In this document: positions 1-64,000 of the stretch, piece after piece
Layout of the letters: every line of letters starts with the position of its first letter
Numbering within the stretch: the first letter of the stretch is position 1
Assembly: GCA_001599295.1 (NCBI GenBank)
Contig: BCGN01000002.1
Span: 186,001 to 250,000, forward strand
From: Sporopachydermia quercuum
Lineage: Eukaryota
Direction: 5' to 3'
DNA: 64,000 nucleotides
The notes under the pieces: generated by a model
The model's database searches: none
The model's input: the letters and a program-made list of their open reading frames with translations, nothing else
What the model was told of the DNA's origin: nothing
Made by a program: the position numbers and the translations under genes

Positions 1-693
1 ACGTATTCCCAGTCGATATCAACACCATCGGCACCGTATTGCTCTAGTACGTTTATAACGGAGTTTACAAAGCTTACTCGCTGGGGTTGTGAATTCAAAT
101 ATGCGCGGAAATGACGTCTGAATGACCATCCCCCGATAGACAGCATTGTTTTCAAATGCGGATACTTCCGTTTTGCTTGGAATAGCTGTTGAAAATTACA
201 ATCTTTTCCCATAGGTCCTTTTGTCGTTGTGGCTCCTAGGTCCCCCCAGAGGTCTGATAGAGCTAATTGTCCACTAGGAGCAATATCTAGGAACGCATAA
301 ATGAGATGAGTAATTTTGTCCAAAGGTAGATTTTTGATATGATGCTGTTTGTAGCGCATCCAGCTAGCATTTGTTAGTATTGTTGAATATGGTGGGATTC
401 TGAAGTCGAAATGAGAGAAAAGAATAGGAAGCAGCATGGGAGTTCGTGATGAACACTGGAAAAACGAATGTTACCCGTATGTATCTAACAGTGGAAATAC
501 AATATAGATAGTTGCACATATCAAAGGACGGGACAATTAGCATAAACTTCTCTGGTGGGTTTTCTGGCCCTTGACTATCTGCTTTTCTTCTAATCTCTTC
601 AACTTTTTCACATGATATTAAATCATTCACACAATCAGCTTAGTATACATACCCTCCATAGTAAACGACTTGTCTGTATTCCGTTTTTGACAT
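1..693 (-). CDS. GH18 chitinase (CTS2-like, no obvious signal peptide); exons 693..653 and 363..<1, runs off the window edge
   Basis: Manual translation after removing intron 364-652 gives MSKTEYRQVVYYGGWMRYKQHHIKNLPLDKITHLIYAFLDI...KTMLSIGGWS...GADGVDIDWEY, containing the GH18 SIGGW and DxxDxDxE motifs. Absent from the ORF track. Confidence 0.9.
364..652 (-). other. Spliceosomal intron (289 nt) in the chitinase gene
   Basis: Donor GTATGT at 652, branch point TACTAAC at ~379-373, acceptor TAG ending at 364. Splicing restores YYGG|W. Confidence 0.88.
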
Positions 694-2210
694 TGTTATT
701 GGGTAAAATCACTGATATGTCTTTACTTTGTTTCACTTGCAATTAATCGAAGCTCTGCTGATGACGGTGAGAGGGCGTGAAATAAGACAAATTGGCTCGT
801 CTTGAAATCCACCTGATGAAGGAAGAGAACTGCAAATACTTGCGAGGCAGTAAATGGCAACAACAACTTTGCTCTCAGAGGCAATACTATTGATTGGACA
901 GGACTTGTACAGCTGTGATCTGCTTACCAAGAATCAAGATGAACCTTGAAACAATCTTTTTATTCAGCAGTAACTGATTCAGAATTGCGAAACTACTAAA
1001 ATTGCTGTATTCTGTAAGATCAAGTTCGCTAGTGTTCCTATAAGTTATTACAGCAGTATTAGTTGGCAGACACAAGTTACCAGGTAGCCTACTTTCCAGC
1101 AATAGTTCAAGTGCTGGTAAATTACCCCCAGTTATTTACCGCTAACTGACCAAACTGATTGCTAACTGATAAATCAACAAAGAGCTACCTACCTAATAAA
1201 TTATTTATTCTACGAGTAATAAACAGATACAACTACCTAAAGCACCAATCACAATATTCTGTTGCCCTTTTGATTTACCGTTTAAGTAAGTTACACATAG
1301 CAATACTGGCAGTTCAATAGATCAAATCTCAAAGCAAAAAGGAAACCTAGAAGACACTGAAAAGCCAATATTGACGAGTATGTTTATGGGTNCCACTAGT
1401 AATAGGGAAAAAGAATAGGATGTCTTTATTGGCGAGCTTCTTTTGACCGTTGCGAAAATGAATACAAATGATATACTAAGCGAACACAGAAATCCNAAAA
1501 GACTGACACAGAAATAAGGGGAGTAGAGTTTTATATCAAATAGTTTATTTGTGGTTGGAGAACTTAATTTTGAGACATCAATAAGATCGATATAGCTTGT
1601 TTTGAGAGGTTGAGAATGTAGTATATAGGGTTGGAAACAAATTTAATGGTCAACGATATTAACAATTGCTTTGCGTTGTCATTTTAATAGGGAATTTTTT
1701 ATAAAAAATGCTTCTATTTCAAGCGCACATTGAGAGCTTCGATCATTTTTGTATGTTTTCAATGGCAAATAACGTTACAGTTAAGCTTAGTTATATTATT
1801 ATTCTATATTGAGCAAAACGTTAATTCTTCTTCATAAACTTAAAACTCTTCCCTCTACATAATTGCATTTCTCGATTCCTGTCACATTATCTTTATTTTC
1901 CTTTTCCTTTCTTTTCTATTTCTTTTGAATGTCTCTACTTTCCGTCTTTGCTTTTCCTTGTAATATATCTCACATTCTACTTCTCATTATCAAGTTACGG
2001 TTTTAGCTAGTAATAGAAGGCCGCTCGTAACCATCTGCAACTTATACACAGTTTCTACCTATGTCCTACGTCTACTGATGTTCCAATTATAAATCATGCA
2101 GTGATATATATTTACCTCAGTTCTCTGCTTCCCTGTTCCACTAACTATGAAAATTGTTTCCATCCCATTTATAGCGTCCAAAAACCATCGCGAACAGACC
2201 AATCACTTCC

Positions 2211-3281
2211 TCATCTAACAGGAAATGGCATAGCTCTATGTAATCTATGAACCAGTTCCAAATAATCAGGCTCATTTTCAGGCGTTAAAACACCATGACG
2301 AATATAGAAATCAATCAAGACTAGCGCACAGTTTGGTTTGAAGTGGCCAGCGAGCATTTCTTCTTGTATTTGCTTAAATTGCATTAAATAAAACTCTTCA
2401 ACTTCGCCATCAATTGGCGTAAGTTGCATACCATTCTGGAGCTCAAGATCATATATATACTCAACTTCTGGTTGCACTTTCACTTTATAGTTCGTACTGC
2501 TAAAACCAACATCTTCAAGAGATTTAATTGGCTCCTCTTGATATATATAGGAAACAACACCAACAGGTTTGGCATTTCTTTTAACATAATCTCCATGTAA
2601 ACCAGCTTCTTCATAACACTCTTTCAGTACTGTTTGAAAAATTCCCATTCCATCACCAATACCTCCGCCAACAGTATTATCAAGCATACAGGGAAACGTA
2701 GGCTTGTCAATTGACCTCCTTGGAATCCACAGTTTTGCCTTCTCAAAATCCTCAGGTTCTAATGTGTCAGGTATATAGCCATTGACGTGAACTCCATACA
2801 TGACAAAGCCCATCAGGGGAGCCACAGCTCTTTCGATCTGTAGATATGGTACTCTATTAGGTGCAAATACTGTATACTTTTCAAATCGCCATTCGGCATC
2901 GGCGCCAGCAACTCTATAATCTCGAATTCTATCGGCAAATTGGCCCAGAGCTTCATTTCTAGCTTCGTACGTAACCAAGCTAGGATGAATAGTCAATGTT
3001 TTACTGACTGTATCTATTATTAATGGAGGTATGTTACCCTCGCTAGGGGTAAAATAATCANCTTCATCTTCATATTCATCTGTGAGAATTGCGCTGAATT
3101 CATAAATTATCCGTGGAATAACATAACCAATAACAGTACTGAGATCGTGTGTATAAAATTTATACAACTTAGAGAGTTCTTCTGACTGTTCTACTTCTAA
3201 GTTACTATAAGCAGGGAATGTGTCGACAGAGTCGACAATCTCTTTAAGGCTGGAGAATTTTTTATTAGATTTTGGAGACAT
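2211..3281 (-). CDS. Nudix hydrolase, YJR142W-like (thiamine-pyrophosphokinase-related Nudix family)
   Basis: 356-aa ORF with YGVHVNGY, LWIPRRS, PTFPCMLDNTVGGG...ECYEEAGL (Nudix box variant), QPEVEYIYDL and FKPNCALV. Confidence 0.85.
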   Translation of the reverse strand: MSPKSNKKFSSLKEIVDSVDTFPAYSNLEVEQSEELSKLYKFYTHDLSTVIGYVIPRIIYEFSAILTDEYEDEXDYFTPSEGNIPPLIIDTVSKTLTIHPSLVTYEARNEALGQFADRIRDYRVAGADAEWRFEKYTVFAPNRVPYLQIERAVAPLMGFVMYGVHVNGYIPDTLEPEDFEKAKLWIPRRSIDKPTFPCMLDNTVGGGIGDGMGIFQTVLKECYEEAGLHGDYVKRNAKPVGVVSYIYQEEPIKSLEDVGFSSTNYKVKVQPEVEYIYDLELQNGMQLTPIDGEVEEFYLMQFKQIQEEMLAGHFKPNCALVLIDFYIRHGVLTPENEPDYLELVHRLHRAMPFPVR

Positions 3282-4524
3282 ATTTTGCAGATCGGTTCTA
3301 TTAATAGAATTATATTATGGCTCTGGTTATTTTTATGTTTTGGAGCTGCTGGAAGGTCAGCTCAATAGGAAGATTCTTAGCAATTGAGAATAAAATAAAA
3401 AGAGTAAATGAAGGGAAAACAGAGGGTAGGAAGACTGCAACGATTTTTGATGTTGGGAGGAAAACTTTAAAGTTACCGCATTGTCATGCGTGTATTATGC
3501 TCTTGGGATTAAAGTGAACTTTCTACAGGAATGGTGGAGGTGCTCTGTTGATGGTAGTTCAATAGAGGAATACGAAAGGAAGGTATTAGAAAAAAGTAGT
3601 TCTTGAAATTTTTGTTCAGATAGAGATAATTTCAACTGTTTCGTAATAAGCTGATTAGATCTAAATGAACAAATACTGGACAAATAGCAAATGAAGTAGC
3701 TGCTGATTTACATTTTAAGTTCACTATTTAGTGCAATGAAAGTATTGAACTTTAATTTAATAAAAAAAAGGGAAAACAGGAGATGACTTAGTAAACAAAA
3801 TATAGTTGATATTTACAAGAAAGAAACAACACTGGTATATATATCATGCATTTGATAACGTATTGTGCTGCAATAGTACTGGCTTCAAAGATACGTTTTA
3901 ATGATATTAAATGCGCCATAGCCACNGTTGTAATTACCTTCATTAGAGTTCATAACCTTAAATTAAAACCGATTGAGTTAGTCACAACTTAATCTTTTCT
4001 CCTTCTATCTTTAACGAGAGTTTCAAGTAAATCTTCTATTTGTATCTACTATAATAGCAAAAAATTANATATTCATTATAAATTCCCTATTTGGTGCATC
4101 TATGCTGAAACCACTAGTGATATTTTGTCACTTTTTTTTATGTATGAATCTTTCTTAACTACACCTCAAAATCAACTGTTATTCAAATAAAGTTCCAAAC
4201 TTACTTTAAGCACAACGTCTTTTTACAACCTCTGATAGATACTAGATGGCTATCCTAAAGATATATTAATGATGAACCCGGAAATGATATCTTTACCATA
4301 TCCATCATTTCCGAGATATCCTTATCCTTAATATTTTTTTCTCTTCCTTTCTTTCCTTCCGAAATATATATTGTTGAGCTAGTTTTCCCACTACCCCGAC
4401 AGTTCTTTTCTTCCGAGCATTTAACATCACAAACCCAATAAAATCCTATTATAGTCTCAGATATTTGACGGGAGATCGATTGTACTTAGCAAGAACTGAA
4501 GCCAGTCGCCTATTTATTCCTTTC

Positions 4525-5042
4525 ATGTCTCGACGCCATCCTGACTTAGTTCCGTGTTTAAAGCAACCGGGAATCACGATCGGCAAATTATGTGAGAAAT
4601 GCGACGGGAAATGTCCTGTGTGTGACAGTTTGGTGAACGCTAAATCGATTGTTCGGATATGCGATGAATGCGCCTTCGGCAAAGCTGGGGAGAAATGTAT
4701 ACTTTGTGGAGGAGAGGTATGTTGAATTTTGGAAACCGTTGGATTTTTAGGGTTGGAAGTTGTAGCTGTGAAACCGGAGAACTTAGGAAGAGGGTCAACC
4801 GAGATTTAAAGTCTCTGGAACGTATTTTAATGTTCAGAGTGTCCGAAAAGGCTTACTTGAAGTTTTCTAGTATATGTACTAACAATAGCTGGTATTTACT
4901 ACAGGGAGTTTCCGATGCACATTATTGCTATGAATGTGTTCGGACCGAGAAAGACCGAGATGGGTGTCCGAAGATCATAAATATCCCGTCATCTCGGAGT
5001 GATTTGTTCTATGAGAAGCGGAAGAACAATGGGTTTCGGTGA
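4525..5042 (+). CDS. RDS3: PHF5A/Rds3 SF3b splicing factor; exons 4525..4716 and 4905..5042
   Basis: [35 protein letters not shown]...[33 protein letters not shown], joined by removing intron 4717-4904. Confidence 0.95.
4717..4904 (+). other. Spliceosomal intron (188 nt) in RDS3
   Basis: GTATGT at 4717, TACTAAC at 4877-4883, CAG at 4902-4904; phase 0, joins two overlapping ORFs into the PHF5A sequence. Confidence 0.92.
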
Positions 5043-5227
5043 AGGAAAGCGGAAATGATGGGTTGGAAGTACAAGAAATATGTAAATAAGAGTAACGTGG
5101 GAACTAATATCTGAAACAATAACGGAATAAGTAACGGAAACCAAAGCGAGGAATCTCGGAATTAATGTAATTCATCATAAACATGTATCATTTACTACGT
5201 AAATCACTATATAGAGTAATTCGTTCA

Positions 5228-8200
5228 TTAGCTCATTCTTTCTCTGCTATCCAGTAGCAGATTCCGGTTTCCTCCGTCGTTAGGAACTCGGCTCGGCTTT
5301 GAATCGGATTTAATCGGCGATACATTATTCGAGTCCATCCGAGTTTCTGCCGTAACGAATCGCTGTAATGATGTAGCTGGTGATGACGTGATCGTTAAAG
5401 GTGTTTCATTTATGGATTGGCAAAATTTTGAGTTCTTGGGGCTATTTCCTTTTGTGGGGGTCAATTCGGAAGAGTTCGGAATAAGATTAGGTTGAAGTAT
5501 ATGTATATCTTCCGCACCACAAAAGTAATCGGCTCCAGAACCAGAAGATGAACCAGAAGCTGAGGCTTTCCGAATATTTGGTTCTCTCATAGGTGATTTT
5601 TGAATAGTGGCAACGGAAGTGAAATACCGAGTTAAATCTTCAATCGGGTCCTCTTCCGATCCGGCTTCATTTTCGGACTCGCAGTCGGACTCAGGATCTG
5701 CTTCCGAGATTTCCTCTGNTATCTGTTCCGATATCTCAGAGTTGCTTAGATCTGCATTCTCCGTTTTCTCTTTATTCTCTTCGTCATTAACGTTATTTAT
5801 TTCTTCAGCTTGCGTTTGTTCCTCCTGAATCAACCCATAATCATCCGACGGTCGGGCAATAAATATATCAAACTCACAACACATGTAATTCAAGTACGCC
5901 GTAAGTCGGAATAACTTAAACCATAGCGGACACAGTCGGAGCCCTAATTGTTCCGCTGCCGAGACGATTGCCGTTTGTGTCTTAGAACTAAATGGGACAA
6001 GTATATGCAACTTCCGAGCTTCCGATATTTCATTAGCAAGAATCTTTTCCGTTTTCTCCCTATTATTAGTTAACTGCTCAATATGGGTAGATAGCCGAGC
6101 TTTGGTAGTAGCTAATTTGACTTCAAACGGATCATCACCTGCGGAAAATGTCTGTGAATCGGAAGATAACGCTTCAATAAAGTGGTTCATTGCCGCAATA
6201 TAGTTTATTAGTTTGCACCACCCTAAGATTTCTATTTCTGGCGAAGGGGCAGAAACGTCGGGACTCAAGGAAAATACTGGAGAATCTCGGGTTTTGAGGA
6301 AATGAGAGATCCCGTTTTTGTCAATGAGGACAAAACAGTTGTGTTCCGAGTTTTTCCGTGGTCGTAGACATAACATCCCGTTTGTGGGGATTGAGAAAAC
6401 AGGAGAAAATCCATCAATAGGATTCAATACGATGTTTGTTATTTTTGGCAGGGAAGTATTTTCTGTACTATAAGTATCTGACAAGTCTTCAGGAATATTA
6501 AAGTTATTTGCCATGTTTTCTGTTTTCCCTTCATTATCGTGTGGTAATATCTGTATTGTTTCCGCTATTGTTTCCTGAGCTTCCGATTCTAATTTTTGTT
6601 CGACAATACTGATGTCTGGAACTAAAGCTGTGAATTTGGCCTCATCAGTAAGTTTTTCCGTTATGACTTCCGCTTTTCCTTCAGAATGCAAAATATTTAC
6701 ACCTTGCTCAGGTTGTGCTTCCGATATATCCGTAAGTCTACTTCCACTCTCTATTTCAGTTTCGAGTATCTTTTCCGCTTTCATTTCGGTTCTTTCACCT
6801 GCTTGGGCTTCCGATTTCTTCCGAGCTATCAGATCGCATTCCTGATTTATCCGGACTATTACTGACATATCTTTAACTAAATACACGTGATCAAAACACA
6901 CTATAATTCCATATTGTCTCCATTTAAACCTTCCTGAGCGGAGTCTTTTATTTTCTCGACGATATAAAACTCCCGTTCTCACTACTTTCAATCGTATTAG
7001 CTTTTCATCGGAAACTACCGGATGAGAAATCGGTAAAATAGCTGAGACTTCCCCCGAACCTGTTCGAAGATTTAAAGTTTCTGTTTCTAATAGTGGATTA
7101 AACNTTGGTAGAGGTTTTGAGGTAGAAAACCGGAAGGGAATTAGCGGGGAGTGGATGATTTTATCCCGAAACGTTCCAAAGTCCTCATCAGCTCCGGTGT
7201 CGGTTTCATCTATCCCTAAATCATACTGGGGCTCAATCGGTAACTTGGTAGTTAAATCCGGTCGAAGTGAACTGAGCTCCTCGGACATGATTACTTCATA
7301 CGGATCAACCCAATCACGTGATAACGGCCAAGAGATCAAAGCCGAGGCTTTTCGACCCCATGTGGCACTTGAACCGAACCCATAGCCCGATGAGCCGGAA
7401 GCTGAACCAGTACCGCTAATTTCATGTGAAATTTCATCTTGACCGCTTTCATGTTTCGCTCTGACAAATGGTTTTATGATTACATTATCATAAAAACATT
7501 CAAGCATACATTTATTGACAAACTCTGATTGTGTTCCTAAACCTAATTTCACGTTCCGAACATATGCTTGTTTAGTGATTTTAGTCTTATTGTTCGGATT
7601 AAACCAATCGGTATGCAGCATCAGTAAGCTGAACGTTACTAGATGGGCATCACTTTCCGAGGCAAATATACCAGGATTACATTCAACGTATCTTTCGGAT
7701 AAACTTTCAAGGACTAAATCGATTTGTTGAGTTTCCTTCGGTAAATTTGCCCAAAGGAGAAATTTCCTCAGCGAAATATCCAACGGTTCATCCATGAAGT
7801 CAAAGAGCTGAAGGTAAAGCTGGAGACATTTTTTGATGAAAAGGGCATCTGAAGATTTAAAAACCATGGATAACTGATGCGTTCCATGCAAATCTTGCAT
7901 AACTTGCATATACTGTGCAGGAGATTGTGAAGGAGAGGGAGGGGGAAGAACTGAGCCAGAGTGCGAAGTTTCGGCCTTGCAACTTCTCCGAATTGGGTTG
8001 GCCGCCTGATCTTTATCCGAGGATGTCATTAACAGATTTCCTAATGAGGAAAGCATTCGGTTATTCTTAATCTTGCGGTCCTGGTCTAGAGATCCTACTG
8101 TTCGACTTCTCCGGCGGTTTCCGGGACTGGAAACGGTGAAGGCAGGCATTTTTTTCTTATCGGGCGAAGTCGGAGACGGCAAGGAATCACATCGGAGCAA

Positions 8201-9706
8201 TACTTCCTGTTCTAAAGGTTCCGAGACTGCTATAGATGGCCGAGGAGATGCCTTGTTGGGCGTGACCGAATTGTTCCGAAGGGCGTTAGGTTCACACTTA
8301 TTGTCCATTATCTCGCCGGGATCCGAGAGATCTCCATCATCTTCCCCGATATCGGATGACGTGGTCCGAAAAATAACCGGCAGGGATAAATCGGTATCGG
8401 AGGACGTAAACAACGAGAGTGTCCGTCGTTTGAGTTTTTGTAAGGGATTCAATGGACCAGAATTGTTCCATGCAGAGGATATAGAAGAGGATGATTTGAT
8501 CCGACGGTTCACGGGTTTTATATTAGGTTTGCTTGGCTCTGTCTCTACCCGGTTTGGTTCCTCAAACGTGATTGAAGGCACCCGATTAGAGTTATTCCGA
8601 TCGCGCATTCTAGTCATGGGTAAAGACAGTTGATCCAGTAGCGCGTCTTGTTCCTGGTCTGGTTTCATCCTTGTTCCGTTATACCCGATTGAGTAAGTTT
8701 GCGAACGAGGGCGCAGAGATGGGATGCTTCCGGGTGAAAATGGGATCACGTTTGAGTTTGATTCCCGATACGGAGTAAAATAGTCTTCCGAAAGCTCTAA
8801 ATTAGGCGAGTCCATGGGTGAATTCGGGACTGAAACAGCTGTAATTGGGTTATTTCTAGAGTTTCGCGACGGCCTGGATGCCTGGGATGTAGATCTTTTC
8901 CTCAATTCGGACGAAATCGAGAATTGTCGGCCTTTCCGATTCAACCGCTGTAAAATACCAATGGAAGATGAGTTATTGGATAATCCTGTATATGGTGAAG
9001 GATCAAGCCGAAGTTTATTGAAAAATCCGGATCGGCTTGTTCTGAGAGCTCCCGAAGAAGGTAATGCCGAGTTTCCTGGAGGTAAAGCCGAGCTTGCCGA
9101 ATTTGTTGAGTTCCCCATAACATCCTCGTTAGGAATAGGGTTTCGGCCTAAGTTCGGATCGGAACTATCATTAGGAATAACAGAATCTTCCGATTCTTTC
9201 CGACCATTCCGTTTCATTCCAAATGGCCGAAGGTTAAACCCTATTGACGACACAGACGTAGATGAGCCACTAAAATTGGAATTATTGGTACTAGACCCTA
9301 AACTAAGAATATTTGGCTGGTCTCTTTCCTGTTCGGGTTCGGGTTCCGTTTGTTTGGAGTCGCTCGTCTCAGATGCAATCGGAGGTTCAGAGGACTTTCT
9401 CCGAGATTTCCCAAATCCGAAAATTTTATAATTACCCCGCTTTGCAGTATCTGCTGTTTGTGGTAATTCCAGTAAATTGCGATCTATTGTTATTTCTACA
9501 CTATCAGTAATATCTGATTCCGAATGTTGCGAACTTCGGGATTTCTCAGACCCGAAGTTTTCCGTGGAATGTCCCATAACTCCATTTATCCCCACATCAA
9601 GTTCCGGTTTCTCTTCCGGTTCCGTCTCCGTTCCCGCAATTGAGGCCGTTCCTGAATGACCCAAAGATTTGGATCTCTTCCGAAGTCCCAATGATAGTAC
9701 CGGCAT
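5228..9706 (-). CDS. SYT1: Arf guanine nucleotide exchange factor, Sec7 domain plus PH-like domain
   Basis: Sec7 motifs FDFMDEPLDISLRKFL, LPKETQQIDLVLE and FSLLMLHTDWFNPNNKTKITK; long Ser-rich N-terminus; lies between RDS3 and YPR097W as in S. cerevisiae. First ATG is at 9706 (the ORF track starts at GTG 9727). Confidence 0.85.
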   Translation of the reverse strand: MPVLSLGLRKRSKSLGHSGTASIAGTETEPEEKPELDVGINGVMGHSTENFGSEKSRSSQHSESDITDSVEITIDRNLLELPQTADTAKRGNYKIFGFGKSRRKSSEPPIASETSDSKQTEPEPEQERDQPNILSLGSSTNNSNFSGSSTSVSSIGFNLRPFGMKRNGRKESEDSVIPNDSSDPNLGRNPIPNEDVMGNSTNSASSALPPGNSALPSSGALRTSRSGFFNKLRLDPSPYTGLSNNSSSIGILQRLNRKGRQFSISSELRKRSTSQASRPSRNSRNNPITAVSVPNSPMDSPNLELSEDYFTPYRESNSNVIPFSPGSIPSLRPRSQTYSIGYNGTRMKPDQEQDALLDQLSLPMTRMRDRNNSNRVPSITFEEPNRVETEPSKPNIKPVNRRIKSSSSISSAWNNSGPLNPLQKLKRRTLSLFTSSDTDLSLPVIFRTTSSDIGEDDGDLSDPGEIMDNKCEPNALRNNSVTPNKASPRPSIAVSEPLEQEVLLRCDSLPSPTSPDKKKMPAFTVSSPGNRRRSRTVGSLDQDRKIKNNRMLSSLGNLLMTSSDKDQAANPIRRSCKAETSHSGSVLPPPSPSQSPAQYMQVMQDLHGTHQLSMVFKSSDALFIKKCLQLYLQLFDFMDEPLDISLRKFLLWANLPKETQQIDLVLESLSERYVECNPGIFASESDAHLVTFSLLMLHTDWFNPNNKTKITKQAYVRNVKLGLGTQSEFVNKCMLECFYDNVIIKPFVRAKHESGQDEISHEISGTGSASGSSGYGFGSSATWGRKASALISWPLSRDWVDPYEVIMSEELSSLRPDLTTKLPIEPQYDLGIDETDTGADEDFGTFRDKIIHSPLIPFRFSTSKPLPXFNPLLETETLNLRTGSGEVSAILPISHPVVSDEKLIRLKVVRTGVLYRRENKRLRSGRFKWRQYGIIVCFDHVYLVKDMSVIVRINQECDLIARKKSEAQAGERTEMKAEKILETEIESGSRLTDISEAQPEQGVNILHSEGKAEVITEKLTDEAKFTALVPDISIVEQKLESEAQETIAETIQILPHDNEGKTENMANNFNIPEDLSDTYSTENTSLPKITNIVLNPIDGFSPVFSIPTNGMLCLRPRKNSEHNCFVLIDKNGISHFLKTRDSPVFSLSPDVSAPSPEIEILGWCKLINYIAAMNHFIEALSSDSQTFSAGDDPFEVKLATTKARLSTHIEQLTNNREKTEKILANEISEARKLHILVPFSSKTQTAIVSAAEQLGLRLCPLWFKLFRLTAYLNYMCCEFDIFIARPSDDYGLIQEEQTQAEEINNVNDEENKEKTENADLSNSEISEQIXEEISEADPESDCESENEAGSEEDPIEDLTRYFTSVATIQKSPMREPNIRKASASGSSSGSGADYFCGAEDIHILQPNLIPNSSELTPTKGNSPKNSKFCQSINETPLTITSSPATSLQRFVTAETRMDSNNVSPIKSDSKPSRVPNDGGNRNLLLDSRERMS

Positions 9707-10663
9707 TATACCTAAATGGGAAATCACTAGATCATTGATTTAAGCTTCCAAGATGTACCAACCTAAACTGTTCCGAGATTCTCCGAGATCTTTTCCGTTC
9801 TATACTCTTTCTCCATCGACCACGACCACGATCAATGGTTCAATTACTATGCAAATGACGTTGGGGTCAACGATACACAAATTATAACACCAGAGTCTTC
9901 TCACAGTTAGGACTTCGACAAAAAACAGCGAGACTTAATAATCAACTCAAGTGATAGTGTCTTCTCCATTATTTATCGCTGATTGTTGGCAAATTTCCGT
10001 TAATATTGCGTGAAAGAGTTGATAAACGCTGTGCCAGGTGTTCAGTGAAGGAAGAAAAATCATGGTTTCCGAAATATTTGAGGGGTTGAGAATATAATAT
10101 CCGGTTTGTCTCGGTTCGGTTTCCGGACTGATGATGAAAGGGATGGTTTTGAAGACTAATACAGTTTATGGTTTGCACTAAAATCAAATATAGTTAGAGT
10201 TTAGTAAACTTTATTTTAAAGTCGAAACCTTATATCTTGGTTCGTGTCGCAAAAAATTAATTGTAAGGGAGGAAGTCTTCTTTCTTCTCTTTGTGTGATA
10301 TCAATTGGTATTCATCAGCAAGTATAATGGATTAGGAACAGAAGAAGGAATGAATGTTTGTTTAGAATAAATAAACACGGAACGGAAGAACTCGGAAAGG
10401 TCGGCTCTTTGGTTTTTGTATTGAAGTTGTCTAAATTGGGATTATATCTGAATTGTTAGCAGTTTGTCCTTTCTGAAGGCAAATAACTATTGAAAAGTAA
10501 TTTTGGTAGATCGGGGAAGACGGTGATTATTACTGAAATAGCATCGGTAGGGAAGCTAGCAAAAGATACATTTCCGATTTTTTGGGGCGGAGCGGAACCG
10601 ATTCTCTAGTTGATTTATTTTGTTACACTTTTGGCAATCTGATTCACACATAATATCAGCGGA

Positions 10664-13600
10664 ATGGAGATCTCCACTGAGTCCACGGACCCCCCTAATT
10701 CTGTCACGTCAGTAAAGCTTAGCTCGCTTCAACAGCATTATTTAAAGCGGGAATTGCTCACAATCAAGCTTGATGAGGAACTAGCGGCATTATCGGATGA
10801 TTTGTCCCTTCGGAAATTTGGATTTCCTTTCAATAGCTTTGGGGTAAACGTAATGAGGAAATCACGTATATTTCATAAGTCACAAAAAATAGACAGACCG
10901 GANAAGGTATTGGATCTTTCGTCCTATTCGGAATCTAAATCGAATGCCGATTCCGATAACATTTCCCATACTATCTGTCAAGACGGAAGACATTCAGCTG
11001 TATCTTCTCCGCTTAGGAAACTCTCAAGCGAATCAGCCCGCAAATCAGCGCAAAAAGAAAGCCTTGTTGCAGCTTCGGATTCGGCTTCAGTTTCGGTCCC
11101 CGTCTCCGCTTTATCTACGAGCTTATTTTCGGCAGCTTCTAGTAGCTCGAGCGTATATTACATCTCTTCAGATTACGATTTCCATCTTCTCCGCTTTTGC
11201 TTCGACAACTTCCTACTAACATTTCCCTTTATTGCAAAGTCGAAGGACTCTCTACTGCTTTTCCATAATATTCAGCAGTTCTGGGAAGATTTCTCGGATA
11301 GAGAAATTAGCGGATCAGATGATCGGCTGGAAGCTACCAAACGGAAGAAGATTGCGCAGAAGTTGAAACGATTCCTGCTTATAATTCTATCCTCTGGTAT
11401 TCCGACAGTCGGAGATTCAGCATTAACCTCTTTTGACCGGCAGACGGCTCGGCTGGCTTCAGGATTAGAGGCTGCGGATGATTCTGGAAATAAGCCAGCT
11501 ACAGTTGCCGAGGTGAAACTGCAAGCTACTAGTTTTTCCGCTAGTAAAACTTTGATTAGCAATAGTGTATGGCAGCCACATTATATTAACGGAATAGACG
11601 TGAATATTTGTGGAGTCCGGAAGCGGAAGACGGATAGAACTGACAGTATAATGAAATCACTAACTCTGGGGCTTCGATCTAAGCCAAAGCAGAAGTATGA
11701 ATTTCTGGTCCGGAGTCAAATGAAAGGTGGACCGGAATGTTTCGTATGGCGTACTTATGCCGATTTCCGACAATTGGATCGAGTCTTGCGGAAGGACTTC
11801 CCGAGCTTGAAAATTAGCCGATTACCGGCAAATTTGACCGGTTCAAGTTCCCATTCAGGTAAAGTGAGCGGGGGCAAACAGAGTGTGGATTTACAAAGCT
11901 CAAATTCGGCCATTTTCCCCGATTTTAACAAAAGTATTGATACGAAGGATTCTGTAGCCCTTACAGACGCGGACACAGATACGGAATTAGATCTTGATGA
12001 GGATCTTGAATCCGATTCGGACACGGAAGCAGGAAATACGGCAGTCAAACTCCCGAGAGAAAAACAACGTTTATCGCTTCGAGCATATCTCCGAAATCTT
12101 ATTAACTCTAAACGGCTTGCAATGTCCAAACCCTTTTTAGAGTTTCTGTTCAAAGATAAAGTATTCGGAAGCTTAACTACTTCTGAGCTTAAGGATATGC
12201 AAATGAGGAAACAAACTGACCTAATTCGGATAGAGAACGAATTAGAGTTTCAACGTATAACTAAAGAAAAGTCTTTAGAGCTCCAAACACTTATGGAGTC
12301 GTTTAAATCTACCATTTTGGAATCACCTTCGGGAATCAAAACCTTATTTGCGGAGTTTAAAACCTGCGCCACAATTTCCGAATGCAGTAAACTCGTACAA
12401 GGTTTCCTCCAATGGTGCAAAATCGAAGTGGCTGCTACTTTATATCAACTATTCTTATCTAACGACAATAGTGAAGAACTATTCAACCAAATCCGAACTA
12501 TCCATCGGTTAATGCCATACGGATTACTCAAAAACGTGCTGAAAATTACAAATCCGGTTGCTATGATGAAAGGCGTAATGGATCTGTTTTTAGCGCAGCC
12601 GTTTGGAGGGAAATCGATGCTACAAGCTGTGTTCGGAATGGTTTTAAATGACGACATCCGAGCTCAGACGGGATTACTCAAAACATTAGAAGCTCGGATT
12701 CAATACCGGGAGATAGTTTGGAAGTTGCAAACAGAGATCCCCAAGATTTGGGACGGAACTTCCGAAGGGAAGGCCCGGAAAGAAAAGCTGCACTTGTATT
12801 GTGAAGAGAACAAATGTGATATGATTGTGGCAATTTTAAATGAACATATCGGAGCCGGAAACGGAAAAGGAAATGATTGCAGTAAAGACCAAATCGGGCA
12901 AATGGCTTGGCGTTTATTCCGAAACTGGAAAAAAGAGCTTGAAAAGAAAACCGGAGATGACACCACTCGCTCCAGAAACTATCCCTATTCTAAAGACCCA
13001 GAAGATTACTCTAACATCAAATTATACTATCAATTATTAGTTCGCAGACAAGATAAAAATGCAATGAAAGCTATTTGGTATGAACCATTTCTTATCTCCG
13101 TTATTAAAGAAATTTTCATCATTTTCTATGAGCCTCTCATCTCCGTTTTCCAAGATGCTAAAGTATATGAAGCAATTGAAGATTTCCGTAGTTTTATGAA
13201 CGATTTCATCTTTACTATACGAAAAATCAAAAATGGAACAATTTATTATGAGGCAAATATCGGAAGAATCAACTCTGAACTCATTGGATTGCTAGATAGA
13301 CATATGAATGATATTGTGAAGTTTATTCATAGGGTTTATGCTAATGACAAGACAGGATTTTTTGATGATTTGCTGCAATGGCTGAATATTATTCTGCATT
13401 ATATAAAATACAGCAAAGGACAGGTTATTTTTGATATAGAAAGCGTTGTAAATAGAAGTATTGCTGAAGGAAAGATAAGCGGAGAGAGGATTACGGAGAC
13501 AATAGATGATATAATTTTCTATTGTCAAGCAAAACNGACAATATATGAAGATAGACAAAACGGAAATAGTTTGAAGAAAGGGGGTGTGTCTGGAGATATT

Positions 13601-14011
13601 TCTGGGAATGACAATGGAAATGGAAATTCCATTGTTGCAAAAGGCTGGGAAGAGGCGGGAATGGATAAGCTGTTAGCAGGAACTATAAAAGCAGCAGATT
13701 TAGGTTTAAACGACCTGGACCTGTATGATTTGGATTGGGTGGAAGAAAATAACGAGTCAGATGATAAAGAAGAAGAACAACAAGTGGAGGAGTTGCTGGC
13801 AGGGGGAGAAGGCGGAAAGGATGTCCATAAACGGGTAATGGAGCTGGAACGGAGAAGATTAGGTAGNCGGAGGAAAGAGGAAACGAAGAGAAAAGCAATA
13901 GAAAATCGGGAATTATTGAAAAATTCTCTTATGGAAGAGTTTAATAAGGAATTACGGAGACTATTAAGTTCTGAAAACGACCTGATGAAAGAGTTTATTA
14001 TGCAAGAATGA
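10664..14011 (+). CDS. LEC1: PX-domain protein, YPR097W/Lec1 family
   Basis: QQHYLKRELL N-terminus, PX domain (VWRTYADFRQL...LPREKQRLSLRAYLR), HRLMPY...LFLAQPFGGKSMLQ; syntenic with SYT1. Confidence 0.8.
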   Translation: MEISTESTDPPNSVTSVKLSSLQQHYLKRELLTIKLDEELAALSDDLSLRKFGFPFNSFGVNVMRKSRIFHKSQKIDRPXKVLDLSSYSESKSNADSDNISHTICQDGRHSAVSSPLRKLSSESARKSAQKESLVAASDSASVSVPVSALSTSLFSAASSSSSVYYISSDYDFHLLRFCFDNFLLTFPFIAKSKDSLLLFHNIQQFWEDFSDREISGSDDRLEATKRKKIAQKLKRFLLIILSSGIPTVGDSALTSFDRQTARLASGLEAADDSGNKPATVAEVKLQATSFSASKTLISNSVWQPHYINGIDVNICGVRKRKTDRTDSIMKSLTLGLRSKPKQKYEFLVRSQMKGGPECFVWRTYADFRQLDRVLRKDFPSLKISRLPANLTGSSSHSGKVSGGKQSVDLQSSNSAIFPDFNKSIDTKDSVALTDADTDTELDLDEDLESDSDTEAGNTAVKLPREKQRLSLRAYLRNLINSKRLAMSKPFLEFLFKDKVFGSLTTSELKDMQMRKQTDLIRIENELEFQRITKEKSLELQTLMESFKSTILESPSGIKTLFAEFKTCATISECSKLVQGFLQWCKIEVAATLYQLFLSNDNSEELFNQIRTIHRLMPYGLLKNVLKITNPVAMMKGVMDLFLAQPFGGKSMLQAVFGMVLNDDIRAQTGLLKTLEARIQYREIVWKLQTEIPKIWDGTSEGKARKEKLHLYCEENKCDMIVAILNEHIGAGNGKGNDCSKDQIGQMAWRLFRNWKKELEKKTGDDTTRSRNYPYSKDPEDYSNIKLYYQLLVRRQDKNAMKAIWYEPFLISVIKEIFIIFYEPLISVFQDAKVYEAIEDFRSFMNDFIFTIRKIKNGTIYYEANIGRINSELIGLLDRHMNDIVKFIHRVYANDKTGFFDDLLQWLNIILHYIKYSKGQVIFDIESVVNRSIAEGKISGERITETIDDIIFYCQAKXTIYEDRQNGNSLKKGGVSGDISGNDNGNGNSIVAKGWEEAGMDKLLAGTIKAADLGLNDLDLYDLDWVEENNESDDKEEEQQVEELLAGGEGGKDVHKRVMELERRRLGXRRKEETKRKAIENRELLKNSLMEEFNKELRRLLSSENDLMKEFIMQE

Positions 14012-14257
14012 TTATGAATTCCGAAATATGTATATATAAGTTAGAGCAGACGAATGAATTGTTTGAAAATTATACATAATTCCGCAGATAATAAGAATAA
14101 AGATAAATTGATGATGATAGTGTGAAAACGGACACTTGATATACGTTGGAAATGATATGATCATCCAGTTATGAATTATTAACACAGTTTGCTTTTACTG
14201 AGAATCCGCTATATCTTTTCCATTCTGTACTTTTTAACAATTGTTTCCCCGTTCTCA

Positions 14258-15065
14258 CTAATCGATACTCATCTCTGTTCGCTGAAGTAAGCTCCTTTTC
14301 TGCTCCAACATGATAAACTCTTGTTTTTGATCGATAGTGCTCTTTATCCGATCACGCAATCCTACTAAGGTACCGAGAACGGTTCGGTTAATTCCGGCTC
14401 CCTCTTCCGATCCCGCTATGTTCTCCGCTTTATCTTTTGCCTGTAATGATAGATTATAACTGAATTGGGAGATTTCCTTTTTCAGTAACTTTTCCCGTGA
14501 TTTTAGATGCCTTTGTGGATTTGGCTTATTCCTCGCTTCAGGAGCAACAAACTTGTTGTCCTGTTTTCCCGCTTCGGCTTCACTTTTGAGTTCACTTGGC
14601 AATTCCGATATTAGATCGGACAAATTTGTGTTAAGGTTGCCCCTCTTTTTCTTCTTCAGTCGTCGCAAACTTGATTTGGATATTTGTTGTCCTTGATGGC
14701 CCTCGGTGGCTAATTTCTGCAAAAATGATTCCTTCTTCGTGTCGTTTTTCTCCTTTTTGGTCTCCTTTTTCTGTCGGAGATACTCATTATGGGCTGATAA
14801 TGACTCTAGAATGTCCTTTTGTAACCTTTCTCCAGATTTGGACAAAATTCCTGAGCTCCCCGCTTTAGAGGCCGATTTGAGCTTGCTTCCTGCTTTAGCT
14901 CTTAAAGAAGCCGATTTCTTGATAGCCTGGGAGAGGTTTTATTAGTAAGATTATCAGGAAGCGGAATAATTTGGAACGGATAAAAATAGAGAATCCTGAA
15001 TTTGTTTGGAATGAAAAAAGAAAAGCGGAACTTTCAATAGTGAAAATGTGTCGGATACTTACCAT
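14258..15065 (-). CDS. SLX9: Ribosome biogenesis factor Slx9; exons 15065..15063 (ATG only) and 14926..14258
   Basis: ATG|GTAAGT...TACTAAT...CAG|GCT gives MAIKKSASLRAKAGSKL, in frame with the 195-aa ORF; basic ISKSSLRRLKKK...LSDLISELP segment; PAC/RRPE motifs upstream. Confidence 0.75.
14927..15062 (-). other. Spliceosomal intron (136 nt) immediately after the SLX9 start codon
   Basis: Donor GTAAGT at 15062, branch TACTAAT at ~14947-14941, CAG ending at 14927. Confidence 0.85.
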
Positions 15066-15277
15066 TATGTGATGACTGTTCAGTAGATAGATAGTCTTGT
15101 GTTTGTGGACGATTTAAATAGTTACTGATTATCTAACCAAAATATATTAGGTGGAGCAACTTCGAAAAGATACAGAAAAGTAATACCGTTTTGTCAACAG
15201 ACAAAATGTGATGCACAAGGATAGTAAATGATAGTAAGTGAATAGATATTAGAAGTTTTGTTTGATAGTAATAAACA

Positions 15278-15328
15278 GAAATTTTTATATCAAGGAAGGA
15301 AGGAAGGTGTAGAAAATATGATGAGATG
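15278..15328. promoter_or_regulatory. RRPE-like and PAC-like elements upstream of SLX9
   Basis: GAAATTTTT at 15278-15286 and GATGAGATG at 15320-15328, typical of ribosome-biogenesis promoters. Confidence 0.55.
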
Positions 15329-16061
15329 CAATGTTAGAATGAAATGGACGGAGACCTGAGAGCGAAATCTGATGATNTAAACAAAATATCTGATACTGGG
15401 GGTATGCAGGAGCTAATTGGAGAAAGTAATGATCAGAGTGTTGAAAGTGTGTTTTTATTGGCTTGGGGGCAGTTGAAAATCAAGGAACACATGCAATTCA
15501 CAACTTAATCTGTAAGGAAATATTTTGGGATCTGTTTTGCTCTATTCGATAATAAATTCCTTATTACAGCGACTCTTGCAAATATCAATACAAGCGAGTA
15601 GAATATTTCTGTAACCAATAATTCACTCAGGTCAATGTTCGCTTAAGTTTTCTTGGTTTAGTTCAAACTGGGTGCTCAGACCCTTTCTTAAAGTTCACTT
15701 TTTGATACTTCGTACCACAAGGTGAAAAGTTTATTTCTATGCAGGCATTCAACCAATTGCAATCTAGTAATTGATAATCATAATCAAATTGTCTGATGAA
15801 TTCGTTACAAGACCTGTAAGAAAAACAATGGAAATACAACAAATAGTTGTTAATAAACAGTTCTAATGACTCTAGAACAGAGTCTTCGCCTTTCAGAACA
15901 TTCTAGAGCATTCGAACGTGTTCGCAATTGAGTATCTACTACTAATCATACGATTCATACTGTTCTCTCTCTTTGTCTACACCAAGGAAAAAGTTGCTAA
16001 ATGCGTTGTATGTTGTATTTATTATACTTCATACATAACTTTTTTTATATAGAATCAAAAT

Positions 16062-17168
16062 CTACTCTTCTTGTTCATCCAAAGTCTTAAACTCCCAAGG
16101 AACACTATTAGGTCCAAATGGAACATTCAATTCCAACAATCTGGCAAAGGCATCGGCGAACACTTTGAAGAAATAGTCATTATCATTGGCAAATTTAACA
16201 ACTGACTTCTTGAATTCCTTATCCTGAATTAAAGCATAGTCCGCTGGAAGCATCATTAAAGACTTAGTTTTTACATCTTCATATTGAGCAGGACCATCCC
16301 ATTTCCTCCATTGCCATTTCTCATTTAATAGTAAAGTGTAGAAATCATTAGTGAAGGTAGTTGGTGAGAACGTCCATGGTCCTTGATATCCAGAGTTCTC
16401 TGGATGACATCTACCTAAACAATGAGCACCAATTAAGGCAACAATTTCTTCATCATTGAATCCCATACGATAAAATACATCACGAATGTGTTTGGATCCT
16501 TGTGAGGCATCTGGTAATCTTCCTCTTGGTGGTGAATTGGTTTCATCTAAATCAACTCTGCCTGGTCTCCATTTGATCTTGGGACCTGCCATTTCTTGAA
16601 CTGCTACAACACCACCTAATGTCCACAAATCTCCGTGCGATAAAAATGGGAATTCTTTGATGAAAGGTTCTAAAAATACTCTTCCGTGTTCCAATCCATT
16701 GTTTGCTGGATCTTTTCCTTCTTGTTCAAATCTCATAGTGCCACCGAATGAACCACCCGTACGCGTAGCTTTATCGTAGGTACCAGAAGAATGCCATGCA
16801 AGTCTCACGAGATTTGGACCATAAGAACCATCATCAAAGTCATCTACATCAATCAATTTTTTAGCAATCGCATTGTAAGCTTCCTGATAGTCCTCGTAGG
16901 TAGCTGGTCCTTTGCTGGCAGACTTTTCCGTGGAGTTCGAATTGGTATAGTAATAGTAGCCACCAGCTGCTGCTGCTGCTCCTAGCAAAATAAAAACCAA
17001 CCCGTTGGATGATTTTGGTTCTTTGGATGCTGTAGAGTAGTTTCTGCAGCTTTTATTGAATCTAGTGGTAGGTTTAAATGCTTGCCTCACTCGAGTTTGA
17101 GCAAGTCTGACAGTGGGGACCATTCTAGGTCTTAGCCCTGTGTTGCTTCTAATGACTCTGAATGCCAT
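16062..17168 (-). CDS. CCP1: Mitochondrial cytochrome c peroxidase
   Basis: Arg-rich presequence and TM segment; class I heme peroxidase motifs YGPNLVRLAWHSSGTYD, ALIGAHCLG, SGYQGPW, LMMLPADYAL. Confidence 0.95.
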   Translation of the reverse strand: MAFRVIRSNTGLRPRMVPTVRLAQTRVRQAFKPTTRFNKSCRNYSTASKEPKSSNGLVFILLGAAAAAGGYYYYTNSNSTEKSASKGPATYEDYQEAYNAIAKKLIDVDDFDDGSYGPNLVRLAWHSSGTYDKATRTGGSFGGTMRFEQEGKDPANNGLEHGRVFLEPFIKEFPFLSHGDLWTLGGVVAVQEMAGPKIKWRPGRVDLDETNSPPRGRLPDASQGSKHIRDVFYRMGFNDEEIVALIGAHCLGRCHPENSGYQGPWTFSPTTFTNDFYTLLLNEKWQWRKWDGPAQYEDVKTKSLMMLPADYALIQDKEFKKSVVKFANDNDYFFKVFADAFARLLELNVPFGPNSVPWEFKTLDEQEE

Positions 17169-17722
17169 TGTTGAATACTCTAGAGATGTGTGATGAAGGT
17201 ATAAGATTTACTGATGCTATTGGCTTGTTGATATTTTAATGTGAACTGAAATCCGTTGATAGTAGTCACCAAGAGGTAAAGAGGATAGCAATTGGTTCTT
17301 ATAGTTTTCGCTACAGGTATTAATAAGTAAATAAAGTTCATCCAATTCATGTACTTATCATGCAAGATGACGGTAAAGCAGCGGGGGAGAGGTCTTATTT
17401 GGAAAGTGCTTATAATTATTTGCAGTTTGATTTGTTGCTTTACAAGAGGTAATATGGTAGAGAGATTACAATTAGAATAGTTGTGCGGAGTTGCATATGA
17501 TGAGATGAGATAGGGTTTGAAAACATGTATTTAAAATGAATGAAAGTGTGTTTTGTAGATGGAATATATGATCAGTTATTTTGTATAGTAAATATTGATT
17601 AGTTGGTAGTGGAATGAAAGGATTAGATATGGAGAAAAAGGTAAATAAGGTTCTCTCTTCTATACAGGAAGTACGCATGAGAGTCACATAATCGAAAGTC
17701 TCTTTATGCTATGACTTGCCTA

Positions 17723-17853
17723 TTACTCAGCTATAGGCAGACAGGTTCATTGAGGACATCAAGCAATTATAAAAGATGGATTGTATTAAGGGTTGGCAGC
17801 TTTTGATTATAATGTCAGAAACTGAAATGGCCAGATTGAAATGTCCTTAGTAA
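17723..17853. promoter_or_regulatory. Candidate Yap1-type response elements upstream of CCP1
   Basis: TTACTCA at 17723-17729 and TTAGTAA at 17847-17853, 550-690 bp upstream of an oxidative-stress gene. Confidence 0.35.
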
Positions 17854-19205
17854 GTTATTTATGCTAACCGTTCCATTCGTACATAGGTCTGTGCTTGTCG
17901 ATGTTAAATAGGGTGACTGCTGACCAGGATCATAAAGGTGTATGCAACGCATGCGGACACTTGGCTAGTTTTGATTCTTTTACTAAAAACTGTATAGAGG
18001 TTCTTCACCAATTCGCTTACTATGCAATAGCTTATCTGAATGAATAATCCAAGCACTGTCTGGAACCTTCTTCAAAAGAAAGAGAGAAAAATAGAGCGTT
18101 TAGCGATAGTGAAATTCATCAATATAAGGTTAGGTTTTTAATGAGATGCTACGGAGGGTCTAATAGAAGTAAAGTTTGATCTCCCGCTGAGATAGATTTG
18201 AGGACAATGATTAAAAAGTATGGAATGATCTCAAATGTGCAAAGAAAATGTATAAACAGGTTCTATAGATATCTGAAATTTGGCCACATTTTTCATTATT
18301 ACCAAGATGGAAACAGTAAGTGATTATTACAAAATATCAGTGCGTCAATGTGTGTATCAGTAGTCATAAGAATCTCGAAAAAAGTGAAAAATAGATTGAA
18401 GTTTATCCAGTTTATTAATAAGGTTCATTTAGTGCCTTTACTTTGTTTTGACACTTGAAACTCTAAATTGGCCTGCTGGGCCAGTTCCAACCAGATTACA
18501 AATAAAGTTTACTTCATCTTACGTTAATCACACAGCTATAATTCTTAAAACGGTCATCAGCTCATAGAATGGTTTATACTAATGTTACTGATTGATTTCC
18601 TATGTTTTTTTACATAATTTATTATATTACAAAGTCCACTCTGGAATGAAGGTATTAGCTTCTCAACAATCAATTGATCTACCCTATTAGCACTATACAC
18701 CTGTATGGATGTGCCTCCAGCAAATTTCGTAGATTCCAAAAGGGAAATTGGTCCAAATGCAGATACCATGCATCTTCTTGCAGATAATTTAAACCTTATC
18801 ACCCAGATCATCAACAGCAGCTCAACTGTTTAACTATTTTTGCTTTTTCAATATTTCATTATAGACAATAATGTTGCTCTGCTGTTCCTCAGACAACTCT
18901 TCTAAGCCGGAGGTAGATATTCAATGGCCTCTTTTCTCTTTAATGTATCTTTTATCCATGAACTATAGTAAGAGCAATAACGAATGAACTTCAATAGAAC
19001 GTATGATCTATTTTGTGTTTCCACAATGATTCAATTAGTGTGAATAAACTTATCTGAGCTACTTCAACACATTTATACCATGTTACATATAATACACAGG
19101 AAGCAATAACTAATATACAGGTCAATACTCTCTCACTCCTCGTCAGACAATCCTGATTGTAATTCTTCACCCCATCTCATCTCACACTTCCCACTAATAA
19201 CTTCC

Positions 19206-22200
19206 TTATCTTAATCCATATCCTAAGTACCCGTTGGTCAACAACTCGCGATATTCTTCATTATCAATGCCAACCAAGTTCCAGTCGAGCTCATTAGTCT
19301 TGAACTCATCTCCTTTATCTTGAAACTGTTTAACTTGTCGAAACGATCGTTCTAATTCTTCAAGGGAAAACCCTGCATTAGCTAAGTACTCTGCTGTTCC
19401 CGAACTGTTTGATTCCATATCAGGAGAACAAGGGTCCGAATTTCGGCTGAATTTGGCCGAGCTTCCAATATTTCCGCTCAAAGCTCGGCTCCCGCTCCCA
19501 CTAGTGTCTGAGCTTCCTGCTGCTCTTCCTCCCTTACTATTGTTATTATTACTATTGTCTCTACTGCCACTGATAGCTTCCACATACTTGGATAGTCTAT
19601 TCGATAATGCAACGTTTGGATACGTCATATTCATTCCTCGGATGTCCCCAACTTTTGATGCTGTTTTTCCTGCATCGTTCACCAAAAAATCAACCGTGCA
19701 TTTATTTAGATATGTCTCGGTAACGTTCTTACCACCAAATACTGATGCAACAGTATTCACAATAGCTGTGCTGGAAGTCGTAGGTGAAGGTGTTCCGCCT
19801 TCTTTCTCTCGTTTAGCTAGATAAAGTCTGCGTAGGGACTCTGCTACTTTCAGATTCTGTTTCACTGTCTCGGGCACACTCAGGAACCTATCAGATAGCT
19901 GTTTTAAATCCTCGATAAATGCATCCACATCATTGAACAGTTCTGCTGCATCATTAGGATGAATGTTCTCTAGTAATAACAGCATGGCTTGAATAACACT
20001 ACCAGCAAACCCTTGATGGATTGCTGCTAAATACTGGTTGCATGATAGGGGATACCTTCTTCGTAGGCATTTATACACAGCAAACATAGCTTTGGCAACT
20101 GGCAAACACACTTTCCAAGCAATTGGAACGTTCATATGTAAATATTGCTGATATAAACGGAACCTCTGAATACACATTGCAGAATGCGCCATATGGTGTT
20201 GGAATCGCAGATTGATTTCAAAATCAGGAGGTCTGTTTTGCAAATATGTCTGCGGAATATCGACCAACGAGTTTGTTTTAGGATCCAATCGGAAAAACCA
20301 AGGTGTTGATTCACTCAATTGTTCTAGTTCTTTATCAAGAGCTAACAGGCCTTGGAATACTACTGTTTCGTCTTTAGCCTTTGGTATTTCAAAAACGCCA
20401 TTAATGATCATCATAAGCCTTGCTCTGTACCTGTTGAAACAGGAGTCGGTTGGAACGTTCACTGGTAATGTTTGCACTGGTTCTGGCTGTTTTGCCTGAG
20501 AGGAACTAGATAGTTCGGGATTCTGATGCATTGGATCGTTGGTATAAACTTCAGGATCGATCTGGGCATCGTTTATATTAGCTGGGAGAGCAACTTCACT
20601 AAAATAGGATCTTACAAGCACTGGTCTTCCTAGACAAAGAGCTCTGAATGTATCGGAGCCACACAAATCCCACCAGATTCTTCTATGCATTTCTGTTTCG
20701 TAAAGAGTCAAATCTCTCCTTTCTGAACAATGGAGATTCAGTGCTTGTGCATGAGTCAAAGAGACACCGCACACTGAATTCATGTGTTCCATCTTATTTG
20801 TTGAATAAAAATACAGTTGTAATACGCAGAATGTTTGTAGTTGGTGAAACTGCGGCTTTTCCATATACTTTCCCGCATTGAGAGCTTGCCGTGTGGCGTC
20901 GAACCAAATTTCACTTAACTTGGCGCAACGTTCAGGAGTTATTTGGAACCGAATGCCCATTTCACGGGGTAAATGGGTGATAGATGTGCACAGCACAGCA
21001 AATAGCAATGAAAGCCATACTAAATTGATTCCTTCGTAGTTATTTCTCCCAAGAATTTCTCGTTCAAACTGAGCGACTTGCCTTCTGAATGTTTCTGCAT
21101 GCAATGGCCTATAAATATAGTCTAGAGTGTTGAGATAGTAGTCGATGAGTTCAGTTAAAAGTTCATGAGAAGGTAGCAGCTGTGGTAAAGCCATGGCCCA
21201 GTTAACTGAGGAGTCAATGAAGTTGTACACATCATAGCAAGGAGTTAGCTTGTCAATATGGATTGTTTTCCCTACTAAGTACAGTTTTGATGGGTCATTC
21301 GTATAGAATTTGGTTAATCCGTTGAGGCTGCCATTAACGAGGGCTTCCAGTATTTCTACTGGTTCCGAGTCTTTAGTATTGTCGTTTTTGCTGTTTCCAT
21401 CACTAACAGACTTTCCTGATGCTTCCTTATTAATGTTGAAGCCTAATTGACCGGAGGATGACGATGAGTTGTTGTTAGAATATACACCTATGTTCCCTGT
21501 TGCGCTTCCTATGGAGCCTCCTATTGAGCCCCGGAGTGCGCCATTTGAAATACTACCGGGCTCCTCCACAACATTTCCGCCTATTCCAAACGATCCTAAG
21601 GAAGTTATGCTTGGGTTGGGGTTAGGGTTTGAAAGTTTGGGAACGGAGTCCAGACGGTCAGCTGGGCGATAAGGTGGCAACGACGGCATTTGGGGGAAAG
21701 GAAGAATCGGATTAGCTAGGGAAAATGATTGGTTCTGTGCAATATTATGTTGTGGCTGCGGCTGNGACTGTGACTGAGGAGGTGGTGTTGCAATCAATGT
21801 ATTTACTTGTCCTGGTTGCGGTGGCTGAGCCTGTCGAATATTGGATTTCATTCCGATTAAGGAAGAATTCATTTGCATCAAATGTTGCTGATTTGACACC
21901 ACTGTAAATGGTGATGTTGCTGCCACTAAGGGGATGTCTCCTCCTACTCTTCCGTAGTTTCGTGATGTGTTCAGTTCAGCTCCTGGGCCAGTATTTCGTT
22001 TGATCAAAGCCTCATTAGAATACTGCTGATTCATACCAAGTAACGGCGGTTGAGAATAGGAAGCATATGATCCAGGAGAGTTATGATTAGACCCCCGGCG
22101 AGACATCTGTTCTCTGTGAGAATGCGAAGGCTGCGGATGTAAGGTTGTGTGTTGGTTTAGATTATGGGATTGCGAATGTGGCTGATGTATGTGAGCTAAC

Positions 22201-22643
22201 TCACTGGCGTTTGCAATGCTACTCAGACGTTTCTTCTTTGCCTTCTCCGATGGGGATGCAGGGTTCGCAGGACTATCCAAACATGCTTGAACTCTGTTAT
22301 ACCGTTTACAAGTACCGCAAGGAATGTTCGTATCACATTTGATCTTCTGTTTCCTACAAGGTCCACAATTATAGTGTCTCCTTGGATGTCTTTTTTTCGT
22401 TTGTTGTCGAGAAGCACCTCCTGGGTTAGATGAAGTTGATTCAGTGGGATTATTGGAACTTACCGTAGTAGCAGTAGTATTACTATTATTGGTAGCTACT
22501 AAATTGGTGCTAGTAGTCGTTATGCTTGGAATAGAGATGTTTTCTATCGTAGAGGTCACCACTGGGGCCAATCTGGTACCAGACTCCTCCTGCTCAGACT
22601 TTTGGCCCGTGTTGTTGTACGGGATCTGATTATCGGTATTCAT
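19206..22643 (-). CDS. Zn(II)2Cys6 fungal transcription factor with middle homology region
   Basis: CGPCRKQKIKCDTNIPCGTCKRYNRVQAC cluster; AQALNLH...ETEMHRRIWWDL...LGRP...LPANINDA fungal TF domain. Confidence 0.9.
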   Translation of the reverse strand: MNTDNQIPYNNTGQKSEQEESGTRLAPVVTSTIENISIPSITTTSTNLVATNNSNTTATTVSSNNPTESTSSNPGGASRQQTKKRHPRRHYNCGPCRKQKIKCDTNIPCGTCKRYNRVQACLDSPANPASPSEKAKKKRLSSIANASELAHIHQPHSQSHNLNQHTTLHPQPSHSHREQMSRRGSNHNSPGSYASYSQPPLLGMNQQYSNEALIKRNTGPGAELNTSRNYGRVGGDIPLVAATSPFTVVSNQQHLMQMNSSLIGMKSNIRQAQPPQPGQVNTLIATPPPQSQXQPQPQHNIAQNQSFSLANPILPFPQMPSLPPYRPADRLDSVPKLSNPNPNPSITSLGSFGIGGNVVEEPGSISNGALRGSIGGSIGSATGNIGVYSNNNSSSSSGQLGFNINKEASGKSVSDGNSKNDNTKDSEPVEILEALVNGSLNGLTKFYTNDPSKLYLVGKTIHIDKLTPCYDVYNFIDSSVNWAMALPQLLPSHELLTELIDYYLNTLDYIYRPLHAETFRRQVAQFEREILGRNNYEGINLVWLSLLFAVLCTSITHLPREMGIRFQITPERCAKLSEIWFDATRQALNAGKYMEKPQFHQLQTFCVLQLYFYSTNKMEHMNSVCGVSLTHAQALNLHCSERRDLTLYETEMHRRIWWDLCGSDTFRALCLGRPVLVRSYFSEVALPANINDAQIDPEVYTNDPMHQNPELSSSSQAKQPEPVQTLPVNVPTDSCFNRYRARLMMIINGVFEIPKAKDETVVFQGLLALDKELEQLSESTPWFFRLDPKTNSLVDIPQTYLQNRPPDFEINLRFQHHMAHSAMCIQRFRLYQQYLHMNVPIAWKVCLPVAKAMFAVYKCLRRRYPLSCNQYLAAIHQGFAGSVIQAMLLLLENIHPNDAAELFNDVDAFIEDLKQLSDRFLSVPETVKQNLKVAESLRRLYLAKREKEGGTPSPTTSSTAIVNTVASVFGGKNVTETYLNKCTVDFLVNDAGKTASKVGDIRGMNMTYPNVALSNRLSKYVEAISGSRDNSNNNNSKGGRAAGSSDTSGSGSRALSGNIGSSAKFSRNSDPCSPDMESNSSGTAEYLANAGFSLEELERSFRQVKQFQDKGDEFKTNELDWNLVGIDNEEYRELLTNGYLGYGLR

Positions 22644-24371
22644 TCGAAATATTTCTTAATTAATGTATGAGTGCTGATGTATCTATCATACAGATGATGA
22701 TAATAGTGATCAATACTGAATTATACGATCAGTAGTGAAGAAAATGTAGAGGAATAGCAAAAGGCTACCTTCGTAATCAAATTGGAACCTCTGCTTGATC
22801 AAATAGTCTTGAAAGATCTATCAACTATGAGGTGAGTACCATATGACTTTTTATTCTCCTTGTCAAGGAAACCATAAAACGCTCAATTCAAACAATGGAA
22901 TATCCCCCTGGGTCCACTATTCTTTACTATAGTATTCTGTACTCTGAAACTACACTCTAAACACAACGAATCACCAAACGCATCTTCCAACCCGGTTTTG
23001 CTTCGATCTTCTGCGTTTTCACCCTGCAAGCAGAACGGCTCTTTGAAGGGTTGTATTTCGACCAAGAGAACAAACCACGAGCACTAAATGTTGATAATCA
23101 ATCAATCGCCAAACAACTGTTGAAAATCCTCTGGAATTTATGTCGTTTGCTTATGCACACTTTATTATTTATCGTTGCCATATAGAACAGCTTCTTATTG
23201 TTGCCCCTGTCAATATTTGCCGTTCTTTTTATTATACAGCAATGTCTATTGATGTTCTTGTTGCTTTATTATCTACTTCTATACCAATTCTCACTATTTG
23301 TTTGTTCAATTACTTGGATAATGAAAGGGATCAGGAAGTAAAAAGTTGATGATCGGGTCTTTTGGCTTTGAAGACTGCTTTAAAAAGGAAAGTAAACGCC
23401 CTGTGGTGGTTGTAATAAGAGTTACAGAACTCTAGTTTGTGAATTATGACTATTAAAGAAAACCTAATATGATTTTCGTGGTTTATAAATAAAGAATGCG
23501 ATATGATGAGCGATAATTCTTCTATTAATGACGTGTGCTTTTATTCTGATCTCTCGGATAGTATAACAACAAGAAGAAGGCTAATTATGTGATGAAAGAC
23601 TAATCAGTAGACACTAAACTCGAGTCAACCACAAAGCTTTGAGAGCGTCAGTTGCCTAGAAATTTGAAATGGATGGAAATTTCTCTTTTGGGCGACTGGT
23701 TTTAAGTTTGGAGCTCTAGTTTTCTCGTAGTGAAGTATGGGTACAATTGAGAATACAGTTTGCTCAATGACCGAACTTCTATGAAATCTAACCGCGGACT
23801 CCAATGAAATGGGGAATGAAGGGTGAAAGTCATAAGCGGGATTTCGGATTTTATGAGAAATAATGCAGTACAGTGATGAAAATGTGGTATACTAGATAGG
23901 GAATGAGTTGTGATGATTTCTTTTTTATAAAATGCTTATTTTTGGTGGTTCAAAAGTTAATAATTGCTTAAACCACAAATCAATAGGATGTGGCTTATGA
24001 ATTGCATTTTATACTTCGTCATTGGTTTTGTTTCGTATACCTAAAATGCATTCATCACTGCATACATGCATCACAAAAACGATCAAGAGACCTACCTTAT
24101 AAATAACTATCATCGATTATTAATTATTCATAATAGACTCTACGTTATACATCAATACATGCGATTTTATAGCATAGAGATATTCTCTTTAACTTTTGAA
24201 ATGTGGAAACAACTTATCATCGTTAAGCTCATAAAGTCTCAGAAGTCCCAGAATTGTGGGCGCAGTAAGAGGAATTGGATGTGAGGAACTCCAGTGTTAC
24301 TTTCGTTTAGTATGTAAGAGCTCCATGATTAATACAAATACTGCATCTCAACTGCTTTCCTGATTGCTTCC

Positions 24372-24404
24372 ATTTCTCTCTTTCTCTCTTTCTCTCTTTC
24401 TCTC
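24372..24404. repeat. (TTTCTCTC)n pyrimidine tandem repeat, about 4 units
   Basis: Directly visible in the sequence. Confidence 0.7.
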
Positions 24405-25792
24405 CATTCTCCTCACTGCCTTCAAAACATCAAATACCAAAATTTCGTTCATTATTCATATACCTCATGTCATGTACGGCGCCGGTTTGGACAAGCTCAT
24501 TTAGACTATCCTGCATTAACTCAACAGACTACCTTGGCTCAACTTGCATGGCCATTGCATATTCAATAGCCACATTTTCAATCAAGCCAAATAATCAAGT
24601 AATCGCAGTACCCTTGTGTTCTTCTTACTCGGAAAAGATTAGGTTTGCCGTATCGCATTAGTTTTCGGAAAAACCACCGCATACTAAAAACTATAGAAAG
24701 GGACCTACTGCTCTGCTCTTATGAAATCGGGTTAAAATATTACGTTTATTTTTATTCACTTGATGTATGAGGTGAACTACTGTTGAAGAATTTCACGTGT
24801 TTGAACCCGTTGAGAACAATGGATATAGAAGAACACTGTTTGGATTGTTTGAATAGGATGAGAATGAGAGTATGAAAGTATGATGAATGTTGAGGATGTT
24901 GTGGGTTTATACATTCTGATGTCTACTGGTTTACAAGAGAAACATGGAGTAGTCTGTTGCCTCCAGTGAATCATCAATTATTTTCACCAACTATTTATTT
25001 GTTATTTTCTTTACTGTTGTTCTGTTCCTAAGTATCCAAGATATTGCCATTGTGATGGCTGATTTCTAAATTAAAAGAAAGAAGAAAATTATACTGAATT
25101 ATACTAAATACTTTCGAATTCTGCTTTTCTATCATATTGATAAACATATCAATAGCAATTGGTGTTCATAATCAACAATTTGCAACGAAGATATTCTTAC
25201 ACCTATGTTACCATTTATCGCTTATCACAACATTCATGTGTTTGGTCATTGATCTCAAGCATAATCGTAATTATCTTTGCCGATAGTGATAATTTATGCT
25301 TCTTACCATTTATCAACAGTCGTCTAGTGTTGAATCATGTTCATAAAATTATCGTATCCTATTTGATCTACACATGCTTCAACCGATAGTATTCCTTCCC
25401 AACTACTACCTATTCATACCACAGATACATATTAAACTGATTCAACTATTTGATATGATTGCCATCTTCATTCTCTATGTGGAGTGATATCCAACCGTTT
25501 CACTAAAACCTCTAGCTAACCATAATATGCATAACGATTCTGTCCTATGAAAAACATGTTGCAAACTCCAACCTAACTGTCTTTCCTTGCCTTTCGAAAC
25601 TTGTCTTCCCAATATCTCATATCCTTGTTTCTTCTCTTCTCTTCTCTTCCCCTATCCTCCAATTCACCATAGCTTTTCCTCTCTTTATCTCTCTGCGATC
25701 ATCATCACCAATCACCGCCTACCTCTTTTTGATTACTTGATGACTAATCTATTATTCTCTACATTTAGGTCACTATTAGTGACCTATCATCT

Positions 25793-25800
25793 CACGTGAC
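25793..25800. promoter_or_regulatory. E-box, Cbf1-type (T)CACGTGAC, about 710 bp upstream of DRE2
   Basis: Reverse complement GTCACGTG matches the Cbf1 consensus. Confidence 0.4.
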
Positions 25801-26508
25801 TTAAAGTCAGGGTTTGCTTACCCCCTGCATGATTTCCGCATCAAGTAGTATTTTCCCAGATAAGAAGAGCTCGTTGGAATTGTTAGCCATATTAAGTAAT
25901 AATATCTCTTTTAGGATATATCACTCGAGAAAGTTTTTCACTTCTCACTCTGGCTGAGGATTTTTTACGCTTATTAATACCATATCTCCTATAGCCTTAT
26001 AGATCTCTAGAGACTGTGGAATAATTAATAAAGAATATAAACCATTTGAGTCGATCTTGAAGCTTGAAGATTTATATTGCCAGAAAATCCTACTGAAGAG
26101 TAACGTAATTGATTTGCAAGGAAAAATAGTTCCGTTTGTTTAACATTGACTTAGTTATCTATTGTATTGGGAGAGGTATACCATCACCATCAGGAGTCAA
26201 CTACGTGTTTGAAGAGTATTGTAGGGTAGTAGTTTTTGTTGTATTACAACAGTAATTTGCTATCACAACTCGACCAGAACCAATAGTTGATCACATACTG
26301 TGTATTTAATTTGTTTTAGTCACTTCCAGGCGTTCATCATATCTGCAAGAAGCTCTCTCTGTTATCCTACTGTCAACACACATATATTATCTACAGATAG
26401 GAATAGGGGTGTCAATTATATCACACGTCTAACGCCATCGAGAAGACAAAAGCTTTTTCGGTATTCTCACCATTACCCTAATCTTACATTCTGCATCATT
26501 CTATCAAC

Positions 26509-27414
26509 ATGTCTGCATTAATAATACTTCACCCTCAGGTCGTGTCTCAACCAAAGGTGGTTGAAGCAACTCAACAGGCTTTGAAAGAGAAGTATCCAGA
26601 TGTTCATATTAAAATGACAGATATTCTTTTGAGAAGCTCATCTCCTTCGACTGCCCAAGCTTCATTTGATCATATTAAATATCTAGCTAGTCCAGATTCT
26701 GAAGCTGCTTTACCTGAAGGTCTAGTTAACCTAATAGCTTTACTCCTTAGACCTAATGGAACAGCTAACGGTATACCATTAAGTGAATCATTACCAGCTA
26801 TATCCGCAGGACTTATTCCATCAACAGAAACAAAAGGCGATTATATCAAACCTGGAGAAACTGGTGTTGTTTCTATTGCATTAAAAAGGACCAAACCAAC
26901 TACTTCATTACCAAAATTCAAACGGAAAACTCCTCTCTCTCCTGAGAGCTCCGTTGCTTCTACCTCCGATTCAGCCTCGGGCTCATTTTCAACCTCAAGT
27001 TCTGTCTCACCAGCACCAGTGTCCGAATCAGCGTTTCTATCATTGTTGTCAGCCAATTCTGCACCTCAGCTTGATGAGAACTCCTTAGTTGATATGACTG
27101 ATTTCGGCTTAGATGCACCTATTGTTGTGCCAGAGAAATGTAAATCGAACGCCAAGCGAAGAAAAGCTTGTAAAGATTGCACTTGTGGATTGAAAGAGTT
27201 AGAAGAGGCTGGAATCGCTAAACAACAAGAACAGCAATCGGTTGTATTGCAAGATTTGGATTCTGAGATTGATTTCACTATTCCTGGTAAAACTGGATCT
27301 TGTGGATCTTGCGCTTTAGGTGATGCGTTTAGATGTGATGGTTGTCCTTATATTGGATTACCACCATTCAAACCCGGTGAAGTTATTAGTTTGTCATTGA
27401 ATGATGAGTTTTAA
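26509..27414 (+). CDS. DRE2: Fe-S cluster assembly protein Dre2/anamorsin
   Basis: C...[11 protein letters not shown] and [29 protein letters not shown] motifs. Confidence 0.95.
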
Positions 27415-28373
27415 GTGTGGAATTATGAACACGATCACATGCAGTGTATTAAAATGAAAGGAAATTATTGGTTAGGATGTTCCGGTAGTATGAGAACTTC
27501 CTCCGGTACTAGGGGAGTTTATCTCTTTGGTTCGCATGAATGACAGCCACAGTTGGATTTCTCAGTAGATTTCAATAGTTTCTGCATTTTTAATTAACTC
27601 AAGATAATGAGTTAGTCTTCAAATTATTTGCTATTCGTTGTTCATTATTTTTGTGTTTTATTTGGTTGATTATTGATAATTATTTCATTTTTTTTTCATT
27701 TTGGCAGGTTAGGCATTTGGTTTTTACTTTTTAATATTTATTAATATACTTATATTCTCTTACAAAAAACAATAATACCAAACAAATAACATTTTAGCTT
27801 ATCAAATAATGATATTGATAGTAGGAAAAGAATTATGAGAAAGAACGTCTTTTAATATTTATATTAAATGGTATATGTTATATGGTGTGTGTTTATGCTA
27901 TGTGGAATACAGTATTCTCGATATACCTTCATTTCTTATATGGAGATTTAAACAAAGGTATTCCCAAAGAAAACAGTAGAATCAAAATATAATGGTTATT
28001 ATGTTGTATGCATTGTCGCTAATAATATATGAAGATATAGGTCGAAGCTTGTAATATGCAAGTCATGCTCAAACGTCTTTCCGGTAAAGTCGTTACAGTA
28101 TTCCTTTGTAACGTATGGCAGTTCATTTGAATATGAGGAAACAGCTAACACGTCTTTTTTCTTCTTATTTTCTCGGAGTGTCGTGACTTTTCTTAATATT
28201 AGTTCAATCCATCTATTTTTTTTCATTTTAAACAACCCTCCATCCGTTTAAGCCTCATGTACCATTAACTCTGCCAACTCTCCATGAATAAGCATCATAC
28301 TATATATTGATATATATAATAGTTCAGCAAATGCATACTAGATTCAGTACTTTTTCCTTCGTATATTATTCTC

Positions 28374-29675
28374 TTATTTATGCCTCTTGTTGCTATTGAC
28401 ATATTTGCCTCTTCCAACTTTCATCCCAGAACCCCTGTACATATCTCTAGTGGTACCTTGAATAGCAAAAGGAGTGTTAGAATCTGCAACACCGCTAATC
28501 CATTCACTCAACATTTTCTCGTTCTTCCTTCTGGCCCATTCATCATCCTTTATTTTCTGATTGTATTCTTTCTGATCTTCACTAAGAATCACCGTGCTAT
28601 TGTCAACATTTCTTAGCTTACCGTTCAGATTACTGGCATGACGCCTACTTTTAACACTCTGGGGACTTGCTAAGGAGTACTTAAATCCACGATGCGACCA
28701 TTGCATGTTTCTCTTTAAGTGTACTACAACATCTCCAGATGAATCAATACTAACTGTAGCTCTCATGAGAGTATTTCCGCCGCAGGATGGACAGAAATCT
28801 CTTTTCTCACTAATAGGAAGTAATTTAAAGCAAGCATGACATCTAAGCATGTATTGACGAACTTTTGATATACGGTAACCTTTGGTGCTTATGAGATTCA
28901 AACCTATTTGCAAGGAAACGTTCTGCATGGCAAAATCATTAGTGCATACAGCAGCTTTAAGGAAAGATGTTCTGGAAATGGCCTGTTCTTGAGTTTGTGA
29001 TTCGATGGTATGCGGCAAGTTATCAGGAGTGATCCAGGCTTCTTCATCTTCTTGTTCTGATTCTTTCGCTAGACGGTAGCTTCCGTCCGAGTTTGGATGG
29101 TTTTGATTCTTGATTTGGTGTTTTCTCTTGCTTTGTTTAGTTACTGTAGTCCATTCGGCTGATTCGGATGGTTCCTGAGGTTCTTGTTGCTCGGAAGGCT
29201 CTGAAAGTTCGGATGTAGTTTCGGATGTAGTTTCAGTAGTCTCATCAGCTTCACAAATGATATGGGTATCGGATTTCGGTTCAGCTTCGTCTGTCTTCCT
29301 TTCTTCCTTCTTCTCCTTCTTCTGTATCTTTTCACCAGGCCTTTTTCTTAACCGCCAATCGCCATTCTTTTCAACCTCAATCTCATAACATAACGCCAAA
29401 ACATGTATATCATTCATACTCAAAACACTATAGTCACCAGTCAATTTAGAAAATTCTGTAACTGCCTTAATGGCGGCTTCTCCCGGCTGCCTAACTTGCA
29501 CTTTATCTCCCCAAAAAAGCTCCAACGACTTTCTTGACTGCTCATCACGGATTTCGTTATTATAAACAGCTGGCGTTGTAAAGAAATGCTTGGCCTTTTC
29601 TTGTAGTTCTGTTCCTGAAGCTGCAATTAATGGCCCAGCATCTAATACTAGTGAGTCAATAAAAGGCTCACTCAT
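28374..29675 (-). CDS. NOB1: 20S pre-rRNA D-site endonuclease Nob1
   Basis: PIN domain (LVLDAGPLI; TGDYSVLSMNDIHVLAL), TNDFAMQNV, Zn ribbon LRCHACF...FCPSCGG. Confidence 0.95.
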   Translation of the reverse strand: MSEPFIDSLVLDAGPLIAASGTELQEKAKHFFTTPAVYNNEIRDEQSRKSLELFWGDKVQVRQPGEAAIKAVTEFSKLTGDYSVLSMNDIHVLALCYEIEVEKNGDWRLRKRPGEKIQKKEKKEERKTDEAEPKSDTHIICEADETTETTSETTSELSEPSEQQEPQEPSESAEWTTVTKQSKRKHQIKNQNHPNSDGSYRLAKESEQEDEEAWITPDNLPHTIESQTQEQAISRTSFLKAAVCTNDFAMQNVSLQIGLNLISTKGYRISKVRQYMLRCHACFKLLPISEKRDFCPSCGGNTLMRATVSIDSSGDVVVHLKRNMQWSHRGFKYSLASPQSVKSRRHASNLNGKLRNVDNSTVILSEDQKEYNQKIKDDEWARRKNEKMLSEWISGVADSNTPFAIQGTTRDMYRGSGMKVGRGKYVNSNKRHK

Positions 29676-29898
29676 AGTATATTTGTATGTACGCGGTATG
29701 TATGTTGGGATAATCGGTAGGTGATTCTATGGTAAGAGCACTGGATAGACACTGAGTATATTAAGTGAAATTCTGGCTTTTTATAGTGATTCAAGTGAAG
29801 AATAAAAAAGGATCATATAACTAATAGACGATTGAGCCTGTTAAATAATGAACCATGAATAGGATGCAATAAAAGATGAAAGAAGTTTCCTCCATAAT

Positions 29899-29962
29899 AA
29901 AAATTTTTTTGGAAGGGAAACAGAGTGAGATGTGATGTTATGATAATATCAACTGAGATGAG
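29899..29962. promoter_or_regulatory. RRPE-like and PAC-like elements upstream of NOB1
   Basis: AAAAATTTTTTT at 29899-29910 and GAGATGAG at 29955-29962. Confidence 0.55.
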
Positions 29963-30483
29963 ACGTGATGCTGTGGTTAGCTGTGAGCGTCTTGTAAGAT
30001 ACACACCTAGGAGAGTTAGCTGGGAGGTATTTAATACCGGAGATGATGATACAATGGAAGAAAGTGAGAGGAGATAACATAGGATTTTTTTAGTGGATAA
30101 TAATATTTATGCTGTTACTGGTTTACTTTGTAGTCTTATGTTAATTTATTATTAGATTTACCGTATTTGTCAGTTTTTGTTGGTTTTGTCCATAGCTTTA
30201 GACTCAACTCCACTATAGGATCTCCTAGAACAATTACTGAGAAAGCCATGCAATGTTCTCAGTATGTTTTCCGCAATTATAAGGATCTCCCGACCTCCCT
30301 TCCCGACTTGTCTTTTCTACAGGAGATTAGTCAACTCCCCTCCATTTCGGAACTATGATTACTTCATCCGACATTCTCTCAAGAAATCGGTACCTAAAGT
30401 AAGGTTGAAACTAACGGTAATATCATCAATTTAACCCAAATAGGTGGTTTCTTCGAGCACTTACTTGCCACTTGGTTACGAAC

Positions 30484-31668
30484 ATGAGCAAAGCTTTACA
30501 AGACGCCAGCGTGGCTTTTGAAGCCGCCGACTATCCTCAAGCCGTACATTTACTTACAGAAGCTTTGAAACATGCCGAATCGAGCTCCAGTTCGGCTGCA
30601 ATTTATATAAAACGGGCTGTGTCGAAGCAGCGTCTAAAAAAGTATCCCGAGGCTCTATCCGACTGTGCCATTGCTTTGAAACTTTACATCAAAGATAGGA
30701 ATTTAGAGGCAACTGGTGAAGTGTACTTCAGACAAGGTGTAATTCATTATTTATTGGGCCGTTATTTTACGGCAAAGCAAAATTTCGATATCGCTGAGAG
30801 AACATATCATTATAAGGCCAATGTGTTAGGGGTGTGGAAGGAAAAGTTAAAAAGGGAATTGGATCAATTACCAGGCGACTATACTGAACCCGAGTTACTG
30901 GAGGCCAAAGAAGTGGAAGAGGTAGAGGATAGCAACAGCGATAACGAAAAAGATAGTGGAAAGGATGTCAAATCTGTTTCAAATCCGGAACCTATATCGG
31001 CACCACAAAGCGTTACAGACTTTCGATATGACTATTTCCAATCATCAGAAGTAATTTCCATATCACTATATATCAAAAACGTGCTTAAAGACACCATCAA
31101 AGTCGATTTTGACCGGAGATCGGTTGTGGTAAGCTTTCCACTTGAGAACTCCGAAGTTTTCACAAAAACCTTTTCTCCGCTCTATGCTGAAATCAAACCT
31201 GCTAAATGTTCCTTCCAGGTCTATCCTTCTCGGATAGAATTGCGCTTAGCTAAAGTTTCCGCAATTCGCTGGCCTTCTATTATCGGGAGTGATATCAATG
31301 AAACATCTCCGATAACCTCGCTACCTGAGCAACAGCCGATTTCGCAAACACAAAGCAATATTAATGCAAACACAAACACAAACACAAATACCAATAAAAT
31401 TCCTTATCCTTCATCCTCTAAAGTTAAAACAGACTGGGACCATATAGCCAATTCCGATCCTGAATCGGAGGACGAACAGGAGGCAGATCCGAATGCTTTC
31501 TTCCGTTCAATCTTCAAAAATGCCGACCCCGACACACAAAGAGCAATGATGAAGTCCTATATTGAAAGTAACGGAACGGCATTAAGTACTAATTGGGAAG
31601 AAGTGTCTAAAGGCAAGGTTCCGGTTGAGCCACCTCAAGGAATGGAGGCTAAGCCATATGACACTTAG
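30484..31668 (+). CDS. SGT1: Hsp90 co-chaperone Sgt1 (TPR-CS-SGS); possible upstream exon 30248..30261
   Basis: N-terminal TPR repeats, CS domain (RYDYFQS), SGS domain (YPSSSK; NADPDTQRAMMKSYIESNGTALSTNW); NOB1-SGT1-ASE1 order as in S. cerevisiae. Confidence 0.93.
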   Translation: MSKALQDASVAFEAADYPQAVHLLTEALKHAESSSSSAAIYIKRAVSKQRLKKYPEALSDCAIALKLYIKDRNLEATGEVYFRQGVIHYLLGRYFTAKQNFDIAERTYHYKANVLGVWKEKLKRELDQLPGDYTEPELLEAKEVEEVEDSNSDNEKDSGKDVKSVSNPEPISAPQSVTDFRYDYFQSSEVISISLYIKNVLKDTIKVDFDRRSVVVSFPLENSEVFTKTFSPLYAEIKPAKCSFQVYPSRIELRLAKVSAIRWPSIIGSDINETSPITSLPEQQPISQTQSNINANTNTNTNTNKIPYPSSSKVKTDWDHIANSDPESEDEQEADPNAFFRSIFKNADPDTQRAMMKSYIESNGTALSTNWEEVSKGKVPVEPPQGMEAKPYDT

Positions 31669-31880
31669 AAGATGAGTCTAAGAAATAGATAGCCAAACAA
31701 AGAAATTCATCCAAAGGTGCATACTGTTTGAACCTTAATTAGGACTTATGAATGATTAGGCTATCACATAATAATAAACCATATATCATATATCATACAT
31801 AATGCAAGAAAAGAATTAAAAAAGAAAAAATTTTCATAGTATACATTATAAACAGATTTTGGAGTTTCCGAACTATTCCG

Positions 31881-34178
31881 TTAAAAAGTGTCACTATCCC
31901 ATCCGTCATCCGCCAGATTTTCCTTGCCCAGCTTTTCCAGTTTACTTTGCCGCCATTTCAAGTATTTACTTTCCAGGTCATTTTCAGAACCTGTAGGGGT
32001 TTTCTTGTTCCGAAGCTCCGGTTTTGTGATCCGAATACTTCCGGTTGGTCTCTGNGGTGAGTTTGAATTCGAATTTAATGACGAAATAGTGTTCATTTGC
32101 CGTTTTTGGACTGAAATCGGGTTTCTTGTAGGAGAAAGCTTCGGTACTCCAATTAAAATACTACTAGCAACAGAAGCAGGCTTTCCAATTCGAGAAATGG
32201 GGTACCGGCTGGTTATTCCGCTGTTTAGCCCAGTACTTAGTCCGCTGTGGAGCCCACTACTGCTTTGTCCGTTACCAATTCCGTTAGGACCCATCACAGG
32301 TCTTAATCCAGATTTTTCGGAACTTGAACGGACTGGGGTCTCCTCTATCGGAAAAGAGCGCATAATGTTATCTAATGGTGTACAAGGAACGAGATTTTGC
32401 TTCCGAACAGATCCTGAAGTCGAACTACTAACACTTTTCACTGTTAACCCGATATGTCCCGCTCTTCCGCTATTACTATTATTACTATTGTTATCGGGCC
32501 CAGAAGCCATACTAGGTCCCGAAACGCTTCTAACCACAGATTTTACAGGTGATCTTCTCCGAAACCTCAGACTTGGATCTGTTAACGTTTCCGCTACTCT
32601 TTCTCCATCTATAATTAATTCCTCCATTTCTTCGGTTTCCCATTGGCTCAATAGATTCTGCAATTCGGCATAAACTCTCGGTCCCCGCTTTAGAATACGT
32701 TTCCGCATATGCTCCTCTTCTAAAAGTCGAGACGGATGTGATCGGGATTTTGCGGAACGTGAAAGTAGCCGCGAAGAATCTTTCATTGATTCTTCTAAAT
32801 CTGCGGCATCTCGGCTTAATTCCCTGTATTCTTTCAGTAGTTCCAAAAGCGGTCCCATCCTTAGCCTTTTTGACTGCAATTTGGAAATTTCAGTCTCATG
32901 TGCTTCTAAAATAACATCGGAGAAGTCGGGACTATAGTATGGAGTAAACCGAGATCGCTGTTGCTGAGAATAGAACATTTCTGACCACAACGCAGATATT
33001 TCGGTTCTAGCATCTTGAATAAAAACTTCCATATATTGCTTCTTTTTCTCCTGTAATCGGAATAATTCGGATTGAAGAATTTTGATTAAAGTTCTGTTTA
33101 GTGGATGTTGGAGATGATAAGGTTCCGAGATTTTTGAATGGAATTGCCTCATGGAAAGTTCTGGCTCCGACAATTTTGACCATAGAAACTCGATCTCTGT
33201 TCGCATCTCTGATATATTACTACTCCGGGACGTTTGTACCGTCATCACTTCTGTTTTCAGTAGTTGTAAACGATTCACAGTTTCCTTATTAAGACCGAAG
33301 GTACCTTCTAATATTATATCTATGTTTTTGCTGGCTTCTGATATCTGAGAGATTTCGCTTTCGGAGGAAAATAACGGAATCAATGTCGGATCTGAGGCGG
33401 CGTCGAGTTCAGTTTGTATTCCGGAAATTATAAAGCATAGATTGTGTATGTCGCCCGCTATCGTTTCCAGTTCTTGGTAGCATTTATCTATTTGCAGCTC
33501 GACCTTAGTTAAATATGATGTTGTTAAAAGCAGTTTCGGATAGAATTGCATGATATCGGAAATAATATCGGCAATGTCGGAATTATCTTCTGTGTTTGTA
33601 GAACCGGGAGAGACGTGAGAACTCCCGGTTTCGGAGACAGAGGTCAGTCTCTGTTTATACTGGGTGATAGCTGTGGTAGAAAACAAATAGAAGTGATCCG
33701 AGATTTCGGAAGGAAAATCTGATGGCTCTCCGACTGGAAATCCCAATTTAGAACGAATACTCGATAATTCGTGACTCAGTTCGGCCAATTTAAAAAACTT
33801 GTTAAAAAACATCCTAGAGATTGATTTTGTCTCTTCATTTAATTGTTCATTGTATTGTAGTAGTGGGACTGTCATTTTCGTTTCAGACTCGGCTATTTCT
33901 GAGTCTTTGCCGTTTATGGTATCAAAGGAACTTTCCGGACTTAGCATCCGGGAAATCTCGATAAGATTGTTTTTAATCGTTTTGCATCTTTTCCGTAGTT
34001 TTTCCTGTTCGGCATCTATGATTTCGTTCTGTGTTTTTAATCTCGGCTCAATCTCGGTTGCGTAGAACGTCATAAGTCGGGCGCCAGCCTCCTGCTCAGA
34101 ATATCCAATATCTCTGTACTTTCCAAGCATATCCCGGGTCGTCTGTTGGAACAGTTCGGTCGCAGACTCCGAATTCAT
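31881..34178 (-). CDS. ASE1: Spindle midzone microtubule-bundling protein, MAP65/Ase1/PRC1 family
   Basis: Coiled-coil N-terminus; FIQDARTEISALWSEMFYS, LEAHETEI and DSSRLL...RLLEEEHMRKRI core; synteny. Confidence 0.9.
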   Translation of the reverse strand: MNSESATELFQQTTRDMLGKYRDIGYSEQEAGARLMTFYATEIEPRLKTQNEIIDAEQEKLRKRCKTIKNNLIEISRMLSPESSFDTINGKDSEIAESETKMTVPLLQYNEQLNEETKSISRMFFNKFFKLAELSHELSSIRSKLGFPVGEPSDFPSEISDHFYLFSTTAITQYKQRLTSVSETGSSHVSPGSTNTEDNSDIADIISDIMQFYPKLLLTTSYLTKVELQIDKCYQELETIAGDIHNLCFIISGIQTELDAASDPTLIPLFSSESEISQISEASKNIDIILEGTFGLNKETVNRLQLLKTEVMTVQTSRSSNISEMRTEIEFLWSKLSEPELSMRQFHSKISEPYHLQHPLNRTLIKILQSELFRLQEKKKQYMEVFIQDARTEISALWSEMFYSQQQRSRFTPYYSPDFSDVILEAHETEISKLQSKRLRMGPLLELLKEYRELSRDAADLEESMKDSSRLLSRSAKSRSHPSRLLEEEHMRKRILKRGPRVYAELQNLLSQWETEEMEELIIDGERVAETLTDPSLRFRRRSPVKSVVRSVSGPSMASGPDNNSNNSNSGRAGHIGLTVKSVSSSTSGSVRKQNLVPCTPLDNIMRSFPIEETPVRSSSEKSGLRPVMGPNGIGNGQSSSGLHSGLSTGLNSGITSRYPISRIGKPASVASSILIGVPKLSPTRNPISVQKRQMNTISSLNSNSNSXQRPTGSIRITKPELRNKKTPTGSENDLESKYLKWRQSKLEKLGKENLADDGWDSDTF

Positions 34179-34391
34179 GCTGCTTAATAGTATATTAACG
34201 ATTATAGCTCTTGATGTACTGTTCCGGCAACGTAAGATATATATTCAGCATATAACGTCCGATATGCTTCGGCATTTTCAGCTCTTTTTCTTTCAAAAAC
34301 AGTATTTTTATCCGACCTGTTCCTAATTTACTCTAAAGTCATCTATCGGAGCGTATGTATTTTAAAGTCATCGGTTCATGCGTTTCCGTTG

Positions 34392-34494
34392 GTAAATATA
34401 ATGATGTATGAGAGTAGTTTTTACAATAAACAATAAGGGATGCTGATGGGGGAGGTGTGTAGACAGTTGCCATTTCTGGTTGGTAGTAAACAAA
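34392..34494. promoter_or_regulatory. Forkhead-like sites upstream of ASE1
   Basis: GTAAATA at 34392, ATAAACAA at ~34426 and GTAAACAAA at 34486; ASE1 is a CLB2-cluster (Fkh) gene in S. cerevisiae. Confidence 0.45.
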
Positions 34495-35638
34495 GACTTG
34501 GCGTCTCACTTTTTAGTTTCTGATGAAGTAATATAAATTTTCGTCATACGTATTTTATCTCTGGTACTGTTCAAACCCAAAATTTGAAGTTCTACTGGAG
34601 TGGAATTGAACTTATAGTTTTGACAACAGAATGAACGGGGTATGAGTTGACCTAAGAATACATATATCCCCGTTCTAGATCATGTGATCTGGTACTGAAA
34701 AGCTGTTGATGCTGCCTGTTTGAGGCTTCAATGCAATTCAAAACAACTAAGAGCTAGAAATTAAAAGAGTGTTATGGAGATGATTTAAGATAAATAATAC
34801 GTATAAAATACCATATATATAAAATAAATACTAACCTAAAGCTGAAGCGAGTTCATTCCTAAGTTCAAACTGACTTTTGTAGTTATTTAGTATTCAAATT
34901 CCCAGGCACATCGGGATCAAAAGTTAGTGGTGATACTGGTCTTTCCTATCCTAGGACTTCTTATATATATCAAGCTGGCATACAGAATATGTATTTAGGT
35001 ACTACACTGCTATCATTATTTATATACGTCACTATCTAATGTAATTGTGAGCTCAATCATCGGTAATTGAATGGGTTCCTGTCAACCCTTAAACCATGCC
35101 TCATCACTCTAGCCTTGTCGAAAAGGGCCCTTGCATCTCCCTTCAGCCAACCAGCCCGCATTGCTTTGTTCTGACTTGGAACTCTCCCTTTTTGGCTGCG
35201 TTTCATATGCATATGCTACTGGAGATATTAGTTCTGTTTATTTACAAAATATTACTAATTCGTGTATCACTCACTACTGATATCAACACAATCAATACGA
35301 GTATAAATCAAGCTATAATCATTTTTTGTTTTACAGAGAAAGAAACAAACACGAAGCATTCCTTTAAGAAGGACATACTCGATAATATTTGAGTTTGTAG
35401 GTAGTTTATTGTTTGAAGCACAGACACGAAAAGTAAGAAACGAAGGTGGACAAACACAATAGAATTAACGGGACAAAGACAACGGAGCGGCACTGATTGA
35501 GTGAAAAAGCACCAAGTTTCAAGTATCATCCGAAATCAGTATTCTGTATCACTGGTAAAATACAGTCCGAGAACACGGAGGCTTGGTGATCGAGGCTACA
35601 TCGTAATAAGATAGGGCGAAATAGGACGCAGAGGAACG

Positions 35639-36991
35639 ATGACAACCAACTCCACGGCCGCATCAGCACCAGGCTCAGCCACTGAAAGCGTACCAGTGGT
35701 AAATTTACCGAATGACACACATTCAAACGGTTCAGTTTCCTCTTCTGGTGGTTCCGAATCTATCCGAATTCCGATATCTCGGTTTAGTCATTCTTCATCT
35801 GCACATACACATATTTTAAACTCGTCTTCGGGTTCGATTCCTGGGTTGCATTCGGTTCTAGCTTCTAATCCGGCTTCCGTTCCGGGTTCCTTAACCAATG
35901 AGCCACTTCCGAAACCTCCTTCGACTCCGAAATCCTCATGCATTTCTACTTATTCTGGTTACTCCTCCAGTTCTCCAACAGCAGAGCAAGAAATATCTCT
36001 CCCAAACTCTCCGGTAAACGTCAGAAACTCTTTCCTTCTAAGCCCAACAACTCCAAAAACTTCCCTCAAAGACATGCTACAATCTCCTGTTCAAAGCCCG
36101 AGTACAATCTCATATTCCGCTGGTAATCCTGAGAAAATTCAAGAAATGAGCCAAGCTTTAAAGGCAAGACTTTCATATGCTGTATTGAAAGTCCAGCGCG
36201 GATGCTCCACCAGTTCTATTGATGAATTAGAAGCGGCCGAACTTGAAGACCACAAACATCATCCGAGTTTTCACCCAAGCCCTATAATGCATGATCAAAT
36301 AACAAACCATTCGATACCCATGACTCCGAAACGTTCAGAAGAGCTAATTTCCAGTTCCATCTCTAGCAACACAAACAACATTAATTCGCCGGACGGGAAG
36401 AAGGGCTATGACCTCTTCTGGCAATCGCATCCGACTGTTCACACTACCAAATCGGGAATCATCGGAACTGGTTCCAATCGAGAGAAGAATTCTCACATAA
36501 CCTCTCCTAAGAGTAATCATAGATATCATTTGAATGCCCCAATAAAAATAAGGAGTCCAAAGTTTGAAGCTAGCCTGACTAATGTCAATATAAATACCGG
36601 ATCTGGAAGCGGATCTGGAGTTGGGGGATCTGCAGCAGCGACGGCTGCAGCTACAGCATTATCAACGGCTTTCATGATTGCCAAGTCACCAAGACCTCAG
36701 CTTTCTTTAGCATTATCGCCAAAAAGAAATGAAAGAATAAATAGCAGTATCAATGCATCTGCTGCAGCAGCTGATAGAAGTGAAGTTGATGCTGTGGAAA
36801 CTCTAATAGCATTATCATCACCAAGGAAAAGTCAGGGAAGCAATAGCAATAGCTTCCTTCATAATAGCAATAGCAGCAGTAGCATGAGTGATTCTAATCC
36901 TGACTCTCATGCTAATTCTAATGAAGCTGATGATACTGGCTATGTAAGTTCAGCAGAAACTGTGATTCTTGATGAAAGTGATAATGAATAG
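35639..36991 (+). CDS. Whi5/Nrm1-family G1/S transcriptional repressor
   Basis: GTB-like motif LKARLSYAVLKVQRG, many S/T-P CDK sites (TPK, SPK, SPR) and C-terminal DAVETLIALSSP. Confidence 0.75.
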   Translation: MTTNSTAASAPGSATESVPVVNLPNDTHSNGSVSSSGGSESIRIPISRFSHSSSAHTHILNSSSGSIPGLHSVLASNPASVPGSLTNEPLPKPPSTPKSSCISTYSGYSSSSPTAEQEISLPNSPVNVRNSFLLSPTTPKTSLKDMLQSPVQSPSTISYSAGNPEKIQEMSQALKARLSYAVLKVQRGCSTSSIDELEAAELEDHKHHPSFHPSPIMHDQITNHSIPMTPKRSEELISSSISSNTNNINSPDGKKGYDLFWQSHPTVHTTKSGIIGTGSNREKNSHITSPKSNHRYHLNAPIKIRSPKFEASLTNVNINTGSGSGSGVGGSAAATAAATALSTAFMIAKSPRPQLSLALSPKRNERINSSINASAAAADRSEVDAVETLIALSSPRKSQGSNSNSFLHNSNSSSSMSDSNPDSHANSNEADDTGYVSSAETVILDESDNE

Positions 36992-39079
36992 TTATCAATC
37001 AAATGTTTCATTCCATGTATTATTAATCCTGTTATTATTATTAGTATTATTAGTATTATATTCTTATATAAGTTTTCTATGATGAATTAATGTATAGTAG
37101 AAGAGTCTTCCCGGTGATAATGGAACGATTTGATGAATAATAGCAGAACCTGACTCCAGAATCCAAGAAATCCTAAACTTATTTGTTGACATCAATGGCG
37201 TTGACCGAATCCTCTTTTTTAGTCATTCTGAATATTATGTTAATAACCCTTTCCACACATTTTGTGTGGAAAAGTAATTAGATTTATTTGATTCATTTTC
37301 CTTCGCTTCTTTGTTCTGTTCTTATAGTCTTGTACTATGAACCAATCAAAAGTAGCACAATACAATAGAAATAAAGAGAGAGAAAAAGTTTTCTATCAGT
37401 TTTGGTTTTTATGATTTTCTACTAATATAAGACTCGTTTCAGGCTCCTCTTAATAATCATATTAAATTGTTTTGAGCATACCATCTAAAGACTGTTTACT
37501 AGCCACATTTCCCCAAGCAAGATGATGCTTTTGACGGTCTGAATCGACAGGAGGAGACTGAATAGGTTGAACAAACTACAAAAGCAAAGGAAGCATTACT
37601 TGAATATTAAAAAGAGTCTATTTCTCATTCTGTTATCTATTATAAACAGAATTCTAGCTAACAGCTTATACCTGCTGTACAAGAGAGTACTTCTCTTGCA
37701 AATTGGCAATGCGACCTCAAAAGTTTGAGAATCATAATAACTGCCAAGTTAACAAAGAAAAGAGATTGTAACAGTTATCTTGCACTTCAAAGGCAAGTAG
37801 GTCCGCTCATTATAAGTAATTCTAATTCGTTTTACTTTGTAAGAAGTCTATGAATCAGCGACATCAGTTGTTAAATCAATGTGCATTTAAAGAATGACTA
37901 TTGACACTTGGTATGCGAAGAAGCCAAGGAAAAAAGGATTTCACTGATGGAGAGGATATCCCAGAACTACTATTGAGCCAAATACTAACTATTACACTCC
38001 ATCAATAACACAACAATAACAATAACTATTTCCATGAAAGCTAAGCAATCTTTGCTGCTTCATGCTAAACTGATTTGCCGTAGATGTAGGTTTACTCCTA
38101 TTAGCTTCAATCATGTAATTGTGTGTAGTTATCTCTGTGGCCAACAGCTATTAATTCCTAATAATGTTTAGTCAAGGCAATGTAAATGCATTCATTACCT
38201 ACAATATGATATCAACTTTGCCATCGTTTTTTAGTTTCTGTTAAAAATGATGGTAAATCAGAGATAAGAGTTCTGCTTTGTAAGTATGGAAATAATGGTN
38301 TTCAATTCTTATTCAGTCTCCTATTCCCATCTGGTTAGTTTCTATTTTCATTTATCTAAGTAACTATCATGTTTTCTATTAAATCTGCAGTCTGGTTAGC
38401 ATATAGTATTTTATGGGAGCAATTGGGTTGGGATATGAAAAACATTCAGCAGGTCATGATATGCTTCTGCTAAATGTCCGGACTTTGCTCTTAGTATACA
38501 AGAATGTAATGAGGGAAAGATTAGTAGAAAAGTAGATCCGTTATATCCCAATAAATTGATATTCTTGGTTCGGACTAAAGAAACCGGAACTTAAAGCTTT
38601 CATGTCGGACCTATAAAATGGATCAAGAAATTTCATTATGTAGAGCAAAATATGAGGGTGAACTGATTGATGAGCCACTTGAGATCAGAGGAGATTCAAA
38701 GCAATAAGTGTATTACAAGTAAAATGACAGTTTGCTGAAAACTAGGAAAATAAGACAATAATACTATCAATTACAGCAGAGTAATTTGATGTTTGATAGG
38801 TCAGATCCATTTGCTATTTGCTATGTGCCCAAGAGGTTACTGTGGGAACGTCAATAGAAACTATCAGAAGCACCATTGTATCTTGATTTTGTATTTGTAT
38901 TTGTAGTTGCTTCAGTCAATTTTTTCTCACTAACCTAATCATGTATTCTATAATTTGACCTTTTTTTTTCTCATCTTCTTCTGTTCGTTGATAATGCATG
39001 CAATAAGTAGTTTTCTTAACTACGGATTAACTGATGAAGAGAGTTTTCCCAAAATAGACAATATGGTATTAGCGTTCAA

Positions 39080-39741
39080 GCACGTGGGGAAGTTAACAAA
39101 CGTTAATTTCTTAACTTCCATTTTTGGAGCAGCTCGTGGAAGCTTATACGGAAGCTTGTTAGGATCAAGAAGCTTAAGAATCCAATTACTTTACTTGAAG
39201 GGGTTATATTTCTACTTCTAAGGTCATCTATTATTCTTCTAAATCTCTTGGCTAATGTTATTATTAAATGCTTATTTTATTTAAGATGTCTTGGTTTCTC
39301 TTATTCCTTTCAAGGTTTTANTTTAGTATGTCAAGTGATGGATTTCTCATGATTTATTGATCCGGTTGCATTTCACTTCAATCGGATCAAGTGGATGAGC
39401 AGGCTATTCTTCTATTGACTATTGTTCATTCTCAACTCTCGATATGATAACGTGTCAAAAAAATATTTCTCTGGGATTATAACTTGAATAAAATTTGGGG
39501 TAATTTCATATTAATTACTTACAAGTTGTATACTTAAAATAAATGATTAAATGATCTGCGACCAATAGATTTCTTTATATGCCGTAAGATGTCAAACGTT
39601 TTGCTTTACTGATAAAAAATGTACCTATCATCTGTAAGGCTCAATTAAGTTAAACTTATGGGGACAATTTGATTTCAAACGACTTATTCAGGAGTCAGCT
39701 TAAATGTAAAGTTTATGACTTGTATGTATGTCTGCACGTTT
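39080..39741. promoter_or_regulatory. Pho4-type E-boxes far upstream of PHO84
   Basis: GCACGTGGG at 39080-39088 and GCACGTTT at 39734-39741. Confidence 0.45.
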
Positions 39742-41585
39742 ATTGCGATAGCAAAATGAAGAATTATGGAAAGAATCATATTAATAGTATCTATGTATAC
39801 AGTATGTTGACCAAGTTATCACAGTTATTCATTTAAATATTCATTTCAAGAGTGTTCTCCGGCACCTACCAAAAAATTATAAACTAACATAGATATCTAT
39901 ATTTCTAATAATGATAGAGCTACGATGTAAAACTGAATGCAAACTAGGGCTCCTAAAATTATGTTACCTGGTTGGGCACAAAGATCTCGTTACCGATGTG
40001 AGATGTTCAGTCTAAGGCAATTATAACTATGCAAGAAATAAAATATTTTCAGTCCACTATTACTTATAATTAAAATATAATTGTAACTATGAGATCAGAT
40101 GTTATTTATGGTCTTTTGATAATATGTCATTGGGGATAGACACTGTTATTCTTAACTATATGGTTCACCGTAAGAACGGTTTAAACGTTGGAAGTTTATT
40201 CTGGATCGGATTTAACTTCATGAGATTTTAGTTATTGGCACGCTAGAAAGAGAAATTGATTAAAGCTTAATATTACTTCGGTTTATCTGTTCGTTAAGTT
40301 TTATGAAATCCACTAAGCATAAGTTGGAGATTGAAAGAAACAGCAAAACAAGAAGAAAGTAGTAGTAAAACGAGCTAATTTGCTTTAATGCGGCTTGCTT
40401 GATAATCAAGTAGAAGATAAGAAAATTTGCGGTTCCCCTGACTGAACATCATGTACCATTTCCACTGATTCGTTCAATTCAAACCTAACGTTTAAACTTT
40501 AAGGTTTAGAAATGCAGTTTAAATATTGCCGTCTCTTGCACTCTTGCAGGATATCATTTCACCACATGGCATGAATTACTTCTATATAAAAAAATATCTT
40601 TCCTTCAGCCTTAGGTAGCAGCAGTCTCTAGGTTTTAATTCCGGTTTTCAACCATTGAAAATTTGTAATACTTCTTGCTTTAATAACAGCTTTACCGTTT
40701 GACTTTCTATTTAAGCCTTAATCTCTTTTAGACATGAGGCTTTGATATATCCTTCAGCAAGCCTAATCGCATTCATCTTTGACAAACATCGGCCTAATAC
40801 AGCTCCGTTTTTTCTTTTGGGAATATTTGTATTCCACCAGTCAAGAAAGGGTTTATTCATATAACCTTGATTGCAAACACATAGTAAAAAGCTTGTATTC
40901 AGTCTAACTTTTGCATTAGACTCATCGCTTCTCTTTCTAATAATTGCAGATGTCTTATTTTACGGCGGAGCACTAACCGGCTACACCATATAAAATTTCC
41001 AAACTATTTACCTCAAACTTATATACAGGCGTAATGCTATCTATATCCAAAGCATCTAGTGAGAAATCACATCCACGAGCTGCATTCAAACTACATGTTA
41101 GGAAATACTATGAAAGTTTTCTATTATATTTCGGTCATTAGTAAAAGCTCTATTTTTAAGTTTACCAGTAATTACATTTTCAACCATTAGCTCGTGTGAA
41201 CAAGGTTTAGACAGTTTGAACTTTTGTAAAGTTACGTACAGTATTAAACTGTAAGTTTAACCTTATGTTTCAGAAATTAACTCACTTCCTTCATTTGCTT
41301 CAATATTTCTATCCAGGTAATGAAGTATTTAGCACCTGGTACAGCTATTCTTTTTATCATTGAGTTTCTAGTTTATTATTTAAATCCTTCTTTTCCCAGT
41401 CTTTCATTCACCCTGCTTCCTTTATTCTTCCAATCTTAATTCTTTCTATTTTTTTTTTTTTTTTCATTTAAGTCTATCAATCAATCCACTCACATCACAG
41501 CTTCTTCCTTATAACTAAAATATCGTCTTGTATCAGAAGGTTTCACTCAATCACATATCCCTATAATTAATACTAAACTTCAAAA

Positions 41586-43304
41586 ATGGCTACCAAACCA
41601 GTCAGATTAGCCGGTGGTAACTCGGCTTTTCACAATTTCTTAAATGATTTCGATCATATCGAAGATCCTCTAGAAAGAAGAAGACTAGCACTTGAGAAAA
41701 TTGATAATGCAAGTTTTTCTTGGTACCATGTAAGAGCAATTTGCGTTTCCGGTGTTGGATTCATGACAGATTCTTACGATATTTTTGCTATTAATATTGC
41801 AATCGTTATGCTTCAATATGTCTTCTGGGGTGCCGAGTATGGTAGAAATGGTACCATTCCAACATCAACTACTACACTTATCAAAGTGTCAACATCAGTT
41901 GGAACTGTTATTGGTCAGGTGGGTTTCGGTACTTTAGCTGATATTTTGGGAAGAAAAAAGATTTACGGAACCGAATTAATTATTATTATTATTGCAACAA
42001 TCTGTCAAACATTAACTGCTCCTTCTCCAGCTATTAGCTTCCCCGCTATTTTTGCTTTCTGGAGAATTATTATGGGTATTGGTATCGGTGGTGATTATCC
42101 TCTATCATCAATTATTACTTCAGAATTTGCTACAACCAAATGGAGAGGTGCCATGATGGCTGCAGTATTTGCTAACCAAGGTTGGGGTCAATTGCTTGGT
42201 GCTATTGTTGCTTTAATTGGTGTCGCAGGCTGGAAAGGTACTCTAGAACAGGCAAATTCTGTTGCTGAATGTACTGGACATTGTACAGCTGTTGTTGATC
42301 AATTGTGGCGTTTGGTTATTGGTTTCGGTTGCGTTCCTGCCGCCGCTGCTTTATACTTCAGATTGACCATTCCCGAAACTCCCAGATACACTCTTGATGT
42401 TTCTCGTGATTTAGAAAAAGCTGCGGCTGATACTGAACAGTTCGCTAGTGGTAAATATGGTAATGCACCGGCTGATGAAGTTGAAAAGTTAAAGGAAACT
42501 ACTGCATCTGCATCTTATGAAGATATTTTACCACCAAAGGCTTCATTCAAAGATTTCTGGGCTCATTTCAGACAATGGAAACACGGTAAGATTCTTATCG
42601 GTACCGCTGGTTCATGGTTTTTCCTTGATGTTGCTTATTATGGTCTTGGATTGAACAATTCAGTTATTTTACAAACTATAGGCTATGCAAGTGATACTAA
42701 TGTTTATAAGTATTTCTATAATACTTGTGTTGGTAATATTATTCTTATCTGTGCAGGAAATATTCCAGGTTATTGGTTTGCAGCTGCAACAATCGATAAA
42801 CTCGGCAGAAAACCTTTACAAATTGCTGGATTTACAATTCTCACAATTATTTTCTGTATTATTGGTTTTGCTTATCACAAATTATCCGGTGGTGGATTAC
42901 TTGCTTTATACGTTTTGGCCCAATTATTCCAAAATTGGGGTCCTAACACTACCACCTTTATTCTTCCTGGTGAATGTTATCCTACAAGATACAGATCTAC
43001 TGCTCATGGTTTGTCGGCCGCTTCAGGTAAAGTTGGTGCAATTATTGCTCAATGTGTCTTTGGTCCTTTGATCAACCATAACTGTCCTGCTGGAGAGAAA
43101 AACTGTTGGTTGAATCATGTTATGGAAATCTTTGCTTTATTCATGTTCTGTGGTATTTTAACTAGTTTGTTAGTTCCTGAAACAAAGAGAAAGACTCTAG
43201 AAGAAATATCTGAAGAGCTTCATGGAGAAGTGAATATTGTTAAGAGAGACGTCTATAGGCAAACAGATAGTGAGACATCTGATAATAAGCAGCCAATTGT
43301 ATAA
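41586..43304 (+). CDS. PHO84: High-affinity phosphate:H+ symporter (MFS)
   Basis: GGNSAFHNF, ERRRLALEKID, GVGFMTDSYDIF, GIGGDYPLSS, TIPETPRY, GPNTTTF...PTRYRSTAHG. Confidence 0.97.
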   Translation: MATKPVRLAGGNSAFHNFLNDFDHIEDPLERRRLALEKIDNASFSWYHVRAICVSGVGFMTDSYDIFAINIAIVMLQYVFWGAEYGRNGTIPTSTTTLIKVSTSVGTVIGQVGFGTLADILGRKKIYGTELIIIIIATICQTLTAPSPAISFPAIFAFWRIIMGIGIGGDYPLSSIITSEFATTKWRGAMMAAVFANQGWGQLLGAIVALIGVAGWKGTLEQANSVAECTGHCTAVVDQLWRLVIGFGCVPAAAALYFRLTIPETPRYTLDVSRDLEKAAADTEQFASGKYGNAPADEVEKLKETTASASYEDILPPKASFKDFWAHFRQWKHGKILIGTAGSWFFLDVAYYGLGLNNSVILQTIGYASDTNVYKYFYNTCVGNIILICAGNIPGYWFAAATIDKLGRKPLQIAGFTILTIIFCIIGFAYHKLSGGGLLALYVLAQLFQNWGPNTTTFILPGECYPTRYRSTAHGLSAASGKVGAIIAQCVFGPLINHNCPAGEKNCWLNHVMEIFALFMFCGILTSLLVPETKRKTLEEISEELHGEVNIVKRDVYRQTDSETSDNKQPIV

Positions 43305-43904
43305 ATGAGAGTTAGGTTTTCTTTGATGTATATGCGTATTTAGATACATAGGAGGTTTTTGGATTTGTTTAATAAAAATTATTATTTCGTTTGATCTGGG
43401 GTGAATATTTGAAATGATCTGCTGAGTATCTTGTAGACATGTTCATATTGTCTTATTGATAATGAGCTAGCTAAGGATTTATTAGATTAACGTATTAAAG
43501 TAAATGAAATAAGAAATTTGAATATATGTGGTGACAGGCTGTTATAAGAAGCGGGCTACAAGTTAAAATTTTATTTATTTCAGGAGATAATAGAAGTGCG
43601 CTGTTCAGCAATTGATGAGATGCTTATTCATTCAAGGAGTAGATGGACATATAAAGTTCAAGTGAAAAGGAAACTAAAGTTAAGATTCTAATTGTCAATT
43701 TTTGCCATACTAACTTAAATAGTTTAAAGTTCAGAGATTCATTTTATATAGTTTCTATTTAGGAAATAGAGCAAACTTCGTCAACAGAATTCTGAGATGA
43801 ACTTAATGGTAAACATAACAGAATCATTGCAGTGTCTACGTCTACTGCATATATTTAAAACCGACTTCTGACCAAAAATACCTTTTCTGATTTTAGTATA
43901 CAAA

Positions 43905-45332
43905 TTATAAATTTACCGTTTTCATTTCGTTTGCTTTAGCATTTCTGGTCCTTATATACAGCCTTGTTGTTTCACCTAAGCCAGCATTCATGTAACTTGA
44001 TGCCCATAATAAATCATCATTTAACATATTTTTCTCCTTTGCCTTGTTCGTAGATTTTTCATCCAATTTTTGTTGTAATAGTTCAGGAAATAGTCGAAAG
44101 TCCAGTACAACAGATTTTGGTAGTTTTCTCAATGTTAGATTCATGCATTTTTGTTTCAAATGGTTTCTGACGAGGTAAAACTTTCTGCCAAGAAGTGGAT
44201 TTCTTTTCAATAACTGTGAAAACAAGGTATCATCTTTAAATAGCTGTCTCCATTCTTGAACAAAAGGAAACTTCTTTGTTAACAGCGTCTTTTTGTTCGG
44301 TTGAATAACTGAAAAATCGGGATCAGCTTCAATGTATAATAAGTGTTTAATCTTCATCAGGCTTAATAACCCACTAGCTCCAACTTTCGTACATCCACCT
44401 AGAGAGATCATTTCAATAAATGGCCATTTACCACTATTACATACGGACAATGACCATGTTGATAAAATGTTATCGTCGATTGAAGAATTACCATAATGCC
44501 CAACGGAGCTATTGATCCCCATACCTGATGCTGGTGCTGTTAAATTAAGAATCATTAACGTATCCAGTTTTAGTAACGATAAAAGCTGAGCTCTAGTAAA
44601 CCTAACAGACATTCTGCTTAAATCCAGCATTACCAAATTACTGAATTTATATGAAGCTAACGTTGTGTTCAGTTCTCCAACGAACAAATCAATCGAATCA
44701 CCATGAAACAATGATTCAATTCGGTGTTTCTTCTTTCCTTGAACAAGATGTTTATAGAGAAATAACGATCTATCATCCAAGAATCTAGTTAAATATTCTT
44801 CTTCCAACATGGGATCTTCATAACTGTCTTGGTATAGCTGTGTGTGATGACATATGAAGTTTTTATTGTCACTGAATGTTGACGCAAATTTACAGAACGT
44901 AATGAAAGAATCCTCTCCTTTTTCTATTATATTTCGCCACAAATGTTTCCAACTGGACTCCCAGTTTGCATATTTTAAATGCTCAACAGATAACGAATCT
45001 ACTAACATTGCCAACGATTCCAGGCATATTGTTCTTAATGATTTGATTGGTGTTTGGTTTGGTTTGTTGCTGGAGGTATTGCTAGGTTGAAAATGGGAAT
45101 TGAACTCATGTTTCAGCTCCACCCAGTTATTTCTTTGCACTTTAACTACAATATCATTAACTAGAGCATCATTAAATGCTCCAACTGCAGTGCTTCTCTC
45201 ATCATGGCGGCCCAATGGGTGTTTCTCATCTTTCAGTCTCCATCTCAGCTTCTTCATCTGATGTCTGAAAGCAGCCCTGGCCAGACCGTTAGACCTTGTA
45301 CCACTAGTATTGCGTTTCCTCTTGAACGCCAT
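43905..45332 (-). CDS. Uncharacterised 475-aa protein with a BC-box-like motif and LRR-like segments
   Basis: Long ATG-initiated ORF; IKSLRTICLESL motif; LVMLDLS, LMILNLT, IEMISLGGCTKV and LLYIEA LRR-like strands. Confidence 0.7.
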   Translation of the reverse strand: MAFKRKRNTSGTRSNGLARAAFRHQMKKLRWRLKDEKHPLGRHDERSTAVGAFNDALVNDIVVKVQRNNWVELKHEFNSHFQPSNTSSNKPNQTPIKSLRTICLESLAMLVDSLSVEHLKYANWESSWKHLWRNIIEKGEDSFITFCKFASTFSDNKNFICHHTQLYQDSYEDPMLEEEYLTRFLDDRSLFLYKHLVQGKKKHRIESLFHGDSIDLFVGELNTTLASYKFSNLVMLDLSRMSVRFTRAQLLSLLKLDTLMILNLTAPASGMGINSSVGHYGNSSIDDNILSTWSLSVCNSGKWPFIEMISLGGCTKVGASGLLSLMKIKHLLYIEADPDFSVIQPNKKTLLTKKFPFVQEWRQLFKDDTLFSQLLKRNPLLGRKFYLVRNHLKQKCMNLTLRKLPKSVVLDFRLFPELLQQKLDEKSTNKAKEKNMLNDDLLWASSYMNAGLGETTRLYIRTRNAKANEMKTVNL

Positions 45333-45795
45333 TTTGAAATATAACGCGCTCTATTTTGCTCTCTTTCTTGAAGTTTTATAAATACATTTGATACAAAATA
45401 AATAGCTTACACATACCAAATAAATATATGAAACGCGAATATCACGTATATTTTCCTTTAAAAGAAAAAGGTAAGAAACTATCACGTGGAGTAAATTTCT
45501 CGTGTCCGTTGGATGAAATTTGTTAGGTATTCAGAACTACCCTCATATATTTCCAGCTCAGTGTAATCATCTTAACAAAACCTAACGTTCCCTTCCTAAC
45601 AAACATCTTACGAGTTTTTTTTCAATTCCAATTCCTATTTTACCCTTCTAACGATTTCCATCCAACAGCCAACATTCCATCTCTGGTCAATGGCCGACCC
45701 CTACTCATAATTCATTGTTCGGAGCTATTTGCAAATTGTATGTTTCATCATTCAATTGATAGTCATTATCTTTAAAAAGCTTACCCTCAGCTCAA

Positions 45796-47391
45796 ATGGG
45801 ACTCAATTCTTATCCAAAAGAACTCTCCCACTTGGTGGCTATCAAGCCATTCCATAAAACATGGGCTGGTACTTACTTCTGTTATCCAGAAGTATATCTT
45901 CAGCCGAGCAGTATTGAAGAGATTCGACTGATTGTCGATGAAGCTAGGAGGAATAGAAAAACAATTATGGTAGTTGGCTCTGGCCATTCTCCATCAGATC
46001 TTACCATGACCAAAGAATGGTTAGTGAATCTTGATAAATTCAATAAAGTAGTCTCAGTCACACCTGACCCTAATGGCACGGGATTATACACTGATGTTAA
46101 GTTAGAAGCAGGTATTCGTATTTATCAAATCAATGATTTTCTCAAAACCAAAGGTTTAGCGTTACAAAGCTTGGGATCAATCAGTGAACAATCAATTGGT
46201 GGAATCATCTCAACTGGTACTCATGGGTCAAGTGCTTACCATGGTTTGGTTTCACAGCAGGTTGTTGAGATCACAGCTGTTACAGGCCAAGGTGAATTAG
46301 TTACTTGTTCTCAGTATCAGAACCCTGAATATTTCCGTGGCTTGATGCTTTCTTTGGGCAAATTAGGTCTTATTGTTTATGTCACTGTCCGAACCGTTCC
46401 AAGATTCCAATTGGAATCTAACCAGGAAATCATCAGTTTTGATCGTTTATTGGACATTTGGAACACTGTATGGACATCTAGTGAGTTTATTCGTATTTGG
46501 TGGTTCCCTTATGCTAGGAGATGCGTTTTATGGAGGGCCAATAAATCTACTAAACCAATCTCTCCTCCTAGAAAAAGTTGGTATGGTACTTTCACTGGTA
46601 GATTATTCTATGAGTTTTTATTATTCTTATCTGTCCATATATATCCCAGATTGACTCCTACTATTGAGAAATTTATATTCTCTCGTCAATATGGTATGGA
46701 AGAAACATATAAAAAAGTGAAGAATGAAGCGGTACAGGAATCTGTCGAAGGTTTCAATATGGATTGTTTGTTTTCACAGTTTGTCAATGAGTGGGCTTGT
46801 CCTTTAGAAGATGGCATTGAAATATTGAGAGATTTGGAAGCTGAGATTTTCAAAGCTGTCCGTACTGGTGATTTCTTTGTCCATGCTCCAATTGAAGTCA
46901 GATGTTGTAATACAAGTGGTGATGATGTTCCAAGAGAGCCTAATTTACAAAGTAGAAACAATCTATCTCGTGGTGCAATTTTTGGTAATAACCTTAAGCC
47001 CTTGTTGGATTATTCTCCTATGATTGTCACAGAGAAAGCTGACTATTCTGTTGTCGATAACAGTGATCTCTCGTTGGTTATTAATGCTACTATGTATCGG
47101 CCATTTGGTACTAACTGTAAGATTGCCAAATGGTTTGAAACATTTGAGAGTATTATGAGAGAAAAGGATGGTAAGCCACACTGGGCTAAGAATTTCATTG
47201 GGGCATTCTCAACAGAAGACGCCGGTAAGAAAGCTGTGCATGACTATGATATGAAGGGTCTTCGTCCGTATATGCAAGACTGGTACGAAGATGATTTGGA
47301 TAGTTTCAAAGCATTGAGAAAGAAGTATGATCCTGATGATGTATTTCTCAGTGGAAAGGAATGGGCAGTGAGAAATGGATTAGTAGATTAA
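45796..47391 (+). CDS. ALO1: D-arabinono-1,4-lactone oxidase
   Basis: FAD-binding VGSGHSPSD, LGSISEQSIGGIISTGTHGS, HAPIEVRC and GKPHWAK motifs. Confidence 0.96.
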   Translation: MGLNSYPKELSHLVAIKPFHKTWAGTYFCYPEVYLQPSSIEEIRLIVDEARRNRKTIMVVGSGHSPSDLTMTKEWLVNLDKFNKVVSVTPDPNGTGLYTDVKLEAGIRIYQINDFLKTKGLALQSLGSISEQSIGGIISTGTHGSSAYHGLVSQQVVEITAVTGQGELVTCSQYQNPEYFRGLMLSLGKLGLIVYVTVRTVPRFQLESNQEIISFDRLLDIWNTVWTSSEFIRIWWFPYARRCVLWRANKSTKPISPPRKSWYGTFTGRLFYEFLLFLSVHIYPRLTPTIEKFIFSRQYGMEETYKKVKNEAVQESVEGFNMDCLFSQFVNEWACPLEDGIEILRDLEAEIFKAVRTGDFFVHAPIEVRCCNTSGDDVPREPNLQSRNNLSRGAIFGNNLKPLLDYSPMIVTEKADYSVVDNSDLSLVINATMYRPFGTNCKIAKWFETFESIMREKDGKPHWAKNFIGAFSTEDAGKKAVHDYDMKGLRPYMQDWYEDDLDSFKALRKKYDPDDVFLSGKEWAVRNGLVD

Positions 47392-48129
47392 ATTGTTAGA
47401 TATGAATGAAGTGTTAGAGTGGAAATATGAAGTATGGAGTATGGAGCATGTAAAATTGTGTATTAATTTCCACTTTCTGCTTTTACTTTCGCCACAGTTA
47501 TGCTTGTAAAGTTGCTATAACGAATTTTAGGTATCCTAATCATAATTCTGAGAATCTAGAATCAATGGGGTAGTATGAGAATCGTCATGGAATTAATATT
47601 AAATGGTCCTGTTGATTAGTTTGCATTGCTGCTGCAATATGCAACCTAATAATCCACTATACTTTGAATCATATTATTCTGCCAACAAACACTTATCATT
47701 CTTATCGCTGTATTGTCATTCTCCTCAACCTAACATTCCTAAATTAACACCTAACTCTTTAGTCCCATATCACATACCTACACTAAATACTCAATTCCCT
47801 ATGCTAATGCTAGTCGTAACGTAACGTAACCTAACATTCATATATATATTTCCCGTATCAGGGCCATTGCACATTTATGCTCCTGCATGACGAGATTCTA
47901 AGCAATTAATCAAACACTTTAATTCCTCTTTTACAACCTTTTTCCTCCTTTTTTAATTCCATTTCCATATTTTGCTTCTAAATTCATATGAACAGGCTCC
48001 ATTTCCTAACAGAAGACAATATTTTCATCAGATTGTTTTCCGCAAGCAAAAGAACCACTTCCATAATTGCTATCACGTATTGGCGTACTAGCACAAACTT
48101 ATTTATTCCCCATCAGCAATCTATTCGCA

Positions 48130-49056
48130 ATGCTTGAACTACTTGCCTATACTCCAAGAACCAGAGATACTATCTACATTCCAAGCTTTTTACTGATTTT
48201 TGGTGTCTATTTAGTAAGAAGTCAATGGACCATCTACGCTGTTCTCGCCGTGGTCTCTTTTCTCTCTGTGAAACTCATTCATTTCACTTACTTCAAAGTA
48301 AGACTAAACAATGATACTTTCACTAAGTTCACTTTGGCAGAAAAGGTCCCAGTAAGCCATGATACAAATATTTACAGATTTGAACTTGCTTCTGCTAATG
48401 ACATTTTCTCAATTCCTGTTGGGCATCATGTTGGTGTCAGAGCCGTGATTAACGGCAAGGAATACGTTAAATACTATACACCTTTATCACCATTTGAAAG
48501 AGGGTTCTTTGATATCATGGTTAAGACTTATTTCGAAACAGGAACAGTATCTAAGTATCTTTATGGTTTAAACGTTGGTGATGAAGTTGAATTCAAAGGT
48601 CCTGTTGGTAGATTATCATATTTAAGCAATCAAGCAAAAAAGTTAGGTATGATTGCAGGCGGTTCAGGAATTACACCTATTCTACAAACTCTGAAGTTTG
48701 TATTGTTGATTGACAACGAAGACAAGAGTGAAATCAGCTTGGTTTATGCTAATAAAACCGAAGATGATATTCTTTTAAAGGATGAATTAGATGAATTGCA
48801 GGAGAAGTTCCCAAACAGATTCTCTGTTCATTATGTGTTGGACAATCCTAAAGCTCCTGAGAAATGGGAAGGAGATGTTGGTTATGTTACTAAGGAGTTG
48901 ATTAAAAAGTATCTTCCTGGACCATCTCCTGATACTAAATTATTGATTTGTGGGCCCCCTGGTTTGAAGACATCTGTTGCACGTTATACTGAAGAGCTTG
49001 GCTTTGATAAGGCTACACCACCATCCCAACAGGATGATCAAGTATTCATTTTCTAA
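48130..49056 (+). CDS. NADH-cytochrome b5 reductase, AIM33/PGA3-like
   Basis: N-terminal hydrophobic segments, KYYTP, GMIAGGSGITP, ICGPPG; follows ALO1 as AIM33 does. First ATG at 48130. Confidence 0.88.
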   Translation: MLELLAYTPRTRDTIYIPSFLLIFGVYLVRSQWTIYAVLAVVSFLSVKLIHFTYFKVRLNNDTFTKFTLAEKVPVSHDTNIYRFELASANDIFSIPVGHHVGVRAVINGKEYVKYYTPLSPFERGFFDIMVKTYFETGTVSKYLYGLNVGDEVEFKGPVGRLSYLSNQAKKLGMIAGGSGITPILQTLKFVLLIDNEDKSEISLVYANKTEDDILLKDELDELQEKFPNRFSVHYVLDNPKAPEKWEGDVGYVTKELIKKYLPGPSPDTKLLICGPPGLKTSVARYTEELGFDKATPPSQQDDQVFIF

Positions 49057-50157
49057 GGTCTAAACCTAGGAAATATGAGGAAATGTGGGGAGAAAAACGG
49101 GAAATGAGGTTTTCCAGCCAAATGACATAATACTGGCACAACAGTGAGTCCAATGGCATGTCGTAAGTACATTTTCTAGTTGAATTGATACTTAAAAGCG
49201 ACATTCATTCAACGTTGAAACACTCTAAAATTCAATGCTGATAATAGAATGATAGAATATATATAGTTTGTGCTTATAAGACGCGTTTTATTGTTGATTT
49301 ATGTTGACTTTTTCCTGGTTTCTCACTTATTCCTGATTAGTAATTGAAAATGATAGCCAGGACTCTCCTACGAAAGTGCTGAAGATATCAGTCGATCCCT
49401 GATATGAGACAGTCTTGTAACATCCCCCTCAGTACTTCATACTTAATTCCCAATAGAAAATAGTAGAGAATACCAAGAGCTTAACTGCTATCATAATGAA
49501 CCACAAGTACCTTTTTAATAATCGAATCTTAATAACCATTTTGATTTCCTTCTCAACTCTACTTGGCTTGGCTCACTCTTAACGCGATAGTTCTTCTCTT
49601 TTCCCACTTCACGTCTCGTCTCGTTTCCACAGTGCGAAACAACCAAATTGTCATAAAAAGGATAAATCCCAGTAATAAATACCCAACAAAGGTTAATATA
49701 TGAATTCAACATCTCTCAATAAACTCTCTTGTAAATTCCGCTCTTGTACCTATCCTCCGCCACCTACCCCCTCCAACCCCTCTTATCTCAGCTGGTGTTG
49801 TCTCTAAAATTCCCCCAACACTTTGGGTCTCATTTCATTCAGTCTATATCATTGTACCCCTGAAATGGGACATGAGTTTTAGCTTTGCACTCATTGCATA
49901 AAAAGTATAAATTTCCAGCACGCCTCTCATTTCTTTTCCTTTACTGTTTTGACCTTATAAAAAAGCATCGGGAAGCTGCCATCGAGAAGTTATAGCACGT
50001 GGTGAGCATGAAAGAAACTGAAGTGAAGCTGTTTGTGGCATGTGAATGACGGGATTCAACTGTTTTGGGTAATAGAAGAAACCTTTTTTTGGTAAACAGT
50101 AGCGAACTACTGAATATGGCTATTGAATAACAAGTGGATATCCAAACGGCAACTGCT

Positions 50158-52980
50158 ATGGCAACAGGAGTAGCTGGAAAGCACAGGAACCTTGAGAATC
50201 TCGGAATCCCCGCAGTTTTGGAACCCCATCATGAACCCCGCCTTAGTATAAACGAGCTCCCCGATGAAACACTAAAACAGATCTTTACATACTTGGACGG
50301 TTATAATCTTGAAACCTGTGCCACAGTCTGTAGGAAATGGTACGAGCTTTTGTCCCATGACGAAGTATGGCATCAGATGTTTTTGCAGCAATTTAAGCCT
50401 CGTTTTTGGCAGAATTTTGGGCTGAAGACTGGGGGCTTTGAAGGATCCCCGCCAATGGAATTCGCCCCAGTGTCTAGAAGCCACACTTGGAGACGGGAAC
50501 TGTACGTCCGAGAGCGACTACTTCGGAAGTGGATCAAAGGTAAAACAGTTCGGTATCAGTACACTCTTCGGCATGGACCGATTGCTGATATAGAATGTAA
50601 CTTCCGAGCGAACACGGCTATAACGGTATCTCCGACTGGAATATTCCATAAGCTGCATTTACGAGTACGCAAATACGATGTGGAGGTACATACAATGAAT
50701 TGGGGAGTAATGCAGTGTTACAATATGAGTAAACATAATGGGGTACTAGTGGGATACACTGATGGACGAGTTGGTGTTTTATTTTCCCCGCTTTTCAACC
50801 TAGATTCGGAATGTGTTTTTATGCGGGGAGATCATCGCGGCGCCGGCATTAGTAGCTGTTTGATATATCCGAAGACCGGCCTTCGTGACGGAGTCAATGC
50901 TCTCACTGGGGATGCTGCGGGGTACATTCAAGGTTGGAATATGAAGACTCGGAAGCGGATATTCCGAAGCCGGGTAAGTTTACTGTCTATCGAGTGGATT
51001 GCATCCGATTTTCGGGGACGGATAGTCTGTTTAGACAAAAGCGGAAGGTTTTATACATGTAAGGAGTATCCTTATGGCGGAAAGAGTCCCGAAAAGACGT
51101 CGGAGTGGAATTCTAAAAGAAACTTGGAAATGGTTGAGCCGAGACCTGCGAACTTATCAGGAAACCAGCAAAATAATCTTCCAGGGAACAATAATAGTAA
51201 TAGTAGCAACGCAACCGGCACACGGGAACTCTCGGAAGATGAAGTAGAATGGAAGTTGTTGTTCGCATGTGATCCTCATATTCCGGAAGATTTCGGACTA
51301 AATCCCAATTCGGAAATCGATCCGAGCCTACCATATGAAAACATCCGACCAGATATTCGGCACGTGGACTTCGGAGCAGAAAACTTACTTATCTTCTCCG
51401 GAACTTCGGTGATAAAGTGTAACTTTAACGGAACAATTACCCATTTCAGAATCAAAGTTCCCGCGGATGTGCAGAGGAAATACTATGACAAAATAGGGTT
51501 TAATCTCCATTTCCCTGGCAGGGTTGGAGCGGGTAATGACATTATTTATATGGCAGAAATAGACGGAAGCTCGGCAAACAACTCCGACTTCGGAAACAGA
51601 AACGGAACCGCAAACGTGGGGTCAAATGGCGTTTTGGGTACAATTGTTATGATCTCCGGTTTGGTCATCGTATGGAATATTCGGCAAAACGATTACAGCA
51701 GGGTAATCACTCCACCTTTAAGCTCCAGCTCTAGTATTATCACTGAAATAAATCACAAACGATACATTCCAAATGAGGAAACTACCCCCATTTTCCCTCC
51801 ATATTCCTCTAGCCGTATTGGGACAAGCCTCGGAAGCACACCGGCTTCCGATGTCAATATCCAATCAATAATTATTCCTAGTTTCAATTATGCAACACCA
51901 TATAACGGCTCCCCTGCAGTCGCCTCAGTGAAAATGAACCCCCTCATTACTATTTGTTCGGCTTTGAACGGAAGCTCCATCGCTTACGACTCCCTAACCG
52001 GTACGCAAGTTAAAGTGTCAACAGCTCCGTTTTCAAAGCATTATCTACCGTACAGCCTTCCCCGTATTTCGGATAAGACATCTATCTCTTTGGATACACA
52101 GAACATAGATACCCCGCAAGGTCTAATTTGTACGGATAACGTCATACAGTTCTTCTCCATAGATAACGATAGAGGGGCAAAATGGAAGAACAACTTTCAA
52201 TACCGAAGGGAGTTAGGGCTTGTTGATGACGTAAACAGTAACAGTAGTAAAGAGAAAGAAAGTTTGAAGCGGGACATTCAAACAGATCTGGAATTGCTAG
52301 AAGAGGAGAAAGAGAAAGCTGGAAAATTGGATCGGATCGTGGAGAAGTTTAATGGTGTCTCGTTGGAAGAGTTGACGGATGAAGAGCGGTTAGATTATGT
52401 ATTAAGTATCAGTAAAGAGGCGCACGATGAGGCAAAGAAAGAGGGGTATTTCGGCAGTGAAGTAGAAGAGGATTTAAAGTTAGCTATAGAATTGTCACTT
52501 AAGGAAAAAGGTAAACAACGGCAAGATTTTAAAACTGGAGATGTAACCCAGGAAATCGACCCCGAATTACAAATGGCAATTGAAATGTCTAAATGGAATG
52601 ATCAACAAAATTGGGAAGTTACTATGGATTTAGAATCTTCAAGCTCCTCAAACTGGGGAGTGATTTCCGAATCGGATTTAAACTCGCCCGATTTGGGGTC
52701 TGCGATTGACAGTTCCGAATCTGGCCATGAAATGCTAGAACTAAGTCATTCCGAAACAAAGTTAAACTCATTGCACGATTTCATTGTCCAGAAAAGAAAA
52801 AGTGGAAAGCAAAGAATGTCTGATAAGGTATCTTCAAGGCGAGGTTCAAGCGGGGCAGCTAATAGTACTTCGAGCATTACCGGAGTAAGCGCCTCGACCG
52901 CAGCTTCGCCATCTGCCCTCAATGAGCAATTTGATGAAGAATTAGAAAAAGCATTGAAACTTTCGTTAATTGAGATGTGA
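50158..52980 (+). CDS. UFO1: F-box / WD40-like / UIM protein, Ufo1-like
   Basis: F-box LPDETLKQIFTYL...VCRKW; four UIM-like repeats (e.g. EEDLKLAIELSL, DEELEKALKLSL); synteny with ALO1/AIM33. First ATG at 50158. Confidence 0.8.
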   Translation: MATGVAGKHRNLENLGIPAVLEPHHEPRLSINELPDETLKQIFTYLDGYNLETCATVCRKWYELLSHDEVWHQMFLQQFKPRFWQNFGLKTGGFEGSPPMEFAPVSRSHTWRRELYVRERLLRKWIKGKTVRYQYTLRHGPIADIECNFRANTAITVSPTGIFHKLHLRVRKYDVEVHTMNWGVMQCYNMSKHNGVLVGYTDGRVGVLFSPLFNLDSECVFMRGDHRGAGISSCLIYPKTGLRDGVNALTGDAAGYIQGWNMKTRKRIFRSRVSLLSIEWIASDFRGRIVCLDKSGRFYTCKEYPYGGKSPEKTSEWNSKRNLEMVEPRPANLSGNQQNNLPGNNNSNSSNATGTRELSEDEVEWKLLFACDPHIPEDFGLNPNSEIDPSLPYENIRPDIRHVDFGAENLLIFSGTSVIKCNFNGTITHFRIKVPADVQRKYYDKIGFNLHFPGRVGAGNDIIYMAEIDGSSANNSDFGNRNGTANVGSNGVLGTIVMISGLVIVWNIRQNDYSRVITPPLSSSSSIITEINHKRYIPNEETTPIFPPYSSSRIGTSLGSTPASDVNIQSIIIPSFNYATPYNGSPAVASVKMNPLITICSALNGSSIAYDSLTGTQVKVSTAPFSKHYLPYSLPRISDKTSISLDTQNIDTPQGLICTDNVIQFFSIDNDRGAKWKNNFQYRRELGLVDDVNSNSSKEKESLKRDIQTDLELLEEEKEKAGKLDRIVEKFNGVSLEELTDEERLDYVLSISKEAHDEAKKEGYFGSEVEEDLKLAIELSLKEKGKQRQDFKTGDVTQEIDPELQMAIEMSKWNDQQNWEVTMDLESSSSSNWGVISESDLNSPDLGSAIDSSESGHEMLELSHSETKLNSLHDFIVQKRKSGKQRMSDKVSSRRGSSGAANSTSSITGVSASTAASPSALNEQFDEELEKALKLSLIEM

Positions 52981-53293
52981 AAAGTGTGGGTGTGTGGGTT
53001 CAGGAAAGAACTTGAAGCGAAGAAACGGGACGAAAAGTGTTCCGTGCATCAGTTATTATGGAAACCCAATTGCGGAAGTAATGATCCTAAAACAACGATA
53101 CTACAATCAACAATTTATATCTTTTCCGTAATTCAAATAGATAATTCATCAGAAGAATGAATTTTCTTTACTATAAACAAAAACTAACAAAAAATTGTGA
53201 CCAATTTGGGTCAACTCTTGAGAATTATCGTGACATTGTGTCATATTACACAGAGAGCATTTCGTTCTATTTGAAGTGACCCCCCTATCGCCG

Positions 53294-56272
53294 CTACAGT
53301 ACACTTTTAGTAGGTAGTGGTTTGGCGGTTAGATTATTAAGAAATTCAATCAAGTCATTATAAAACGGTGTTCGGTATTCGGGAATTTCAAGCCACACTA
53401 AAAAGTGAAGTGAGTTAGCATTGGGGATGTTAATAGGAAGCTTCGGTGAGGATCGGACTAGATGTTGCCGAAGCGGAAGAGATACCGGAGAGAGGAATTC
53501 CCGAAAAATTAATTTACTAAAGTTCGGGAAGATTCAATCGGTTTTCTTCTGATTTGGAATCTTGAATCACGTGTTATTTCTTCAGCACAAATTTACTAAG
53601 TCAAAATATTCCGCACCATTCGGAAGATTCTTCAAGCTCAATTCTGCATTGTTCAGAAGTAATTCATGTAGGTAGTATAACTCCCAATTGATGTAATTAA
53701 TGTTGAATGATTAGCACTCAACCCACTAACAGTCACAAACAATTATCAAACCACCGTCAAATAATGTTTCAAATTTCCAATCCTTTTATCCATCAATTAG
53801 CAAAGTAAAAAAAAAGGACTTACGAGAATGATAAGCGCCATGATATGTTTTCAGTTGTTTATTTTTGATAGGCGCAAGTTCGATAAACTGTTTTGACGCC
53901 GGATATGAGTTGACCTGTTGATGTTTTGATTTGTTAGTAATTTTCTTGTTAGTTAGTTTATTAAATGGTGCCAATAGGATAATAAGTAATAAAACATCGA
54001 ACAAAAACAGGGATAGAGCTAAAACGAAGGTACTAATGCAATTATTGTTAGTTGATGGGATTATTGTAACAAAATCACAATACAGTTGCTGTTAAAATCA
54101 ACAGCGTGTATAAAAACTAATAACAACGTTACCAATATTAATGATATATTAATACTGGTTATTGTTAGTCAAGCTTATAAAAATGTTCTATTCCGATGGT
54201 CCTATTGTTAATTTTATAATTGTTGTTACTGTCATAAATCATCACTTCCTGCGATAAACCATCAACAGTTCTTATCGTTGACAGTTTCGTAATTTGTTCT
54301 TCTTAGTCAAAAAAAAAAATCAAACTGAGGTAGAGAAATCACATGTTGATTGATTGATTGATTGATACAACTAAATAACATATTAAAAGGAATTTAATAT
54401 ATTAAAAGCAGATCTCCATGATTAACAATAATCAAGTCAATTCAACTCAAATTATAGCAATCTTATAGTGCCAGCTGGATAGATTATCTCATGCTCTAGA
54501 TGGTTTATTGACTTATTGTTCGACGTTTTACTAAATGATACCAAGATTTTCATCGTCCCTTTCTATTGCTTTCACTGACATTATTACTTTTCCTTCCTTT
54601 ATTATCCACATTTCAAATACATGCCTTATCAGCATCACCATGCTGTATTAATAATGAAACATCTTCAACTTCTCTCATTGATTCAACATAATCCTTATTT
54701 AACAAAGCCTCACCCCTTCTGAACATATCATTCATTTGCCTAATGGTACATATTAATGTATTGATCTCATCAGTCTTAACTTTTTCAAGTAAGGCTTTGT
54801 TATGCGATACATGGTCAAGTGAGAGATTGGTGTGGATTTGCTTATTAGGGAAGAGTTTTGCAACCAAAGGAATTAGATTATATAAGATGAAGTTTGGTTT
54901 AGTAGCTGGCTAGAAATGGTTTAATGTTAGTAGTTGGATGAAAGAATAAGGGTAAAGGATGAAGGATGAAAGACAAAGGGTATAAGATGAACAATTAGTT
55001 GATCAATGTGAGTAAAAAGAATATTCGTATCAAATGATCCTGAGCAAACATTGGAAATACAGAACTTGGTAGCAAAAGATTTGAAAAACTAGTAAGTAAA
55101 TAGCAAGCAAATAACAAAAAAAGAACATCGATTAGTCAAACAATCAACAAACAGAAGAACAAAATTTGCATTCAATCAATTCAAATAGAATTAATAGACT
55201 TTTTCAATAGATATTCCCATAACATGTGTGTCATCATTACTCCGTTTGCTGTAATGAATCAACATTTATATGCTTCTGATTGTTGCTGGTTATCAATTTC
55301 TTGCGAACGTCCTTCGCTAGAACAATAATTGTTACTATTGTACTAGTGGTGGCAAAAGTAATTGAAAAATATTTGTTCATAAATACAATTTGATTGGTTG
55401 AATTTCCAGTCATTTTATACATTAAACTGTTGTTCTGAGAGTTCAACTTATGGTATCTTTCATAAACCAATAAACTGCTGCAACTATTAAATGGCACAGT
55501 TATTGCATAAATTATCATAACATGAGGTATTAATTTAGTAATGTTGACAATCACTTTTTTAAAAATCAAGAGTATAAAGATTAAACGAGTCATTGTTGAT
55601 GGCTATTGATATCCTAGTAAAAGCTTATGCTGCTGTATATCATGCAACTAACAAAATATATCATCCCGAATCATTGAAAACAAGAAATAGGCTCATTTCA
55701 ATAAGAGCAAGACACTCGAAACCTCTTACCCTTTAAATCAAACAACAAAACTAATTTTCATGCCAGGCCTTTTTTATCCTATCATACCCTTTCATATGCT
55801 ACTATATCCATCCACATCTCATAATGTATCATATACTTACACTATTAACAATCATTGGTGCAGACGTAGCAACAGCATTAAGTCTATGCTTATATTTTCC
55901 TTTGACTAAATAATTCAATACGATCCCACCTCCCATTGAATGCCCTGCTAGAATAATATATCCACTATAATTCTCAACATCGTCAGCGATCAATCTATCA
56001 ATATCACTATAGACAAACTCCTCACTTGTACGTCCAACATATTCTCCAGTAGAAGTTCTACCAGCCCCACGCTGATCAAACGTAAACACTTCATATCCAT
56101 CATTTGCTAATTGAGTAAATGACTCTCTATAGCCATAATAATCAATATGTTCAGAGAAACCGTGAATAAAGATGTATTTACCTTTCACAGGTGTAGAACT
56201 TGGAGGAAGATACCTTCTGGTATAGAATGTTATGCCATCGAGAACGACTTGTTTATCAACAACGGAGGCCAT
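53294..56272 (-). CDS. YJU3: Monoglyceride lipase (alpha/beta hydrolase), 303 aa; exons 56272..55841, 54909..54625, 53914..53824, 53397..53294
   Basis: Spliced product has FIHGFSEH, FDQRGAGRT, GHSMGGG (Ser), HGDADK|VNS (Asp) and GAYHS|LWLE (His). Exons total 912 nt, open frame to TAG. Confidence 0.9.
53398..53823 (-). other. YJU3 intron 3 (426 nt)
   Basis: GTAAGT donor, TGCTAAC branch, pyrimidine run then TAG; phase 1, restores YHSLWLE. Confidence 0.85.
53915..54624 (-). other. YJU3 intron 2 (710 nt), GC-AG type
   Basis: AAG|GCATGT donor, TACTAAC at ~53939-53933, CAG acceptor; required to join HGDADK to VNSYPASK. Confidence 0.82.
54346..54366. repeat. (GATT)n microsatellite in YJU3 intron 2
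   Basis: About 5 tandem units visible. Confidence 0.75.
54910..55840 (-). other. YJU3 intron 1 (931 nt)
   Basis: GTAAGT donor, TACTAAC at ~54932-54926, TAG acceptor; phase 0. Confidence 0.88.
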
Positions 56273-57457
56273 TTTGGTATTGTATGATTTATGATCGTCT
56301 TGGTGGTAAAAAGGCTGATAAACGAATTGTAGAGTAGTATCTACCGCGAATAATAAAGAAAGTGAAAAATAAATGATATAAATAATGATGATGAAAAAGA
56401 ATGGAGTTAACTTTTTAGCAGGAGCAAGGTTTACCTTGTTTTTGTCTTGTGAGATGCAGAAACCTCATGTATATACTGCTTGGAACCTACGAATAAATCT
56501 TGAAATTGTATAACGAAGATAGATTAAAGTTCAAAATGAAGTTATTAATATGTTATCTCATATAATTTGTCGCTGAATGTGGTTTGATCAGATTTTGGCT
56601 TCAAACTGAACGGTTGAAATGAGTATGCAAGTTGCAGTATAATGCAAGAGTTTATTACATTGGATGATGACAGTGGAATCTAAAGCCAAGAGTCCTAGAG
56701 TTGAAAAAACTAAGTCAATTATGCAGGGATAATAGTCATTTTATGAAACTTATCTCCCATAAAGCGAGAACTTCCTTCTAGACTTCTAGTAGCTAGAGCA
56801 AAGCAATAGCATGATGTTCGAGACAGACATTTTAACTATTATACGGAAGTTTAAGTTCACCTATTCCTCTATTATGAAAGTTCTTTCGATTATCAACTCA
56901 CTCACGTATGCTCTTCAAGAAACAAATAATCCTTTGACTATTTTTTTTGTCATGATAATTCACTTGCTCATAGTCATGTCCCCTCCAAACTTCTTAATAT
57001 GCAATAACAAAATACTCATCGAAATCTACGTTAATTGTAGCCCTTGTATTACTTGCATTGGTGGAAGCAGGGTCTTACAACTCCTCTCGTTTCGACGCCT
57101 AGATATTTTTTTGAGAAAGCTGATCTTTGTTAATCCTTCTAAACAGTAAGCAGTAAACAATCCGATAGCTCCCAGTTCGTAATATCAATAGTTTGATTTT
57201 ATGATATTCTTCAAATAAGTCCTATCGCAGTCATTCAGTTAGAATATCAATCAAACACACTGCCTTTAGTAATTTTTATAGCTTTCCTAGCTCTATGTGC
57301 CTCCAAAATAATAAATGCGTAGCACCATTAGCACCATTATGCTGTTGATTTCAATGGCTAAGAGTTCTGCGCACATTAGATTATCGTTCTGTGCCAGTAG
57401 TTCAAGCTAGAGTAAGTAATAATAATAGCGCAAAAGATATCAAACAACACAAATGCT

Positions 57458-60400
57458 ATGAAAGCGCCACAAACAACTACAAATACCAACAGCAACGTCA
57501 AAATCCCTGCTATGGACAATAGTCCTCCCTTTTCTTCTTTTCCTCTTTCTGCTGATATTTCATCAGGTATTGACCAAGAAGGTGCCCCAGAAATTATCCC
57601 AGAAATTGTTCCCAATATCATTGGCCTACCGCAGGACGAACAGGTCGGAATTGAGGTCCGAAACTTGACTATAAAAGTCAATGTGCAATCCAGTATTTCT
57701 CGTCTAATTCCCCACCGCGGAAAAGAAAAGCAGAAAATACGGCAGAATGAGCTTGTAGATGTGGAAAATGAGGCAGCAAACGTTAATTTTTCCAACTTGC
57801 CTTCCAACATTTTTCACAGTCGGAGTGAGAGCTCGGGAGACTTGGGTGGTCTTGGTAATTTCGATACTAAAACCATTCTTCATGACATGTCTTTTGATGT
57901 GCCACCGGGATCGATTATGGCAATAATTGGGGGTTCTGGTTCGGGTAAGACTACACTGCTTAACTATATAGCAGGTAAAACTGGTTCTGGGTCATCTACT
58001 AGCTTGAAGGCTTCTGGTTCTGTAAGAATCAACGGGACGGATCATGAGTCGGCTCTGAAACAAATCCGACATGCCTATGTGATTCAACAAGATATTCTAT
58101 TATCCACATTGACATTACGGGAAAGTCTATGGTTTGCTGCCAATCTTCGACTCAATGAAAAACAACACTCCAGAAAGAGCAAACTAGCCATTGTTAACTC
58201 TATTATTCTGGAACTGGGTTTGAAAGATTGTGCCGATACTCTTGTTGGAGACACGGCACATAAGGGTCTTTCGGGTGGAGAAAAGCGAAGGTTAAGTATA
58301 GGAATCCAGCTAATTTCAAACCCATCATTATTATTTCTAGACGAACCTACGACAGGATTAGATGCCTACTCGGCATTTCAACTAGTGCAGACATTGAAAA
58401 AGCTATGTAAACAAGGCCGAACGTTTGTGTTAAGTATTCATCAGCCAAGGTCAGATATATTCAACTTGTTTGACTCTGTTTGTATATTAACACACGGATA
58501 CTCTGTTTATGCTGGACCTACACAAGATTGTCTTGGCTACTTTTCCTCTTTAGGTTTTAATGTTCCAAAGCTATTTAATCCTGCAGATTACTTGATTGAT
58601 ATCTCCTCAATTGATGCGCGTAATCCAGTAAAAGAGCTTGAAACTGGAGAGCGAGTAACTGAGCTCATCAGAAGTTGGGCAAGCTATTCGGAAGAAGCAT
58701 TCCGCTCTTCCAATAGCGAGGATCCAACGCCAGATTTATCTTCTGACTTGTCTGATTCTCTCCGGGTTCCTAAAGAAAATTCAACTATCTCAGTTTCATT
58801 CCTTACAGAATATTGGACTTTATGCAAGCGAACTTATCTGGTTTCTCTCCGAGATCCTCTCGGTGTTATTGGGGTTATTCTACAGGCTCTCTTTCTGGGA
58901 ATTGCTGCTGGTTGGGTGTTTTACAAACCAGGAAGTTCTTTAGCTGGAATCCGAACTACGGTGGGGTCACTTTATATTGCTAACACTCTTTTTCCTTACC
59001 TCATACTGCTATTAGAAATCTATAGACTTACAGTGAATGATATCAAGGTTTTTGATAGAGAATTCAATGAAGGGCACGTTTCAATCTTTGGTTTCATTCT
59101 ATCTCATCGAACAACCAAATTGTTAACTGAAGACTTCGTTATAAGCGCTATTTTCTCGCTGATAACTTACTTTATGTATGGCTTAAGGACAGACTCGGCA
59201 AAATACTTCTTCATCTATTGGTTGGCACAATTTCTTGCTTTGGAATGTTCATTGGCGCTTTCTATGTTGTGCGTTTCCGTCTCCCGGGAATTTTCCGTTG
59301 CTGTTTTAGTAGGTAATTTATATTCAACAGTGCTGACTATGTCGTCAGGGTTTTTTATCCTTCCTTCTAGTATACCAGTATACGTACGTTGGTGTCGATG
59401 GATATGCTATTCGTATTATGGATTAGGAATACTTCTTGCAAATCAGTTTGGAGATGGATGGCAAGGAGATTGTTCTGTAGCAGATAGTGAAAGTGGGAAC
59501 TGTGATGAATACAGCGGAGCCTTCATTATTCACAGTCTGGATGCAAGAGAAGGTTGGATTGGTGTTCCAATTGCAGCGTTAATAGGTATGATAATTGTGT
59601 TTTACCTTCTAGCAAGTCTGATGTTGTATTTAAAGAGACATCACATTTCAGTATCTCGTCAGTATAAAAGCGGACCAAAGGCTACAGCAACTTTATCACA
59701 AGAAGTACCACAAACGGAAGAAGATATAATAGTTTTATCCACACTGGAATCAGAACCAATTGGTGTTAATATTGAAGTTAGACACCTTTCATTGACAGTA
59801 ACTAAGGTATCCCCTCATTTTCAATCAGTGAAAATGANGTCATCAAAGCCTATTTTGAACGATATCAATGGAGTATTCAAAGCGGGGCAAATAAATGCTA
59901 TTATGGGACCATCTGGTAGTGGCAAAACAACTTTGATGAACTTTATAGCCGGCAGAATTAAGTCAAGCTTAACTACAAAATATCATGCAGGAAGTAATTC
60001 TGAGATAATGTTCAACAGTTTTTCGGTTACTCCGCAATTATGCTGCTCGGTTTGTTCATATGTGAGCCAGGATGATGATTCATTAAACCCATTTTTGACT
60101 GTTAAGGAACTCTTGAATTATGCAGCAGACCTAAGGTTATCAGGATACAAGACAATAAGTTTTCAACAAAGAAGAAAAAGGGTCGATGAGATTATATTGA
60201 AAATGGGCCTGAAAAACTGTCAAGATGTCTTAATCGGCAGTGAGTTTGTTAAAGGAATCTCTGGAGGTGAGAAAAGGCGAGTCTCTATTGCAGTACAACT
60301 ATTAAATGATCCAAAGATCCTTCTTCTAGACGAACCAACCAGTGGATTGGACGCATTCACTGCAGCTTCTATCTTGCAAGTGCTACAGGAGCTCTCAAGT

Positions 60401-61711
60401 GAAGGACACACTGTGATATTCACCATCCATCAACCCCGATCGGATTTGTTCAAAATGTTCGGGAATATACTGTTGTTGGCACCTGGAGGGCATACCGCTT
60501 TCAATGGAGCTGCAAGTTCAATGCTCGATTATTTCGCAAAGTTGGGATTCAATTGTCCTGCTCTAACTAATCCTGCTGATTACTTCCTTGATTTGGTGTC
60601 ATTTAATTTGCAATCTGCTGAAAAAGAGAAAAGTAGTAAAGCAAGAGTAGCATGGATTCTGGATAACTGGGAAAAACAAATGAGGCAGAATTCAGAACAA
60701 AACCCGAAAGAAAACTTTCGAGCTGGAGCAATACTAACAGAATTACATCCCAATTTTCGTTTCCTTACTAAAAAGCCTGCCCCATTCTACCTTGCTTATT
60801 CCACGCTTATTAAACGGCAAACGAAAACGTTTCTTCGGTCGCCAGGCATCATTTTGGCTCGTATCATGCAGATCATTGGCATGGGTATTGTTTTAGCATT
60901 GTTTTTTGCTCCTCTTCGTTACAATCAAAGCGGAGTGCCCAATACAATCGGTTTAGTACAGCAAATCACATCGTTATACTTCTGCGGGATGCTCAATAAC
61001 TTTGCTGTTTATCCAACTGAACGAAACAATTTCTATCAAGAATATAAAGATGGCAGTTATACAGTACTACCATTTTTTCTTGCTTATTCCACATTAGAAA
61101 TTCCTGTTGAGATAATCTCATCACTCGTGTTTAGTATTTTTTTAACTTACGTTGTGGGGTTAAGGCGACAGGTAGACATTTATTTCTTAGTGTTTTATGC
61201 AGCATTTGTTATTGTAAATTGCGGAGAATCTCTGGGAATAATGTTCAACACTATTTTCGAACATACCGGTTTTGCTGTCAATGTTATTTCGGTGTGCCTG
61301 TCGATTGGAACTTTTATGGGAGGCTTATTGTCATTGAGAATGGATGCATTTTTACGTGCAGTCAATTGGATTTCTCCTATCTCGTATGCCATTATGCCTT
61401 TGTTCAATGTGGTTATGGATGGACTTGTATTCACATGTAGTCCAGAGCAGAAGATTGGAGAAGTCTGTCCAATCTCTACTGGTGAAGAAGTGTTGGAAAT
61501 GTATGGCTTAAAAGTAAAAATAAGTAGTATGCTAGGTGGGTTGATTGGAATTGGAGTTGCATATAGATTGTTAGCGTATTTGATCTTGAAATTGAGCTTG
61601 ACGGAGGTTTCTATTATGTGGAAGAAAGGTCCACAAGGACCTCTGAAGGATGAAAATGAACGCGAAAGCGAAAGGCGAAAGAATAAAAGCAATGAAGTTC
61701 AAGTGTTATAA
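57458..61711 (+). CDS. Full-size ABCG transporter (NBD-TMD)2, YOL075C-like
   Basis: Two Walker A motifs (GGSGSGKTT, GPSGSGKTT), two signatures (LSGGEKRR, ISGGEKRR), two DEPT Walker B motifs, IHQPRSD, and two TM domains. Confidence 0.92.
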   Translation: MKAPQTTTNTNSNVKIPAMDNSPPFSSFPLSADISSGIDQEGAPEIIPEIVPNIIGLPQDEQVGIEVRNLTIKVNVQSSISRLIPHRGKEKQKIRQNELVDVENEAANVNFSNLPSNIFHSRSESSGDLGGLGNFDTKTILHDMSFDVPPGSIMAIIGGSGSGKTTLLNYIAGKTGSGSSTSLKASGSVRINGTDHESALKQIRHAYVIQQDILLSTLTLRESLWFAANLRLNEKQHSRKSKLAIVNSIILELGLKDCADTLVGDTAHKGLSGGEKRRLSIGIQLISNPSLLFLDEPTTGLDAYSAFQLVQTLKKLCKQGRTFVLSIHQPRSDIFNLFDSVCILTHGYSVYAGPTQDCLGYFSSLGFNVPKLFNPADYLIDISSIDARNPVKELETGERVTELIRSWASYSEEAFRSSNSEDPTPDLSSDLSDSLRVPKENSTISVSFLTEYWTLCKRTYLVSLRDPLGVIGVILQALFLGIAAGWVFYKPGSSLAGIRTTVGSLYIANTLFPYLILLLEIYRLTVNDIKVFDREFNEGHVSIFGFILSHRTTKLLTEDFVISAIFSLITYFMYGLRTDSAKYFFIYWLAQFLALECSLALSMLCVSVSREFSVAVLVGNLYSTVLTMSSGFFILPSSIPVYVRWCRWICYSYYGLGILLANQFGDGWQGDCSVADSESGNCDEYSGAFIIHSLDAREGWIGVPIAALIGMIIVFYLLASLMLYLKRHHISVSRQYKSGPKATATLSQEVPQTEEDIIVLSTLESEPIGVNIEVRHLSLTVTKVSPHFQSVKMXSSKPILNDINGVFKAGQINAIMGPSGSGKTTLMNFIAGRIKSSLTTKYHAGSNSEIMFNSFSVTPQLCCSVCSYVSQDDDSLNPFLTVKELLNYAADLRLSGYKTISFQQRRKRVDEIILKMGLKNCQDVLIGSEFVKGISGGEKRRVSIAVQLLNDPKILLLDEPTSGLDAFTAASILQVLQELSSEGHTVIFTIHQPRSDLFKMFGNILLLAPGGHTAFNGAASSMLDYFAKLGFNCPALTNPADYFLDLVSFNLQSAEKEKSSKARVAWILDNWEKQMRQNSEQNPKENFRAGAILTELHPNFRFLTKKPAPFYLAYSTLIKRQTKTFLRSPGIILARIMQIIGMGIVLALFFAPLRYNQSGVPNTIGLVQQITSLYFCGMLNNFAVYPTERNNFYQEYKDGSYTVLPFFLAYSTLEIPVEIISSLVFSIFLTYVVGLRRQVDIYFLVFYAAFVIVNCGESLGIMFNTIFEHTGFAVNVISVCLSIGTFMGGLLSLRMDAFLRAVNWISPISYAIMPLFNVVMDGLVFTCSPEQKIGEVCPISTGEEVLEMYGLKVKISSMLGGLIGIGVAYRLLAYLILKLSLTEVSIMWKKGPQGPLKDENERESERRKNKSNEVQVL

Positions 61712-64000
61712 AGTGCTACTGATTTAGCTTCTAGAGATAGAAGACCGAGAAACTAGTAGTTATATGCAATGAATGAGTGTTTGGTTACTATAGAAGAGAC
61801 TGGACTTTGTTTTAGATAGAGTTACTGCTCATGATAGATTATTTTTGAACTAGATATAATATTGAGAATTCAGAGATTTGTTTCACAATGTAAGAGTAGT
61901 AAAGTTACAACTGACACAATTTTAGAAACTTCTTAGGAATGGAAAATCTGTTGTGAGTTATTGCATGGAGGTTATATGGACGTCTGGGTTGTTAGATGTA
62001 AATCACAGGATAATGAAAAACATTGCGAAACTCAATGGAAATGAATATTTTTCGATGTCAATCAGAGTTTCTATATATTTTTTAAGATAGATTCATTCAT
62101 GTTTTTACTCATCTAATTGTATATTCTGTATTTGTATCAAGGCGTTAAATGGTTTCGCTGATTTGCTGTTGTGATCATGATAATGATTAAACTCCTAAAA
62201 GTTGGCTGTCACAATTCAAAGACAATATGAAAATCAAGAGAAATTATTGAGCAAATCAACAGTTATCATCAATAATTGTTCAAATTATTGGCTGAATTCC
62301 CAGTAAGAAAGTAAGTGAGAATTTACTTCCTTGCTGGGATTTCTATTGCAAGAGATATTTAAGCAAATAGTATAATACTATCTATTTACGCAATGTTGAT
62401 ACTTTACCGTCTGTTGTGTTCCTATACATTTGGTAAATATATATATTTTTATTAGAGCTTAACAATCGGATAACAAGTAATCTATCTTAACAGTTCAATA
62501 AAATCGGTGATATTAGCCAAATTCTCATAACTTGGCAGTAGAAATAAATATCTTTTTCTCTGATAATGATCATTCAGAACAATTTTACATTATAACATTA
62601 TCACTTATGATGTTTGAAACAGTATTTTCATATGAAATAACGATAAGTTGAATATCAATAACACGGGAGTATAAACATCAAGTCCTCTAGAGCAGCCAAC
62701 ACTAGTTGACTATCTAACTAAAAATAACTTCCCGTTTGATCCGAGAAAAAGAAAATAATATTGCATTTAATCCATGGTATTTCTATAATTTCTAAGGCGG
62801 TCTATATACATCCCTAACTGAAAGTTGCAATTAATAATACTAGCCAAACCCTCATGAACGGCAATTGACCGATTCTGTCAAGAAGAAACTCCACTCTGAA
62901 ATGTGACGTACCTTGCAACATCCGACAATGAAAAAAACGTGGTGAAGTATCCAGTGTAAATAATGCNTACTGTAACGAACACGATACAGAACAGAGGATG
63001 ACCAATGGAAACATGACTATTGGGATGGTTTGATAGAATGAGAATACAAATGCCAGTAAAATAGTGAAGAGAAAAGTTTAAATATCCTTGAAGTCCTATA
63101 ATAAAGTTTAAATTCCCCACATTTTGCTATTAAGCTCAAGATTTAAGTAATTAAAGTTCCTAATTTAAACTATAGACTTCGCCAGACAACTGTTCTGTTA
63201 GTGGAAATGAATGATAGACTACAACCTCTCATTCAACCAAACTTAAGATATATTAATTGATTGCTCTTAGTTTTTAGAGCTAAATAAAGATTGTCTATTG
63301 TTCTCCAAATATCAAATGCCTTATTTCCTTGGATCACTTTGTACCATCCCACATATCTTGCCTTTCTGGCCAACCCTAGATCTACTACCCCAGAGTTCAA
63401 AAATTAACTTTAACCTAAGATCTCAACCCAACTGCCATTTTTGGTCATTTCAAATATATGAAGTGGTATTCGATGATTTGACACCAGTGGCTTAATTGCA
63501 ATTCTTCGATGCCATTCTCAATATCCGTGACATTATTCATATAATTTGACTAAATCATATAGTTTTCATTCATTAAATCCTCAAACGCACCTATTATACC
63601 CAAATTTTCATACACAATATCCATCTCATTGCCAAATCATAAAGAAAACGTAATCGAATCAGACTCCAATAGCCCAATCTGGTTATTCTGTATCTCATCG
63701 GAAGCTTGCATCTTCAATCTTATCTTATCTCTTGAAACACATCTCCAACTCATTTTTAATTATCCGTACCTATTTGGCAGATATCCGATGAACAGAAGTA
63801 ATTTTCTTCCCAGTTTCCATGTTTCTAATCATCTTCATTCGCATCTATTATCATCATTCTATGCTTTTATGGTTTATGTCATATAAACCATAAAAGTATA
63901 TTCTGTTCTAACTATCATTATTCATTTACAGGTACGGTACAAATTTTTATCATTTAATCTAATCTTGGACTGAAAAGCGGAGAAAACCAAACGCAAAATG

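Follow-up and report, generated by a model that had tools for sequence, protein, structure and literature searches.

Genes and CCG-Rich Segments

The trinucleotide CCG and its complement CGG (together, sites) occur in two states of density across the window, which is the whole 64-kb stretch of DNA that was analyzed. Segments were placed by an unsupervised two-state HMM on CCG+CGG, and the high state occupies 19.5 of the 64 kb in at least four segments. The segments and associated genes are as follows.

4278–15052 (unstranded): high-CCG segment 1 (HMM), with RDS3, a Sec7-domain gene, a PX/DUF3818 gene, SLX9, and their introns and spacers
4527–5042 (+): RDS3/PHF5-like gene with one intron (about 4708–4903); Pfam PHF5 in both exon frames
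5228–9706 (−): Sec7-domain gene, 1492 aa (Pfam Sec7, 2.9e-26); "SYT1-like" is the name used in the earlier note
9707–10663 (unstranded): divergent Sec7/PX spacer of intermediate density, with site-free gaps at 9795–9997 and 10124–10378
10664–14011 (+): PX/PXB/DUF3818 gene (YPR097W-like), 1115 aa (Pfam)
14258–15065 (−): SLX9 (Pfam SLX9), in which the ATG is followed at once by an intron (15062–14926) and then by exon 2
29013–29548 (unstranded): high-density patch in the 5′ half of NOB1, counted by position, as it is too short for the HMM
30271–34386 (unstranded): high-CCG segment 2 (HMM), with the convergent genes SGT1 (+; Pfam SGS/CS/TPR) and ASE1/MAP65 (−; Pfam MAP65_ASE1)
34387–35468 (unstranded): low-state gap (HMM), the core of the ASE1/WHI5-like divergent promoter
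35469–36666 (unstranded): high-CCG segment 3 (HMM), the first 1.2 kb of a WHI5-like transcription unit
50202–53621 (unstranded): high-CCG segment 4 (HMM), an F-box/UIM gene and 640 bp downstream
50158–52980 (+): the F-box/UIM gene (UFO1-like; Pfam F-box, UIM)

Segment 1 contains 372 sites (34.5 per kb), and segments 2, 3, and 4 contain 139, 43, and 121 sites (33.8, 35.9, and 35.4 per kb, respectively), so that the four densities are nearly equal. The remainder of the window has 4.6–9.7 CCG+CGG per kb, and sites are about fourfold denser in high-state genes, including exons, introns, and flanks, than in neighboring genes. About 671–672 sites lie in the 19.5 kb of high-state DNA, one per 29 bp. 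Between 4270 and 15060, the low-state rate of the window predicts 90.5 sites in place of the 372 found (Poisson P 2e-108), and relative to local base composition each 1-kb interval of 4001–15000 has an observed/expected ratio of 1.5–2.3, compared with 0.3–0.8 in the flanking intervals.

The earlier note had described one regional domain from RDS3 to SLX9 at 4270–15060. These limits fall within 8 bp of the HMM edges (4278 and 15052), and the hand counts in the note hold: 11 sites at 5581–5765 (~10 by hand), 26 at 8041–8400 (~20), 8 in the 1107-bp CCP1 ORF (~8), and 11 in the 1596-bp ALO1 ORF (~10). The regional excess is upheld and proves larger than the note had described, but it does not form a single domain: at least three further segments of the 64 kb share its state, the edges are mostly at gene starts (six of eight), and one inner divergent promoter core is in the low state.

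Within segment 1, the Sec7-domain gene carries 183 sites (40.9 per kb), the PX gene 106 (31.7 per kb, with a less dense final 1 kb), and the RDS3/PHF5-like gene 21 in 516 bp; the RDS3 intron has 5 sites in 196 bp. The SLX9 intron, where the sequence runs ATG|GTAAGT ... TACTAAT ... CAG from the start codon onward, has 4 in 137 bp, and the divergent spacer at 9707–10663 has 23 in 957 bp (observed/expected 1.96). The NOB1 patch has 16 sites in 536 bp, compared with 6 in 28374–29012, and stops within the ORF. The final 325 bp of the WHI5-like ORF (Pfam Whi5 match weak, with an E value of 3.4e-4, below the cut-off) contain no sites, and segment 4 ends in a dense cluster at 53291–53621. Genes in the low state include DRE2, a Zn2Cys6 gene, a NUDIX gene, and ALO1.

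Segment Edges and Gene Starts

The edges of the segments are step-like. Of the eight HMM edges, six fall between −249 and +44 bp relative to a start codon, with start codons standing in for transcript ends and with a test interval of −250 to +50 set post hoc, when the offsets had already been seen. The other two are at 36666, in the WHI5-like ORF, and at 53621, with no known gene nearby. Gene bodies are filled with sites, and promoter cores such as 34387–35468 (4.6 per kb, with 5 sites over 1082 bp) and 3970–4277 are nearly devoid of them; just upstream of the edges, at least 300 bp are free of sites. Density drops from 5′ to 3′ in the PX, UFO1-like, WHI5-like, NOB1, and ABC genes.

Independence from Coding Sequence, Base Composition, and Assembly

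The excess is a feature of the DNA itself: exons, introns, and spacers all share it, and it is present on either strand and in every frame, as the earlier note had seen. The further statement of the note, that codon choice alone is insufficient, is borne out by the refuting tests it proposed: the excess survives correction for GC, amino-acid composition, and codon usage. With the amino-acid sequence fixed and codon usage pooled, the two large genes of segment 1, Sec7 and PX, have 1.75 and 1.74 times the expected number of sites (z 8.7 and 6.1), CCP1 has 0.34 times and ALO1 0.37 times, and the excess is 1.57–1.75-fold in five of six genes. Even when the codons of each gene are kept, an excess of 20–29% persists in five of six. 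Pieces of non-coding DNA in segment 1 whose limits are independent of the HMM (the RDS3 intron, 5043–5227, 9707–10663, and 14012–14257) have 20–26 sites per kb, compared with 6.1 in 25.1 kb of low-state non-coding DNA, and CCG+CGG observed/expected is 2.2 in high-state non-coding DNA and 1.4–2.1 in high-state genes.

In high-state genes only, the word also spans codon borders: there, NCG codons are 2.3–3.2-fold commoner before G (three of four families, p 0.0003–0.005), and C-ending codons are 2.3-fold commoner before GGN (p 3e-7). From the low to the high state, the share of Pro CCG rises from 0.05–0.09 to 0.30 and that of Arg CGG from 0.06 to 0.32, an odds shift of about 4–5-fold per site.

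The interval 1–20000 is present in a single contig, with 0 differences, in each of the sequencing runs X1 and X2, which come from separate studies; the high-CCG stretch is thus real DNA. Neither run contains a second haplotype of at least 80% likeness over 1–20000; runs X4 and X5, from other organisms, gave short stray matches only. The window contains no dispersed repeats of at least 30 bp, only trivial tandem repeats, and no tRNA or Rfam families, and its 17 single N positions have no association with CCG contexts. An origin in assembly or sequencing error, in repeats, or in the local GC, codon usage, or amino-acid makeup of the genes is scarcely credible; the greater abundance of Ser, Glu, Asp, and Arg in high-state proteins and the stronger use of T-ending codons in some low-state genes would agree with it, but the excess persists with amino acids fixed or codons kept and extends into introns and spacers, repeats of either kind do not account for it, and a comparable CCG pattern is absent from 45 other fungal loci (top 1-kb observed/expected 1.55, compared with 2.54 here).

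A metagenome scan with an ALO1 alignment yielded 80 fungal loci, which serve as composition controls only and include none with a UFO1 orthologue; a separate metagenome scan, with the PX protein, turned up no relative. The best match of the PX protein is 31–35% identical (seven matches) and that of ALO1 61%, and a close relative was not found. A full-text literature search found no description of CCG/CGG-rich gene bodies or domains in a yeast, which is not proof of absence.

Word Specificity and Dinucleotide Balance

The rise in CpG is confined to CCG/CGG, and its best context is TTCCGA (TCGGAA on the other strand). Observed/expected is 3.0 in the high and 0.75 in the low state for CCGA, and 1.77 and 0.69 for CCGG, whereas ACGA, ACGT, GCGA, GCGC, and TCGA are at 0.40–0.70 in both states. 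For CpG as a whole, the ratio is 1.06 in coding and 1.11 in non-coding high-state DNA, compared with 0.61 and 0.63 in the low state, and by gene it is bimodal (0.38–0.70 in 11 low-state genes; 0.73–1.25 in eight high-state genes). CpA/TpG moves the other way, from 1.18 (coding) and 1.12 (non-coding) in the low state to 0.88 and 0.90 in the high state. Per kb, the CpG gain is 18.6 in non-coding and 24.1 in coding DNA, and the CpA/TpG loss, pooled over strands, is 10.6 and 16.5, where 9.3 and 12 would supply the gain. The loss is distributed across all contexts. No one-step neighbor of CCG, TCCGA, or TTCCG is depleted enough to be the source of the added sites: per kb, CAG/CTG falls by 2.1 and CCA/TGG by 3.5, whereas CCG rises by 26.

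General composition changes little. GC is 0.41 in the high state and 0.36 in the low state. The C share of two-fold Y sites is 0.356 in high genes, 0.333 in low regulatory genes, and 0.340 in low metabolic genes, and the G share of two-fold R sites is 0.328, 0.348, and 0.322, respectively. GpC observed/expected is lower in the high state (0.67–0.87, compared with about 1.0), and TpA is 0.74–0.86 in both states. Repeat-induced point mutation, which acts on duplicated sequence and produces an excess of TpA at the expense of CpA, or a process resembling it, was considered and rejected, with no repeats of at least 30 bp in the window and TpA the same in both states.

Spacing, Flanks, and Strand

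Of the 672 in-state sites, 51% have T at −1, 44% have T at −2, and 47% have A at +1; the corresponding figures for the 372 sites outside the high state are 35%, 37%, and 33%. Same-strand pairs are in excess at 10 bp (30, with 11 expected; z 6.0) and at 12 bp (32, with 14.5 expected; z 5.1), with the consensus TTCCGA-N4-TTCCGA; these 62 pairs are among several hundred neighboring pairs. Gaps of 6 bp or less are scarce (1–11%, compared with 18–20% expected). The only periodicity is the 3-base coding period, with none at 10–11 bp or 150–200 bp. The sense strand carries 267 CCG and 322 CGG, and 73 TCCGA and 76 TCGGA.

Origin of the CCG-Rich State

Compositional states on the kb scale are usually put down to methylation decay, GC-biased conversion, repeats, or foreign origin, and the present pattern failed every test run for these; no known process explains the CCG-rich state. 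Foreign ancestry, classical GC-biased conversion, and methylation all fit poorly. Under foreign ancestry, segments from a CCG-rich yeast lineage would have replaced resident copies through hybridization, introgression, or homeologous gene conversion. The two discrete states, their step-like edges, and the edges within ORFs (the NOB1 patch and the 3′ end of the WHI5-like gene) agree with replacement, and as recombination in yeast tends to begin in promoters, it could set edges near gene starts. Such an origin is nevertheless unlikely: the two states match outside CCG/CGG-linked words (two-fold GC, other CpG contexts, TpA), the low-state promoter core of 1.08 kb would require two extra exchanges in one spacer, runs X1 and X2 contain no second haplotype of at least 80% likeness over 1–20000, and the CCG excess of the donor would itself need a cause. 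Less probable still, and very unlikely, is classical GC-biased conversion centered on recombination hotspots close to the 5′ ends of genes, a mechanism that has been proposed for the GC3-rich gene classes of grasses and their 5′-to-3′ gradients. It would account for edges by gene starts, several 5′-to-3′ declines, and the slight rise in GC, and the strength of the effect is that of a weak fixation bias; but synonymous G+C at two-fold sites is not raised, GpC falls, CpGs rise only in the CCG context, and the expected zone of breaks upstream of the edges is site-free for at least 300 bp. A methylation mosaic, in which most of the genome would be CpG-methylated and decaying and the high-state segments would be unmethylated islands, like the CpG islands of animals or the classes of genes set apart by gene-body methylation, is slightly less likely again. 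Bimodal CpG ratios among genes, the reciprocal CpA/TpG change, a pattern that follows transcription units, and a raised CpG ratio over several hundred bp are all as it predicts, whereas sparing is not seen in all contexts: CpGs outside CCG show the same depletion in the two states, a result that decay through methylation cannot produce, and CCG is above expectation (observed/expected 1.9–3.0) rather than just spared. Moreover, according to a review, 5mC methyltransferases have been lost from Saccharomycotina, with none detectable (PMC13297926), in agreement with the earlier note on budding yeasts.

The earlier note had offered a mutational/repair signature or a chromatin/DNA-binding code, and the data cannot separate the two: the former is favored by observed/expected ratios that do not differ between coding and non-coding DNA and by a gain of CpG that TpG/CpA loss offsets, and the preferred same-strand spacings of 10 and 12 bp favor the latter. 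A selected binding code is a close rival to fixation bias and is possible, with the chances against it. A CCG-reading DNA-binding protein, of Zn2Cys6 or similar type, would coat the bodies of a subset of genes, and weak selection on motif density would maintain TTCCGA words all through their transcription units, often in pairs that lie on the same strand at a distance of one helical turn. Zn2Cys6 factors recognize CGG/CCG half-sites that are set a fixed distance apart, in some cases arranged as direct repeats. The preference for T at −2, T at −1, and A at +1, same-strand TTCCGA-N4-TTCCGA pairs at two to three times expectation, mutual avoidance within 6 bp, undepleted precursor words, and the gene-specific pattern all speak for such a code. 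We know of no factor array near one site per 29 bp over 19.5 kb, and this density is far above that of known arrays; the sites occur throughout gene bodies and are avoided in promoter cores, which are the usual place of action for factors of this type; unconstrained DNA does not exceed coding DNA in observed/expected; long-range 10-bp and nucleosome-scale periodicity are absent; the reciprocal CpG/TpG shift has no obvious place in such a code; and the short-gap deficit may simply stem from a 6-bp word. A methylation-free "CCG island" system is a comparably doubtful possibility, in which a CCG-reading factor would mark whole transcription units of a subset of genes and drive, or be served by, the word; in the former case, the factor would make the word accumulate by biasing how T:G mismatches are repaired in the C_G context.

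Fixation bias in place is tentatively preferred, with a probability somewhat short of even. The data directly show the two states, their restriction to one word, their independence from coding, and the location of their edges; we infer that a long-acting bias for CCG is tied to certain transcription units, and that the high state would be the equilibrium footprint of this weak, context-specific pressure, favoring CpG flanked as 5′-CCG-3′. CCG may be gained on balance from CTG/CAG and CCA/TGG, lost more slowly, or both. The bias would set in at the start codon, or a short way upstream of it, and extend over exons, introns, and the short spacers of convergent genes, and non-transcribed promoter cores and neighboring genes would escape it. 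The likeliest agent would be a repair or mutation activity that recognizes the CCG context and is linked either to the transcription of these genes or to a stable state of their chromatin. A function-blind pressure fits the finding that, within each state, coding DNA does not differ from non-coding DNA in observed/expected, and the pairing of CpG gain with CpA/TpG loss points to a shifted CpG/TpG transition balance. Also in support of fixation bias are the discrete states of like density, the change in CCG only with no general GC shift, the word that crosses codon borders, edges near start codons, the low-state promoter core, and the 5′-to-3′ declines. Against it, depletion is too small in any single precursor word, the CpA/TpG loss extends to all contexts, and the 10- and 12-bp spacings and the short-gap deficit are not predicted by pure mutation or repair bias. 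Transcription-coupled processes usually give strand asymmetry, and the sense-strand counts given above are nearly balanced. Two of eight edges are off gene starts and the NOB1 patch ends mid-ORF, and the bias does not account for the choice of genes, which passes over DRE2, the Zn2Cys6 gene, the NUDIX gene, and ALO1.

Comparison with Known Systems

The signal consists of one trinucleotide, its edges are step-like and close to gene starts, and cytosine methylation is reported to be absent from the group of organisms in which it occurs. If a context-specific repair bias is its cause, the locus would display a eukaryotic counterpart of bacterial very-short-patch repair that acts on chosen genes. 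A binding code would make it a new type of gene-body code, and a "CCG island" would be a new type of chromatin state written into the sequence, in which a DNA word reinforces itself across gene bodies. In either case, the locus is well suited to clean tests, as adjacent genes of opposite state lie a few hundred bp apart and the contrast can be scored genome-wide from sequence alone.

Vertebrate CpG islands, which are read by CpG-binding zinc-finger proteins, are likewise kb-scale and CpG-rich, with sharp edges by gene starts; they are promoter-centered, exceed 50% GC, and include all CpG contexts, whereas the present segments leave out promoter cores, have a GC of 0.41, and involve CCG words only. 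In E. coli, very-short-patch repair (Vsr with Dcm) inflates CCWGG-related words. It converts T:G to C:G in a specific context and raises one short word, and is thus the kind of agent that fixation bias needs, but it is bacterial, genome-wide, and linked to a methyltransferase, whereas the present signal is in domains. Zn2Cys6 (Gal4-type) sites, which are CGG/CCG half-sites at fixed spacing, share the core triplet, and same-strand distances near one helical turn are favored here; known sites of this type are few, site-specific, and in promoters, whereas here 671 sites are spread through 19.5 kb of gene bodies and promoter cores are empty.

Gene-body methylation, reported to give bimodal CpG observed/expected among the genes of the honeybee and other invertebrates (PMC2975444), also distinguishes a subset of genes by CpG, with reciprocal TpG/CpA and the gene body as the unit; there, 5mC decay lowers all CpG contexts, whereas here only CCG/CGG changes, and it lies above expectation. 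A further comparison is with GC-biased gene conversion domains and the 5′-to-3′ compositional gradients of plant genes (PMC3148226); these gradients are base-content shifts, whereas here two-fold GC is unchanged and one trinucleotide carries the signal. As at the present locus, composition in plants changes along the direction of transcription in exons and introns, genes form two classes, and a weak force acts on coding and non-coding DNA alike (PMC3148226).

Segments of High CCG Density in the Window

The dense CCG/CGG that the earlier note had described from RDS3 to SLX9 is borne out by counts of CCG plus CGG occurrences (sites): 11 lie in 5581–5765 and 26 in 8041–8400, and the low comparators hold (8 sites in the peroxidase ORF, 11 in ALO1). 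The ratio of observed sites to those expected from local base composition (obs/exp) is 1.5–2.3 in the 1-kb windows of 4001–15000 vs 0.3–0.8 on either side. A two-state HMM with site positions alone as input assigns 4278–15052 to a high state, with 372 sites (34.5 per kb) where 90.5 are expected at the low-state rate (P 2e-108). The left edge is step-like, a single site in 3282–4277 being followed by 7 within the next 250 bp. The domain proposed earlier at 4270–15060 is confirmed as this segment, but the pattern is wider, as three further segments share the state.

Further high-state segments called by the HMM
30271–34386: 33.8 sites per kb
35469–36666: 35.9 sites per kb
50202–53621: 35.4 sites per kb

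The high state totals 19,509 bases with 671 sites and the remaining 44,491 bases hold 373, the five low-state stretches having 4.6–9.7 sites per kb. Within the 5′ half of NOB1, 29013–29548 (16 sites in 536 bp) is high-state-like and below the length that the HMM can call. All compositional results refer to 64 kb from one genome.

Gene Content

The window (G+C 37.7%, with 17 isolated N positions) carries a budding-yeast gene set, as judged from ORF-based gene models and Pfam matches.

Genes in order along the window (basis: Pfam/ORF, or ORF only for the ORF without a Pfam family)
NUDIX gene
RDS3/PHF5 gene, one intron
Sec7-domain gene
PX/PXB/DUF3818 gene
SLX9, intron immediately 3′ of the ATG
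Cytochrome-c-peroxidase-type gene
Zn2Cys6 factor
DRE2
NOB1
SGT1
ASE1
WHI5-like gene, weak match
Sugar transporter
ORF without a Pfam family
ALO1
Cytochrome-b5-reductase-type gene
F-box/UIM gene
Split hydrolase gene
PDR-type ABC transporter

The labels SYT1, YPR097W, CCP1, CBR1, and UFO1 are presumptive, coming from the earlier note or from S. cerevisiae gene order rather than from a sequence match. The high-state genes are RDS3, Sec7, PX, SLX9, SGT1, ASE1, the WHI5-like gene, and the F-box gene; every other gene is low or intermediate. In the protein collection searched, the top named homologue of ALO1 (Pachysolen) is 61% identical and the PX protein has 7 matches altogether, at only 31–35% identity, which makes this a budding yeast without a close relative in that collection. 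At 15055–15065 (minus), the apparent exon 1 of SLX9 consists of the ATG only, with GTAAGT following at once; the 137 bp intron has its 3′ end beyond a TACTAAT branch site.

Other features of the window
3–470, minus: start of a glycosyl-hydrolase family 18 (chitinase-type) gene, cut by the window's left end
22644–26508 (3.9 kb) and 36992–41585 (4.6 kb): gene-free stretches, of unusual length for budding yeast
43905–45332, minus: 475-aa ORF, low state, convergent with the sugar transporter gene, no Pfam family
53291–53621: CCG cluster with 16 sites in 331 bp, the densest in the window, between the F-box gene stop and the hydrolase gene 3′ end
53786–56464, minus: Hydrolase_4 serine-hydrolase gene, apparently in several ORF pieces, low state, adjoining a high-state segment

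The split ORF pieces of the Hydrolase_4 gene suggest more than one intron. The densest cluster may represent a small transcription unit that is not annotated; its sole ORF (53294–53533, minus, 79 aa) lacks a Pfam family. Both gene-free stretches lack ORFs of at least 120 aa, tRNAs, Rfam families, and repeats, and two short ORFs tested, one from each, had no Pfam match. Single N bases are spaced at roughly 3.8 kb on average in the high and low states alike (e.g., 1392, 5719, 13867, 62967), perhaps from masking of ambiguous or heterozygous calls; the contexts of all 17 show no link to CCG.

Word Specificity and Spacing of Sites

CCG/CGG stands out among trinucleotides (obs/exp 1.87 inside vs 0.72 outside), and those ranked next (CGA/TCG, GGA/TCC, GAA/TTC) are its flanks. 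Several of the counts, including the word, CpG-context, and TTCCGAA tallies, use provisional limits set by eye, which extend a little beyond those of the HMM. Inside and outside values are 3.0 and 0.75 for CCGA/TCGG, 1.77 and 0.69 for CCGG, 1.30 and 0.78 for CCGC, and 1.20 and 0.69 for CCGT. The rise is limited to CpG contexts with CCG or CGG, and ACGA, ACGC, ACGT, GCGA, GCGC, and TCGA are flat (0.34–0.70 inside, 0.47–0.62 outside). Inside, the sites (n = 672) are flanked by T (44%) and T (51%) before CCG and by A (47%) after it, the frequencies at the matching positions outside (n = 372) being 37%, 35%, and 33%. Counting TTCCGAA together with its complement TTCGGAA gives 35 occurrences inside (about 21 kb) and 2 outside (about 43 kb).

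As the earlier note had stated, the excess is on both strands and in all frames: on the sense strand, CCG per kb in the three frames is 5.1, 7.4, and 3.6 inside and 1.2, 2.8, and 1.5 outside, and CGG is 5.8, 8.3, and 5.4 inside and 0.9, 2.4, and 3.0 outside. The sense strand of the eight high genes has 267 CCG and 322 CGG, and 73 TCCGA and 76 TCGGA. In these genes, TCG, ACG, and GCG are 2.3–3.2 times commoner ahead of G, and C-ending codons 2.3 times commoner ahead of GGN (p 3e-7); low genes have no effect of the next codon on synonymous choice.

No periodicity was found in the sites except the coding period of 3. Gaps between sites are near random (CV 0.71–1.06), with those of 6 bp or less scarce (1–11% vs 17–20% expected). 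Same-strand pairs are in excess at two spacings, 10 bp (30 vs 11.1 expected; z 6.0) and 12 bp (32 vs 14.5 expected; z 5.1). The consensus of the 10-bp pairs is TTCCGA-N4-TTCCGA, with A following the first CCG in 23 of 30.

Segment Edges and Gene Starts

Six of the eight HMM edges lie at −249 to +44 bp from a start codon, taken as a proxy for the transcript start.

Offsets of segment edges from start codons
RDS3: −249 bp
SLX9: +13 bp
SGT1: −213 bp
ASE1: −208 bp
WHI5-like gene: −170 bp
F-box gene: +44 bp

The share of the window equally near one of the 19 start codons is 8.9% (P 1.2e-5, for a range picked after the offsets were seen). The other two edges lie within the WHI5-like ORF, 325 bp short of its stop, and 641 bp beyond the F-box gene stop, where no gene is recognised. 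A search for a sequence common to the edges found none. The 1.08-kb core of the divergent ASE1/WHI5 promoter is low-state (5 sites), and the divergent Sec7/PX spacer has intermediate density with two site-free gaps of 200–250 bp. Density declines 3′-ward in the PX, F-box, WHI5-like, NOB1, and ABC genes, and does not in the Sec7 gene and ASE1.

Persistence of the Excess Under Controls

Five checks show that the excess is neither artefactual nor a side effect of something else. Over positions 1–20000, two sequencing runs from different studies each give one contig with 0 differences, and at most one is independent, as either may have supplied the assembly; their contigs contain no second diverged copy of this region at 80% likeness or more. 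The window has no dispersed repeats of at least 30 bp and no relevant tandem repeats.

The earlier note had named disappearance of the excess on correction for composition as one finding that would count against it; the excess persists with GC, amino-acid, and codon-usage correction. When codons are sampled from usage pooled over all 16 ORFs and the encoded protein is kept unchanged, five of six high-state ORFs have 1.57–1.75 times the expected sites (z 2.7–8.7), the WHI5-like ORF 1.14 times, and ten low-state ORFs 0.25–0.87 times. Shuffling a gene's codons among its synonymous positions leaves a 20–29% surplus in five of six high genes (z 2.2–4.6), which puts part of the excess at codon junctions. 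In non-coding DNA, site density is 26 per kb in the high state (obs/exp 2.2) vs 6.1 in the low state (0.65; 25.1 kb), a comparison that is circular for flank pieces, whose limits the HMM itself set, and not for the five internal pieces (the RDS3 intron, 5043–5227, 9707–10663, 14012–14257, and 31669–31880), which total 39 sites over 1796 bp. A further 4 sites fall in the 137 bp of the SLX9 intron.

An outside control comprised 45 fungal metagenome loci of at least 8 kb around ALO1 homologues, from 80 retrieved. The top 1-kb obs/exp is 2.54 in the window vs 1.55 across these loci, and the variance/mean of 500-bp counts is 6.0 in the window (controls: median 1.6, maximum 5.4).

Origin of the High State

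The difference from the rest of the window is confined to CCG/CGG-linked words. Two-fold synonymous-site GC and TpA obs/exp are equal in both states, and within each state dinucleotide obs/exp is similar in coding and non-coding DNA (respectively, in the high state, CpG 1.06 and 1.11, CpA/TpG 0.88 and 0.90, GpC 0.87 and 0.67; in the low state, CpG 0.61 and 0.63, CpA/TpG 1.18 and 1.12, GpC 1.01 and 1.02). The loss of CpA/TpG numerically suffices for the CpG gain, and no one-step precursor of CCG is singly depleted enough to be its source. The high state is a property of double-stranded DNA, blind to coding, and has persisted for so long that all segments have come to a similar level.

Three familiar origins fit this poorly. 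If the segments were of foreign ancestry, the donor would hardly be expected to equal the host in all other composition, and extra exchanges would be needed to leave the promoter core in the low state when the genes on both sides are in the high state. Classical GC-biased conversion is at odds with the unchanged two-fold-site GC and the lower GpC. Methylation decay does not account for non-CCG CpGs being depleted equally in both states, nor for CCG exceeding expectation; a review (PMC13297926) also reports that 5mC enzymes are absent from the budding yeasts' subphylum. What remains is an in-place process favouring the CCG word itself. The CCG share of Pro codons is 0.30 in high genes vs 0.05–0.09, and the CGG share of Arg codons 0.32 vs 0.06; by our own arithmetic these shares would imply a shift of about 4–5-fold in per-site odds, a size that would be typical of weak fixation bias.

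We tentatively favour, at somewhat less than even chances, a context-specific repair or mutation bias that would raise the CCG word in place and would be coupled, in certain genes, to their chromatin or transcription, because coding and non-coding DNA reach equal obs/exp, CpG shifts reciprocally to TpG/CpA, and segments begin at gene starts. A close rival, in itself rather unlikely, is a selected code for a CCG-reading protein, for which the flank preference around sites and the 10- and 12-bp same-strand spacing speak. Repair bias and binding code could belong to a single system, provided that the CCG-reading protein skews repair as well.

Comparison With Known Systems

In full-text searches of literature largely outside the subscription journals, no account of a comparable yeast state was found, and one may have been published before. 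The pattern is like that of vertebrate CpG islands and of the gradients in composition that follow the direction of transcription in plant genes (PMC3148226), and it lacks a defining feature of each. The CpG bimodality of invertebrate gene bodies likewise resembles the high/low pattern, which lacks a feature that defines it. The agent that the favoured repair or mutation bias would require resembles bacterial very-short-patch repair.
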